The position numbers were made by a program, and so were the translations under genes. Under the pieces are notes generated by a model, which had not been told where the DNA came from, searched no databases, and saw only the letters and a program-made list of their open reading frames with translations. This document shows positions 1 through 64,000 of a DNA stretch of 64,000 nt, in pieces. Location of the stretch: contig JBNRSN020000010.1 in NCBI GenBank assembly GCA_051313645.2, positions 36,146,001 through 36,210,000 on the forward strand. Direction: 5' to 3'. The stretch is from Centroscyllium fabricii. Its lineage: Eukaryota. Every line of letters begins with the position of its first letter. Within the stretch, counting starts at the first letter, position 1.

Positions 1-265
1 GCGCAGCCCTGATTTTTTAAATCACTCCACCATTGGTGGCCTTACCTTCAGCTGCCTTGGCCCTAGTCTCTGGAATTTCCTCCCTAAACCCCTCTACCTC
101 TCTCTCTCCTCCTTTAAGACACTCCTTAAAACCTACCTCTTTGATCAAGCTTTTAGTCACCTGTCCTATTACGTGGCTGGGTGTCAAGTTTTGTTTGATA
201 ATGTTCTGTGAAACACATTTGGGACATTTTACTACATTAAAGGTGTTATATAAATACAAGTTGTG
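1..265 (+). mobile_element. L2-type LINE 3' end fragment
   Basis: L2 3' motif (ccttcagctgcc...ctctggaattccctccc...ttaaaacctacctcttt) ending in aagttgt. The same sequence recurs at ~21050, 22520, 48500 and 62920. Confidence 0.7.
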
Positions 266-1353
266 GTTTAGGCATACATTGGAAATGGTACAGGGTTACC
301 AGCGTATGCTCTGGATCGCTCCGACTGACCAGGCAGCTAACACTCTGGCTACAGTTACGATTCAAGGTTGTTACATAGGAACATAGGAATTCTAGACAAA
401 AGATCAAGCACTTTTGAGTTCACCCTCTAACATCCTGGTCGTCGCCTGATACGACAATAATGGAGTTGTTGACTAATCACAGCAATCAATCACTATCAAT
501 TAGCCTACAACAGACCCAGACATAGAATCATAGAATCTCACAGCACAGGAGGAGGCCATTCGGCCCATCGTGCCTGTGCCAGCTCTTTGAGCCAGCTACC
601 CAATTAGTCTCTGCTCTTTCCCCATAACCCTGCAATTCTTAAAAGCTACTATTGAATCTGCTTCCACCATGCTTTCAGGCAGTGCATTCTGATCACAACT
701 CGTTGTGTAAAAAAATGTCTCCTCCTCGCCCCCTTGGCTCTTTTGCCAATTTTCTTCAATCTATGTCCTCTGCTCATCGACCCCCCCGCACCCCCCCCGC
801 CCCCCCGCCCCTGGAAATAGATTCTCCCTGTCTTATTTTTAATTGATTTGCGGAATGTGGGCGTCGCTGGCAAGGCCAGCATTTATTGCCCATTCCTAAT
901 TGCCCTTGAGAAGGTGGTGGAGAGCCGCCTCCTTAAACCACTGCAGACCGTGTGGTGAAGGTACTCCCAGTGTTACTACTCTACTCTATCAAAACCTGTC
1001 ATCATTTTGAACACCTCAATTAAATCTCACCGTAACCTTTTCTGCTCTTAAGCGAACAACCCCAGTGTAGAATATGAAAATTCCGATCAAATAATTGAGC
1101 CCACATGGAGGAACGTTGAACAACAGGTCTTTACTTTCAGAAATTGATCTCTGCACTGACTCCAAAAGCCCGCGAATCACGTGATGACATCATTGCGTCG
1201 CATCACGTGGGTCCGTTTTTCCTGTGCTCTTAAAGGGAAGGTTACATACAGAAGTTAAAGGGAATTATACACAAGTGCTTTATATACAGATATCTACAGT
1301 GGGATGTGGACCTGCCACATGTGCCCCCCCAGAATTCTCTTTAACAGAGAGAG

Positions 1354-4300
1354 TCAATCGTACGGGCAGCTTGACGAGACGACCAGAACGGTTGTAGTAT
1401 CCAGACGTCGGAGGCTGCGGTGTGCCCTGCGGACTGGTAGGCTGGAGGGCTGGCAGGCTGGTTGGATGGCAGAATGGCAGGCGGGTGGACTGGTCAGCTG
1501 GCAGGAGGGCGGACTGGTGGGCGGCTGAAGTGCTTCAGGGAGGACGCCGATAGGAGGTCTTCCACGCTTCGGTGGCAGTGCCGGCTGTACCGGGGAGTCA
1601 GGGTCCAGGTGCGCAGTTTTGAGGCAGTCTACGGAGACGTGGTCGGGCTTGCCACCCATGTCAAGGGTGAAGGACTTTGCACCCGCCTTCAACACATGGA
1701 AGGGCCCAGAGTACGGGGCCTGGAGAGGATCTCTGTAGGCGTCTTGGCGCACAAAGATGTATTCGGCTTGTTGCAGATCCCTGGGCATGTGAGCGTGCCG
1801 AACACCGTGCTGCGATGTGGGGATCGGGTGGAAGCATCTGGCGGCTTCTTGGTACAGTGCCAGTTGTGCGGAGGCGGACCAGGGCTCGGTGGCGGTAGGT
1901 ATAAAGTCATGTGGCACTTTGAGAGGTTGTCCGTAGACCAACTCTGCAGAGGAGGAGTTCAGATCTTCTTTTGGAGCCGTGCGAAGTCCCAGCAAGACCC
2001 ACGGCAGCTTGTCTACCCAGCCGGTGCTCTGGAGACTGGCCCTCAGTGCAGCCTTCATCGACCTGTGAAATCGTTCACAGAGGCCATTTGCTTGTGGGTG
2101 ATAAGTGCTGGTCCTGTGAAGCTTCGTGCCAAGTCCCTGGGCGACTGCGGTCCAGAGCTGCGATGTAAATTGCGGACCGCTGTCCGACAAGATGTCAGCC
2201 GGGACGCCGAACCTATGTCGCAAGGAAAGCCCTGGCCACGTCAGCTGCGGTGGTGGAGGCAAGTGGGACTGCCTCTGGCCATCTCGTGGTGTGGTCCACC
2301 ATTGTTAAAATGTGGGAGAAGCCTTGAGACGGTGGAAGCGGGCCCACCAAGTCCACATGGACGTGGTCGAATCTGCGTTCTGGCACCGTAAAAGATGCGA
2401 GAGGTACCTTGACGTGCCGGTGTGTCTTTGCTTTCTGGCATACTAGGCACGTGTTCGCCCAGTCCCAGACATCCTTGTGTAGGCCATGCCACACGAACTT
2501 TGCCGCCATCAGTTTCTGCGAGGCTTTCATTCCCGGGTGCGACAACCCGTGTACCACATCGAAAACACGGCGCCGCCAGGTGGCTGGAACAACCGGCCAA
2601 GGGTCCTTGATGGCGATGTCGCAGAGTAAGGTGGTACCTGCTGCTTGGAAATAGATGTTGGTCAGTTTGAGGCCCGTGACCGCTGTCCTGTAGGACTGAA
2701 CCTCTGCGTCGGAAAGCTGTTCCGCCGCCATGCGAGCGTAATCAATGCCGAGGTGAACGGCCTGTAGGGCTGGGCGGGAGAGGCAATCCGCCACCGTGTT
2801 CTCTTTGCCAGCCATGTGGCGAATATCAGTAGTGAACTCCGAGATAAATGTGAGTTGACGCTGCTGCCGCGCGGACCACGGTTCAGCGGTCTTAGACATT
2901 GCGAATGTCAGAGGTTTGTGATCCACGAATGCCGTGAAAAGGCAACCTTCCAACAGGAACCGAAAGTGCCTGATCGCTAAAAACAGAGCGAGCAACTCTC
3001 TGACGAAGGTACTATACGCCCTCTCGTTTTTGCGGAGCTGGTGGCTGAGGAACGCCAGGGGATGCCACGCGCCATCGACCCATTGCTGTTGGACCGCCCT
3101 GATGGCATAGTCGGACGTGTCCGTCGTGAGTGCTATCGTGGCACCCGGTCTAGGGTGTGCTAGCATAGTGGCATTGGCCAATGCGAGCTTCATGTTTTCG
3201 AAAGCTAGGGACATTTCGGCCGTCCAGGGGAGTGGGTGTTTGCCGGTCTTGCCTCTGGTGGCCTCATAGAGTGGTCGCATGAGGAGTGCAGCTTTTGGCA
3301 CAAACCAATGGTAGAAGTTGACCATCCCCAGGAACTCCTGCAGGGACTTGACCGTCTGGGGCTGTGGGAAAGCCGACACCACGTGTACCTTAGCCGGAAG
3401 GCGAACTGCTCCTTCAGCCGAGATGCGATGGTCGAGAAAATCAATCTGAATCAAGCCGAACTGGCATTTGGCAGGGTTGACGATGAGCCTGTGCTGGTTC
3501 AGACATTGAAAGAGGGCACGTAGGTGCGTAAGGTGCTCCAATCTGTTTGCGCCACCAAGATATAGTCGAGGTAAACGAAGATGAAGGGAAGGTCCCGAAG
3601 CACTGAGTCCATCAGGCGCTGAAAGGCTTGGGCGGCATTCTTCAGACCAAAAGTCATCCTCAGAAATTCAAATAGGCCAAAAGGAGTGATAACCGCGGTC
3701 TTCTGCACGTCCTTCAGGTGCACAGAGACTTGATGGTAGCCGCCGACTAGGTCCACTTTCGAGAAGATGAGCTTGCATGCCAAGTGCGCGGAGAAATCCT
3801 GAATATGAGTGATGGGGTAGCGGTCTGGTGTGGTGGTGTCATTCAGTCGCCGGTAGTCACCGCAGGGTTGCCATCTACCGCCAGGTTTCGGTACAATGTG
3901 CAGAGGAGAGGACGAGGGACTATTCGACCTGCAAATAATCCCCAGTCGCTTCATCGTGGCGAATTCCGCCTTCGCCACCACCATCTTGCCAGGATCGAGG
4001 CGTCGAGCCCGCGCATAGACCAGGGGGCTGGTGGTGGATATGTGGTACTCCATGCCATGCTTGACCGATGCGGATGAGAAAGTGGGTTGCATGAGGCCGG
4101 GAAATTCGCTCACAAGGCGACAGTATTCATCCGGTGCTGGAGAGGCACACAAGACAGAGCGTGCCGCCGTGTTGCTGCGCTGACATGGCAAGGAATGAAA
4201 AGTGGCCGCGTTAATGAGTCGCCGGTCGCAGACATCGACGAGGAGGCCGTGGGCACACACGAAATCGGTGCCAAGCAGAAGCTGGGAAACTGTAGCCGTG

Positions 4301-4533
4301 ATGAAGTCCCAGTGGAACCGTTGCCCGTCAAAGCAGACTTCCGCCCACCACTTGCCGAATGTGTGGATAGTGGAGCCATTAGCTGCCTTGAGGGGAGGCC
4401 TGTGCTGACCAGCCTGGATGTCGAGGGTGGACGCGGGCTGTATGCTGCACTGTGCGCCAGTGTCACAGAAAAACCACTGACCCAAGAGGGAGTCCGTAAT
4501 GTAGAGGAGCTTCCCTGCCGAACCTACTGCCAT
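1354..4533 (-). pseudogene. Gypsy pol (protease, RT, RNase H, integrase), frameshifted
   Basis: ORF 3499-4533 has PR CDTGA and RT with YLDD mutated to YLDY. ORF 2213-3541 has RH TTDTSD and IN HHCC/VDLVGPLP. ORF 1354-2262 has SDSGPQF, NGLCERFH and GPF. Confidence 0.9.
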
Positions 4534-4580
4534 TGTTGCAGCGGGAGGGCGGCTAGAAGTGTTCCGCCGCGGCCGCGAGC

Positions 4581-5252
4581 TCAGTGGTCCGGGTTTTTTT
4601 TTGAAGTGAACGTGCAGGGCGGGCGGCGGCGTTGTGCCTTCGCGCCAAACCTGGCGTGGTAGTAGCAGAGACCCGATGCCTGGCGAGCTGGGGCATTTTC
4701 CGCGGGAGCGGGGTGCCTTGTGGCGGCGCAGCTGAGTCTGGTCACGGCAAATATTTTATCGGCTGCTGCCGCGAGCTGAACACAGTCAGTGATCGACGAA
4801 TCCGCAAGGGCGGCCTGAACCTGCTCAGGCAACTGGCTGAGGAACAATGCCCTGAAGAGGAAGCATTGGGTCTCCGATCCAAGCAGCGTGAGCATTTGGC
4901 TCATCAGTTGGGTGAGGGTCGAATCCCCGAGGCCAGGCAATGTGAGCAGCTGGCGGGCTCGCTCGTCTTTAGAGAGACCGAAGACTTGTAGAAGTCTGGA
5001 TTTTAAAGCTTCATACTTGCCCGTCTTCAGCGGACTCTCGAGGAGATCGACGACTCTGGAAGCTGTAGAACTGTCGAGGGCCAAGACAACGTATAGGAAC
5101 TTGGTGTTGTCCTCCTCGACGTCCCGTAGAGTGAACTGGGCCTCGATGTGTACAAACCACGCGGGCGCCTGCTGCTCCCAGAAAGAAGGCAGTTTCAGGG
5201 CCACAGCGTCCGCTGCCATAATGCTGAAGAAGCTGGTGAAAACGTTCACCAA
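4581..5252 (-). CDS. Gypsy Gag with degenerate CHCC knuckle
   Basis: LKLPSFW...AWFVHIEAQF N-terminus. CYYHARFGAKAQR(R)RPPC matches C-X2-H-X9-C-X3-C with one Cys changed to Arg. Confidence 0.85.
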   Translation of the reverse strand: MVNVFTSFFSIMAADAVALKLPSFWEQQAPAWFVHIEAQFTLRDVEEDNTKFLYVVLALDSSTASRVVDLLESPLKTGKYEALKSRLLQVFGLSKDERARQLLTLPGLGDSTLTQLMSQMLTLLGSETQCFLFRALFLSQLPEQVQAALADSSITDCVQLAAAADKIFAVTRLSCAATRHPAPAENAPARQASGLCYYHARFGAKAQRRRPPCTFTSKKNPDH

Positions 5253-5253
5253 C

Positions 5254-5265
5254 TCGGGGTCACCA
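5254..5265 (-). promoter_or_regulatory. Primer-binding site complementary to tRNA-Trp 3' end
   Basis: TGGTGACCCCGA, one base after the 5' LTR on the minus strand. Confidence 0.8.
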
Positions 5266-5391
5266 ATGTAGGAATACGAAAGATCCTATCAAAATAATGG
5301 AGCCCACATGGAGGAACGTTGAACAACAGGTCTTTACTTTCTGAAATCGATCTCTGCACTGACTCCAAAAGCCCGCGAATCACATGATGAC

Positions 5392-6327
5392 TTCAATTCA
5401 ATTCAATTCAATTCAAGTTTTATTGTCATTGCAGAGTACTAGTACAATACAACAAGACGAAGACTCGACTCTCCCGAGAGTAGTGCAAACAAAATAAATA
5501 AATTACATGCAAATTGCATACAGTAAAGTTCATTATCAGTCGTGCAGGTACCGGAGTTTTTTTTTAGAGTTCAGGAGGCTGACAGCCCTGGGGAAGAAGC
5601 TGTTCTGAAATCTAGTCGTGCGGGTGCAAATTGCTCTGTAGCGTCTCCCGGAGGGCAGAGGGGCGAACAGACTGTGGCTGGGGTGTGTGGGGTCTTTAAT
5701 AATGTTCATAGACCTCCGTAAGCAGCGTTTGAGGTAGATGCTTTCCATTGACGGTGGCTGTGTACCGGTAATTCGTTGGGCAGTTTTGACTACCCGCTGC
5801 AGGGTTTTCCAGTCCGAGATAGTGCAATTACCATACCAGACAGTGATGCAGCTTGTCAGTATGCTTTCTATTGTGCAGCGGTAGAAGTTGGAGAGGATGC
5901 CGGATGACAGCCTGGCTTTCTTCAGCTTCCTAAGGAAGTACAGGCGCTGTTGGGCCTTCTTAACCAGAGAGGAGGTGTTTAGTGACCAGGAGAGATCTTC
6001 CGAGATGTGGACCCCGAGGAACTTGAAGCTGGACACCCTTTCCACCTCAGCCCCTTGGATGAAGATGGGGGTGTGTCTTCTGCTTCCAGTCCTCCGGAAG
6101 TCCACTATGATCTCCTTGGTTTTCTTGGTGTTCAGTGCCAGGTTGTTGTCGGCACACCAACCCACAAGGCGCTGGATCTCATCCCTGTAGGCTGACTCGT
6201 CGTTGTTGGTGATCTGGCCAACCACCGTGGTGTCATCCGTGAACTTGATGATCGTGTTGGAGCCATGGACAGCCGCACAGTCGTGAGTGAAGAGGGAGTA
6301 GAGGAGGGGGCTGAGCACACAACCTTG
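5392..6327 (-). mobile_element. 5'-truncated Rex1/Babar-type LINE inserted in the Gypsy 5' LTR
   Basis: ORF 5536-6318 ([17 protein letters not shown]...KFTDDTT...KTKEIIVDFRR). 3' end has AATAAA plus a (TTGAA)n tail. LTR sequence resumes after 6327. Confidence 0.88.
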
Positions 6328-9300
6328 TCGCGTCGCGTCGCATCACGTGGGTCCATTTTTCCCGCGTTCTTAAAGGGAAGGTTACATACAGAAGTTAAAG
6401 GGAATTATACACGTGCTTTATATACAGTGGGATGTGGACCTGCCACACCAGCTTCTTTAGCCTTTCCACATAACTGAAGTCCCTCATCGCTGGTACATGA
6501 CATAAGGAAAACCCTCAGTGCTGAAGAGCTTTGGGAACCATGGGTCCAAAGTCACCTGTTTCTCCTAAGCCTGCTACACCTGCCACTTAAGTTTAAGAAA
6601 TAAAATTAAACAGAAGCAGAAGGAAACATGTCAGACTTCAGCAGATTACAATGATTTACATAAGTCACAGTCCCTATTTCAAAATAATAGCCATGATCAG
6701 GTCCAGTAAATCTCTTTAGTTTACTCCAGGCCTCTGTGATAGAGAGGTTTTATGGGGCACTGTACAAGTACTGAGTCTTTAGCCGCCTGCCAAAGTAGAA
6801 ATGTACAAGAGTCATTACTGAGGGCCGTAGTTTGCTTTGATGCAGAAGGTCACATTTCAATTCCTGGGGAGTTGCACTGAGCCAGTGGAAGTGGCAGAGG
6901 CAAAGCGATCTGGGATAGCAGGTCACAGGGTGAACAATGAACCCGTTGTACTGTTTGGGCACACAATGGTACGGGGGTTAACCCTATGTGGGCTGGATTG
7001 CTGTGGACGTCGACTTTTAGGTTGGTCAGAGGAGAAGTGACACAGGATGGCAGGTCACAGGGTGAACAATGAACCCGTTGTACTGTTTAAGCACACATTG
7101 GAAATGCTACAGGGATTAACCCCATGTGGGCTGGATTGCCGTGGAAGGGGGCTTTTGTGTTGAGCATATGAGGAGGGTGTGGGGAAGAAACAATATCCGG
7201 CCAGAGCGCACATCTATGTCGAGAAAAGGAATCCTTCGCAATTAAATAAAGCTGTCAATCACAAATAGGTTTCAACAGCACTCTGCCACCCATGCAAGTC
7301 ACATGGCCTTGCTCACAGGACTTCCTGATAGGATCATCGTATAGGTCATGGATCGATATATAAAGGACTGATAGTCTGGTGATCAATCCTAACTGAGAGG
7401 ATCCGCTGAATACCAGTGAGGGTGGCGACACCTCTGGGAGTGCAGTCTAGAACACATCCATGGCACTGTGGGGCAAATGAGTGTACGGGGGGCACAGCAC
7501 ATGTAGAAATGCAGTGGTCACAGGGGATTGGATAGTCAGGGGGATAGACAAGCTTTACTGCAGTCTCGCATGGTGTGTTGCTTCCCTGGTGCCAGGGTAA
7601 AGGACTTCACCGAGAGGGTGCAGAACATTTTGAGGAGTGGGGGAGGGGAGGAAAACAGCCAGAAGTCGTGGTCCATGTTGGAACCAGTGATGTTGGGAGA
7701 AAAAGGGTTGAGGTCCTACAGGCAGAGTTTCAGGAGCTCAGGAGGAAGTTAAAAAGCAGGACTTCAACGGTAGTAGTCCCTGGATTACTCCAAGTGCCAC
7801 GCACCAGTGAGTATTGGAATAGTAGGATAAGATAGACTAGCACATGGCTGGAGAAATTTTGCAGGAAGGAGGACTTCAAATTTCTGGGGCACTGGGACCA
7901 GTTGTGGGGCAGGAGGGACCTGTTCAAGGTGGGCAGGTTGCACCTCAACAGAGCTGGGCCCAATGTCCTCACGGGAAGGTTAACTAGTGCTGTGGGGGAG
8001 GGTTTAAACTCATTGAGCAGGGTAATGGGCACCAGAATGAAACATTAGAGGGGAGGAACACGGTGCACAGAGGACTAGGAGAGGTAAGTAGCACCAAAAT
8101 AAAGAATAGTTCAGAAATAGGAGGGATCAGACTGGAGGCAACCTAAGATGGGTTTGGAGTGCATGTGCATAAATGCACGTAGCGTAGTAAATAAGGTTGG
8201 TGAACTGCAGGCACAAATTACCTCATGGGACTATGAGATAGTGGCAATAACAGAGACCTGTTTCAAAGAAGAGGAGGAGTGGGAACTTAATATTCCTGGC
8301 TACAAGGTATTCAGGAAAGCTAGAGAAGGAAAAAAGGGGTGTGTGGTGGAGAGGGGTGGCAGTATTGATCAAATAAACTATTATAGCACTGGAGAGGGTT
8401 GATGTAGTTGAGGGGTCTATTTAGTTAGAATTAAGGAACAATAGAGGAGCTATTACACTTCTGGGTGTGTACTATAGGCCACCAAATAGTGGGAAGGAGT
8501 TAGAGGAGCAAATTTGCAGGGAAATTGCTAAAAGATGCAAGAACTACAGAGTAGTGATAATGGGGGACATCAATTATCCTAATATAGACTGGGATAGTAA
8601 CAGTGTAACGGGAAAAGAGGAAAGGAATTCCTGAAATATGTACAAGAAAACGTTCTTGATCAGTGTGTTTCTAGCCAACGAGGAAGGAAGCAGAGCTGGA
8701 TCTAGTTCTAGGGAATGAAGTGGGGCAAGTGGAGCATGTTTCAGTGGGAGATCATGTGGGGAACAGTGATCATAAAATCTATTAGACTATTAGAATAGTT
8801 ATAGAAAAGCACAAGGTACACTCAAGCATGAAAATACTTAACTGGAGGAAGGCGAACTTTGGTGAGTTGAAAAGGGATCTGGCCCAGGTGGATTTAATTC
8901 AAAGATTGGTTGGCAAAACAGTAATTGAACAATGGGAGGCCTTCAAAGAGGAGATGGTTTGGGTACAGAGTAGACACATTCCCACAAGGGGGAGAGAAAG
9001 GGCATCGAAAGCTAGAGCTCCCTGGATGATCAAAGGTATAGCGATTAAAATGAAACAGAAAAAGGAGGCTTCTGACAAATGTATGGTTGATAAAACAGTG
9101 GAGAACCAAGCTGAATATAGGAAGTACAGAGGAGATCTAAAAAAGGGAACAAGAGGGGAAAAGTTAAAGTATGAGAATAGATTAGCAGCTAACATAAAAG
9201 GGAACCCAAAAGTCTTTCATAAACATATAAATAGCAAAAGGGTAGTGAAAGTAAGGGTGGGGCCGATTAGGAATCAAAAAGGAAATATCCCTGGGAGGAA

Positions 9301-9913
9301 GAGGGCATGGCTGAGGTACTAAATGAGTACTTTGCATCTGTCTTCACTAGAGAAGAGGATGCTGCCAATGTAGCAGTGAAGGAGGCGGTAGCAGTAATAT
9401 TGGATAGGATAAAAATAGATAAAGATGATGTAATTAAATGTTTAACAGTCCTCAAAGTAGAAAAGTCTGGATTGGATGCATCTGATGTGACTGAGGGAAA
9501 TAAGGGTGGAAATTGTGGAAGCTCTGGCCACAATCTTCCAATCTTCCTTGGATATGGGGGTGGTGCCACAGGACTGGAGGATTGTAAATGTTGCACCCCT
9601 TATAAAATTAGGAAGGATAAACCCGGCAACTACAGGCCAGTCAGCCTAATGTCGGTGGTGGGGAAACTTTTAGAGACAATAATCCGGGATAAAATGAATT
9701 GGCATTTGGAAAAATATGGGCTAATAAATGAAAGTCAGTGCGGATTTGTTAAAGGCAAGTCGTTTTTGACTAACTTGACTGAGTTATTTGATGAAATAAC
9801 AGAGAGAGTTGATGAGGGGAGTGAGGTTGATGTTGTGTATATGGACTTTCAAAAAGGCTTTTGACAAAGTTCCACATTACTTGTTAGCAACATTAAAACC
9901 CATGCGATTAGAG

Positions 9914-10175
9914 CAGGGGTCCCCGCCCGCACCCGAGCACCACCCCCCCGGTCCGCGAAAAAACCCCCGCCAGCAAACCCCCCCCGGTCCGTGAAAACCC
10001 CCCGGCAGCACCACCCCCCCACCGGTCCGTCAAAAAACCCTCGCCAGCAACCCCCCACCTCCCCCGGTCAGTGAAAAAAACCCTGCCAGCATCCCCCACC
10101 CCCCCCCCCCCCGGTCGGTGAAAAAATTGACTAGGTCAAAATGGTCCGCGGTACAAAAAAGGTTGTGGACCGCTG
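9914..10175. mobile_element. hAT (Charlie-type) MITE inserted in CR1
   Basis: Perfect 8-bp TSD GATTAGAG (9906-9913 / 10176-10183). Termini CAGGGGTCC / GGACCGCTG. Internal C-rich tandem units. Confidence 0.85.
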
Positions 10176-10401
10176 GATTAGAGGGGCAGTGGCAGCATGG
10201 ATACAACATTGGCTAGGGGACAGAAAGCAGAGAGTAGTGGTGAAGGGTTGTTTTTCAGACTGGATGGAGATCTGCAGTGGTGTTCCCCAGGGACCACTGC
10301 TCTTTTTGATATATATTAATGAGCTGGACTTGGGTATACAGGGCATGATTTCAAAGTTTGTAGATGACACAAAACTCAGAAATATAGTAAACAATGAGGA
10401 G

Positions 10402-10714
10402 GGCACAGTGGCATAGTGGTTAGCACTGTTGCTTCACAGCGCTAGGGGCCCGGGTTCAAATCCGGCCTCGGGTGACTACCTGTGTGGAGTTTGCACATTC
10501 TCCCCGTGTCTGCGTGGGTTTCCTCCGGGTGCTCCGGTTTCCTCCCACAGTCCAAAGATGTGCGAGTTAGGTTTATTGGCCAGGATAAATTGACCCTTAG
10601 TGTTAGGGGGATTAAATATGTGGGGTTACGGGGATAGGGTGGGATATGTGTCGGTGGAGGCTCGATGGGCCGAAATGGCCTCTATCTGCACTGTAGGGAT
10701 TCTATGATTCTATG
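10402..10714 (+). mobile_element. HE1-like V-SINE inserted in CR1
   Basis: tRNA-like head with A/B boxes (tggcatagtgg, gggttcaaatcc), V-domain gtggagtttgcacattctccccgtg...ggtttcctccgggtgctccgg, and a CR1-type tail gattctatgattctatg. Confidence 0.88.
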
Positions 10715-11475
10715 ACAGTTAACAAACTTCAGGAGGACATAGACAGACTGGTGAAATGGGCAGCCACGTGGCAGATGAAATTTAATGCAGGGAAGTGTGA
10801 AACATTTTGGTAGGAAGAATGAGGAGAGGCAACATAAACTAAATTGCACAATTTTAAAGCGGGTGCAGGAAGAGAGACCTGGGGGTGTACGTACACAGAT
10901 CTTTGAAGACAAGTTGAGAAGGCTGTTAAAGCATACAGGATCCTTGGCTTTATTAATAGAGCAATAGAATAAAAAAGTAAGGAAATTGTGCTAAACATTT
11001 ATAAAACACTGGTTAATCCTGAACTGGCGTATTGTTTTCAATTCTGGGCATTTAGGAAGGATGTGAAGGCCTTGGAGAGGGAACAGAAGAGATTCACTAG
11101 AATGGTACCAGGGATGAGGATCTTCAGTTATGTGGAGACGCTGGCGAAGCTGGGGTTGTTCTCCTTGAAGCAGACAAGTAAAAGAAGAGATTTGATAGAG
11201 GTGTTCAAAGTCATGAATGGTTTTGATAGAGTAAATAAGGAGAAACTGTTTCTGGTGGCAGAAGGGTCAGCACAGGCACAATGAACTGAATGGCCTCCTT
11301 CTGAGCTGCATCATTCTATGATTCCATGAACCGAGAACTCTCAATCCGTATGCCTGAAAGGCTTGTTTTATATTCTTTTCTTCCTCCCTTCTCTTTTCCT
11401 CTACCACCTTTCCTCTCTTTTACTCTTTTTTCCCTTTTTCCTTCCTTCTCTCTCTTCCTTTCTTTCCTCACATCT

Positions 11476-11937
11476 GTGAGTGTCAGCTGTGGCTCAGTTG
11501 GTAGCACACTCGCCTGAGTCAGAAGTTTGTAGGTTCAATTCCTCACTCCAGGGACTTGAGCATATAAAGCTAGGCTGACACTCCAGTGCAGTGCTGAGGG
11601 AGTGCTGCACTGTCGGAGGTGCCGTCTTTCAGATGAGACGCTAAACCGAGGCCCCGTCTGCGCTCTTGGGTGGATGTGAAAGATCCCAAGGCATTATTTC
11701 AAAGAAGTGCAGGGGAGTTATCCCCGGTGTCCTGGCCAACATTTATCGCTCAACCAACATAACAACAACAGATGATCTGTACATTATCACATTGCTGTTT
11801 GTGGGAGCTTGCTGTGCTCAAATTGGCTGCCACGTTTCCCACATTACAACAGTGACTACACTCCAAAAAGTACTCCATTGGCTGTGAAGCACTTTGAGAC
11901 GTCCGGTGGTCGTGAAAGGCGCTATATCAATGCAAGT
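11476..11937 (+). mobile_element. SacSINE1-like DeuSINE
   Basis: tRNA-like head (tggctcagttggt, ggttcaatt), Deu domain ggtgccgtctttcagatgagacg...aaagatccc...gtgtcctggccaa, and an L2-type tail. Confidence 0.82.
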
Positions 11938-12519
11938 TTTCTCCTTTCCTATTTTTTTTCTTCCTCCTTTCCTTCCTTCCTCCCTCTCTACTCATTTGCT
12001 TTTTTCTTTGTTCTTTATTCGTTCCACCTTGCCCAGCATGAGATGAGTTTGGGCCCCGACTTGCAAGGCCTAGTTGAGACGCTGCAGCTGCGACCAGCCC
12101 TAGCTGCTCTTTTCCAGGCCATGTTGGCAGAGAGACAGGTCATCCCCACCCCTGGTACTCTGCAACGTAGCAGAAAGTAACTGAGGAGAAAGTTACTTTG
12201 TCCTGAAAGATTCTATTCAGCCTGCAGTCATCACGGTGCCAGCGTCTAATTAACGGGGGGCGGGGGAGCGGAGGGATCCCGAATGGATCAGCAGCCTGTC
12301 ATTGTTGGCCTTTCATTCTGAAATCCCTGCCGGAAAAACCTCATCCTGCCCTTCCCTTTAATTATCCGGATCCACCATGTCAAATGCAATGATGGTGCGT
12401 TTCGAATTTCCAGCCTACAGCACTTGGACAGGCTGTGTAGCAGCAAAATAAAGACAGAAAAGGCTGGAAAACACACAGCAGGTCCGGCAGCAGTAGGGTC
12501 ACCAATGCTGGTTGGACGT

Positions 12520-15500
12520 TGTGGTAAACCACTCTTTGTATATATATGTATATATTGTTGTAATCGCCTTTTCGCTATGTTGTATTATAGTTCTCTGTAT
12601 GCGATCACCTGGACATGCCCATGCTGGCCCCGCCTGCAACTCCTCCCTCCCAGGACCTGGTATATAAGCGGCCGTCTCCCTTCCCCCAGCCATTCCTGGC
12701 GACGGTCGACTAGCTGGTGCATGTCCACCTTTAGCTAATAAAAGCCTATAGTTTTCACCTCTTAATAACTCGTCTCCGAGGTCGTTAATTCGGTAACAAT
12801 TTTATTAGCTAAATTTGACGATGGAATTGATGCTCAAGCCAGCAACGTTCGAACTGGACCCCCAGACACCAGGCGCATCAAATACCTTTACGCACTGGTT
12901 CGACTGCTTTGATGCATTCATCAAGGCGAACGCAGCGGTCGTCGGGACCAAGGAAGACAAACGGCGTCTTCTCAATGCCCGGGTGGGCCCTCAGGCGTAG
13001 ACGCATCATCGTACGTAGATGCAATCTGGATCCTCAAAGCGAAGTACAACCGGCCACCCAACATCGTCCACGCCAGACACCTCCTGGCTACCAGAAGACA
13101 GCAACCCGGTGAGTCCAACGTGGAGTTCCTACGCACGCTGAGAGTACTCTCCCGGGCCTGTAACTGCAGATCGCAATCAGCCCAGGTCCATGTGGACAGC
13201 CTGATCAGGGACGCGTATGTGACGGGCCTCAGGTCGGACTATATTAGACAAAGGCTGTTAGAACAGAACGGCCTTGACCTGCAGGCGACAGCGGACCTGG
13301 GCAACGCGCTGGATGTGGCATCTCTAAATTTGTCATCATATTCCGGCAACTACGCGGGCCCAGCCCCGACAAATTGGACATCGCCGGCGCCGCGACTGGC
13401 GGAAGAAATGACTGCGGCCGCTCACTCTAAGATGGCCAAATGCTACTTCTGCGGGCAGTCTCAGCATCCGAGACGGAACTGCCCGGCAAAAGACGTGACC
13501 TGCTCGAAATGCGGCAAAAAGGGACACTATGCCAAAGTCTGCAGAGCAACTGCAACGCCGCAACCGAAACCGGGCAGTGCCGCATGTGGGACGTGGGGGC
13601 AGCCATCTTGGACACAGCCATCTTCAATACAGCCCATCGCGTGGCAGCAGACGCCATCTTGGTCTCAGCCACCCCCTCCGCAGTACACCACATGGCGGCA
13701 GCCATCTTGAGGCCAGGCCCCAGACGACTTCTCTATGGATCAAGACGACTCGACCGACCCGATACTAGCATCCGTCACCTTGGATCAGAACAGGGCACAA
13801 CCACTCAGCAGGTCAATGATGACGGTGGAAGTCAACGGACAGGACATCGAGTGCCTCTTTGACAGCGGGAGTACGGTGAGTTTTGTCCACCCAGCAACAG
13901 TAAGGCGCCTCTCTCTTAAGGTTATGCCGGCGAGCCAAAAGATTTCCATGGCATCAAAGTCGGAATCCGCGGACGTCTCCAGACGTTGCGCGGTGGCTCT
14001 AACGGTACAGGGCGTGCACTTTAGCAATATTAAATTTTTCGTGCTGCCGCAGCTCTGCGCTCCATTATTACTAGGCCTGGATTTCCAGTGCCACCTCCAG
14101 AGCGTTACCATGGCGTACGGTGGGCCCCTTCCCCTGCTCACGGTCAGCAACCAGCGCTCCTCGCAGCATCCCCAGCGCGCTACCTGTGGCCTATCGACCC
14201 TTAAGGTCGCCCCTCCCTCGCTCTTTGCTAACCTCACCCCGGACTGCAAGCCCGTCGCCACCAAAAGTAGGCGCTACAGTGCCGGGGACATGGACTTCAT
14301 CAAGTCCGAGGTGAAGGGCCTCCTGAGGGAGGGGGTCATCGAGGCCAGTAACAGCCCTTGGAGGGCGCAGGTAGTGGTGGTGAAGACCGGAGCTAAGAAC
14401 CGGTAGTGGACTATAGCCAGACCATTAACCGGTTCACCCAGTTAGACGCGTACTCTCTTCCCCGGATAGCGGACATGGTAAATCAGATCGCGCAGTTTCG
14501 GGTCTTCTCAACTATAGATCTGAAGTCCGCGTATCACCAGCTCCCCATCCGCCCTGAGGACCGTCTCTATACCGCCTTCGAGGCTGACGGTCGCCTCTAT
14601 CACTTCCTCAGGGTTCCGTTTGGCGTCACGAATGGGGTCTCGGTCTTCCAAAGGGAGATGGACCGAATGGTCGATCAGTACGGGCTGCGGGCCACTTTTC
14701 CGTATCTCGATAATGTGACCATCTGCGGCCACGATCAGCAGGACCATGACGCCAACTTCCAGAAATTTCTCCACACCGCCAAAACACTCAACCTGACCTA
14801 TAACACTGAAAAATGTGTGTTCAGGACCACCCGCCTCGCCATCCTCAGCAGTGTTGTGGAGAATGGGGTCATCGGTCCCGACCCAGACCGCATGCGCCCC
14901 CTCCTGGAGCTCCCCCTCCCCCACTCCCTCAAGGCCCTGAAAAGGTGCCTGGGGTTTTTCGCCTATTATGCCCAGTGGGTCCCCAACTATGCGGACAAAG
15001 CTCGCCCACTACTCAAATCAACCTCATTCCCCCTGTCAGCAGATGCCCGCATGGCGTTCTGCGGCATTAAGGACGACATTGCAAAGGCAACGATGCACGC
15101 CGTGGACGAGTCCATCCCGTTCCAGGTTGAGAGTGATGCATCGGACTTTGCCCTGGCCGCCACCCTTAACCAGGCGGGCAGACCCATGGCCTTCTTCTCA
15201 CGTACCCTCCAGGGCCCCGAGACCCGTCACTCTTCCGTTGAGAAGGAGGCCCAGGCCATTGTTGAAGCAGTGCGTCACTGGAAGCACTACCTGGCCGGCA
15301 AACGATTTACCCTGCTGACTGACCAACGCTCAGTCGCTTTTATGTTCAACAACAAAGAGCGGGGTAAAATCAAGAATGACAAGATACTGAGGTGGAGAAT
15401 TGAGCTCTCCGCTTTCAATTATGATATCTTGTACCGGCCCGGGAAATTCAACGAACCCCCAGATGCCTTATCACGCGGTACATGTGCCAGCGCACAAGTG

Positions 15501-17088
15501 GACCGTCTCCAAACCCTGCACAACGACCTCTGCCACCCGGGGGTCACCAGGTTGGTCCACTTTGTTAAGTCCCGCAACCTCCCCTACTCCATCGAGGAGG
15601 TCAAGACCATGACCAGGAACTGCCAGGTCTGTGCGGAGTGCAAGCCGCACTTCTTTCGGCCAGACCGGGCGCACCTGATCAAGGCCACCCGCCCCTTTGA
15701 ACGACTCAGCGTCGATTTTAAAGGGCCCCTTCCCTCGTCCAACAGAAACGTGTATTTTTTGAACGTCATCGACGAGTGCTCGCGTTTCCCCTTCGCCATT
15801 CCCTGCCCGGACATGACCTCTGCCACTGTCATCAAGGCCCTCCACAGCATTTTCTCCCTGTTCGGCTACCCCAGCTACATCCATAGCGACCGGGGGGCCT
15901 CTTTCATGAGTGACGAGCTGCGTCAGTTTCTGCTAGCCAAAGGCATCGCGACTAGCAGGACTACCAGCTACAACCCCCGGGGGAACGGACAGGTAGAGAG
16001 GGAGAACGCCACGGTCTGGAAGGCCATCCTGTTAGCCCTATGGTCTAAAGGCCTCCCAGTCTCCCGCTGGCAGGACGTCGTCCCTGAAGCGCTCCACTCC
16101 ATCCGGTCACTCCTTTGTACGGCCACTAACACCACCCCTCACGAGCGACTTTTTGCCTTCCCTAGGAAGTCGGCTTCCGGGACCTCGCTGCCGTCATGGC
16201 TATCATCCCCGGGACCAGTCCTACTCAGGAAGCACGTGAGGGGCCACAAGTCAGACCCCCTGGTCGAACGGGTCCACCTCCTGCACGCCAATCCCCAGTA
16301 CGCCTACGTGGCGTATCCCGACGGGAGGGAGGACACCGTGTCCATCAAGGACCTGGCACCAGCGAGGGCCCCCAAAACCAGCCCCGCCCAGCAGCCCGCG
16401 CCCCCGCGCCTGCCAGCCACCCCACCTGGGCCACTGGCACCAAGGTACGCTCCCCAGTACGAGAATCCGGCACCACGGTACGTCCACCCGTAGGCAGCAC
16501 GGCATGGCCTCCGGCATGGCTCCATAGTGCACGCCCCCTAGAGTCAGACGACAAGGGGGAGAGCGCGCCGCCAACCGTCACCGCAAAGGCACCGACGAGG
16601 AACCGACCAACTCAACCGGCTATCTTACGCCCACCGACACCACCACCAGCGGTGCGACCAACTCGACCGGCTATCTTACGCCCGCCGACACCACCACCAG
16701 CGATGCGCCGGTCAACCAGGCTTACCAGGCCGCCTGAAAGACTGAACTTATAACTTAAAAGAACTGTCGCATTCACCCCGCTGGACTTTCATTTTAAAGG
16801 AGGGGTGAATGTGATAAACCACTCTTTGTATATATATGTATATATTGTTGTAATCGCCTTTTCACTATGTTGTATTATAGTTCTCTGTATGCGATCACCT
16901 GGACATGCCCATGCTGGCCCCGCCTGCGACTCCTCCCTCCCAGGACCTGGTATATAAGCGGCCGTCTCCCTTCCCCCAGCCATTCCTGGGGACGGTCGAC
17001 TAGCTGGTGCAGGTCCACCTTTAGCTAATAAAAGCCTATAGTTTTCACCTCTTAATAACTCGTCTCCGAGGTCGTTAATTCGGTAACA
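12520..17088 (+). mobile_element. Gypsy (Mag-like) LTR retrotransposon A, full length, non-tRNA PBS
   Basis: 279-bp LTRs at 12520-12798 and 16810-17088 (about 5 differences by eye). 5-bp TSD GACGT, PPT aaaggaggggtgaa. Gag has two CCHC knuckles, followed by PR FDSGS, RT YLDN, RH and IN. Confidence 0.95.
12821..16753 (+). pseudogene. Single gag-pol ORF of element A with a few disabling lesions
   Basis: ATG at 12821, break near 13000, in-frame TGA at 13708-13710, frameshift near 14404, then a 695-aa RT-RH-IN ORF (14406-16493). C-terminal RPPERLNL. Confidence 0.9.
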
Positions 17089-17477
17089 GACGTATCCCGA
17101 GAGGTTTCGTCACGTGACCTCCTGCCGCGACCTGCCACGCTGCCGCACATTCGCCATTGGTCGCTCAACATCTCCATCCTCGTTGCGTCCCGCCTTTCCA
17201 CGGCCAATTGGCAAACAAACGAACTCTTCATTACCCGAGTGGCTGATTCTTCACTCTCAGTCAAACAGCCTTCCCTCCCCCCATCTCCAAGATTTTTATA
17301 ACTAATAAACAAAAATATTCAAAGAAATGTTTTAATTTGTTTTTTAAAGACCCAACGATTTTTCTCCTGGGTTGCTCGCAGCAGTGCCCAGGAGATTAAT
17401 CTTTAATTCCCGGAGACTCCAGGTCAATCCTAGAGTGTTGGCAACCCTAGGGAGAGAGAGAGAGACAGAAACGGATT

Positions 17478-17511
17478 CATGTTTCAGGTCGATGACCTTT
17501 CATCAGAACTG
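17478..17511 (-). ncRNA. Minimal hammerhead ribozyme motif (Penelope pLTR)
   Basis: Minus strand CUGAUGA-A-[AGGUC auc GACCU]-GAAA. Stem III is degenerate. Confidence 0.6.
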
Positions 17512-17795
17512 AAAGAAGTTAGAGATTTAAGCAAATACAAAGCCAGGGAAAGGGAACGGTGCGGGGGTGGACAGGGCGCGGAGGGCGGGGAGAGGAAACA
17601 ACAAAAGGAAAGGTCTGGGATAGGGTTGCGGGCAGGAGTGATTAAAGGACAAAAGGGATGATGGTACAAGGCAAAAGAAGGTGATAATGGGACAAGCGCG
17701 CAAACAAAAGATCCAGAGGAGGTGTAAATGGTTACAGAATGTCAAAGAGAAAATGGGTGATACAGATAAAGTGATATAGAAACAAAAAGCACTCG

Positions 17796-18654
17796 AAGCC
17801 CACTGACTCCCACAGCTACCTGGACTACACTTCCTCCCACCTCGCCTCCTGTAAGGACTCTATTCCATTCTCCCAGTTTCTCCGTCTCCGCCGCATCTGC
17901 TCTGACGATGCCACCTTCCACACCAGTGCTTCCGATATGTCTTCCTTTTTCGTCAACCGAGGATTCCCCTCTACTGTGGTTGACACGGCCCTCAACTGTG
18001 TCCGTTCTATCTCCCGCACTTCTGCCTTCACCCCTGCCCCTCCCTCCCGGAACCACGATAGGGTTCCCCTTGTCCTCACCTATCACTCCACCAGCCTCCA
18101 CATTCAGTGGATCATCCTCCGCCATTTCCGCCACTTCCAGCGTGATCCCACCACCAAACACATCTTCCCCTCACCTCTCCTTTCAGCATTCTATAGGGAC
18201 CACTCCCTCTGAGACACCCTAGTCCACTCCTTTACCACCCCCAGCACCCCTTCCCCTTTGCCCGGCACCTTCCCGTGCAAGCGCAGGAGATGCAACACAT
18301 GCCCTTATACCTCCCCCCTTCCCACTGTCCAGGGCCCCAAACACCCCTTCCAGGTTAAACAGCGATTTACGTGTACTTCCTGCAATCTAGTATACTGTAT
18401 TCGCTGCTCACGATGTGGTCTCCTCCTACATTGGGGAGACCAAACGCAGATTGGGTGACTGCTTTGCAGAACACCTCCGTTCAGTCCGTAAGGCCTGTCA
18501 CTTTAATTCTCCACTCCACTCCCATTCAGACCTCACTGTCTGTGGCCTGCTGCATTGTTCCATGAAAGCCCAGCATAAACTTGAGGAACAGCACCTCATC
18601 TTTCGCTTAGGCACTCTACAGCCCTCTGGACTAAACAGAGTTCAACAATTTTAG
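17796..18654 (+). pseudogene. Penelope-like RT C-terminus plus GIY-YIG endonuclease
   Basis: KPTDSHSYLDY, FSQFLRLRRICS, PLVLTYH, Cys cluster CKRRRCNTC, NLVYCIRCSRCG / YIGETKRRL...EH, LGTLQPSGLN. Contains a stop and frameshifts. Confidence 0.88.
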
Positions 18655-18687
18655 ATCATAACCTCGGCCCCTATCACATTTTTATGG

Positions 18688-20379
18688 CTACTATGCACGG
18701 TTTGAGGCCACAAACAACATGCCCGCTCTGAAAGCCCTGCCACAACCTGGTGAACAGGCTCTGTGTCTCACCTCAACCAGCGTGAGGAGAGCCCTGTCCC
18801 GGACTAACCCCCGCAAGGCCACAGGACCGGACAACATCCCTGGACGGGTACTCAGGAATTGTGCAGTGCAGCTGGCAGATGTCTTCACAGACATCTATAA
18901 CACCTCTCTGCAGCAGGCTGTTGTTCCACAGTGCCTCAAGTCTGCCATCATCATACCTGTGCCAAAGAAGGCTCCTGTATCATGCCTTAATGACTATCGC
19001 CCCATAGCACTGACTTCCATCATAATGAAGTGCTTTGAGAGGCTGGTCATGCAGCATATCAGGACCATTCTGCCCCCAACCATGGACCCCCATCAATATG
19101 CATATCGGGCAAACAGGTCTACAGATGATGCCGTATCAACTGCCCTGCACCTGGCACTAACACATCTGGAAAAGAAGGACACATACGTCAGAATGTTGTT
19201 CATCGACTTCAGCTCCGCCTTTAACACCATCATCCCACAACAGCTGATTGGGAAGCTAAGTACACTTGGCTTCAACACACCTCTCTGCAACTGGATACTG
19301 GACTTTCTCACCTGCAGGCCACAGTCAGTCAAGATAGGAGGAACTACATCGAACACCATCACACTGAGCACCGGCTCCCCCCAGGGCTGTGTGCTCAGCC
19401 CCCTCCTGTTTACCTTGCTGACCCACGACTGCTCTGCCAGGTTCAGCTCCAACCACTTCATCAAATTTGCTGACGACACAACGATGGTGGGACTCGTCAC
19501 AAATGAAGATGAATCAAACTACAGAGAGGAAGTGCAGCAGCTACTCACGTGGTGTAACAACAACAACCTCTCCTTAAATGTGGAGAAGACAAAGGAGATG
19601 GTCATCGACTTCAGAAAAGGCCGCAGGGTGCACGCCCCACTGACCATCAACGGGAATGCTGTCGAAAGAGTCGGCAGCACCAAGTTCCTGGGGGTGCACA
19701 TTGCTGACAATCTGAACTGGTCCATCAACACCACAGCCCTCACCAAGAAAGCCCAACAATGCCTCCACTTCCTGCGAAGACTGAGAAAAGTGAACTCCAC
19801 CCCATCCATCATGACAACATTCTACAGAGGGACTATTGAGAGCATCCTCACACACTGCATCACACTCTGGTATGGGAACTGTACAGCCGCTGACCGTAAG
19901 TCCCTACAGAGAATAGTGAGAGCAGCAGAAAAGATCATAGGTGTCTCTCTCCCCCTCCTTGCTGCATCAGGAAGGCCACCAACATAATGGCAGACCCCTC
20001 ACATCCCTCCCACCACCTCTTTGCACCCCTACCATCGGGCAAGAGGCTACGGAGCATCCGGGCAAGATCCACCAGACTATGTAACAGCTTCTTCCCCCAA
20101 GCTATCAGAACATTGAACACGCTCCCAGCGTTGCCCTCCATTCCCCCTCACCGATACCAGGGGATAAGAAACACATAGCACTTCAACACCAGCACTCTTT
20201 AAATCAAGCACTAGCACTTTTAATGCTGCTCTCTATGTTTTAATGTTTTTATGTCTTTTAAGGTGTCCTTTTATGTTGTTGCCTTTACATTTTTGATCTT
20301 ATGGAGAAACGGTATTTCGCTACCATCTATGCAGACTGTGTATATGGAATGTGACAAATAAACCTGATTCTGATTCTGA
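18688..20379 (+). mobile_element. 5'-truncated Rex1/Babar-type LINE
   Basis: 422-aa RT ORF 18719-19987 ([38 protein letters not shown]). 3' end has AATAAA plus a (CTGATT)n tail. Confidence 0.9.
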
Positions 20380-20619
20380 TATATATATTTTCTCTCTTTT
20401 TTCAATCCGCACTTTTGTCTGGGCTTTTTTTCTTTTTTCTTCTCTCTGCCAGAGCCGTTCACACCTTCAGAGCCATCCTGTGTTCCTTGAATTTCTCTTG
20501 ATGTTTCTCTGTCTCTTTATCTCCCCTGCCTTCAAAAGCCTGTTGCTGACCTCCCCATTGATCTTTCAGCCACTCCCCCTTTCCCCAGCCCCTACCAGCT
20601 TTCAAATTTATCCCCTCTC

Positions 20620-20660
20620 CAGTTCTGAAGAAAGGCCATCGACCTGAAACGTTAATTCTG
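20620..20660 (+). ncRNA. Minimal hammerhead ribozyme motif (Penelope pLTR)
   Basis: CUGAAGA-A-[AGG...CCU]-GAAA-CGUU with palindromic stem III AACGUU. Confidence 0.62.
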
Positions 20661-20780
20661 TTTCTCTCTCCACCGATGCTGCCTGGCCTGCTGAGTTTTT
20701 CCAGCGTTTTCTGTTGTTATTTAGAAACAAAAAATGCTGGAGATACTCAGCAGGCCAGGTAGCATCTGTGGAGAGAGAAA

Positions 20781-20820
20781 CAGAGTTAGCGTTTCAGGTC
20801 GATGACTCTTCGTCAGTTCT
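20781..20820 (-). ncRNA. Minimal hammerhead ribozyme motif (inverted pLTR)
   Basis: Minus strand CUGACGA-A-gaGUC auc GACcu-GAAA-CGCU. Confidence 0.5.
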
Positions 20821-21045
20821 GTTCTGTTTCTTTCTATTTCAGATTTCCAGCATCCGCAGTATTTTGCTTTTGTGCAGATAAAGTGATGTTGCTCTGCCAT
20901 TCTCTCTCCTCCACCTCCCCCCTCCCCCCCCACCCCCCCCCCCCACGCCCCAAAAGCTCATTCCAGACTTCCTCACACTCTCCAAAGGTTCTTTGTATGT
21001 TACTGTTAGCGCCGGGAAAGCAGTGCTCGGAGACCAACCACTTGA

Positions 21046-22010
21046 GGCCCTACAACCCTCCGAGATCTCTATGCTCCTCCAATTCTGGCCTCTTGCACAT
21101 CCCTGATTTCAATCACTCCACCATTGGCGGCTGTACCTTCAGCTGCCTCAGCCCTAAGTGCTGGAATTCCCTCCCTAAACCTCTCCGCTGCTCTACCTCT
21201 CTCTCCTCCTTTGAGACGCTCCTTAAAATCTGCCTCTTTGACCAAGCTTTTGGCCACCTGTCCTAAAATTTCCTTATGTGCTCAGTGTCAAATGTTGTTT
21301 CATGTAAAGCACTTTGGGACGTTTTACTACTTTTAAGACGCTATATAAATACAAGTTGTTGTTGTTGTTGTTTTTGAGTCCACTGTAGGTTCAAAGAGGA
21401 AAGAAAGAACTTGCATTTATACAATGCCTTTCACAACCTCATTTAGGGTGACAATTCACTGCAGTACTAAGGGAGTGCCATCTTTTGGATGAGAAATTAA
21501 ACCAAATCTGCTCTCTCAGGTGGACATAAAAGATCCCATGGCACTATTTCGAGGAAGAACAGGGGAGTTCTCCCCAGTGGCCTGGCCAATATTTATCCCT
21601 CAACCAACATCACTAAAAAAAATCACATATTAACTGATTATCACGTTGCTGTTTGTGGGAGCTTGCTGTGCGCAAATTGGCTGCCGTGCTTCCCACATTA
21701 CAACAGTGACTACACGTCAAAATGATTTAATTGGCTGTAAGGCGCTTTGGGATATTCTGAGGTCGTGAAAGGCGCTATAGAAATGCAAGTCTTTCTTTCA
21801 TTCTTTCTTTGCCTTTCCGCCTCTCGACCTCTCCTCTTTTAAGACGCTTCTTAAAACCTACCAGTTTGGCCAAGCATTTCTTCACTTGTCCTAATATCTC
21901 CTTATGTGGCTCGGTGTCAAATTTTGTTTGATTACATTCCTGTGAAGGTCCTTGGGATGTTTTACTATGTTAAAGGGGCTGTGTAAATACAAGTTGTTGT
22001 TGTTGGTTGA
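21046..22010 (+). mobile_element. Cluster of L2 3' fragments and a partial DeuSINE
   Basis: L2 tail at 21046-21370 with (gtt)n, Deu-domain SINE at ~21450-21800, second L2 tail at ~21820-22010. Confidence 0.65.
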
Positions 22011-22515
22011 TAACGGGATCCTTTGAAGAACACCGTCTCAGGGGAATGAGTAATTTTGGGTGGCAGTGGTGAGGGAGGGAAGGGTCAAGAAGTTGAAAAG
22101 GGAAGAGACAGAGTCTGGATGAGGAGACTTGCCAAGGCCTCGGCTCGTATGACTTGAGACAAATTAGGCTCCCTATGAAGCATTGGGTCCATTCAGTGAA
22201 ACAAATTGGAGTTGGAAGTTCTGCTGCCTGGACGCTGTTAAATCAAAGAGATCATGTTTCTTGAAGGACCCAGGGTCAAGAGGAGTATCTGGCAAGACAT
22301 ACCCACTCAAGCTGTTGAGAAAGGAATCGTGCCTGTTGTGACTCTGCCCAAAATTCCATTTTTTTAGCCTTTCTTTTATATCTTTCTCCCTTTCCTCCCA
22401 CTTCCCTCTGTGGTTTGGGAGTCACTAGCTGTTCTTTTCCTTGCGGTTTGGTGCTCCCTTGGCATTGTCCAATGCCAGTCTTTCCCAAATGGGATGAGTT
22501 GGTAGTCTACCGAAC

Positions 22516-22945
22516 CACAACAACTTGCATTTATATAGTGCCTCTAATGTAGTAAAATGCCTCAAGACGCATCACAGGAGCGATTATCTGACAAAGTTTG
22601 ATGCCAAAAATTTGACACCGAGCAGTATAAGGAGATATTAGGACAGGTGACCAAAAGCTTGTTCAAAGAGTAGGTGTTAAGGAGCATCTTACAGGAAGGA
22701 AGAGAGGTAAAGAATCGGGGTAGGTTAGGGAGGGAATTCCAGAGCTTAGGGCCGAGGCAGCTGAAGGCACAGCCGCCAATGGTGCAGTGAAGGGAGTGTG
22801 GGGGGCGGGGGGAGAGACCAGAGTTGGATAACGCAGAGTTCTCGGAGGGTTGTAGCGTTTTCAGAGATAGGGACGGGCGCGTCCATGGAGGGAGCTGAAC
22901 ATTGCTGGACCAAGAGCCAATGTAGGTCAGCAAGTACAGGGGTGA
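22516..22945 (-). mobile_element. L2 LINE 3' fragment
   Basis: Reverse complement of the L2 tail. Peptide IGGCAFSCLGPKLWNSLP. Confidence 0.65.
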
Positions 22946-23114
22946 CAAATTACCTTGCCCACTACTTGCCTAACCCCCATCTAAAAACATTCCTGGGGGA
23001 CAGGTAACCACAGGATGGGAATGGTGACCGAGTCTGTGCCCCTGCCATTCTGCAGCATGGTGCAGTACGAGTCTTGGGTAGGGACAGCTAGAGAAGTAAA
23101 GCCCATCTGCTGCC

Positions 23115-23454
23115 TGGGGCTTCCAACCCTCCGAGATTGCCCTGGCATCTCCAGGAATGAAAGACCACGCTCCAGGACACTGCTGCAAGCAAACCCAGGG
23201 GAAAAATCACAGAGACATTAAAAAAACTGTGTTTAAAAAAAATAAAAAATTTCTTTGAACATTTTTGTTTACTCGTTATAAAAATATTGGATCTAGGGTG
23301 TGGGGCGAATCATGAAATGGAGAGGCTGCGCACTTTGCGATTGGCTGGGGAAGGTGAGGCACAGCGAGGTTGGGTGACCAATGGCGGGTGTGTGGGGGTG
23401 GGGCGGTTGGAGGCAGGAGGTCATGTGGTGAAGGCTCCAAGAGTTGGCAACCCT
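23115..23454. mobile_element. hAT Blackjack-like MITE
   Basis: Termini ggggcttccaac / gttggcaaccct. Homologous to 36414-36798 and 50643-51037. Confidence 0.65.
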
Positions 23455-23978
23455 CAGTTGCCTGAAACAAAACCCTGATAGATACCGGATGCGGCTACTT
23501 CCCATTGGATGGTGGAAGGGGATTCGCTGCGTAGGTGAAGGGGTTTACTTCAATGGGTAAAGCAACAGTTATGCCAATGGTACAACGTCGGGCAGTGCTG
23601 TGGGATAGTTCTGGGGAGGGGTAACATCTCTTCTGTGCACCAGGTGCAGTGAGAGTGTGAGACCATTCATTAATTTATGATTCACTCTAGCTGACACCCA
23701 GCCCAAGCAAACCGGACTTGGAACAATTTGATTGGGTAGTATGGAAGTTACAGGTGACTTTATATTGCACTGGAACCAGATTCGTGCCAGTGGTGACAGC
23801 TTGTGATGGGCCTTGCCCAGCTGGTAGCCCTTGAAAGTAAACGTGCCCCAGGGTCACGGGCAGAATGCAACTGCTCAGAGTTTAACAGTATGTACTGTAT
23901 AGTTGGGTTAATATCATGGAATTTTACTTGATGTTCTTTAGGAAAGAAGGAGGTGCTTTTTGATGTGTCTTCTAGTGC

Positions 23979-25420
23979 TTTAAAGGGACACTGGGGCCCG
24001 TTTTAAAGGGACACTGGGGGCCATTTTAAAGGGACACTGGGGGCTATTTTAAAGGGACACTGGGGCCCATTTTAAAGGGACACTGGGGCCCATTTTAAAG
24101 GGACACTGGGGGCCATTTTAAAGGGACACTGGGGGTTATTTTAAAGGGACACTGGTAGCCATTTTAAAGGGACACCGGGGGCCATTTTAAAGGGACACCG
24201 GGGGCTATTTTAAAGGGACACTGGGGGCCATTTTAAAGGGACACTGGGGGCCATTTTAAAAGGACACTGGGGCCCATTTTAAAGGGACATTGGGGCCATT
24301 TTAAAGGGACACTGGGGGCCATTTTAAAGGGGCACTGGGGACCATTTTAAAGGGACACTGGGGCCCATTTTAAAGGGACATTGGGGCCATTTTAAAGGGA
24401 CACTGGGTGCCATTTTAAAGGGACACTGGGGGCTATTTTAAAGGGACACTGGGGGCCATTTTAAAGGGACATTGGGGCTATTTTAAAGGGACACTGGGGG
24501 CCATTTTAAAGGGACACTGGGGGCCATTTTAAAGGGACACTGGGGCCCATTTTAAAGGGACACTGGGGGTCATTTTAAAGGGACACTGGGGGCCATTATT
24601 AAGCGACACTGGGGGACATTTTAAAGGGACACGGGGCCATTTTAAAGGGACACTAGGGGCCATTTTAAAGCGACACTGGGGGCCCTTTTAAAGGGACATT
24701 GGGGCCATTTAAAAAGGACACTGGGGTCCATTTAAAAAGGACACTGGGGGCCATTTAAAAAGGACACTGGGGCCATTTTAAAGGGACACTGGGGGCCATT
24801 TTAAAGGGAAACTGGGGGCCATTTTCAAGGGACACTGGGGGCCGTTTTAAAGGGTCACCGGGGGCCCTTTTAAAGGGAAACTGGGGGCCATTTTAAAGGG
24901 ACACTGGGGGCCATTTCAAAGGGACACGGGAGCCTATTTTAATGCGGCACACGGGGCCATTTTAAAGGGACACGGGGGCCATTTTAAAGGGGCATGGGGC
25001 CATTTCAAAGGGGCACGGGGGCCATTTCAAAGATGCACGGGGGGCCATTTTAAAGGGGCACAGGGGGCCATTTTAAAGGGGCACGCGGGGCCATTTCAAA
25101 GGGACCCGGGGGCCATTTTAAAGGGCATGGGGGGCCATTTTAAAGGGCATGGGGGCCATTTTAAAGGGGCATGGGGGTCTTTTAAAGGGGCACAGCGACC
25201 ATTTTAAAGGGGCACAGGGGGCCATTTTAAAGGGGCACGGGGGGCCTTTTTAAAGGGACACGCAGGACCATTTTAAAGGGACACTGGGTGCCATTTTAAA
25301 TGGACACTGGGGGCCATTTTGAAGGGACACTGGGGGCCATTTTAAAGGGACACTGGGGGCCATTTTAAAGGGACACTGGTGACCATTTTAAAACGACACT
25401 GGGGGCCATTTTAAGGGTAC
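23979..25420. repeat. 23-bp minisatellite (TTTTAAAGGGACACTGGGGGCCA)n, left part
   Basis: About 60 tandem, slightly variable units. Confidence 0.95.
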
Positions 25421-28400
25421 TGTGGTAATCATATTACCATTGTATATAGTTGGATTGTAGTTGTTCTGCACCACATGACCCATGTGTATAGTTGATTGGT
25501 GCATTGGATGTATTGGATGTAGAACACGGTTGTAAGGCCAGGTCAGCCACACCTCTAACTCCTCCGCTCAGGTGGGAGCCTTATAGGCGAGGTCTGCCCT
25601 GCCCCCAGTCATTCTGAGCCTGATGTTCGTCTGGAGGCTAGCTCCATCGTTAAGCTAATAAAAGCCTATAGTTAAGGTAACTACTCGTCTTTAGTCTTAT
25701 TGACGATACGTCAATTTTATTAGCTTAAATTTTAACATGAGCAGCCCAGCGTCTAACCAACAAGAACCACAGGCGATGCAAGAACCAGAGGCGGCCGCGG
25801 AAAGCCATGCAGTGAAACCGGACAGACTGGATGTAAATCCACAGGAACCAGACGCTGCTAACGCCTTTGAACAGTGGTTCGGCCTAGTCGAGGCCTACAT
25901 GAGGGCCGCAAAGGCAACGAGCGACGGGGACAAACTGAAGGTCCTCTCGTCCAGAATCACCAGCTGGGTATTCTCCTTCATCCGCGGCCTCACGACGTAC
26001 ACAGAGGCGGTGAAGAAACTGAAGGAATGCTACTTGCGCCCGGTCCACTCGGTCTATGCCAGACACGTCCTGGCGACCAGACAACAGCGGCTCGGTGAGT
26101 CGAACGAACAATTTCTGTTGGCGCTTAAAGCCCTCGCTCGGGCCTGTGACTGCCAGCCACGAACGGCGCAGGAGGAGACGAACCTCCTCATACGGGACGC
26201 ATACGTGGCTGGAATCAGGTCCAACCAGGCCCGCGAGCGGTTACTGGAAAAGGACACTCTGTCACTGGAGGATGCGATCTTCATCTCCAACGCAGTGGAC
26301 GGAGCGCGCCGCAAGCTAGAGGCGTATGGCGGCCAAGGCCCACACGATACCCTCGATCCCTGAGTGGCCCCACGACAGGTCGAGAACCCCACAACGGCAG
26401 CGGCAGCGGCGAAGACGCCGTAGGAGCGTAGATGCTACTTCTGCAGCCAGGGACAACACCTGCGAGCGAAATGCCCCGCGAAGAATGTGACCTGCGAGAG
26501 ATGCGGCAAGAAGGGACACTACGCCAGGGCCTGCAAATCGGCCCCAGCGCCCAGCTCCAGATCCAACAGCGCGGTCTGCGAGAGCTCCAACGCCATCCCA
26601 TGGCCTAAGGTAAACTGCTGTTGCAGCGCGACCCGGCAGCGGTCCGGGGGTAAACCACAGGCGTCTCTGTCTCCCATCCCTGTACGGCAGAGGCTGGCCG
26701 CGCGCACGGCACGGGCACCGCCACGCCAATGGCGGCCGCGTTCGGCCATGTGCGACACCCCAATGCCGCCACCTCGCCCAGCGCGGACCGCTGCGTGCGA
26801 ACCATGGGCACCGCCACCTCGTCCACCGCGGTCCGCCGCGTGCGAACCACGGGCGGCACCATCTCGTCCACCGCGGTCCACCGCATGCGAACCACGGGCG
26901 CCGCCATCTCGTCCACCGCGGTCCACCGCGTGCGAATCAGTGGCGCCGCCATCTTGCCCTCAGCGGCCAGCCATCTGCGACTCCCCGGCGCCGCCATCTT
27001 GTTTCCAGCGGCCAGCCATGTGCGACTCCCCGGCGCCGCCATCTTGTCCACCGCGGTCGGCTGCGTGCGACTCCCCGGCACCGCCATCTTGTTTCCAGCG
27101 GCCAGCCATGTGCGACCCCCTGGCACCGCCATCTTGTGCACGGCTCCAGCTAGCGGAGGGCCCCTACACACACACACTTCGGCCTCAGCCATTGTCGACC
27201 AGGCTAGGCCGCACACCCTATCAAATTCCATGATGGGGATTAAAGTGGACGGTCACATTACAAACTGCCTGTTCGACACCAGAAGCACAGAGAGCTTCAT
27301 CCACCCCGACACAGTGCGGCGCTACGCACTGCGGACCCTGCCCACGCGTTACCAAATCTCCCTTGCTTCAAAGTCCCACACGGCGGACGTCACCGGCTAC
27401 TGCTCCGTCACGCTCACAGTCAGGGACTGCGTGTACCGTAATTTTAAACTGTACATACTCCAGCAGTTGTGCGCCCCAGTCTTACTGGGACTGGATTTCC
27501 AGTGCCACCTGAAGAGCGTGACAATGGAGTTCGGCGGGACCCTGACCCCCTCACCGTCAGTAGCCGGGACAATCCCTTCCTAAAGCGGAGCCTGACTTGC
27601 GGCCTATCCACCCTGAAAGTCGACCCCCCCTCGCTGTTCGCCAACCTCAACCCCAACTGCAAACCTATTGCTACCAAGAGTCGGCGTTACAGTGCAGGGG
27701 ACCGGGCATTTATCAGGTCGGAAGTCGGGCATATGCTGCAGGAGGGGATAACGGAGGCCAGCACCAGCCCCTGGCGGGCCCAGGTCGTAGTGGTTAAGAG
27801 CGGCGAGAAACTGCGGATGGTGATCGATTACAGCCAGACAATTAACCGCTACACCGGGCTCGACGCCTACCCCCTTCCCCGCATCTCGGATATGGTTAAC
27901 CAGATCGCCCAGTATACGGTCTTTTCGACAATCGACCTTAAGTCGGCGTATCACCAACTCCCAATCCGGAAATCTGACCGCCAGTACACCGCCTTCGAGG
28001 CGAACGGTCGGCTCTACCACTTCCTCCGGGTCCCCTTCGGCGTGACCAACGGGGTGTCGGTATTCCAAAGGGAGATGGACCGTATGGTTGACCAGAACGG
28101 GTTGCAGGCCACCTTCCCCTACCTGGACAACGTGACCATCTGCGGCCATGACCAGCAGGACCACGATGCCAACCTTGCAAAATTTCTCCACACGGCGAAA
28201 CGGCTCGATCTCACATACAATAAAGACAAGTGTGTCTTTAGAACAGATCGGCTCGCTATCCTCGGATACATGGTGGAAAACGGGGTCCTCGGCCCCGACC
28301 CACAGCGCATGCGCCCCTTACAGGAACTGCCCCTACCTCACAACCCCAAGGCCCTGAGGAGATGTCTGGGATTTTTCTCCTATTACGCACAATGGGTTCC

Positions 28401-30438
28401 CCAGTTCGTGGATAAGGCCAGACCGCTCCTCAAGGCCGACGTCTTCCCCCTCTCGGTAGAAGCCCAAACGGCATTCGCCCTGATTAAGGAAGACATCATC
28501 AAGGCGACCATGCATGCCGTTGATCAGTCCATCCCTTTCCAGGTGGAGAGTGACGCTTCGGACTTTGCCCTTGCCGCCACCCTGAACCAGGCAGGCAGGC
28601 CCGTTGCGTTTTTCTCCCAGACCCTACAGGGACCCGAAACTCGCCACTCAGCAGTGGAAAAGGAGGCCCAGGCCATCATGGAGGCAGTGCGCTACTGGCG
28701 TCAGTACCTGGCCGGTAAGCGTTTTACCCTGCTCACCGACCAACGGTCGGTCGCGTTTATGTTTAACAATAAACAAAAGGGTAAAATCAAGAATGATAAC
28801 ATCCTGCGGTGGCGGATCGAACTCTCGACTTACGAGTATGACATTCTTTACCGCCCAGGCAAATGCAACGAACCCCCGGACGCACTGTCCAGGGGAACGT
28901 GCGCCAGCGCCCAGCTGGACCAGCTGAAGGCCCTCTACGATAGCCTCTGCCGCCCGGGTGTCACCAGACTCGCCCATTTCGTTAAGTCCCGTAGCCTCCC
29001 CTACTCCATCACGGAGATCAAGGCTATGACCCGAGAGTGCCCTGTCTGCGCCGAGTGCAAACCCCAATTTTACAGGCCAGACACGGCGCACATCATCAAG
29101 GCCACCCGCCCCTTTGAACGTCTGAGCGTGGACTTCAAAAGCCCCCTCCCCTCCACCGACCGCAACTCGTACTTCCTCACGGTCGTGGACGAGTTCTCCC
29201 GCTTCCCCTTCGCCTTCCCCTGCCCAGATATGACGAGCGCAACGGTGATAAGACACTTCACCACGCTGTTCGCCATTTTCGGTCTCCCCAGCTACATCCA
29301 TAGCGACCGGGGGTCGTCGTTCATGAGCGACGAACTGTGTCAGTTTCTGCTTCAGAAAGGGGTTGCCGCAAGCAGAATGACCAGTTACAATCCCCCGGGG
29401 GAACGGCCAGGTAGAAAGGGAGAATGGGATCATCTGGAAGGCAGTCAACCTGGCCCTGAAGTCCAGAGGCATTCCAGTGTCCCGTTGGCAGGCAGTGCTC
29501 CCAGACGTGCTCCACTCCATCCGCTCTCTGCTGTGTACGGCTACAAATGCTACACCTCACGATCTATTATTTTCCTTCCCCAGGAAGTCGACTTCGGGGA
29601 CAGCACTCCCACCGTGACTCACGACGCCGGGGCCGGTCTTACTTAGGAAACATGTCCGCAGCCATAAGACCGACCCCCTGGTGGAAAAGGTGCAGCTGCT
29701 GCACGCCAACCCGCAGTATGCCTACGTGCAGTTCCTGGACGGGCGCGAGGACACAGTTTCAATCAGAGACCTAGCACCCGCCGGGAGCACTATGGCAGAA
29801 CCCCCGGTCGAGCCTCAGCCCGACCAGCCACCATCTACCGAACACTGGCCTATATATCAACCAACATCCACCGATTACTGGCCTAGATACGCACACACAC
29901 CGGGGCCCCCGACGCTATCGGACGACAACCTAGGGCCGGACGCCACGATGCAGGCACTGTTGCCGGAGGACCCGACCCCGTCACCACAACCGGCACCAGC
30001 GCCGCTACCGGAACCCCAGCGGTCATCACGACAGACACGACCACCGGAAAGACTCATAGAAAATTGCTGATACGGACACATATATTTTTTTTGCACTGTT
30101 CCGTTCCATTCACCCCGCCGGACTCATTTTCAAAGAAGGGGTGAATGTGGTAATCATATTACCATTGTATATAGTTGGATTGTAGTTGTACTGCACCACA
30201 TGACCCATGTGTATAGTTGATTGGTGCATTGGATGTATTGGATGTAGAACACGGTTGTAAGGCCAGGTCAGCCACACCTCTAACTCCTCCCCTCAGGTGG
30301 GAGCCTTATAGGTGAGGTCTGCCCTGTCCCCAGTCATTCTGTGCCTGATGTTCGTCTGGAGGCTAGCTCCATCGTTAAGCTAATAAAAGCCTATAGTTAA
30401 GGTAACTACTCGTCTTTAGTCTTATTGACGATACGTCA
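25421..30438 (+). mobile_element. Gypsy (Mag-like) LTR retrotransposon B, full length, non-tRNA PBS, inserted in the minisatellite
   Basis: 293-bp LTRs at 25421-25713 and 30146-30438. 5-bp TSD GGTAC, PPT aaagaaggggtgaa, gag-PR-RT-RH-IN. Confidence 0.95.
25737..30070 (+). pseudogene. gag-pol of element B, with stops and frameshifts
   Basis: ORF pieces 25737-26363, 26487-27233, 26729-27583, 27469-29646 and 29681-30070. Two zinc knuckles, RT YLDN, IN SDRGSSF. Confidence 0.9.
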
Positions 30439-30625
30439 GGTACACTGGGGGCCATTTTAAAGGAACACTGGGAGCCATTTTAAAAGGACACTGGGAGCCA
30501 TTTTAAAAGGACACGGGGCCGTTTTAAGGGGACACTGGTGGCCATTTTAAAGGGACACTGGGGGCCATTTTAAAGGGACACGGGGGCCATTTTAAAGGGA
30601 CACTGGGGACCATTTTAAAAGGACA
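30439..30625. repeat. 23-bp minisatellite, right part
   Basis: The same unit resumes directly after the 3' LTR. Confidence 0.9.
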
Positions 30626-31790
30626 GCAGGTTATGGGTGTTTGGGAGTTGTACCAGAGGTACTTTTGAAGCATACACCGGGAGCTCCTGGCATCAGTAGG
30701 GTCTGTGCCCCAGTAGGGAGTCAACTCCTTCAAGAAAGGAAGAAAGAAAAGAGAGGGGTAGAAAATGAGCAGAAAAAGGAGCACATTTTCCGATTGACGT
30801 GCAGAGCTGGGTTTTGACTTAACAGCTACTGTAATTCTGGGCGCAAAGGCTTGTGTGTTGACATCTGGGATTTTAATTGAGATGCTCAACCTTTTCCTAA
30901 AACAGATGGGAAGGTACTTGAGCAGCTTGGGGAAGGGGCTCCTGTTGCTAAGTCTTATCCCATTTACCGCATAATCCCTCCTGCCACTCACCCGGAACTC
31001 CACAGGCTTCAAAGGCCCAAGTCTGTAGAGAGGCCGATTCCAGGACTGGTCTGTGCCTTTTACAACTTTCTTGCAAGATGCCTGAATTCAATAGGGGGAG
31101 GACAGGGGGGAGAAAATGTTGGTCCAGACAAGCTGTGTAATTGTTTAACGCACATCAAACAGGTGATTTATGAAACCCTAGACTTTCCAGATTACTCTCT
31201 GTCTGGTGTGTGTGTATTTTCCTTTTAAAGTGAATCCCGGTAAAAGATTTCAACTGTTTCCCCTCCACCCCAAACATAATTTGGATCAAAGCCTTGGGCT
31301 CCACTCTACAATTACACACCAGCTGTAAACAAGGAGCTTTATTTATAACAAGTAAACTTCTCTTGGGGAACGCTGCGTTAAACTGAGCAGATTAAAAGAA
31401 ATAATTTGTATTTCTACAGCGCCTTTCATGATCTCAGGACATCTTAAAGTGCTTTACAGCCCATGAAGTACTTTTGAAGTGTAGTCATTGTTGTAATGTA
31501 GGAAACGCAGCAGCCAATTTGTGCACAGCAAGCTCCCACTGTAGTGTATGTGAGTAGGCTTGATAGACAGCCTGTGAGCCAATGGCAGAGCTGCTGTATG
31601 GGGACTATGTGGTGTATGGGAAAGGTTACTGTAATACCGCTTTAGGCCACTGTGTATAAATAGCGCTGCACTGAATGTAGTAGTGGGCTTCCACCTGGCC
31701 GATGATCGAGTAAAGACCTCTGTTAGTTACACACTGTGTCCGAGTATTTATTGTGTCTCACGCATACCTCAGGGACTCGAGACGCAACAC

Positions 31791-31808
31791 TGGCGACGAG
31801 GATGGGAT
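31791..31808 (+). promoter_or_regulatory. Primer-binding site, tRNA-Ser(GCT)-like
   Basis: TGGCGACGAGGATGGGAT, one base after the 5' LTR. Confidence 0.78.
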
Positions 31809-32578
31809 AACTCCGAGGTATACCGCAGTAGAAGGTAGTCTGCTGAAGCAAACAGACTTCTCCAGTGAAAGTCTGGAGACTTAGGCGTCAACCAAAGGAG
31901 CAGCCTAAAACACTACATGGATAAAGCCTGGAGACAGAGCCTAGAGGCTGGGCGACAACCAAAGGAGCAGCCCAAGCAGTGCACAGACAGAGCCTAGAAA
32001 CGGGGCGACGACCAAAGAAACAGCCCTAAGGCAGAAACGGACACAACCGTCAGGCAGCTGTAGAGAATCAAGGATTGATTCTCCAGCGTCGGGATAGCGG
32101 AGCAGACAGGCACAATCGGCGACCAGGGGTCTAGTAGACCGAAGCCACGGTAATTGACCCGGGGTGATTCGGGAAGCTCCCGGTGGTATAAAGGGCGGAC
32201 TCTGTATCTGGGGTGGGAAGGCCTACTGCCACGGAAAATGGGGCGCCACTCCACCGAGTAGACCGCGGGGATCGCGGAAGGAACCAGAGGTTAGGAAGTT
32301 GCGTAAATTTAGGGAAAAGACCGGGAAAGAAACGCCGTTTTTCCCGCGAACGCCATCTTGAAAAACAAAAAGGGCGCATAAAATACCGTTGTGGCGCGAA
32401 CGCCATCTTGAAAACCGAAAAGGGCGCAAAAAATACCGTTGTGGCGCGAACGCCATCTTGAAAACCGAAAAGGGCGCGAAAAATACCGTTGTGGCACGGA
32501 CGCCATTTTGAATAATTAAATAAAAAAATATATATATATATATTTCTGAGAAGCACTAGCCTAGACGAATAATCAAAC

Positions 32579-33328
32579 ATGACAAAAGTCCCTAGCTTAG
32601 CAGCTTTCGATAATGACATCGAGAACTGGGACACATATATTGACAGAGTTGAAATATATTGCGCAGCCAATAATATAGCAGAAGATAGAATAGCAATCAC
32701 TCTTCTGAATGTGATGGACGCGAAAACATTTGGACTGTTGAAAAGTTTAGCAACACCAGTAAAACCACTGGATAAAACGTACGCACAGATAGTCAAATTA
32801 TTAAAAGACCATCTGAACCCTACACCGTTGATAATAGCTGAACGATTTAAGTTTCATCGCAGAGACCAGCAGATAGGAGAGTCAAATGCTGAATATATTG
32901 CAGAACTGAGGAAGCTGGCAGACCGCTGCCAATATGGAGAGATGCGTACGGAACTGTTAAGGGACAGATTTGTGTGTGGATTACTTAGTGAAAGCACACA
33001 AAAGATACTGTTGACAAAGAAAGATTTAACCTTGGGAGCAGCGTTTAATATAGCGGTGTCTCACGAGTAAGCAGTTAGAAGTGCAGCAGAAATCAAACAT
33101 AGACCAAGGGAGCAGGAGTATCAGATGGATCAGATGTCTCAGGAAGTTCCGCGCTGTTTCCGTTGTGGTGGTATAAGTCATGAACAAAGCGTTTGTTGGG
33201 CCCGGGACAAAATGTGTAGGCGATGTGGGAAATTGGGACATCTAGCCAAAGCCTGCAACAGCAACACGAGCCGGGCAGCAACCAACTTCAACCCCAAGAT
33301 TAACCCAATCACGGGCAAACCCGTCTAA
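32579..33328 (+). pseudogene. Gag with one in-frame stop (TAA 33068-33070)
   Basis: ENWDTYIDRVE, AERFKFHRRDQ..GES, LRDRFVCGL, then in the same frame CFRCGGISH...C and CRRCGKLGHLAKAC. Confidence 0.88.
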
Positions 33329-34413
33329 GGACTCTATAGAATGGACAAGAGCGTTTTCCAAGAGAAAGATAAAGACCCTTATGTCGAGTGTCAGGACTTG
33401 GGATAACCGCAAGGACCCAGAACCGCATCGGGGAAGGAGAAGGGAAGCTGAAGACACTGTTCTAAAACAATTGTGATGATTGTGATAATGTTGTGTTAAA
33501 TGTTGAAAACACATGTTGGTAGAAAACCATGTTATAAGAAGTTAATTGGTTATTATGTTAATTCTAGGATAAGATCACAGTTGACACAAATGTAGTAAAT
33601 TAATCGGTTATTATGTAAGTAATAATACCGCACTGTTGTATAATGATACCTTCTATAAAAAAAAGAGGGGTGACGTGTTAATTTAGAAGGGGAGGGATGT
33701 AGTGTATGTGAGTAGGCTTAATAGACAGCCTGTGAGCCAATGGCAGAGCTGCTGTATGGGGACTATGTTGTGTATGGGAAAGGTTACTGTAATACCGCTT
33801 TAGGCCACTGTGCATAAATAGCGCTGCACTGAATGTAGTAGTGGGCTTCCACCTGGCCGATGATCGAGTAAAGACCTCTGTTAGTTACACACTGTGTCCG
33901 AGTATTTATTGCGTCTCACGCACACCTCAGGGACTCGAGACGCAACACCCACAAACAGCAATGTGATTAATGACCAGATAATCTGTTTTAGTGATGTTGA
34001 TTGAGGGATAAATATTGACCAGGAGAACAGCAAAAACTGGCATTTTATATAGCACCTTTCACGTAGTAAAATGTCCCAAGGTGCTTCACAGGTGTGTTAT
34101 GGCACCAAGGCAATATTACGACAGGAAGTAGGTATTCAGGAGCATTGTAAAGGAGGAGGATGTTGAGGGAGGGAATTCTAGATCTGAGTTGAACCATTCG
34201 AAACAGTGATGTAGATTCTTTTTTATCCACCTGAGAGGGCAGACGGGGCCTCGATTTAATGCTTCATCTGAAAGATGGCACCTCTGACAGTGCAGCACTC
34301 CACTGAAGTGTCAGCTTGGACATTTGTACTCAAGTCTCTGGAGTGATGCTTGAACCCATGACCTTCTAACTCCGAGGTGAGAGTGCTACCAACTGAACCA
34401 CAGGTGAGACTTA

Positions 34414-34623
34414 TGGACAATTGCAAGAAGTCACACAACACCAGGTTATAGTCCAACAGTTTTATTTTAAATCACAAGCTTTCGGAGCGTCTGCCCCTTC
34501 GTCAGGTGAAGGGGCAGAAGCTCCGAAAGCTTGTGATTTAAAATAAAACTGTTGGACTATAACCTGGTGTTGTGTGACTTCTTGCAATTGTCCACCCCAG
34601 TCCAACACCGGCACCTCCACATC
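34414..34623. mobile_element. Palindromic Penelope-type pLTR insertion carrying a hammerhead motif
   Basis: 87-bp inverted arms at 34414-34500 / 34508-34594 (1 mismatch). Flanking direct repeat GAGACTTATGGA (34406-34417 / 34624-34635). Minus strand CUGACGA-A-GGGGC agac GCUCC-GAAA-GCUU. Confidence 0.75.
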
Positions 34624-34926
34624 GAGACTTATGGAAGTAGAGAGAGCGACTGGTACCAAACAGAAGCAAGCACAGAGAATGAATGGTACAGCACAGAAGG
34701 AGGCCAGAGGAGGCCATTCAGCCCATCGTGCCTGTGCCATATAAGCAAAATCAAGACAGTATTTGCATGTAGCCTTCAATGCCCATTACACGTGACTGAA
34801 ATCCTACCGCCATTCTATACAAACGATTGCAGCAGTTTCAGACTCTGGCACTTTTTTTTGCAGTGTTGATTTGGTTGCCAGGGAGACCTGGAACATTAAA
34901 TATCCTCTGGGAATCATGGCCGTAGT

Positions 34927-35246
34927 GTATGTCTCCGGGAGACTCGCTGCTTCATGTCAGACGGTGTGTGTCTCCGGGAGACTCGCTGCTTCATGTCAGA
35001 CGGTGTGTGTCTCCGGGAGACTCGCTGCTTCATGTCAGACGGTGTGTGTCTCCGGGAGACTCGCTGCTTCATGTCAGACGGTGTGTGTCTCCGGGAGACT
35101 CGCTGCTTCATGTCAGATGGTGTGTGTCTCCGGGAGACTCGCTGCTTCATGTCAGACGGTGTGTGTCTCCGGGAGACTCGCTGCTTCATGTCAGATGGTG
35201 TGTGTCTCCGGGAGACTCGCTGCTTCATGTCAGACGGTGTGTGTCT
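34927..35246. repeat. 39-bp minisatellite, about 8 near-identical copies
   Basis: Unit GTCTCCGGGAGACTCGCTGCTTCATGTCAGAYGGTGTGT. Confidence 0.95.
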
Positions 35247-36024
35247 TTAACTTCTAAAACACACTTTGCCCCAGGTGGGTTCAGGGAGGGTGGGTGTCGG
35301 GGATAGTTAGAAACTCACCCACTGCAGGAGAACACAGGCCCGGGCTATTCCAACTCCTAGGCCTCGTCACCATGGCACTGCCGGCCTCTGGAAAATTGGC
35401 ATGAAGCTAGGTGTGTAGGGAAGAGGGTTTTTTGGGAGGGTCTCATGGGAGGAGAAGTCCAGGGAATGGGAGGCCTAAGCATTCCTTGTGGGGCCTACTT
35501 TCTCGGTCCTCCTGGCCCCACAAAGGAAAGTTTAAAAAAAAAACATACCTGTTTGGGCCCCTTCAGCCTCCCAGCAGGTCCTGACTCTCTTCAGCCCAGC
35601 TGAACAGTGGCTTCCCCGCTCAGGCCCAGAGTTAAAATTGCAGTCAAGGCCCAATTATGTCATCAGATCCCACCTTGCATATTTAAAGAAGGGCCCTGGT
35701 AGCTTTGAGTGGACGGCTTAGCTGCCATCTGGGCACCTGTGGAAAAATCGTGGTCGGCGGGATCTGGGTAGCTCGCGGGCGGGTAAGCCACCCGTACGAT
35801 TTTATCTACCCGCTTGCACAGTTCCTGCCAGGTGGGTAGAGTTAAAATTGATCCCAGTATGTTGGAGTGAGGTCCAAGGTCTCTGTGTTGAATGAGAAAG
35901 CTCTGTTATCCCTGTCATCCCCAGGAGAGCTTCATTGATGCCGGGAGCACCGTGCTGAGTAAGGGTCTTTCTTCCTGTCAGTACTCCATGGACGTTGCTT
36001 AATTCTTGCCTTCTGTCCTTACAG

Positions 36025-36087
36025 ATGCAGGAGCTAGAACAAAGAGTGATTGAGGCTGACCAGCGGGCAGAGAATGCAGAGAAACAG
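36025..36087 (+). CDS. PLEKHH1: Internal coding exon of PLEKHH1-like gene (PH/MyTH4/FERM, MAX-1 family): MQELEQRVIEADQRAENAEKQ
   Basis: Pyrimidine tract plus ACAG acceptor, 63 nt in phase 0, GT donor. Peptide matches the recalled PLEKHH1 N-terminal coiled coil. The paralogue PLEKHH2 is not excluded. Confidence 0.8.
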
Positions 36088-36413
36088 GTACCAGGCCTCC
36101 TTCATACAACAGAGGAAGCAACTGTTTAGTTCTATGAAGCGTCTCCCCTTAGTATGTACAGCACTACCCCAGCAATACATTCTCGATAGCAAACTGGAAT
36201 AGGAATCCTGTCTAACATTTGCCCTCCCTCGGCCCAGGGCATTAAAGGCAATTGGAGCTGTCCTCACTGTCGAACACCTGAGATCAGGTAATCCGCACTG
36301 ACCAGGTATTGAACCTGTCTGCTACCCTGATCTGTACACTCGACATTGCACCATTTAGTCACAAAGCCATGGGGGAGCTTTTCAAATGTATGTTCAAGCA
36401 CATTGGGTGGGAA

Positions 36414-36798
36414 TAGGGTGGCCATCCCTCCTGGATTTCCCTGGAGTCTCCAGGAATGAAAGAAGAATCTCCCGGACACTTGCTGCGAGCAAACCCGGGA
36501 GAGAAATCATAGAGGTGTTTAAAAACAATAGTGTTTTATTTTCTTTGAACATTTTTGTATAATTAGTTATAAAAATATTGGACACGGGTGGTGGGAAAGG
36601 ATGGACTGACGATCAAGAATCATCCAATCGGGTAATAAAGAGTTAATTCACTTTCTGATTGGTGGAGGAAGGCGTTGCACCGTGTGGATGGACGTGTCGG
36701 ACGACCGATGGTGGGAGTGTGGGGGCGGGGCGGTTAGAGGTGAGAGGTCATGTGATGAAACCTCCAGGAACACGATCCAATTAGAGTAGGCGACCCGA
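36414..36798. mobile_element. hAT Blackjack-like MITE
   Basis: Termini TAGGGTGGCCA / TAGGCGACCCGA. 8-bp TSD GGTGGGAA / GGTGGGGA. Confidence 0.72.
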
Positions 36799-38397
36799 GG
36801 TGGGGAGTGAGAAATTTACGGAACCTTCTTCACGCCGCTGATGATTTTGGGTAGACTCCGTGATGGGGTGGAAGCTTGTCGGACCGAATCTCTTACTCCA
36901 CGCTTCCTTGTGCGTAAAACCTTGAGCCGCCTTCTCTTCACTGAGTGTAAGAGAGAAAGAGCACATTCTATCTGCGTGTCTCAATGAAATTTCCAACACT
37001 TTCGAGAATACTCAATCACAGTTTGTGTGAGTCACTCACCCAGGGGATAACCTTTGGCGTTTGGACAAACCCATTGAAATTCTCCCACTTTGTCTCCTCG
37101 TAGAATCATCTGCATAGAAGGAGACCATTTGGCCCACTGTGCCTGTGCTAGCTCTTTGAATCAGCTATTCCAGTTACTCCATTCCCGACCCTGCCCTTTC
37201 CCCAGAGATTGTTTTCCTTTTGAAAGTACGTAGCCAATTCCCTTTTGAAAGTTCCTATTGAATATGTTTCCATCCCAATTTCAGGGAGTATATTCCAGAT
37301 CAGCTCAAGTCACTGTGTTAAAAAACAATTCTCCTCATCTCCCCACCCTCCCCAACACCCTTTTTGTGGTTTGTGAGTTTATTCCAGGGAGATGCACAGT
37401 TTGGTGACATCCCCCTTCTCCCCCGCCACCATCCCTCCAATCTGACTTCCTAATCCAGGACACTGAAGGTGACAGTGGCACCTCAGCCATTGTCCAGCTG
37501 AGATCAGTTAACTCGGCATTGACCAGGGACTGACACTTGGGACACTCTTGGCCCCGATGCTTTCAGTTGCGCACTACGGAACTGTACCTATGAATCTGTT
37601 GGTGACCTGTTTGTTACAGTGCTGCCCGTAACCTAACTCGCACCAAGCCCTGTTCACCCAACAACCCTGGCTCCCGGTCGAGCAACATCGCGATTTAAAA
37701 ATTCTCATCCTTGTGTTCAAATCCCTCCATAGCCTTTCCCCTCCCTACCTCTGTAATCGCATCCAGCCTTACAACCAAATTTTCATTGTCAATGTTTGTC
37801 TGATGGTGTTCACGGTGGTTTGTTCATGTGGGTGTTGATGGTGTGGGTGTCAATGCTGGTGGTGTCGATGCTGGTGGTGTTGATGGTGTGGGTGTCGATG
37901 GTGTGGGTGTCGATGGTGTGGGTGTCGATGGTGGGGGTGTCGATGGTGGGGCTGTCGATGGTGGGGGTGTGGATGGTGGCGGTGTCGATGGTGGCGGTGT
38001 GGATGGAGGCGGTGTGGATGGAGGCAGTGTTGATGGTGAGGGTGTCGATGGTGAGAGTGTCGATGATGAGGGTGTCGATGGTGAGGGTGTCGATGGTGAG
38101 GGTGTCAATGGTGAGAGTGTCGATGGTGAGGGTGTCGATGGTGAGGGTGTCGATGGTGAGGGTGTCGATGGTGAGGGTGTCGATGGTGAGGGTGCCGATG
38201 GTGAGGGTGTAGATGGTGAGGGTGTCGATGGTGAGGGTGTCGATGGTGAGGGTGTCGATGGTGAGGGTGTCGATGTTGTGGGTGTCGATGTTGTGGGTGT
38301 CGATGGTGTGGGTGTCGATGGTGTGGGTGTCGATGGTGTGGGTGTCGATGGTGGGGGTGTCGATGGTGGGGCTGTCGATGGTGAGGGTGTCGACGGC

Positions 38398-38800
38398 GGC
38401 GGCACGGTGGCACAGTGGGTAGCACTGTTGTCTCACAGCACTGGAGACCCGGGTTCAAATCCAGCCTCGGGTACTATCTGTGTGGAGTTTGCACATTCTC
38501 CCCGTGTCTGCGTGGGTTTCCTCCGGGTGCTCCGGTTTCCTCCCACAGTCCAAAGATGTGCGGGTTAGGTTGATTGGCCGTGATAAATTGACCCTTAGTG
38601 TTAGGGGGATTGAATATGTGGGGTTACGGGGATAGGGTGGGATATGTGTCAGTGCAGGCTCGATAGGGATCGAGGGATATGGGGACAAGGCAGGGGTGGG
38701 GTACTGGGTTTGGATGATCAGCCATGATCTCATTGAATGGCGGAGCAGGCTCGAAGGGCCGAATGGCCTACTCCTGCTCCTAGTTTCTATGTTTCTATGA
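38398..38800 (+). mobile_element. HE1-like V-SINE fused to a CR1 3' end (copy 1)
   Basis: tRNA head plus V-domain, switching after ggctcgat to a CR1 3' UTR ending ctatgtttctatg. Confidence 0.85.
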
Positions 38801-40847
38801 TGTTGTGTGTGTCGATGTGGGTGTCGATGGTGAGGGTGTCGACGGTGTTGCTGGTGATGGTGTTGATGGTGAGGGTGTTGATGGTGAGGGTGTTGATGGT
38901 GAGGGTGCTGATGGTGAGAGTGTTGATGGTGAGAGTGTTGATGGTGAGAGTGTCGATGGTGAGGGTGTCGATGGTGAGAGTGTCGATGGTGAGGGTGTCG
39001 ATGGTGAGGGTGTCGATGGTGAGGGTGTCGATGGTGAGGGTGTCGATGGTGAGGGTGTCGATGGTGAGAGTGTCGATGGTGAGGGTGTCGATGGTGAGGG
39101 TGTCGATGGTGAGAGTGTCGATGGTGAGGGTGTCGATGGTGAGGGTGTCGATGGTGATGGTGTTGATGGTGATGGTGAGAGTGTTGATGGTGAGTATGAT
39201 GATGGTGAGTGTTGATGATGAGAGTGTCGATGGTGATGGTGTTGATGGTGAGGGTGTTGATGGTGACGATGTCGATGGTGAGGGTGTCGATGGTGAGGGT
39301 GTCGATGGTGAGAGTGTTGATGGTGAGGGTGTCGACAGTGAGGGTGTCGATGGTGAGGGTGTTGATGGTGAGGGTGTTGATGGTGACGATGTCGATGGTG
39401 AAGGTGTCGATGGTGAGGGTGTCGATGGTGAGGGTGTCGATGGTGAGTGTCGATGGTGAGGGTGTCGATGGTGAGGGTGTCGATGGTGAGGTTCTCGATG
39501 GTGAGGGTGTTGATGGTGATGGTGTTGATGGTGAGGGTGTTGATGGTGTGGATGTCGATGGTGAGGGTGTCGATGGTGATGGTGTCGATGGTGAGGGTGT
39601 CGATGGTGAGGGTGTTGATGGTGAGGGTGTTGATGGTGACGATGTCGATGGTGAAGGTGTCGATGGTGAGGGTGTCGATGGTGAGGGTGTCGATGGTGAG
39701 AGTGTTGATGGTGAGGGTGTCGATGGTGAGGGTGTCGATGGTGAGGTTCTCGATGGTGAGGGTGTTGATGGTGATGGTGTTGATGGTGAGGGTGTTGATG
39801 GTGTGGATGTCGATGGTGAGGGTGTCGATGGTGATGGTGTCGATGGTGAGGGTGTCGATGGTGAGGGTGTCGATGGTGAGGGTGTCGATGGTGAGGGTGT
39901 CGATGGTGAGGGTGTCGATGGTGAGGGTGTCGATGGTGAGGGTGTCGATGGTGATGGTGTTGATGGTGATGGTGAGAGTGTTGATGGTGAGTATGATGAT
40001 GGTGAGTGTTGATGATGAGAGTGTCGATGGTGATGGTGTTGATGGTGAGGGTGTTGATGGTGACGATGTCGATGGTGAGGGTGTCGATGGTGAGGGTGTC
40101 GATGGTGAGAGCGTTGATGGTGAGGGTATCGACAGTGAGGGTGTCGATGGTGAGGGTGTTGATGGTGAGGGTGACGATGTCGATGGTGAAGGTGTCGATG
40201 GTGAGGGTGTCGATGGTGAGGGTGTCGATGGTGAGAGTGTCGATGGTGAGGGTGTCGATGGTGAGGGTGTCGATGGTGAGGTTCTCGATGGTGAGGGTGT
40301 TGATGGTGATGGTGTTGATGGTGAGGGTGTTGATGGTGTGGATGTCGATGGTGAGGGTGTCGATGGTGATGGTGTCGATGTTGAGGGTGTCGATGGTGAG
40401 GGTGTTGATGGTGAGGGTGTCGATGGTGAGAGTGTTGATGGTGAGGGTGTCGATGGTGAGGGTGTCGATGGTGAGGTTCTCGATGGTGAGGGTGTTGATG
40501 GTGATGGTGTTGATGGTGAGGGTGTTGATGGTGTGGATGTCGATGGTGAGGGTGTCGATGGTGATGGTGTCGATGGTGAGGGTGTCGATGGTGAGGGTGT
40601 CGATGGTGAGGGTGTCGATGGTGAGGGTGTCGATGGTGAGGGTGTCGATGGTGAGAGTGTTGATGGTGAGAGTGTTGATGGTGAGGGTGTTGATGGTGAG
40701 GGTGTTGATGGTGTGGATGTCGATGGTGAGAGTGTCGATGGTGAGGGTGTCGATGGTGATGGTGTCGATGGTGATGGTGTCGATGGTGAGGGTGTCGATG
40801 GTGAGGGTGTCGATGGTGAGGGTGTCGATGGTGAGGGTGTCGACGGC

Positions 40848-41250
40848 AGCGGCACGGTGGCACAGTGGGTAGCACTGTTGTCACACAGCACTGGAGACCC
40901 GGGTTCAAATCCAGCCTCGGGTACTATCTGTGTGGAGTTTGCACATTCTCCCCGTGTCTGCGTGGGTTTCCTCCGGGTGCTCCGGTTTCCTCCCACAGTC
41001 CAAAGATGTGCGGGTTAGGTTGATTGGCCGTGATAAATTGACCCTTAGTGTTAGGGGGATTGAATATGTGGGGTTACGGGGATAGGGTGGGATATGTGTC
41101 AGTGCAGGCTCGATAGGGATCGAGGGATATGGGGACAAGGCAGGGGTTGGGTACTGGGTTTGGATGATCAGCCATGATCTCATTGAATGGCGGAGCAGGC
41201 TCGAAGGGCCGAATGGCCTACTCCTGCTCCTAGTTTCTATGTTTCTATGA
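40848..41250 (+). mobile_element. HE1-like V-SINE fused to a CR1 3' end (copy 2)
   Basis: Nearly identical to 38398-38800, offset by 2450 bp. Confidence 0.85.
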
Positions 41251-43659
41251 TGTTGTGGGTGTCGATGGTGAGGGTGTCGACGGTGTTGCTGGTGATGGTG
41301 TTGATGGTGAGGGTGTTGATGGTGAGGGTGTTGATGGTGAGGGTGCTGATGGTGAGAGTGTTGATGGTGAGAGTGTCGATGGTGAGGGTGTCGATAGTGA
41401 GGGTGTCGATAGTGAGAGTGTCGATGGTGAGGGTGTCGATGGTGAGAGTGTCGATGGTGAGGGTGTCGATGGTGAGGGTGTCGATGGTGAGAGTGTCGAT
41501 GGTGAGGGTGTCGATGGTGAGGGTGTCGATGGTGAGGGTGTCGATGGTGAGGGTGTCGATGGTGAGGGTGTCGATGGTGAGAGTGTCGATGGTGAGGGTG
41601 TCGATGGTGATGGTGTTGATGGTGATGGTGAGAGTGTTGATGGTGAGTATGATGATGGTGAGTGTTGATGATGAGAGTGTCGATGGTGATGGTGTTGATG
41701 GTGAGGGTGTTGATGGTGACGATGTCGATGGTGAGGGTGTCGATGGTGAGGGTGTCGATGGTGAGAGTGTTGATGGTGAGGGTGTCGACAGTGAGGGTGT
41801 CGATGGTGAGGGTGTTGATGGTGAGGGTGTTGATGGTGACGATGTCGATGGTGAAGGTGTCGATGGTGAGGGTGTCGATGGTGAGGGTGTCGATGGTGAG
41901 AGTGTCGATGGTGAGGGTGTCGATGGTGAGGGTGTCGATGGTGAGGTTCTCGATGGTGAGGGTGTTGATGGTGATGGTGTTGATGGTGAGGGTGTTAATG
42001 GTGTGGATGTCGATGGTGAGGGTGTCGATGGTGATGGTGTCGATAGTGAGGGTGTCGATGGTGAGGGTGTCGATGGTGAGGGTGTCGATGGTGAGGGTGT
42101 CGATGGTGAGGGTGTCGATGGTGATGGTGTTGATGGTGAGGGTGTTGATGGTGTGGATGTCGATGGTGAGGGTGTCGATGGTGATGGTGTCGATAGTGAG
42201 GGTGTCGATGGTGAGGGTGTCGATGGTGATGGTGTCGATAGTGAGGGTGTCGATGGTGAGGGTGTTGATGGTGAGGGTGTTGATGGTGAGGGTGTTGATG
42301 GTGTGGATGTCGATGGTGAGGGTGTCGATGGTGAGGGTGTTGATGGTGAGAGTGTTGATGGTGAGGGTGTTGATGGTGAGGGTGTTGATGGTGATGGTGT
42401 TGATGGTGAGAGTGTTGATGGTGAGGGTGTCGATGGTGAGGGTGTCGATGGTGAGAGTGTTGATGGTGATGGTGAGAGTGTTGATGGTGAGTATGATGAT
42501 GGTGAGTGTTGATGGTGAGAGTGTCGATGGTGATGGTGTTGATAGTGAGGGTGTTGATGGTGAGGGTGTTGATGGTGATGGTGTCGATGGTGAGGGTGTT
42601 GATGGTGAGGGTGTTGATGGTGATGGTGAGAGTGTTGATGGTGAGTATGATGATGGTGAGTGTTGATGGTGAGAGTGTCGATGGTGATGGTGTTGATAGT
42701 GAGGGTGTTGATGGTGAGGGTGTTGATGGTGAGAGTGTCGATGGTGAGAGTGTTGATGGTGAGGGTGTCGATGGTGAGGGTGTCGATGGTGAGGGTGTTG
42801 ATGGTGAGGGTGTTGATGGTGATGGTGTCGATGGTGAGGGTGTCGATAGTGAGGGTGTTGATGGTGAGGGTGTTGATGGTGATGGTGTCGATGGTGAGGG
42901 TGTTGATGGTGAGGGTGTCGATGGTGAGGGTGTCGATGGTGAGAGTGTCGATGGTGAGAGTGTTGATGGTGAGGGTGTCGATGGTGAGGGTGTCGATGGT
43001 GAGGGTGTCGATGGTGATGGTGTTGATGGTGAGAGTGTTGATGGTGAGTATGATGATGGTGAGTGTTGATGGTGAGAGTGTCGATGGTGATGGTGTTGAT
43101 AGTGAGGGTGTTGATGGTGAGGGTGTTGATGGTGATGGTGTCGATGGTGAGGGTGTTGATGGTGAGGGTGTCGATGGTGAGGGTGTCGATGGTGAGAGTT
43201 TTGATGGTGAGGGTGTTGATGGTGACGATGTCGATGGTGAGGGTGTCAATGGTGAGAGTGTTGATGGTGAGGGTGTCGATGGTGAGGGTGTCGATGGTGA
43301 GGGTGTTGATGGTGAGGGTGTTGATGGTGTCGATGTCGATGGTGAAGGTGTCGATGGTGAGGGTGTTGATGGTGAGGGTGTCGATGGTGAGAGTGTTGAT
43401 GGTGAGGGTGTCGATGGTGAGGGTGTCGATGGTGAGGTTCTCGATGGTGAGGGTGTTGATGGTGATGGTGTTGATGGTGAGGGTGTTGATGGTGATGGTG
43501 TCGATGGTGAGGGTGTCGATGGTGAGGGTGTCGATGGTGAGGGTGTCGATGGTGAGGGTGTCGATGGTGAGGGTGTCGATGGTGAGAGTGTTGATGGTGA
43601 GAGTGTTGATGGTGAGGGTGTTGATGGTGATATTGTTGATGGTGAGAGTGTTGATGGTG

Positions 43660-44242
43660 CGGGCCTTTGTTGGGCCGTGGTCAGTAAATGTCTAGCATAG
43701 ACATCGTTTGGTGCCTTAGTATATAGTTCTGTCAGTGCTTGGATTACCTCATTATAGTTATCCAGTTTATCAACATATTCATGTATGTTTGGGGACACAT
43801 AATTCACAAGTAACCGTAGTTTGGTAGAGGCATCCTCATAACATTCTTCAAGAAAATTCTCAAAAGTATGGAACCAATGCTTCCATACCTTGGCAGCTGC
43901 TGGTCCATTTGGGTCCAGATCCAGGCGAGTCGGTTTGAGGAGGCTTTCCATGATGGGTTGGTCCCTGGATCCTCAGTTCCGTGCTGTCCAAAAGTTTTAA
44001 AGATTTTGAGCGTGAAGTTTTTAGTGGATTAAATTGATGTAATAATGGAGTCTGATACATCAATAACTTCTTTAATCCACTATATTATCACTATGTACAA
44101 AGATGGGTTTTATTATGCTTTCAGGTGAAGCGTTCACCCCATACTGAGCAGTTCCAGTATTTATACTAACAGAAAACAGGAAGTGACATGTACAGAGTTC
44201 ACCTCTTAGCCTTCCCCCGGAAGTCTGTTCAATATTACCACA
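43660..44242 (-). mobile_element. Truncated Gypsy (Mag-like) element C: 5' LTR (44035-44242), non-tRNA PBS and gag N-terminus
   Basis: TGTGGTAAT...ACATCA LTR. Gag MESLLKPTRLDLDPN...WKHW...YARHLL (ATG at 43951) is homologous to the Gag of A, B and D. Satellite lies on both sides. Confidence 0.85.
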
Positions 44243-44851
44243 GTGAGGGTGTCGATGGTGATGGTGTTGATGGTGAGGGTGTGGATGGTGATGGTGTCGA
44301 TGGTAAGGGTGTCAATGGCGATGGTGTCAATGGTGAGGGTGTCAATGGTGAGGGTGTCGATGGTGAGGGTGTTGATGGTGAGGGTGTTGATGGGGAGAGT
44401 GTTGATGATGAGGGTGTTGATGGTGAGGGTGTCGATGGTGAGGGTGTCGATGGTGAGGGTGTCGATGGTGAGGGTGTCGATGGTGAGGGTGTCGATGGTA
44501 TGGGTGTCGATGCTGAGGGTGTCGATGCTGAGGGTGTCAAAGGTGAGGGTGTCGAAGGTGAGGGTGTCGATGGTGAGGGTGTCAATGGTGAGGGTGTCAA
44601 TGGTGAGGGTGTCGATGGTGAGGGTGTCGATGGTGAGGGTGTCAATGGTGAGGGTGTCGATGGTGAGGGTGTCGATGGTGTGGGTGTCGATGGTGTGGGT
44701 GTCGATGCTGAGGGTGTCGATGTTGAGGGTGTCGATGTTGAGGGTGTCGATGCTGAGGGCGTCGATGGTGTGGGTGTCGATGTTGAGGGTGTCAGTGGTG
44801 TCAATGTTGAGGGTGTCGATGGTGTCTGTGTTGGTCAGTCATAGAGTCACA

Positions 44852-45613
44852 GGGGGAAAAATTGGTCAGCGCGCGGTTTGGGGTGCTGCAGTGGGCGCAG
44901 CGCTATAATTAGCGCCCTGCACAAATTAGCGCCGGAGCCCCTGATATTCGCTTTAGCGTCAGCCTTGCAGTTTGCAGCGCTAAATCAAGTGTTGCACGGG
45001 TGCAAACGGCCAATATTCAGGCGCTAAGTGGCGAACGCGGGGTCAGTGCTCCATCTGCCAGTCCTGGCCTTCCCAGCAATGCTGGTGCCGGTCAGCTCTT
45101 AAAGGGGTAGGGGAAACAGTCTATGATGTCTCCTAAACTGCTTCTATCTCTCTCTGTAACTCTCCTAACCTCCATTTGTATGTCTCCGATCTCCCCTCAT
45201 CTCCCTCTGTCTCTCTCTGTAACTCTCCTAACCTCCCTCTGTATGTTTCCAATCTCCCACAAAATGGCCACCGCACGAAAGGGAGGAAATGTCTCCCTTT
45301 AAAGAACGCCCCAGTGGCTCCACATCACCTCAGCTGCGTTCGTGAAAGCTGGTGCAGGCAGCGCTGGTCGTCAGTTAGGCGGCCGCTCGTCAATTTCAGG
45401 TGCAGCCCTGGGGGCAGCCATTGCACCAGGATATCACGAGGATATCAGCAATGATTCAGGTGTGCCCAGCAGCGGGCGCTAACAGTTAGCGCCGGCGGCG
45501 TTCACTTGGCGAATTTTGGGCGCAGCGCAAAATTTTTAGCGGCCAGCACTAAAACCTCTTGCGCCCATTTTTGGGCGCTAATGGGCCGGTGCTAGAGTGC
45601 CAATTTAACCCCC
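44852..45613. mobile_element. Probable PIF/Harbinger-like MITE
   Basis: Termini GGGGGAAAAATTGG / CCAATTTAACCCCC. Interrupts the (catagagt)n tail of a CR1, with 3-bp flanks ACA/ATA. Confidence 0.55.
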
Positions 45614-47630
45614 ATAGAGTCATACAGCACAGGAAGAGGCCCTTCGGCCCATCGCTTCCGTGCCGGCCATCAAGCCCTGTGTATTCTAATCCCATTTTCC
45701 AGCATTTGGTCCGTAGCCTTGTATGCTATGGCATTTCAAGTGCTCATCTAAATGCTTCTTGAATGTTGTGAGGGTTCCTGCCTCCACCACCCTTTCAGGC
45801 AGTGAGTTCCCGATTCCAACCGCCCTCTGGGTGAAAAAATTCTTCCTCAAATCCCCTCTAAACCTCCTGCCCCTTACCTTGAAACTATGTCCCCTTGTTA
45901 TTGACCCCTCTACTAAGGGGAACAGTTCCTTTCTATCTACCCTATCTATGCCCCTCATAATTTTGTCCACCTCAATCAAGTCCCCCCTCAGCCTTCTCTG
46001 CTCCAAGGAAAACAACCCCAGCCTGTCCAGTCTTTCTTCATAGCTGAAGCGCTCCAGCCCAGGTAACATCCTGGTGAATCTCCTCTGCACCCTCTCCAAA
46101 GCAATCGCGTCCTTCCTATAGTGTGGCGACCAGAACTGCACACAGTACTCCAGCTGTGGCCTTAACAGCGTTTTGTACAGCTCCATCATAACCTCCCTAC
46201 TCTTATATTCTATGCCTCGGATAATGAAGGCAACTATCCCCATATGCCTTTTTAACCACCTTATCCACCTGTCCTGCTGCCTTCAGGGATCTATGTACAT
46301 GCACACCAAGGTCCCTCTGATCCTCTGTCTTTCCTAGGGTCTTACCATTTATTGTGTATTCCCTTGCCTTGTTAGTCCTTCCAAAATGCATCACCTCACA
46401 CTTTTCAGGGTTAAATTCCATTTGCTACTCTTCGACCCATCTATATCGTCCTGCAGACTGAAGCTTCCCTCTTCGCTATTTACCACCCCACCAATTTTCG
46501 CGTCGTCTGCAAACTTACTGATCATACCTTTTACATTCATATCCAAATCATTAATATAGACTACAAACAGCAAGGGACCCAGCACCGATCCCTGCGGTAC
46601 CCCACTGGACACAGGCTTCCAGTCACAAAAACATCCTTCGACCATCACCCTCTGCCTTCTGCCACTAAGCCAGTTTTGGATCCAATGTGCCAAGGTGCCC
46701 TGGATCCCATGGGCTCTTACCTTCTTGACCAGTCTCCTATGCGGGACTTTATGAAAAGCCTTACTGAAATCCATGTCTACCACATCCACTGCACTACCCT
46801 CATCCACGCACCTAGTCACCCCCTCGAAAAATTCAATCAAATTGGTCAGACATGATCTTCCCTTGACAAAGCCATGCTGACTATCCTTGATTAATCCTTG
46901 CCTCTCCAAGTGGAGACTAATTCTGTCCCACAGAATTTTTTCCAATAATTTCCCTACCACTGATGTTAGGCTCACTGGCCTGTAATTCCCTGGTTTATCC
47001 CCACTACCCTTCTTGAATAATGGTACTTGAATAATGGTACTACGTCGGAGTTCGGAGCTCGGGGGAGCCGGGATTGGGCACCTGGAGGAGAGCCAGGCGA
47101 GGCCCCAGGCCTTGGTCCGGAGTTCGGGGAAGTCGGAATGGCGCTTGGACAAAGGTTAGGCCCCAGGGCTCAGGACGCTGCACCCGGAGTTCGGAGCTCC
47201 GTGGATTCGGGGGAGCCGGCATGGTGTCGGGCAGAAATGGAGTCAAGTCAGGAGTAACATCGGAAGGAACAGCGGCAGAGCAAGTTGACGGAGCGGTAGA
47301 GGACAATTAACATCGAACTAAGTAGCCAGGGCAGGAACGGGACCCACGATGATGGCGCCGGAGAATGGCTGACGTCTTGCGGGCTCGTGCGTGCTGTGCA
47401 GCTTAATGTCCTTGTTGCGTGGTGCGTTCGGGCAGCAGTAAGCATTTCACTGTCTAAATTGTATTTAGTACACGTAACAATAAACTTGAACTTGAACTTG
47501 AGCATAGTAGCCTGGGATACATCTCATCCGTGCCTGGGATTTATCCACTTTTAAGCCTGCTAAAAGCGTTAGTACCTCCTCCCTCTCGATGCTAATATGT
47601 TCAGGTATATCACAGTCCCTTTGCCTGATT
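45614..47630 (-). mobile_element. CR1 LINE, RT and 3' end
   Basis: ORF 46391-47152 (NYRPVSLTS, MDFSKAF, VPQGSVLGPLLF, KFADD), plus ORFs 46203-46421 and 45686-46243. CR1 tail present. Confidence 0.9.
47041..47501 (+). mobile_element. GC-rich retroposed insert with AATAAA-(CTTGAA)n tail
   Basis: Interrupts the CR1. The tail resembles the Rex1-type tail at 5392-5430. No RT coding is visible. Confidence 0.55.
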
Positions 47631-47635
47631 TCTAT

Positions 47636-47885
47636 GTGAGGGTGCCGACGGTGAGGATGTAGACAGTGAGGGTGTCGACGGTGAGGGTGTCGACGGTGAG
47701 GGTGTCGACGGTGAAGGTGTCGACATTGAGGGTGCCGATGGTGAGGGTGCCAATGGTGAGGGTGTCGATGGTGAGGGTGTCGACGGTGAGGGTGTCGATG
47801 TTGAGGGTGCCGATAGTGAGGGTGCCGATGGTGAGGGTGTCGATGGTGAGGGTGTCGATGGTGAGGGTGTTGTTGTGGGTGTGGG
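47636..47885. repeat. Distal block of the 15-bp satellite
   Basis: Same GTGAGGGTGTCGA(T/C)G unit. Confidence 0.9.
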
Positions 47886-48224
47886 TGTTGTGAAGTGGAG
47901 TATGTTTGATAGTTGGGACGTGTACAGATTCTGCAGAGCCTCGCGCTGTTCTAGGTGAGTCAACCTATTGCTGGATCAGCGTTTGAAATAGGTTCCCACA
48001 GCTCCCCTGGCAACTGCTGAATGATTAAAGCCCCGGCCAGTGGGGCCCCCGGCTTCACAGTTGAGTTGCTCACTTCAATGAGTGAGCCTGGGAAAAGTCC
48101 TGGAGTCAGGCGAGAAATAGAGACCTCGGCAGAATGAGCTGCTTTATTGCTTTTAACGAGCAGGGCCTGCCCTTCCCCCCCCATCCTCCGCACCCCATCC
48201 TAATAGCCAGGACTCCATCCTCCT

Positions 48225-48868
48225 TCAGAACAGTTTGAAACTTTGTTACGTCCAGACTTGACTGTTCCAACGCTCCCCTGGCCAGCCTCCCACCTGGCAC
48301 TCTCCGTAAACTTCAGCTCATCCAAAACTCGGCTGCTCCTACCCTAACTTGCACCAAGTCCCGTTCACCCATCACCCCTGTGCTCATTTACATTGGCTCT
48401 CAGTCCGGCAACACCTCAATTAAAAAATCTTCATCCTTGTGTTCAAATTCCTCTATGGCCTTGCCCCATCCTCCCTCTGTAACGCCCCCCACCCGTCCCA
48501 TCTCTACAACCCTTCAAGAACGCTGCGTTCCTCCAACTCTGACCTCCTGTGCATCACCCATTTCCTTCACTCCACTATTGGTGACCGTGCCTTCTGTTGC
48601 CTGCGCCCTAAGCAATGGAATTCCCTCCCTAAACCTCTCCGCCTCTCTATCTCTCTCTGCTCCTTTAAGACGTTCCTTAAAATCTACCTCTTTGGCCAAG
48701 GATTTGGTCACCTGCCCTTCATCTATTTTGATGACGAGACCAGATCTAACCTCATCAGTCTATCTCTTTATGTGGCTCGGTGTCAAATTATCTCTGATAA
48801 CGCTCCTGTGAAGCACCGTGGGACTTTTTACTACATTCAAGGCACTATATAAATGCAAGTTGTTGTTG
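48225..48868 (+). mobile_element. L2 LINE 3' fragment
   Basis: SRLD...LQLIQNSAA...ITPVL and GDRAF...WNSLP motifs, with L2 tail. Confidence 0.75.
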
Positions 48869-49280
48869 AAGCAGGATCTTATTTTCAATTCCCTGACCTC
48901 CTGTACTGAAGGCTGCGTTCCTGCACCTTGCCCAAGTGGCCATTTTCCCATGCTTGAGCCTAGACTAGGAGTGTGGATTTGCTGTTTGGCAGCAGTAGGC
49001 ACCACAACTTGGGGGCTGCCTGCTGGGAAATGCCGATCTTCTATTTGCTTCTTGGGACCTGGGACAGACTGGAAGAATCCAACAAGGCTTCTTTGGCAGT
49101 ACCTCCCAAACCCGCGACTTCTACCGTCTAGAAGGACAAGGGTAGCAGGCGCATGGGAACACCACCACCTCCAAGTTCCCCTCCAAGTCACACAGCATCC
49201 TGACTTGGACATATATCGCCGTTCCTTCATCGTCACTGGGTCAAAATCCCAGAACTCTCTACCTAACAGCACTGTGGGAG

Positions 49281-49440
49281 CAACGTTCCCGCTAAGCTGC
49301 GTGACCGCGGTCTGGAGGTCCCGCACAGACCGCGGTCTGGTTTTTCAATGCAAGAAACTGCGTGTCTGTGAAAATTTGAATGGGCTGCACAGCACGTAAA
49401 AAGGGACCGCACACCAAAAAATAAATTACAGGGAACATTG
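49281..49440. mobile_element. 160-bp hAT-like MITE in a LINE tail
   Basis: Termini CAACGTTCCC / GGGAACATTG. Flanks TGTGGGAG / CATGGGAG. Confidence 0.55.
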
Positions 49441-50642
49441 CATGGGAGTACCTTTACCATGCAGACTGCAGCGGTTCAATGCGGTGGCTCACCACCGCCA
49501 TCTCCGGGCAATTAGGGATGGGCAATAAATGCTGGCCTTGCCAGAGACGCCCAAATCCCAGGAATAAATAAAAAGAAAACCATCAATTCTGAAGACACCA
49601 GCCAAGCAGTAACTGTGTAGAATACCACTGCACCGCGGTAAAATCTGAGCAGAACCCTTTTCGCCAGGCTGGGGAGGAGATGGGGGAGATGTTATCTCAT
49701 TCCCCACGCGGGTCAAGACGCTGTCCAGTGGAGCACCGACTTGGAAGCCCGGCGTCCATTCCCAGGCCTGCGTTGAGTTTGCTGGTCTCAGCCAGGGAAA
49801 GTGCTGCAGTGTCACGGTGATCCGGGTCTCGGGAGGGGGGACAGAATTAGTCCGGGTTCAACTACCTGATGAGTGTGGATTGGAACAGCGACTCACCCGA
49901 ATACAGAAATACATGGAAATCACATCAATGGAAGTAGGCCATTCGGCCCAACCAATCTGTCTTGGTGTTTACACTCCACGCCAACAAATAGTTCTAATCA
50001 CATTTACCCACCCTGATCCCTTATTCCTTCAACCCCTTTCCCTTCATTCACCTATCCAATCGAATCTTCCACGCTGACCTCGTTTCTGCCTCTCACCCAC
50101 TAACACTGGAAGTGAATTCCACAGCCTCCCAACTCTCTGTGTGACAAAGTTGCTCTTGCCTTCTGTTCTAAATCGTTTACATTCAACCTTGTATCTCTGG
50201 TTCCTTATTCCAGACCCCTCAATGAGTGGATCCAGTCTGCTGCTATCTGTTCTGCCCCACGCTCTCATAGTTTTTAACACTTCTATTACAACGCCCCGTA
50301 CTGTGTGTTGTTCGCAGGAAGAAAGCCCCCAATTTCTCATGTCTTTCTTCGTATTCTCATACCAGGCACGATCCCAGTGAGTGTGCCCTCAATATCCTTC
50401 CCATGATGTGGAGCCCAGCACCGCACACAGTACTCTTACTGAGGTCTAAGTAAGGTTTTAGATGGAACCTTTTTTTGAAGGGGTGAATGAAAAAGAAATT
50501 AAACTTGTTCTCATGAAACAGCAGGACAGGCTCGGGTCAGCCTTGTCCTCTCGTGTTGCTGGGCCCTGTGTTTTTTAAAGTGATCTGACTGATAAGACAT
50601 TCTGCTACAATCAGACACTGTCAACCAGCCAGAACTGGAGGC

Positions 50643-51037
50643 GAGGGTTGCCAACTCTGGTTGGACGTATTCCTGGATGTTTCGTGACATGACCTCCGAC
50701 CTCCAAACACCCCGCCCCCACCCCACCACGTTCCCGCCATTGATCGCGCGACACGCCCATCATCGCGGAGTCCTGCCATCCCACGGTTAGTCGGAAAACG
50801 AACAGACCCTTAGTTACCAGACCGGGTGATTCTTCACTCTTAGTCAAGCAGCCTTCTCATCACATTCCAATATTTTTTATCACTAATAACAAAAGTGTTC
50901 AGAAGAACATTTTTCACAACACACTTTTTTTTAACTTCCCTATGATTTTTCTCCTGAATTTGCTGTCAGTAGCGTCCTGGAGATGAATCTTCAATTCCCG
51001 GAATCTCCAGGGCAGTCCTGGAGTGTTGGCAGCCTGG
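50643..51037. mobile_element. hAT Blackjack-like MITE
   Basis: Perfect 8-bp TSD CTGGAGGC (50635-50642 / 51038-51045). Termini AGGGTTGCCAAC / GTTGGCAGCCT. Confidence 0.8.
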
Positions 51038-51415
51038 CTGGAGGCTAAAGTTCAAACTAGGTTCATCAACCCTCTGGGATTGTCCCAGAGTCGCCAGGAA
51101 TTAAAGATTAATCTTCAAGACGCTCCTGCCAGCAAAGCCCGGGCAAAAAACCCCACTGGGGCATTAAGAAAAAAGATGTGTCTTTTCCATTTTCTTTGAA
51201 CACTTTTGTTTATTAATTATTAGAGATGCAAAAATAAAACTGTTGGACTGGGTTGAGTAGAAGGTGCCCATTCGGCCCATTGCGCCTGTGCTAGCTTTGA
51301 CCCTGAAATGAGCTTCCGACCATAACTATTTCCACCTCCATAAAATCACCCGTCTCCGCCCTTGCCTCAGCTCATCCGCTGCTGAAACCCTCATGTTGTT
51401 TCCTTTGTGATCTGG

Positions 51416-53432
51416 AGTGTATACGGGATGGTTTCCTGGACCAATATGTTGAGGAACCAACTAGAGATCAGGCCATCTTAGACTGGGTATTACATAAAGA
51501 GAAAGGATTAATTAGCAATCTTGTTGTGCGAGGCCCCTTGGTTCGGAGCGATCATAATGGGCCAGAAATTAGCCCTGGAGCCTTCGTGCGAGTGCAGTGC
51601 TCCTAGTTGCACTTACCCAGCACTTTTTCCGTTTTGAATTTTTGCACTGTGACTTTCCGAGTTGTACAGCTTGTCAGAGCTCTGTGGGAGTTGCTTCTGC
51701 AAATGAACGGCGTAATTAGTTCGAAATCTCCCACGAGATCACATGATCGGCAGGGAGCCAATCAATGGAAGCAATCCTCCATTCAAAACTTAAACGGAGA
51801 AATCTGTGTAACTTTTGAAAAGAGAGATCTTCCAAAACACATCTAAACGCAAAAATAAAATTTTAAAAGCACCACATTTTTTTAACAGTACTCCAACTAA
51901 CATAAATTACCTATCTTAAAGAAAAAAGAAAAATGTAGATTTTTTTTTACACTCTTTAACAGGCCTAAAAGAATACTTATCTGTCTTTAAAGTTAACAAA
52001 AATTATAAACCTGAAAGAACAACACTTAAAAGCAATAAAATAAAGACTTACCTGCTAAAAATGGGTGCTTATGACGACTATTTTGAAGCGTAGAATCTTC
52101 AGTACTTACCCCGATGAAAATCTTTTAAAAAATGGAAATTCACTGCGCACCTCGTGGTGTGCAGACTCCTGCATTAATCAACGCAGCAGCTCAACACCCC
52201 CCTCACCCCCCCCCCCCCCGCTGGCCACCTTCGGAAATGCATGGGCAGCTGCAAACGGCTGCTTCATGCGATTTGGAGCTCAGATGCGCTTGCACCCGAT
52301 GATAGAATTCTTCATTAAAATGGAGAGTGAAGGAGTTGACTCAGAGACCAGGGTCCTGAATTTCAATAAAGGAAACTACAATGATATGAAGTGCGAGTTG
52401 GGTAGGATTGATTGGGGAATGTCACTGAAAGGGTTGATGGTGGATAGGCAATGGCAAACATTCAAAGATCGCATGGATGAACTACAGAATTTGTTAATCT
52501 CAGTTTGGCATAAAAATAAAACAAAAAAGGTGACTCAACCGTGGCTAACAATGGAAATTAGAGATAGCATAAGATCCAAGAAGTGGACATATAAATTGGC
52601 CAGAAAAAGCAGTAAACATGAGGATTGGAAGCAGTTTAGGATTCAACAAAGGAGGACAAAGGGATCAATTAAGAGGGGGAAATAGAGTATGAGAGTTAGC
52701 TTGCAGGGAACATACAAACTGACTGTAAAAGCTTTTATAGATATGTGAAGAGAAAAAGATTGGTGAAGTCAAGCGTAGGTCCCTCGCAGTCAGAATCAGG
52801 GGAATTTATAATGGGGAACAAAGAAATGGCAGACCAATTAAATACATACTTTGGTTCTGTCTTCACAAAGGAGGACACAAACAACCTCCCAGAGATGTCG
52901 GGGAACATGAGGTCTAATGAAAGGGAGGAACTGATGGACATCAGTAATTGTAGGGAAATGGTGTTCGAGAAATTGATGGGATTGAAGGCCGATAAATCCC
53001 CATGACCTGATAATCTACATCCTAGGGTACTTAAGGAAGTGGCCCTAGAAATAGTGGATGCATTGCTGGTCATCTTCCAAAATTCAATAGACTCTGGAAC
53101 AGTACCCATGGATTGGAGGGTGGCTAATGTTACCCCTCTGCTCAAAAAAGGTGGTAGAGAGAAAACGGGGAATTACAGACCAGTAAACCTGACATCGGTA
53201 GTGGGGAAAATGCTAGAGCCCATTATAAAAGATGTAATAACAGAGTACTTGGAAAACAGTGACTGGATCGAGCAAAGTCAACATGGATTTACAAAAGGTA
53301 AATCGTGCTTGACTAATCTACTGGAATATTTTGAGTATAAGAGAGAACCAGTGGATGCGGTGCACTTGGACTTTCAAAAGGCTTTCGATAAGGTCTCACA
53401 TAAGAGATTAGCGTGTAAAATTAAGGCACATG
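51416..53432 (+). mobile_element. CR1 LINE ORF2 fragment, with a ~740-bp non-coding insert at ~51558-52298
   Basis: Endonuclease end (LDQYVEEPTR, SDH), LNFNKGNY, YFGSVFT, NYRPVNLTS, LDFQKAFDKV, ending at KIKAH where element D begins. Confidence 0.85.
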
Positions 53433-56400
53433 TGTGATGAACCTTTTGGTGTGGTTCACACTGTACGGTTATTGTATGTAGTTCTGTTTAATGTGTTTGT
53501 TATATATCTTGTTATATATCTGTTAATGCCTTTATCTTTCTGTAAGGACCTGTACCGGCTGACCCCACTTCTGGGTGCTAGTATAAAGGAGAACGCTTCG
53601 CCCACTTATCTCTCATTCCAGGCAGACTCATCGGGGATACGGTTCAGTTCCTTGTTAATAAAAGCCTTGTAGCGCCGGCAGGCCCAAAAACCACACGTGA
53701 GCCAGAGCTAGAGAAAAACACAGCTTTACTGAACAAGTAAAAAACAAGAAAGAGGCAGAACCACTCAGGACAGGCTTATTTAAACGGTCCCGCGGTTGGT
53801 GACGTCATCGCGTCGGCCGACGTGATGACGTAGTCGCGTCACCCGGATGAGCGGGGCTCTGCTCCGCGGAGTCCCCGTGGCGGATTCGATATCCCCGTGG
53901 GTGTACCGCCACAGCCTCTTTATTAAGAAACTCGCTACCGTCATAATTTGAGGTATCTCAATTTTATTAACAAGAATTTTAAAATGAGCCAACAGCAGCA
54001 GAACGAAAATCAGCAGCCAGCAGCATCGGAGAGTTGGAAGACAATTGTAAAACCGAAAACTCTTGACCTCAACCCCCAGGCACCGAACGCGTCGAATGAT
54101 TTTGAACACTGGCTAAGCTGTTTCGAGTCGTACCTTGTCGTGGCCGGAGTCAGCGATGCGCACAAGAGAAGAGTCCTGGTCTCCTGCGTGAGTGGCAGGG
54201 TGTATTCCCTAATTAAGAATGCAACGGAATACAATGCAGTGATGGAGCTGCTGAAGGCTCGATATCTCCAGCCAGTCAACGCGGTCTATGCTCGCCATCT
54301 ACTCGCCACGCGGCGGCAACAGCATGGTGAGTTGAATGAGGAGTACTTGGAGGCTCTTCAAGCTCTTGTTCTGTGCTGCGGATGCGCCCCTGTTAACACC
54401 CAGGAGCACATGGAACTCATCGTCCGCGATGCCTATGTGGCGGGCATCAGATCGGCCCCAGCCCGCACCCGCCTGCTCGAGCAGGATAACGTATCCCTTA
54501 ATGAGGCAGTGAAACTTTCCAACGCGGTGGATGGGGCCCTCCGGAGCCTAGATTCGTACACCGGGCACGGCTCCCACATGGTTTCCCCTGGGCCTTGGGA
54601 CTCGCGTTCGACGCACTCGACGGCAACCGTTGCGGCCACGACGCCATCTAGGCCGCCAGCGCCTCCAAAATGCTTCTTTTGCGGCCAGAAACGCCATCCA
54701 TGAAGCTCCTGCCCAGCGAAGGTGTCTTCATGCTCCAGATGTGGCAAGAAGGACCATTTTGAAAAGGTCTGCCGATCGGCCCCGGAATCAGCCCGGAAAA
54801 CGGCAGCGGCCTGCGATGTCCATGCCACAGAGTGGCCTCAGGTACCTAGCGCGCCCCGACAGCGACCCTCGCAGAAATCGCAGCCCTCACAGAACTCGCA
54901 GAAATCGCAGCCCTCGCAACAATCAGTACAGCGGTCCTCTGAACGATCGCCACCTAGCCTACCTCAAATGCGGCCTGCCGTCGTATTTTCCCGCACTCCG
55001 CCATCTTTGGGGGCGCGGGCATCTTCTTCTCCGGTCGTTTCCCGCGCTCCGCCATCTTTGGGGGCGCGGGCATCTTCTTCATCGCCGGTTTGGCGCGAAT
55101 CGCGAGCACCATCTTGGATCATGGCAGCAGCGGCCCCGTCCCAGCCCAGGGCACCGCCATCTTTGATCAAGTCAACTCGGATCCTGGCAGCAGCGGCCCA
55201 GTCCCAGCCCAGGGCACCACCATCTTTGATCCAGTCAACTCGGATCCTGGCAGCAGCCTCCCAGCCCATGGCGCCGCCATCTTTGATCCAGTCAACTCTA
55301 CCGAGGCAGCAGTGGCCCAGTCCCAGCCCAGGGCGCCGCCATCTTTGATCCAGTCAAGTCTACCAATGCTGGCAGCAGCAACAGGCAGCTCAGGAGCAAC
55401 TCCACTGATCCTGGCTGCAGCAACAGGCAACTCTGGGGCAATTCAGCATTCTGGCACTTGTACGCCACAAGCCCTTCGGTCCTCCCAACGGCTTTCCCAG
55501 CGACCCACCCAGCAGTCCTCCCAATGGCCCAAAACGCCACCGCGGCCGGCCGCGTGCGAATCACGGGCGCCGCCATCGTTCGCAGACCTGATAACGCCGG
55601 ACCCTGCATTGCACAAGGGCCCCAGGGCGCACACCACACTTGCCTCTACGGCCCTCAACCAGTCTCTACCTCATCCTCTCATGTCATCGATGATGCCCAT
55701 CTGGGTGGAGGGGCACCTCACCCGATGTCTGTTCGACACTAGGAGTACGGAGAGCTTCATACACCCTGATATGGTGCGCCATTATTCCCTCAGGGTTAGG
55801 CCCACACATCGTAAAATCTCCCTCGCTTCCGAGTCCCAGACTGTGGACGTCATCGGCTGCTGTACAGTCACCATTACCGTGAAGGGGTCGACATACCGCG
55901 ACTTTCAACTGTACGTCCTCCCACAGCTCTGCGCCCCTCTGTTGCTTGACCTGGACTTCCAGTGCAACCTGCAGAGCGTGACGATGGTGTACGGCGGTCC
56001 CCTGCCTCCTCTCATGGTCAGCAGCCACGACTGCCCTGCCTCACAACCACACTCCTCTTGCGGTCTGTCTTCCTTGAAGATAGACCCCCCCTCACTGTTC
56101 GCCAACCTTGACCCTGACTGCAAGCCCATTGCAACCAAGAGTCGGCGATACAGCGCGGGGGACCGGACCTTCATCAAGGCAGAGGTTGCTCGGTTGTTGC
56201 GGGAGGGCATCATTGAGGCCAGTAACAGGCCGTGGCGGGCCCAAGTGGTGGTGGTTAAGTCTGGCGACAAACAGCGCATGGTCATCGACTATAGCCAGAC
56301 TATTAACCGCTACACTGGGCTCGACGCTTATCCGCTTCCTAGAATCAATGACATGGTCAATCAGATTGCTCAGTATAAGGTCTTCTCCACCATCGGCCTT

Positions 56401-58440
56401 AAGTCGGGATATCACCAGCTCCCCATCAGAGCTGAGGACTGTAAATACACTGCCTTCGAGGCAAATGGGAGCCTTTTTCACTTCCTCCGGGTCCCCTTTG
56501 GGGTTACCAACGGAGTTTCGGTTTTCCAACGAGAGATGGACCGAATGGTTGACCAGTATGATTTGCAGGCCACATTCCCGTATTTGGACAATGTCACGAT
56601 CTGCGGCAATGACCAGCAAGATCATGATGCCAATTTGGACAGGTTTCTCCGTACGGCCCAGCGTCTGAACCTCACTTACAATGAGGATAAGTGCGTTTTC
56701 AGCACTAACCGGTTGGCTATCCTCGGCTACGTGGTTGAGAACGGGGTCCTCGGCCCCGATCCCGAACGTATGCGCCCCCTACAGGAACTGCCCCTACCGC
56801 ACTCCCCCAAAAGCTTTGAGGAGATGACTGGGGGTTTTCTCTTACTATGCACAATGGGTTCCCCATTATGCTCTCCTCAGGGCTACCTCCTTCCCACTTC
56901 GGTTAGAGGCCCAAATTGCTTTTTCTCACATCAAGCAAGACATCATCAAGGCTACCATGCACGCCATTGATGAGTGTCCCCCCTTCCAGGTCGAAAGCGA
57001 TGCCTCCGACTTCGCCCTGGCCGCCACCCTTAACCAGGCAGGCAGGCCCGTCGCTTTCTTCTCCCGTACCCTGCAGGGCCCTGAAGTCCGCCACTCTTCA
57101 GTGGAAAAGGAAGTCCAAGCAATCGTGGAAGCAGTGCGCCACTGGCGCCACTATTTGGCCGGTAAACGATTTACCCTTCTTACTGACCAGCGGTCAGTCG
57201 CGTTTATGTTCCACCATAAACAGAGGGGTATAATCAAGAATGACAAGATCCTCAGGTGGCGGATCGAACTCTCTGCTTTTGAGTATGACATTCTGTACCG
57301 GCCAGGGAAGCTTATCGATCCCCCGGACGCCCTGTCCCAAGGAACGTGTGCCAGTGCCCAGTCGGGTAGTCTGAAAACCCTCCACGGTCACCTCTGCCAC
57401 CCGGGGGTCACCAGGCTCACTCATTTAGTTAAATCCCGCAATCTCCCTTATTTCATTGCGGAGATCAAGGCGATGACGCAGGAGTGCCCTGTCTGTGCTG
57501 AGTGCAAGCCCCAGTTTTACAGGCCTGTCAGGACGCACCTCATCAAGGCCACCCGCCCATTCGAGCGCCTGAGTGTGGACTTCAAAGGTCCCCTCCCCTC
57601 TACCAACCGTAACTCGTACATTCTCACTGTGCTCGACGAGTTCTCCCGTTTCCCTTTTGCATTCCCATGCCCAGATATGACGAGTGCAACAGTGATAAAG
57701 CATCTTATCACGCTATTCGCCATTTTCGGCCTTCCTGGCTTCATACACATCGACCGGGGGTCCTCATTTATGAGTGACGAACTGCGTCATTTTCTGCTCG
57801 CGAAGGGGGTTGCCTCGAGCAGAATGACCAGTTACAACCCCTGGGGGAACAGTCAGGTAGAATGTTATAATGGGACCATCTGGAAGGCCATCACTCTGGC
57901 CCTTCGATCCAAAGGCCTTCCAACCTCCCATTGGCAGGAGGTCCTCCAGGATGCGCTCCATGCTACCCACTCCCTCTTGTGCACAGCCACCGGTTGCACA
58001 CCTCACGAGAAACTCTTCTCTTTCCCCAGGAAATCGACTTCGGGGACGTCCCTGCCGACGTGGCTGACCAACCCGGGGCTGGTTTTGCTTAGAAAACATG
58101 TCCGTGGCCACAAGACGGACCCTCTTGTCGAACGTGTGCGCCTTCTGCATGCCAACCCTCAGTATGCCTACGTGGCATACCCAGACGGGCGTGAGGATAC
58201 CGTCTCGATTAGAGACCTTGCGCCCGCTGGAGACATTCACACTGAGTCGTTGGCGGAGCCCTTGCCCTCCCAGGTCACATTTTCACAACAGGGGCCGTCT
58301 TTTCATTCACCTGCGCACACCACATCAGGACCCTCGTTACTTCCGATGCACGACGGAGCTCATCGCTTTGCTCATCCTACTCTTCCGGGGGCTGCTACAC
58401 CTCCACCAGCTCTTCTCGTGCCTGAGATACATCTAGTTCC
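53433..58440 (+). mobile_element. Gypsy (Mag-like) LTR retrotransposon D, 3' LTR lost, non-tRNA PBS
   Basis: 5' LTR at 53433-53960 (split by a solo LTR), gag ATG at 53984. ORF pieces 53948-54703, 54722-55348, 55090-56970 and 56957-58450. No PPT or 3' LTR. Confidence 0.9.
53668..53913 (-). mobile_element. 246-bp solo LTR inside the 5' LTR of element D
   Basis: TGTAGCG...CGCCACA termini and 4-bp TSD GCCT (53664-53667 / 53914-53917). Ends and TSD length resemble the CsRn1-like LTR at 1066. Strand inferred from TATA- and AGTAAA-like motifs. Confidence 0.82.
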
Positions 58441-58444
58441 CTCA

Positions 58445-58827
58445 TTATAGAGCCGTTTAAAATCCTGACTGGTTTAGACAAGTTAGATGCGGGCAGAATG
58501 TTTCCAATGTTACGGAAGACTAGAACCAGGGGTCACAGTCTAAGGATAAAGGGGAGGCCATTTAAGACTGAGATGAGGAGGAACTTCTTCACCCAGAGAG
58601 TGGTGAATCTGTGGAATTCTCTGCCACAGAAGGTTGTTGAGGCCAGTTCGCTAAATATATTCAAAAGGGAGTTAGATATAATACTCACAACTCAGGGGAT
58701 CAAGGGGTATGACGAGCAAGCAGGAATGGGGTACTGAGGTAGCATGTTCAGCCATGAACGCATTAAATGGCGGTGCAGGCTCGAAGGACCGAATGGTCTA
58801 CTCCTGCACCTATTTTCTATGTTTCTA
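58445..58827 (+). mobile_element. 5'-truncated CR1 3' end
   Basis: TRGHSL...RRNFFTQRVVNLWNSLP and tail ctatgtttcta. Confidence 0.85.
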
Positions 58828-59749
58828 ATATCTCCAAGTTTGCAGATGACACAAAGCTGGGAGGGCATGTGTGCTGTGAGGAGAATGTCGAGAAACTCCA
58901 GTATGATTTGGCATGCTTAGTTCGAACACTGCTTAATAGTTAGAGGAAGTTTGTCCTGGACATGGGATTCTGATCCCCACTGAAGTTAATGATAGCTAGC
59001 GATAAACCTGTCAGATACATTAGCTGGTAGGGATTTTCAGGCCTCAAATCCAGGCCTCAATGTTTACACTGACTAAATCAAGATGACCTCCTTTTATGCA
59101 GGGGTGAGAATACTTCCGATTCAGATTGTTTCCTCACATCCCACAGAACATTCCCCAGTCGCCAGAATATTCCCAGAGGTAGACCAGCAGCGCTAGGGTT
59201 AAAAGAGTTCAGTAACTGAGGCCTCGGCTCAAGGCTTCTAGGTGAACTTCAAAGGCTTTAGGCCCATCATTAGCCATATGGACAGATCGTCAAAAGAATT
59301 CAGACGCTTTGCTCTCTGGGTTGTCAAGGGTGACACTTTACTCAATTACCAGGAAGCCGAGTCCCATTATTGAGACTGAGTGTGTGTCAAGACAGAAGGT
59401 TACACGGGGTAGCTTTCCCACACTCTGTGCCTGAGTGTCAATACCTGTCTTCTTTGTGAGGCTTCGGCCACAGAGTTGTGTTGTGTCAACACTAAGGAGG
59501 GCCCCCCTACCTTGATCTGTTACCGTCTGCAAAACAGATTTAGCCTCTTGTGTATTTTTTGTGTGTGGGAGTTATAGGGGTATTTTGGACTGTGACCTTG
59601 TGATGAGAATAGATGGCTTCAGGTTACAAGCCAACGCGAGCTTTGTTTAGCCGACGTTAATGGCAAACTTTAAACAAAGTCTTGGGTGGTCATTTCCACA
59701 GCTTCTTTCTTCTGTCCTATCCTTTACCCATAACACTGTAACTATCAGG

Positions 59750-60187
59750 AAAAACTGAACAGACTGGGGTTCTATTCTCTAAAAGAAGAGAAGGCTGAGG
59801 GGTGACCTGATAGAGGTCTTTAAAGTTATGAAGGGGTTTGATGTTTGATAGGGTAGATGGAAAGAAAATGTTTTCACTTGTGAGTTTTTCCAAAACTATG
59901 GACCAAAAATATAAGATAGTCACTGTTCCATCCAATAAAGAATTTAGGAGAAACTACTTTACACAGAGTGGTGAGAATGTGGAGCCCACTACCACAGGGA
60001 GTCGTTGAGGCGAATCGCATAGGCGCATTTAAGGGGAAGCTGGATAAACACAGGAGAGAGAAAAGAATCGAAGGATTTGCTGATAGGGTGAGATGAATTA
60101 AGGTGGGAGGAGGCTTGTGTGGAGCATAAACACCGGCACAGACCAGTTCGGCCAGACGACCGGTTTCTGTGCTGTAAATTCTATGTA
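59750..60187 (+). mobile_element. Old CR1 3' fragment
   Basis: agaaggctgaggggtgacctgatagagg and tttacacagagtggtgag motifs, with CR1-type 3' end. Confidence 0.7.
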
Positions 60188-60429
60188 ACACCAGCCCTCT
60201 GTTTATGTCTCCAGCAGGACTGAGAGATGGGTGGCCTCCCGGTGTGATCTCAGGGAGGGTGGCCTGTTGGTACAACATTCTGCATCCCATTTGCCATGAG
60301 ATTCAAGATACTTTGGCCACTGACGCATCAGGATATGGAAATAAAATTTCCCAGTAGGCCGCAGAGGATAAATCGCAGAGAAAGCAGAAGAGTTGGCCTT
60401 TCACTGAAGGTGTAGAACTGAGCGAGTGC

Positions 60430-60938
60430 TGCATCCTTAAAACATTATCTGGCCAGATTCTCATTGCTCTCTGTGGAACCTTGCTATGCGCTAATTGGCT
60501 TCCACTGTTCCACATTACAACAGTGACTACACTTCACAAAAAAGTACTTCATTGGCTGGAAAGTGCTTTGGGACATCCTGAGGAAACGCTGCAGCTAATT
60601 TGGGCACAGCAAGCTCCCATTAACAGCAACAAGATACCAATCAGATTTTTTTTTAAGAGATGTTGGTTGAGGGATAAATATTGGCCAGGACATCAGGGAG
60701 AACTCCTCTGCTCTTATTTGCATAGTGCCTTGGGATCTTTTACATCCACCTGAGAGGGCAGATGGTGTCTCGGTTTAACGTTTTATCTGAAAGAGGGCAC
60801 CTCCGACAGTGCAGCACTCCCTCAGTATTGGCACTGGAGTGTCAACCTGGATTTTGTGCTCAGGTCTCTGGAGTGAGGCTTGAACCCACAACCTTCTAAC
60901 TCAGAGGTGAGTGGGCCACCCACTGAACCAAGGCTGAC
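60430..60938. mobile_element. Two DeuSINE pieces in opposite orientation (+ ~60430-60580, - ~60581-60938)
   Basis: Similarity to 11476-11937 on both strands. Confidence 0.65.
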
Positions 60939-61275
60939 GTCTTAAAGGCACAGGAAGGAAGTGGCCAGGGCAGTAAGTGCCAATTCAACCACTTCCCACT
61001 CAGCCACATGGTGCTGGAAGGAGTTCAATCATGTCAACCAAGATGAGAGACGTCACCTACAAGAATGAACTGTATTAAGCATGCATTCTTTCCTCTCCAT
61101 CACACTGTATTAAAGGGCTTTAATTGATTACCATAAATGGTTATACGGCCACACCATTTCCTTGACATCCCCAGCTTCATCTAGCGGTGTTCGTTCATTG
61201 ACAACAACTATTTATACAGCACCTTTACTGTAGAATGTTTCTACTAAAATTTGCTTATCTTTTAACTCTGATCAG

Positions 61276-61425
61276 GTACAGGCAATGAAGGAGAAATTGA
61301 AAGCGGCCAATGTGCAGACCAGCGAATCCGAGAATAGTTTATTCAGGAGGTACCAGGAGGTGACCACTACGCTGCAGGAAAAGGACGACATGATTCAGAG
61401 GCTGGAACAACAGTTGGACAAACAG
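61276..61425 (+). CDS. PLEKHH1: Internal coding exon of PLEKHH1-like gene: VQAMKEKLKAAN...LEQQLDKQ
   Basis: TCAG acceptor, 150 nt in phase 0, CAG|GTAT donor. In frame with the 36025 exon. Coiled-coil peptide of the PLEKHH1/2 family. Confidence 0.8.
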
Positions 61426-62703
61426 GTATCTCAGCAAAGCGGTTTATGTTTGGAGCCAAATCCCACACTTGCAATCATAAATCTTTTAAATTATTTGAAG
61501 ATCAGACAAGACTTTGAAAAATCTTTATTTTTTTAAAAGAATTGATTTTTTTTTACTTGTGTTAATTCTACAAAGCAAGACTCTATTTGGTCTCTCCGAT
61601 GGCTTTGTGCATCAATGGTTGATGTGGTATCTTTTTATTCATTCTTGGGATGTGGGCATCACTGGCAAGGCCAACATTTATTGTCCATCCCTAATTGCCC
61701 TGAGAAGGTGCTGGTGAGCCGTCTCCTTGAACCGCTGCAGTCCGTGTGGTGAAAGTGCTCCCAAAATGGGAAGGAGTTCCAGGATTTTGACCCAGCGACA
61801 ATGAAGGATCGGCGATGTATATCCAAGTCAGGATGGTGCATGACTTGGAAGTGGTGGTGTTCCCATGCATCTGCAGCCCTTGTCCTTCTAAGTGGTGGCG
61901 GTCACGGGTTTGGGAGGTGTATAGAAATATATATATATGATCCAAATACCAGCGATACCTACCTGAGCAGATGGCAGTAGGGGACCTACAACTGGCTTCA
62001 ACCCCTGGATTAGGCAAGGAAGGGTTCAGCCAGAGTTTCTGGTCCTTATCACCATCCAGTGATCTCCTGCTGGATTAACGTATGCGGGGATTGCCTTGCA
62101 GGACAGGGTTGTACTCAGCTGTAGTTCCCCACTCCACCCAAGTCTCTGGAGGGGCCTTCTGACTCGGAGACAAGAGTGCTACCCAGTGAGCCACGACTGA
62201 CACATTATAAATATGGTAGTCATATAGTCGAATCATGGAAATCCATCCATTTTAAATGGGTTACCGTTGGCGTTAGGGTTGGCCGGCTGAGGTATGGCTG
62301 TGGTGACACTTGAAACAGTTTTCACAGAGTCACAGAGTTATACAGCAGAGAAAGAGGCCCTTCGGCCCATCATGTCCGCGCCGGCCATCAAGCCTCACAG
62401 AATATTCGGGATCAAAGGGTTGGAAGGTTCGGGAAGAAGGTTTTCCCACCTTCTTTCACAGCTATGGGTCATATGACAACCAAGGTGTTTAAGAATCACA
62501 TCTAACATTATTAATATTTGAACAGAGATGCGTGTTCTGTTTTCACTATAAGTGTGTGAGTGTGATCGCTGTTATTTATTTCACCTCTTGGAGGACCTAG
62601 ATTGTGTGCAATGATAGCCAACCTTGCCAAGTTCTCATTCGATCGCACCTGTTCATGTTTTGTTAATCTGCTGTTCATACAAACTTTTCAGGTGCAAAAA
62701 TAA

Positions 62704-62862
<159 letters not shown>

Positions 62863-63172
62863 TAGCCTTGGCGTGATTTTAATTGAAGCCACTTTAGAGA
62901 GGATGGAGTTACTGAACCCGCCAAGATCTCTGCGCTCCTACAATTCTGGCCTCTTGTCCATCGCTGATTTTCATCACTCCGCCACTGGCGGCCACGCCTT
63001 CACCTGTCTGGGCCCCGAGCTCAGGAACTCCCTCCCTAAACCTCTCCGCCTCTCTCTCCCCCTTTAAGACACTACTTAAAACCTACCGCTTTAAATAAGC
63101 TTTTGGTCACCTGTCCTAATATCTCCTTATGCAGCTCAGTGTCACATTTTGTCTGATAACGCTCCTGTGAAG

Positions 63173-64000
63173 TGTTAAGTCCGTGCTATGTGTCTCATAG
63201 AACAATGGACTCGACTCCAGGGTGTAAAACAAATAGGTGTTTATTCGTCAACTACATAGTATGGAACTGAGCATATCACTCCACGCACAAACTTATATAC
63301 ACTCATGGTAGACCGCAGTACTACAGTATTACGGCACTACACAAAGTAGTGCCCAGTATAATAACTTAAAGGCACATACACAACATTCCCCCCCTCTTAA
63401 TTTACTTTTACAGTTACAATGCTTCTGAATACGAGGGGTATAACAGTTAACGATTATTTATAAACAACAGTATATGTACATGTTCTTAGGTCTGTTTAAA
63501 GGTTCAGTCTCTGAGGGGGTCTCCGGTCTCTAGCCGGATACCGTCTTTCAATGACCGGTGTGGCAGTGGTCTTTGGTGACTCACAGGCCACGTCAACATC
63601 CGGTAGACAGTCCTCAAGTACCTCGTCTTCAGTTGTAGTGTCCTGGGAGGTCGTCCGTTCCATGGGTACTGTGGTCTGAGGCAACTCTTTAGTGGCTACC
63701 ATAGCCTTCATGATTTGGTCAGCGTGTTGCCGAATTTGCCCCGCTGGGGTGTCCACAGTGTAGGATAATGGCCCTTATCGGTGCTTGATAGTTCTGACCT
63801 GCCAATTATCGTTTCGATGGTCTCGGGCCATTACAGCTTGACCCTCTTCGAAGCTCCTGATTTCCCTGTCAGAAGCTCTTTGAAACACCCGATTTTCCAC
63901 CTCTCGTCTGATGTTGGGTTGTAACAGATCCAGTCTGTTGCGTAATCTCCTATTAAGAAACAAAACTGCAGGCGCTTGGTTAGTTATTGCGTGGGCAACG
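63173..64000 (-). mobile_element. 3' end of another Gypsy element (integrase C-terminus, PPT, 3' LTR 63173-63385), running off the window
   Basis: LRNRLDLLQP and RRYPARDRRPPQRLNL peptides, purine tract next to 63386, TG...CA LTR. Inserted in an L2 tail. Confidence 0.82.

Follow-up and report, generated by a model that had tools for sequence, protein, structure and literature searches.

A Ty3/Gypsy retrotransposon family of the shark Centroscyllium fabricii that probably primes reverse transcription with the 5' end of its own RNA

Why should the primer-binding position of a retrotransposon be complementary to a segment of its own long terminal repeat (LTR)? The question is raised by element B, a 5.0-kb Ty3/Gypsy retrotransposon on the forward strand of the window, the 64-kb stretch of C. 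fabricii DNA analysed here. The segment 25650-25663 is the exact reverse complement of 25715-25728 over 14 bp, with 51 nt between the two arms. The left arm is situated in the R region of the 5' LTR and contains AATAAA at 25657-25662, and the right arm occupies the primer-binding-site (PBS) position. The description of this repeat as an LTR/PBS stem in an earlier note on the sequence is therefore confirmed. The stem links the primer-binding position to the element's own LTR and, with a probability of about 0.75, serves to prime reverse transcription with the first ~52 nt of the element's own RNA and not with a tRNA.

Analysis of element B revealed two TG...CA LTRs, a target site duplication (TSD), a polypurine tract (PPT) and the order protease, reverse transcriptase (RT), RNase H and integrase without env, as in Ty3/Gypsy elements. 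The LTRs (25421-25713 and 30146-30438) are 293 bp long and 98.3% identical to each other, and a 5-bp TSD is present at 25416-25420 and 30439-30443. The host site is a 23-bp minisatellite which spans 23979-25414 and 30438-30625. Coding sequence for gag, protease, RT, RNase H and integrase (25737-30070, plus strand) begins with gag at 25737 and is split over several frames. It contains a double CCHC knuckle and the RT motif YLDN, and no match to env or a chromodomain was found in it. A 45-bp tandem repeat of 8.4 copies (26765-27141) is situated between the Gag knuckle and the protease. The PPT region is at 30126-30145. The 3' LTR carries the left arm without its partner. At the 5' end, a single A (25714) separates the final CA of the LTR from the right arm. 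Three smaller folds surround the stem: a second helix, GCCT/AGGT, within 25664-25678, a predicted hairpin just 5' of the left arm (25632-25646) and a predicted U5-terminal hairpin (25699-25715). Both hairpins rest on folding and belong to B-type families, the U5-terminal one to these only; the hairpin 5' of the arm might, speculatively, act as a stop for normal plus-strand copying.

The same stem was found in element A (12730-12813, plus strand; arms 12730-12743 and 12800-12813), which has LTRs at 12520-12798 and 16810-17088 and a 5-bp TSD. Element C possesses a 13-bp version (53651-53974, plus strand; arms 53651-53663 and 53962-53974) with an insertion of ~250 nt in the loop, within 53664-53961, which holds an internal inverted repeat at 53802-53831. 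No 3' LTR of element C was detected by self-BLAST. All three elements encode YLDN (pol frames 14397-16493, 27448-29646 and 54958-56970). A scan of the window for AATAAA and TTTATT 20-119 nt apart with at least 9 bp in total returned the A and B stems only. A different Gypsy-type element on the minus strand (1062-5395), with a DUF7041 Gag match, carries a TGG-starting tRNA-type PBS after its 5' LTR and provides a contrast inside the window. Downstream of element B, two separate 15-bp arrays of ~384 and 39 copies are present at 37830-44824, and a near-perfect inverted repeat with 87-nt arms, 99% complementarity and a 7-nt loop lies at 34414-34594. No tRNA gene was found in the 64-kb window, and no Rfam match was obtained.

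To follow the stem through the family, the 7.2-Gb genome was searched with the layout AATAAAAGC-N36-66-CAATTTTATT. The layout occurs at 165,712 loci, and a control pattern at 2. The change of one T-A pair in element A to A-T in element B, recorded in the earlier note, was located at the fifth pair outward of AATAAA, and it holds across the family: 27 of 30 fetched close copies of B, a set which includes the window itself and three near-duplicates, match both arms exactly, two have one mismatch and one lacks a pattern match. Among 30,865 loci genome-wide, this pair is T-A in 10,313, A-T in 20,369 and T.T or A.A in 183, against ~13,700 mismatches expected if the two sides were independent, though copies are not independent events. 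In the first 30 unselected hits, Watson-Crick pairs were observed in 26, 30, 30, 30, 29 and 29 copies at pairs -1 to -6, and in 15 and 12 copies at pairs -7 and -8, the last being at shuffle level. At pair -1, G-C was counted 51,127 times, G.T 1,062 times and A.C 867 times genome-wide, and wobble is thus tolerated no better than A.C. Twenty A.C copies were fetched whole. The cognate 3' LTR was available for 13 of them and keeps G in 12, indicating that the mismatch arose after insertion.

Pair -3 behaves in its own way. Single mismatches are symmetric there as at pair -1 (A.C 1,209, G.T 1,573), and A-T occurs in only 25 loci genome-wide. This near absence of A-T shows that the position is constrained in sequence and not merely in pairing; it is G-C in 65 of 66 copies used for a gag tree. 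Roughly 12 double changes would be expected from independent hits, and two or three of the 25 observed are not true elements. In 10 of the 11 A-T loci with a cognate 3' LTR, that LTR has the family base, marking them as post-insertion coincidences, and the double changes at this pair were dropped as evidence for templating. At two loci, L329 and L332, both arms are altered at the same pair in LTRs otherwise 99.6% identical, which may reflect coupled repair in a DNA hairpin.

On the gag tree, from which two long-branch rows were dropped before counting, pair-type changes numbered at least 16, 11, 3, 4 and 5 at pairs -1, -2, -4, -5 and -6, in a set of 66 copies enriched for G-C and partly hand-picked. 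Single gag columns on the same tree showed a median of 6 changes and a 95th percentile of 14. Double changes thus build up at roughly the rate of the fastest single sites, and mismatched lineages are near-absent. Rapid change of whole pairs, with wobble lineages missing, is expected if one arm is copied from the other; a strict demand of the enzyme for Watson-Crick pairs would also fit. Linkage was also tested for a break by strand transfer at the arm, 6 of 127 rows being excluded because of rearrangement or nesting. Partial correlations favoured linkage of R with U3, but with equal-length segments and bootstraps even gag segments leaned likewise. Same-strand, same-family 5' junctions were also seen 4.2 kb apart (C1:4852512/4856730 and C1:5018550/5022723), suggesting tandem elements with a shared LTR.

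The earlier note had concluded from the A-to-B swap that selection acts on pairing and not on primary sequence. The pairing does exist, extends across the family and very probably has a function, and many pair-type changes support it. The contrast with primary sequence stands only in part, as a portion of the stem is fixed in sequence and the covariation is probably in part mechanical. The single swap between A and B is just one event. If, as is probable, the PBS is templated by the arm, one mutation and one round of replication can yield a "compensatory" pair, and covariation alone does not measure selection here. The loop, which had been called U5, also takes in the end of R, and it is under some constraint, since a GCC/GGY helix adjoins the arm.

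Next to the LTR end, the signature of tRNA priming is missing. TGG was absent there in 50 of 50 copies, the first ATG lies mostly 21-25 nt beyond the LTR, and no other primer site was found ahead of gag. Within the LTR, an initiator (Inr) motif was present in 47 of 50 copies, 44-55 nt before AATAAA and at -47/-48 in 34 of them, as compared with 1-2 of 50 in three control windows. A TATA-like motif occurs in 45 of 50, mostly 75-76 nt before AATAAA and ~28 nt before the Inr. In element B these motifs are at 25581-25587 (TATA-like box, predicted) and 25609-25615 (Inr), which places the probable transcription start at ~25611, 39 nt upstream of the left arm.

The following course of events is proposed. 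RNA would start at this point, and its left arm would pair with the site 1 nt past the LTR, a fold which is predicted from complementarity seen directly in the DNA. The RNA would be cut at the AAA|RCC junction between the stem and the second small helix (25663/25664 in element B), probably by the element's own RNase H as in Tf1. The new RNA 3' end would prime minus-strand DNA. In element B this putative primer is a 53-nt 5' fragment of the RNA (25611-25663), drawn from the ends of reverse copies at other loci. Across copies it would measure 52-53 nt, with only the last 13-15 nt paired. It would stay covalently attached, and the plus strand would copy these 13-15 nt, so that the PBS is regenerated from the arm. 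Where copying ran on to the primer 5' end, strand transfer would miss the PBS and leave an internally deleted copy.

Such copies were observed. A search for the LTR end followed by A and the reverse complement of the arm and of R upstream of it found reverse copies of the element's own R at no fewer than 1,708 loci (control 1), about 1% of the ordinary junction count. Ninety of the first 100 listed loci were examined and 87 were scored. The end point is the predicted +1, which falls in the Inr, in 12 copies, the base beyond it in 11 and the base before it in 3. As one copy counted among the 11 in fact runs on, 25 of 87 stop within 1 nt of +1, where about 1 would be expected under an even spread. 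Among the 27 copies ending within 2 nt of +1, 19 resume in gag or pol of the element, 3 antisense. The resumption sites are scattered with microhomology of 1-8 nt (1 nt in 8 of 18), and a few pairs of copies share a landing site and may each be one event. No PPT was found before the LTR in +1-ending copies where the LTR start was located. We read these copies as a 5' LTR with an over-copied primer and a failed second strand transfer. The same copies could also form if a plus-strand PBS end that is free re-annealed to another RNA that had not been cut. As an RNA template ends at +1 and a DNA template has no reason to do so, the sharp stop favours RNA. In 12 of 22 cases (p 0.003) the base right after the copy is a C, a hint that the cap could have been copied, though the landing sequence explains some of these C residues.

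Other reverse copies are longer. In 29 of 90 the copy extends to the LTR start, in 3 of these 29 it continues through the PPT into the 3' internal region, and the remaining copies end at intermediate points. The class running to the LTR start fits DNA snap-back and also the use of the arm copy in the 3' LTR. Self-priming from that copy, by way of a genomic RNA whose 3' end had been cut or trimmed, or from either copy, would account for the crossing of U3 and of the PPT, and PPT priming on such a template could also set an end at the LTR start. We consider it unlikely. Just 51 nt separate the 5' arm from the PBS, and strong pairing of the two in cis is predicted. The sharp peak at +1 requires a template that ends there, and a 5-bp TSD, exact in 5 cases, flanks 7 of the 13 long copies in which the sense LTR start was located. 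Long copies with a TSD appear to be palindromes that were inserted, the form that plus-strand strong-stop DNA would take after snap-back. Palindromic mini-elements of ~500 bp, made of the LTR, one A and an inverted U3-R and flanked by 5-bp TSDs, were noted at L372, L388, L415, L426 and L438, and also at L422 and L428. They look like snap-back cDNA inserted by integrase.

Since such palindromes show that a DNA strand can fold on itself here, the complementarity might be maintained purely in DNA, by fold-back or conversion between the arms with no role for RNA. Two of 11 rare double changes, found in LTR pairs 99.6% identical, are a weak hint of coupled change in this sense. Fold-back supplies no primer, however, and offers no account of why copies stop where the RNA starts, why the spacer is fixed at 1 nt or why the complementarity is conserved from rays to coral-type relatives. 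This makes it by far the least probable of the explanations weighed here.

Conservation beyond the shark bears on what the stem is for. The nearest named proteins are from catshark and rays (72-77% identity), followed by sea anemones, corals, jellyfish and a psyllid (about 59-63%). In 25 of 80 related metagenome loci, the LTR-terminal CA is followed by one A and then by an arm that starts with TTT and is the complement of an LTR segment ending AAA|RCC. These loci represent about 12 families, sorted by eye, with 53-63% RT-RNase H identity where scored. For 12 of the loci the 1-nt spacer could be verified at a second LTR end. Distant relatives thus retain the AAA|RCC junction, and a small RCC/GGY helix directly after it was found in 21 of the 25, as A-T, G-C or G.T. 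This second helix, which would not be copied, shows family-level G.T, unlike the stem. Most of the other metagenome loci lack the 5' end; the close relatives L184 and L218 reach it but are deleted or decayed there. The stem signature was not seen in 18 loci at about 29% RT-RNase H identity, and no relative was found in a scan of viral contigs. In an RT-RNase H tree, the stem-bearing elements fall inside one group of 45-100% identity, apart from the set at about 29%; the rows L195 and L229 of this tree come from nested unrelated elements and are mislabelled. Among 120 listed homologues, the double CCHC knuckle of Gag was found in 81, YLDN in 77 and YLDD in 24, and no Chromo match was found in these or in the open reading frames of the window.

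The position of the arm over AATAAA raises another explanation, in which the helix mainly masks the poly(A) signal of the 5' LTR against premature cleavage and something else is the primer. In the retroviral poly(A) hairpin, as in HIV-1, AAUAAA is held in a helix near the cap. The shark element differs from this type of occlusion in that the partner strand lies outside the LTR and is the PBS, so masking would be confined to the 5' LTR. The predicted unpaired probability of AAUAAA agrees: it is 0.03 in the 5' context and 0.74 in the 3' LTR for element B, and 0.00 and 0.83, respectively, for element A. The hexamer is inside the arm in every copy found in the genome, as the search pattern required. 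As the main role, however, masking is improbable, even more so than priming from the 3' LTR. AATAAA or ATTAAA lies within the arm in only 4 of the 12 distant families and is absent from it in 8, three of which leave it in the loop; there is no alternative primer site ahead of gag, and masking would not lead one to expect reverse copies of R next to the LTR end. What is conserved, namely the placement at the LTR end and the junction, points to priming, and the distant relatives keep the stem mostly without AATAAA. Priming is thus likely the core role. Masking is compatible with it as a second role, and hiding of AAUAAA in the 5' LTR only is likely a second benefit of the same helix in this lineage, as the predicted folds suggest.

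Self-priming by this general route is known. Tf1/sushi elements, Tcn1, TAR/Houba and fungal elements are described as self-primed in PMC6317226, PMC4600332, PMC6934838 and PMC5443660. In Tf1 the first 11 bases anneal to the PBS, RNase H cleaving between bases 11 and 12 (PMC7175516), and about half of the cDNA has a single-stranded PBS copy at its 3' end (PMC11042837). The shark element resembles Tf1, Tf2, Tj1 and the Tf1/sushi chromoviruses in a PBS complementary to its own LTR without a tRNA site, in a helix beside the inferred cut and in a primer that seems to be kept and copied into the 3' end of the plus strand, the latter judged here indirectly from genomic reverse copies. The geometry differs: the Tf1 primer is the first 11 nt, fully paired, whereas the shark arm is ~39 nt inside the transcript, counted from the inferred start, and the primer would be 52-53 nt. 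The shark element also differs from Tf1/sushi in its lack of a chromodomain match, in its double CCHC Gag and YLDN/YLDD RT and in the overlap of the arm with the poly(A) signal in the shark genome. It would thus work like Tf1 self-priming, but because of the missing chromodomain match and the different primer geometry it is not filed as a Tf1/sushi chromovirus. The nearest solved RT structure is that of Ty3.

Among animal elements, Cigr-1 is placed in the Mag lineage by PMC6238403 (supplement file 1 row 205), which mentions neither PBS nor priming in its accessible portion. According to PMC3286476, Mag-lineage elements of the insect Culex share with the shark family short LTRs, a 5-bp TSD (most Mag elements, Table 1) and gag-pol without env, and their PBSs match tRNA-Leu, -Ser or -Arg; the shark family has no such PBS. 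The accessible parts of PMC3601003, PMC2836005, PMC2774666, PMC12440569 and PMC3670739 contain nothing on self-priming in this group. The clade name "Selfy" did not occur in the literature searched. Nor did that literature hold a description of self-priming in this element group, Repbase notes, subscription papers and the founding Cigr-1 paper being outside its coverage. The last is reportedly Simmen and Bird 2000, and it may already mention self-priming.

Taken at its widest, the reading is that animal Gypsy elements other than chromoviruses evolved a second self-priming system independently, with a range from corals to sharks. A capped 52-53-nt primer, released by the cut at the conserved AAA|RCC junction, would act as template for its own binding site, so that compensatory changes follow of themselves, and would silence the 5' poly(A) signal as well in sharks and rays. 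The ~1,700 failed products in one genome, among them palindromic mini-elements inserted by integrase, would be a record of the reaction. This broader proposal is held with less assurance than self-priming itself, at somewhat better than even odds. Self-priming is a demonstrated property of Tf1 and a proposed one of its relatives. In the present case it seems to drive a family that has more than 165,000 junctions in one vertebrate genome, outside the Tf1 group and with a primer five times longer than that of Tf1. The genomic reaction intermediates map the 5' end of this primer from DNA alone. Perfect covariation can stem from copying and not from selection, a caution that matters wherever RNA structure is derived from retroelement alignments. 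For the family itself, independence from tRNA would allow escape from silencing by tRNA fragments.

Follow-up and report, generated by a model that had tools for sequence, protein, structure and literature searches.

A stem between the primer-site position and the long terminal repeat points to probable self-priming in a Ty3/Gypsy family of Centroscyllium fabricii

In a Ty3/Gypsy family of Centroscyllium fabricii, the position of the primer site is taken by a sequence that pairs with the element's own long terminal repeat (LTR), and we propose from sequence comparisons, with a probability of roughly 0.8, that this stem serves tRNA-free self-priming of reverse transcription. The best reading of our data is Tf1-like self-priming in what appears to be a clade outside the chromoviruses. 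Hiding the poly(A) hexamer of the 5' LTR would likely be a second role of the same stem in the families of this genome.

The window, by which we mean the whole 64,000-nt stretch of DNA that was analysed (contig JBNRSN020000010.1, positions 36,146,001 to 36,210,000), is a cluster of retroelements in a 7.2-Gb genome. One of these, element C, is the 5' end of a Ty3/Gypsy copy on the minus strand, consisting of an LTR (44242–44035), a leader and about 97 gag codons, and the window copy has its 5' LTR only. Its features, in window coordinates, are listed below.

44035–44242, minus strand: 5' LTR of element C, TG...CA, 208 nt here against 216–217 nt in intact relatives
44158–44165, minus strand: TATA-like box TATAAATA, found in most relatives, with a putative promoter role
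44109–44114, minus strand: AATAAA unique to the window copy, with G>A at 44114 and 44113; relatives have GGTAAA
44086, minus strand: family C LTR position 157, where two short read-through copies stop (n = 2); tentative primer 5' end
44071–44082, minus strand: LTR arm, predicted 3' end of the self-primer, terminating in ATTAAA (44076–44071), the family's likely poly(A) hexamer
44069–44070, minus strand: site of a 9-nt deletion in the window copy; predicted cut between 44071 and 44070
44035–44062, minus strand: U5 hairpin with 7-bp arms, predicted by RNA folding, inside the loop and adjoining the primer site
44022–44033, minus strand: primer-site arm, beginning 2 nt past the LTR end, with an unpaired A at 44034 and without TGG
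43660–43951, minus strand: gag start, about 97 codons; the remainder of element C is absent
37830–43663, no strand assigned: 15-bp tandem array in the expected place of the element C body
44243–44824, no strand assigned: 15-bp tandem array on the other LTR flank, with the same unit as the 37830–43663 array

Three further elements of the window, A, B and D, have a stem at the same place, and an unrelated Gypsy element provides a control.

12520–12798, plus strand: 5' LTR of element A, with TATA at 12661, initiator A at 12692 and arm at 12730–12743; primer-site arm at 12800–12813
25421–25713, plus strand: 5' LTR of element B, with initiator A at 25611 and arm at 25650–25663; primer-site arm at 25715–25728
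53651–53974, plus strand: element D, with arm 53651–53663 and primer-site arm 53962–53974, 13 bp, and an insert of ~240 nt between them (read by eye)
5263–5265, minus strand: TGG primer site of the control, a CsRN1-type Gypsy element with a DUF7041 gag

The insert in element D (~53668–53913, ~240 nt), again read by eye, has TG...CA ends and a short duplication, begins 4 nt past the arm and splits the stem. Elements B and C are each embedded in a minisatellite array, of 23-bp units (23979–25414 and 30438–30625) and 15-bp units (37830–43663, 44243–44824 and 47636–47870), respectively. The polypurine tracts of A and B pair with sequence about 22 nt upstream to give 10-bp hairpins at 16770–16811 and 30107–30147, structures of a kind for which a search has been called for (PMC3601003). 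Long inverted repeats are also found in the window, at 34414–34594 (87-nt arms, 99%, 7-nt spacer) and 20620–20821 (96-nt arms, 85%).

The stem of element C was reproduced exactly, with 12 perfect pairs between arms 44082–44071 and 44033–44022 on the minus strand and a 37-nt loop. A stem of at least 12 bp to the first five post-LTR offsets appeared in 3 of 20,000 dinucleotide shuffles of the element C LTR. The short loop had been read as a feature of element C, but it results from a 9-nt deletion in the window copy and was ruled out as a trait of the family: the loop of intact family C copies is 46 nt, comparable to the 47–56 nt of most sister-family loops. In 3'-end register, differences between the C arm and the arms of A, B and D number 4, 5 and 4 out of 12, which amounts to a third to 40% and not to the half originally estimated; to call the C stem the most divergent version is fair, C lying on a different RT–RNase H branch from A, B and D.

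The original prediction also pointed to a separate, unpaired AATAAA upstream of the stem as an argument for priming over pure poly(A) masking. This hexamer is indeed present at 44114–44109, outside the stem, but as a signal of the family it does not hold up: created by two G>A changes (GG>AA), it is private to the window copy and occurs in 0/108 relatives (0/29 best matches and 0/79 family C LTRs, the latter sampled via a motif just downstream of its position), which rules it out as the family's real poly(A) signal. The only canonical hexamer of family C is therefore the ATTAAA inside the stem, which at the end of the C arm occupies the place of the AATAAA in A, B and D, likewise inside the stem. 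It follows that element C alone cannot separate priming from masking; the argument from the unpaired hexamer fails, while the conclusion it was meant to support is upheld by other evidence, presented below. Compared with one relative (L043), all five LTR substitutions of the window copy are G>A (44121, 44114, 44113, 44104 and 44083) and lie within 40 nt, a pattern that looks like clustered deamination, position 44104 being polymorphic across family C.

The predicted LTR boundary is borne out by full-length relatives. We fetched 20 family C relatives with downstream DNA, out of the best 40 genomic matches, and all 20 keep the LTR end (TACATCA, or close to it), with a single A and then the pairing arm behind it, while a TGG tRNA site after the LTR was found in none of them (0/20). 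Target duplications of 5 bp flank 11/11 two-LTR copies checked (7 perfect, 4 with one mismatch), in which 3–10 substitutions separate the two LTRs. A polypurine tract precedes the 3' LTR, gag is followed by protease, RT, RNase H and integrase in the order of Ty3/Gypsy elements, and the length between outer LTR ends is 4.2–5.3 kb. The layout of family C, an LTR end followed by the primer-site arm, recurs at 1,380 genomic 5' junctions, and exact LTR motif matches in the genome number 7,118 for C, 13,135 for A and 1,004 for B.

Family C also shows a deletion hotspot right after the arm (LTR positions 164–185), with deletions of 3–18 nt in 19/79 LTRs versus 4 elsewhere in the LTR, and 48/100 5' junctions versus at most 28/100 3' LTRs are shorter by at least 3 nt (Fisher p = 0.005). 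The located deletions cover LTR positions 173–174 in 13/13 and 6/6 cases, the centre of an 8-bp palindrome containing AGCT. We do not count this hotspot as a priming scar, because the deletions differ between both LTRs of one copy, LTR pairs never sharing one, and because families A and B have no hotspot after the arm (0/30 each). Hairpin breakage and AID-like deamination are candidate causes. One common 16-nt loop deletion is found in ~50 C-family LTRs, many also with common upstream variants, perhaps representing a sub-lineage that spread. At the first base past the primer site, changes were seen in 7/63, no clear excess given similar counts at +34 (6) and +51 (8).

In the mechanism that we propose, the transcript would fold and thereby pair the arm with the primer site, and the RNA would be cut just after the ...TAAA end of the arm, probably by RNase H, by analogy with Tf1, which primes with its first 11 bases, cut by this enzyme (PMC7175516, PMC4600332, PMC5341516). 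The freed 5' RNA piece would prime the minus strand across a loop of 21–66 nt, and the short minus-strand product would transfer to the 3' LTR copy. Later, the plus strand would copy the attached primer, regenerating the site and keeping the arms matched, so that the two arms would change together. The primer of family A would extend from the transcription start to the arm end, ~52 nt, and that of family C may be shorter, as discussed below. In every family that has a canonical hexamer, it lies at or past the arm end, a placement that the scheme would need to provide overlap for the first strand jump.

A primer made from the element's own RNA should leave a trace in DNA, since a plus strand running past the primer site would continue as the LTR reverse complement and end at the RNA 5' end. 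In integrated family A copies, the plus strand does pass from the primer site into the LTR reverse complement, and the genome contains 268 such fold-back junctions. We examined the first 82, of which 64 have a long forward LTR, or 55 once shared junctions were removed. After removal of one further shared junction, 39 independent end points lie in LTR 100–206, with 24 at 172–177 (11 of them at 173), 12 at 182–206 and 3 at 126–162; the peak at 172–177 has a binomial p of ~1e-20 against a uniform distribution, and only 2 end points fall in LTR 127–171. Position 173 is the A of the TATA-plus-initiator motif (12692 in the window), which had been picked before the result of the end-point search. End points at 58 and 88 are halts of the aligner at subfamily indels. 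The short-ended copies whose LTR start was located (23/25) begin at the genomic flank, not at the polypurine tract, and 5-bp target duplications flank 9/9 testable short copies (7 perfect), indicating that the fold-back predates integration.

Family B behaves consistently, with 17/18 matches parsed and 10 carrying a long forward LTR; 8 of these end at 190–218, where the predicted start is 191, and 2 end at position 1. The 8 internal end points give a boundary and no sharp peak (n = 8), and fold-backs in both A and B stop 38–39 nt upstream of the arm. For family C, 0/58 junction matches stop at the TATA-predicted start. These matches are mostly reverse-strand LTRs with the 16-nt deletion, caught because U5 is palindromic, and this first pattern was rejected as priming evidence; the 3 with a full forward LTR run to positions 1, 1 and 13. 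A shorter pattern gave 10 matches with 2 new short read-throughs; a stop at 157, which is four bases ahead of the arm, would fit both and hints, from these two copies only, at a primer of ~16 nt. Fold-backs give strong direct evidence in A and consistent evidence in B. In C they give little, and the case for self-priming there comes from homology, the missing tRNA site and these two copies.

The fold-back data also bear on which RNA would act as primer. About 21 of the 64 family A fold-backs extend into or through U3, and these need a DNA template, so DNA fold-back must occur too. Many A copies consist of two complete LTRs in inverted orientation that meet at the primer site and terminate precisely at LTR position 1; these are likely folded plus-strand DNA that integrated. 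The ~21 A copies and 3 C copies that cross U3 to the LTR start could, on the other hand, reflect a U3-containing primer. This, together with the position of the arm end at the poly(A) region or immediately ahead of it, would suit self-priming from the RNA 3' end, with the arm of the 3' LTR trimmed to the duplex, or from short LTR transcripts acting in trans. We consider such priming unlikely, because internal end points fall most often at the predicted start and not in U3, and because the run-throughs end at LTR position 1, as folded plus-strand DNA would. Moreover, the forward and inverted parts carry the same subfamily alleles in 32/32 scorable A copies (6 and 2 minor alleles among them), evidence against a mixed pool of RNAs acting in trans. 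As the chief caveat, the same fold-back product would arise if a plus strand switched to co-packaged RNA that had not been cut.

Self-priming from the 5' arm is further supported by the recurrence of the stem. A metagenome search returned 80 loci, and we examined the 24 in which the match starts near the gag start. A perfect stem of 11–17 bp is found at the junction in 14/24 (~8 families), and 2/24 have a 9-bp stem interrupted by a mismatch. In L193 the arms sit at opposite contig ends, giving a split stem. The stem is absent in 7/24, of which L227 is degraded and L188, L194, L195, L219, L230 and L233 are without an intact junction; L230 and L233 are identical in sequence and show a TGG at +4, within what resembles the start of an insert. 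Among viral contigs, no relatives were found. A set of 16 clean stems, picked for perfect pairing, shows no TGG after the LTR (0/16), whereas the CsRN1-type control in the window has one; a complement of 12–15 bp to the element's own LTR begins 2 nt past the LTR. RNA folding gave a mean pairing probability of 0.88–0.99 in 17/17 folds.

The hexamers in these stems address a distinctly unlikely alternative, in which the stem only masks the poly(A) signal of the 5' LTR against premature 3' end formation and some other, unseen primer is used. Masking alone could explain why a canonical hexamer (AATAAA or ATTAAA) ends the arm in 11/16 stems, as well as the hexamer inside the family C stem and a pairing partner that is present only beside the 5' LTR. 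It would also fit an older fifth family (30 of 150 matches read), where 7 stems of 12–14 bp carry mirrored AATAAA/ATTAAA and T/C swaps, the others being decayed or interrupted, and where the hexamer swaps only between the two strongest versions. Poly(A)-occlusion hairpins of the 5' LTR in HIV-1 and other retroviruses bury the hexamer in a stem, as here; unlike in those hairpins, the partner in the present families is found beyond the LTR, at the primer-site position and in place of a tRNA site. Masking would, however, leave the element without a primer site, does not account for a partner that invariably begins 2 nt past the LTR, and makes no prediction of fold-backs ending at the initiator. 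It also fits poorly with GTTAAA or TTTAAA in the arm of 5/16 stems, 2 of which (L184 and L186) have a free canonical hexamer in the loop, although the signals of the metagenome hosts may differ.

Among the 16 stems, the G ten bases from the arm 3' end is invariant (16/16), and the two bases after the arm are G or A, then C, in 15/16, the exception being the deleted window copy; these bases are possible cut-site determinants. A splice acceptor within the arm was considered and not adopted, the G being present in 16/16 but AG in 14 only, with pairing that continues through the AG.

Sequence variation between families is informative about the identity of the primer. Nine of the first 12 stem positions vary among the 16 perfect stems, and pairing at positions 5–12 between arms and sites of different families is full in 0/240 combinations, with a mean of 4.8/8. 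Within family A, compensatory variants were seen in 3/30 loci read (L138, L142 and L125), and the mirrored swaps of the fifth family are compensatory too. It is thus very improbable that an internal tRNA fragment primes in the style of copia-type half-tRNAs, with the LTR match as a by-product; such priming exists and needs no TGG (PMC6317226), but one host tRNA would keep the site constant, and the site instead varies over at least a dozen families, each version matching its own LTR only. Chance or an assembly artefact, for which one could cite a truncated window copy within a tandem array, has a negligible probability given the shuffling result, the 1,380 genomic junctions of like layout and the stem on unrelated metagenome contigs.

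We next place the putatively self-priming families by their proteins. Most of the best 120 of 2,075 protein relatives have gag and pol joined in one chain of ~1,200 aa, and their sources are crustaceans, cnidarians, a tunicate, a nematode and cartilaginous fishes. In an RT–RNase H tree (35 rows, best single segments of at least 200 residues, midpoint root, with the CsRN1-type element as the only outgroup), family C (L039/L040) groups 100/100 with crustacean, cnidarian and tunicate elements, a tunicate protein falling within its subclade, whereas A, B and D group with shark and ray proteins, apart from C. Family C is ~74% identical to one relative in RT–RNase H, and its placement among invertebrate elements raises horizontal transfer as a possible explanation. 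No Chromo family was detected at E 0.1 in C integrase segments or in 3 full-length relatives, nor does one appear in the domain lists of the best 120 of 2,075 relatives.

Cigr-1 of Ciona intestinalis measures ~4.2 kb and has a single ORF of ~1,210 codons between short LTRs. We take the present elements to resemble the Cigr-1 clade (Ciona intestinalis; molluscs), a lead that draws on its general description only; they are similarly 4.2–5.3 kb long, and many relatives among the best 120 of 2,075 measure 1,175–1,260 aa. The MolGy clades or the Mag C-clade are possible alternative assignments (PMC6238403), this source giving names and accessions, with no sequence or primer-site data found there.

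The closest mechanistic parallels are Tf1 and Tf2 of Schizosaccharomyces pombe and Tj1 of S. japonicus, self-primed Ty3/Gypsy chromoviruses that, like the present families, are without a tRNA site and have a primer site complementary to their own LTR-derived RNA (PMC7175516, PMC4600332, PMC5341516). In both cases, the primer would be released by cleavage at the 3' boundary of the paired stretch, an event that is only predicted here. Unlike in Tf1, the 14-nt arm of family A, which overlaps the poly(A) hexamer, lies ~38 nt downstream of the inferred start, and, unlike in Tf1 and the sushi chromoviruses, no chromodomain was found in the present families; because of this and of the apparently internal arm in A and B, we do not file them with Tf1/sushi. 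Self-priming is mentioned for chromoviruses (PMC3601003), and it has been predicted from sequence for the plant elements Tcn1 (Gypsy) and TAR (Copia), also without a tRNA site (PMC6317226), which differ from the present families in lineage and host. No description of self-priming in the present clade was found in the open-access literature searched, and an earlier description may exist elsewhere.

Among the papers covered, only fission-yeast Tf1 has been shown to self-prime, with predictions for its kin and a few plant lineages. The mechanism itself is known; its use by this animal Gypsy clade with an internal arm would be a new variant of Tf1-like priming. Somewhat better than even, in our estimate, are the odds of a wider proposal: that an animal Gypsy clade of sharks and rays, crustaceans, cnidarians, tunicates and a nematode evolved self-priming apart from Tf1/sushi, with an internal arm that would both hide the 5' poly(A) signal and mark the cut freeing a long capped primer, of a length that may vary between families (~52 nt in A, perhaps ~16 nt in C), and with mis-copied insertions that would retain this primer and give the transcription start from DNA alone. 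Element C contributes little to this picture by itself, since it is a single dead copy on a second branch. Fold-back copies offer a DNA-only readout of primer ends and start sites. tRNA 3' fragments silence retroelements by targeting the tRNA primer site (PMC7472051), and a clade without such a site would be missed by LTR finders that require one. A very abundant clade of a vertebrate genome that needs no tRNA would, in addition, evade silencing by tRNA 3' fragments.
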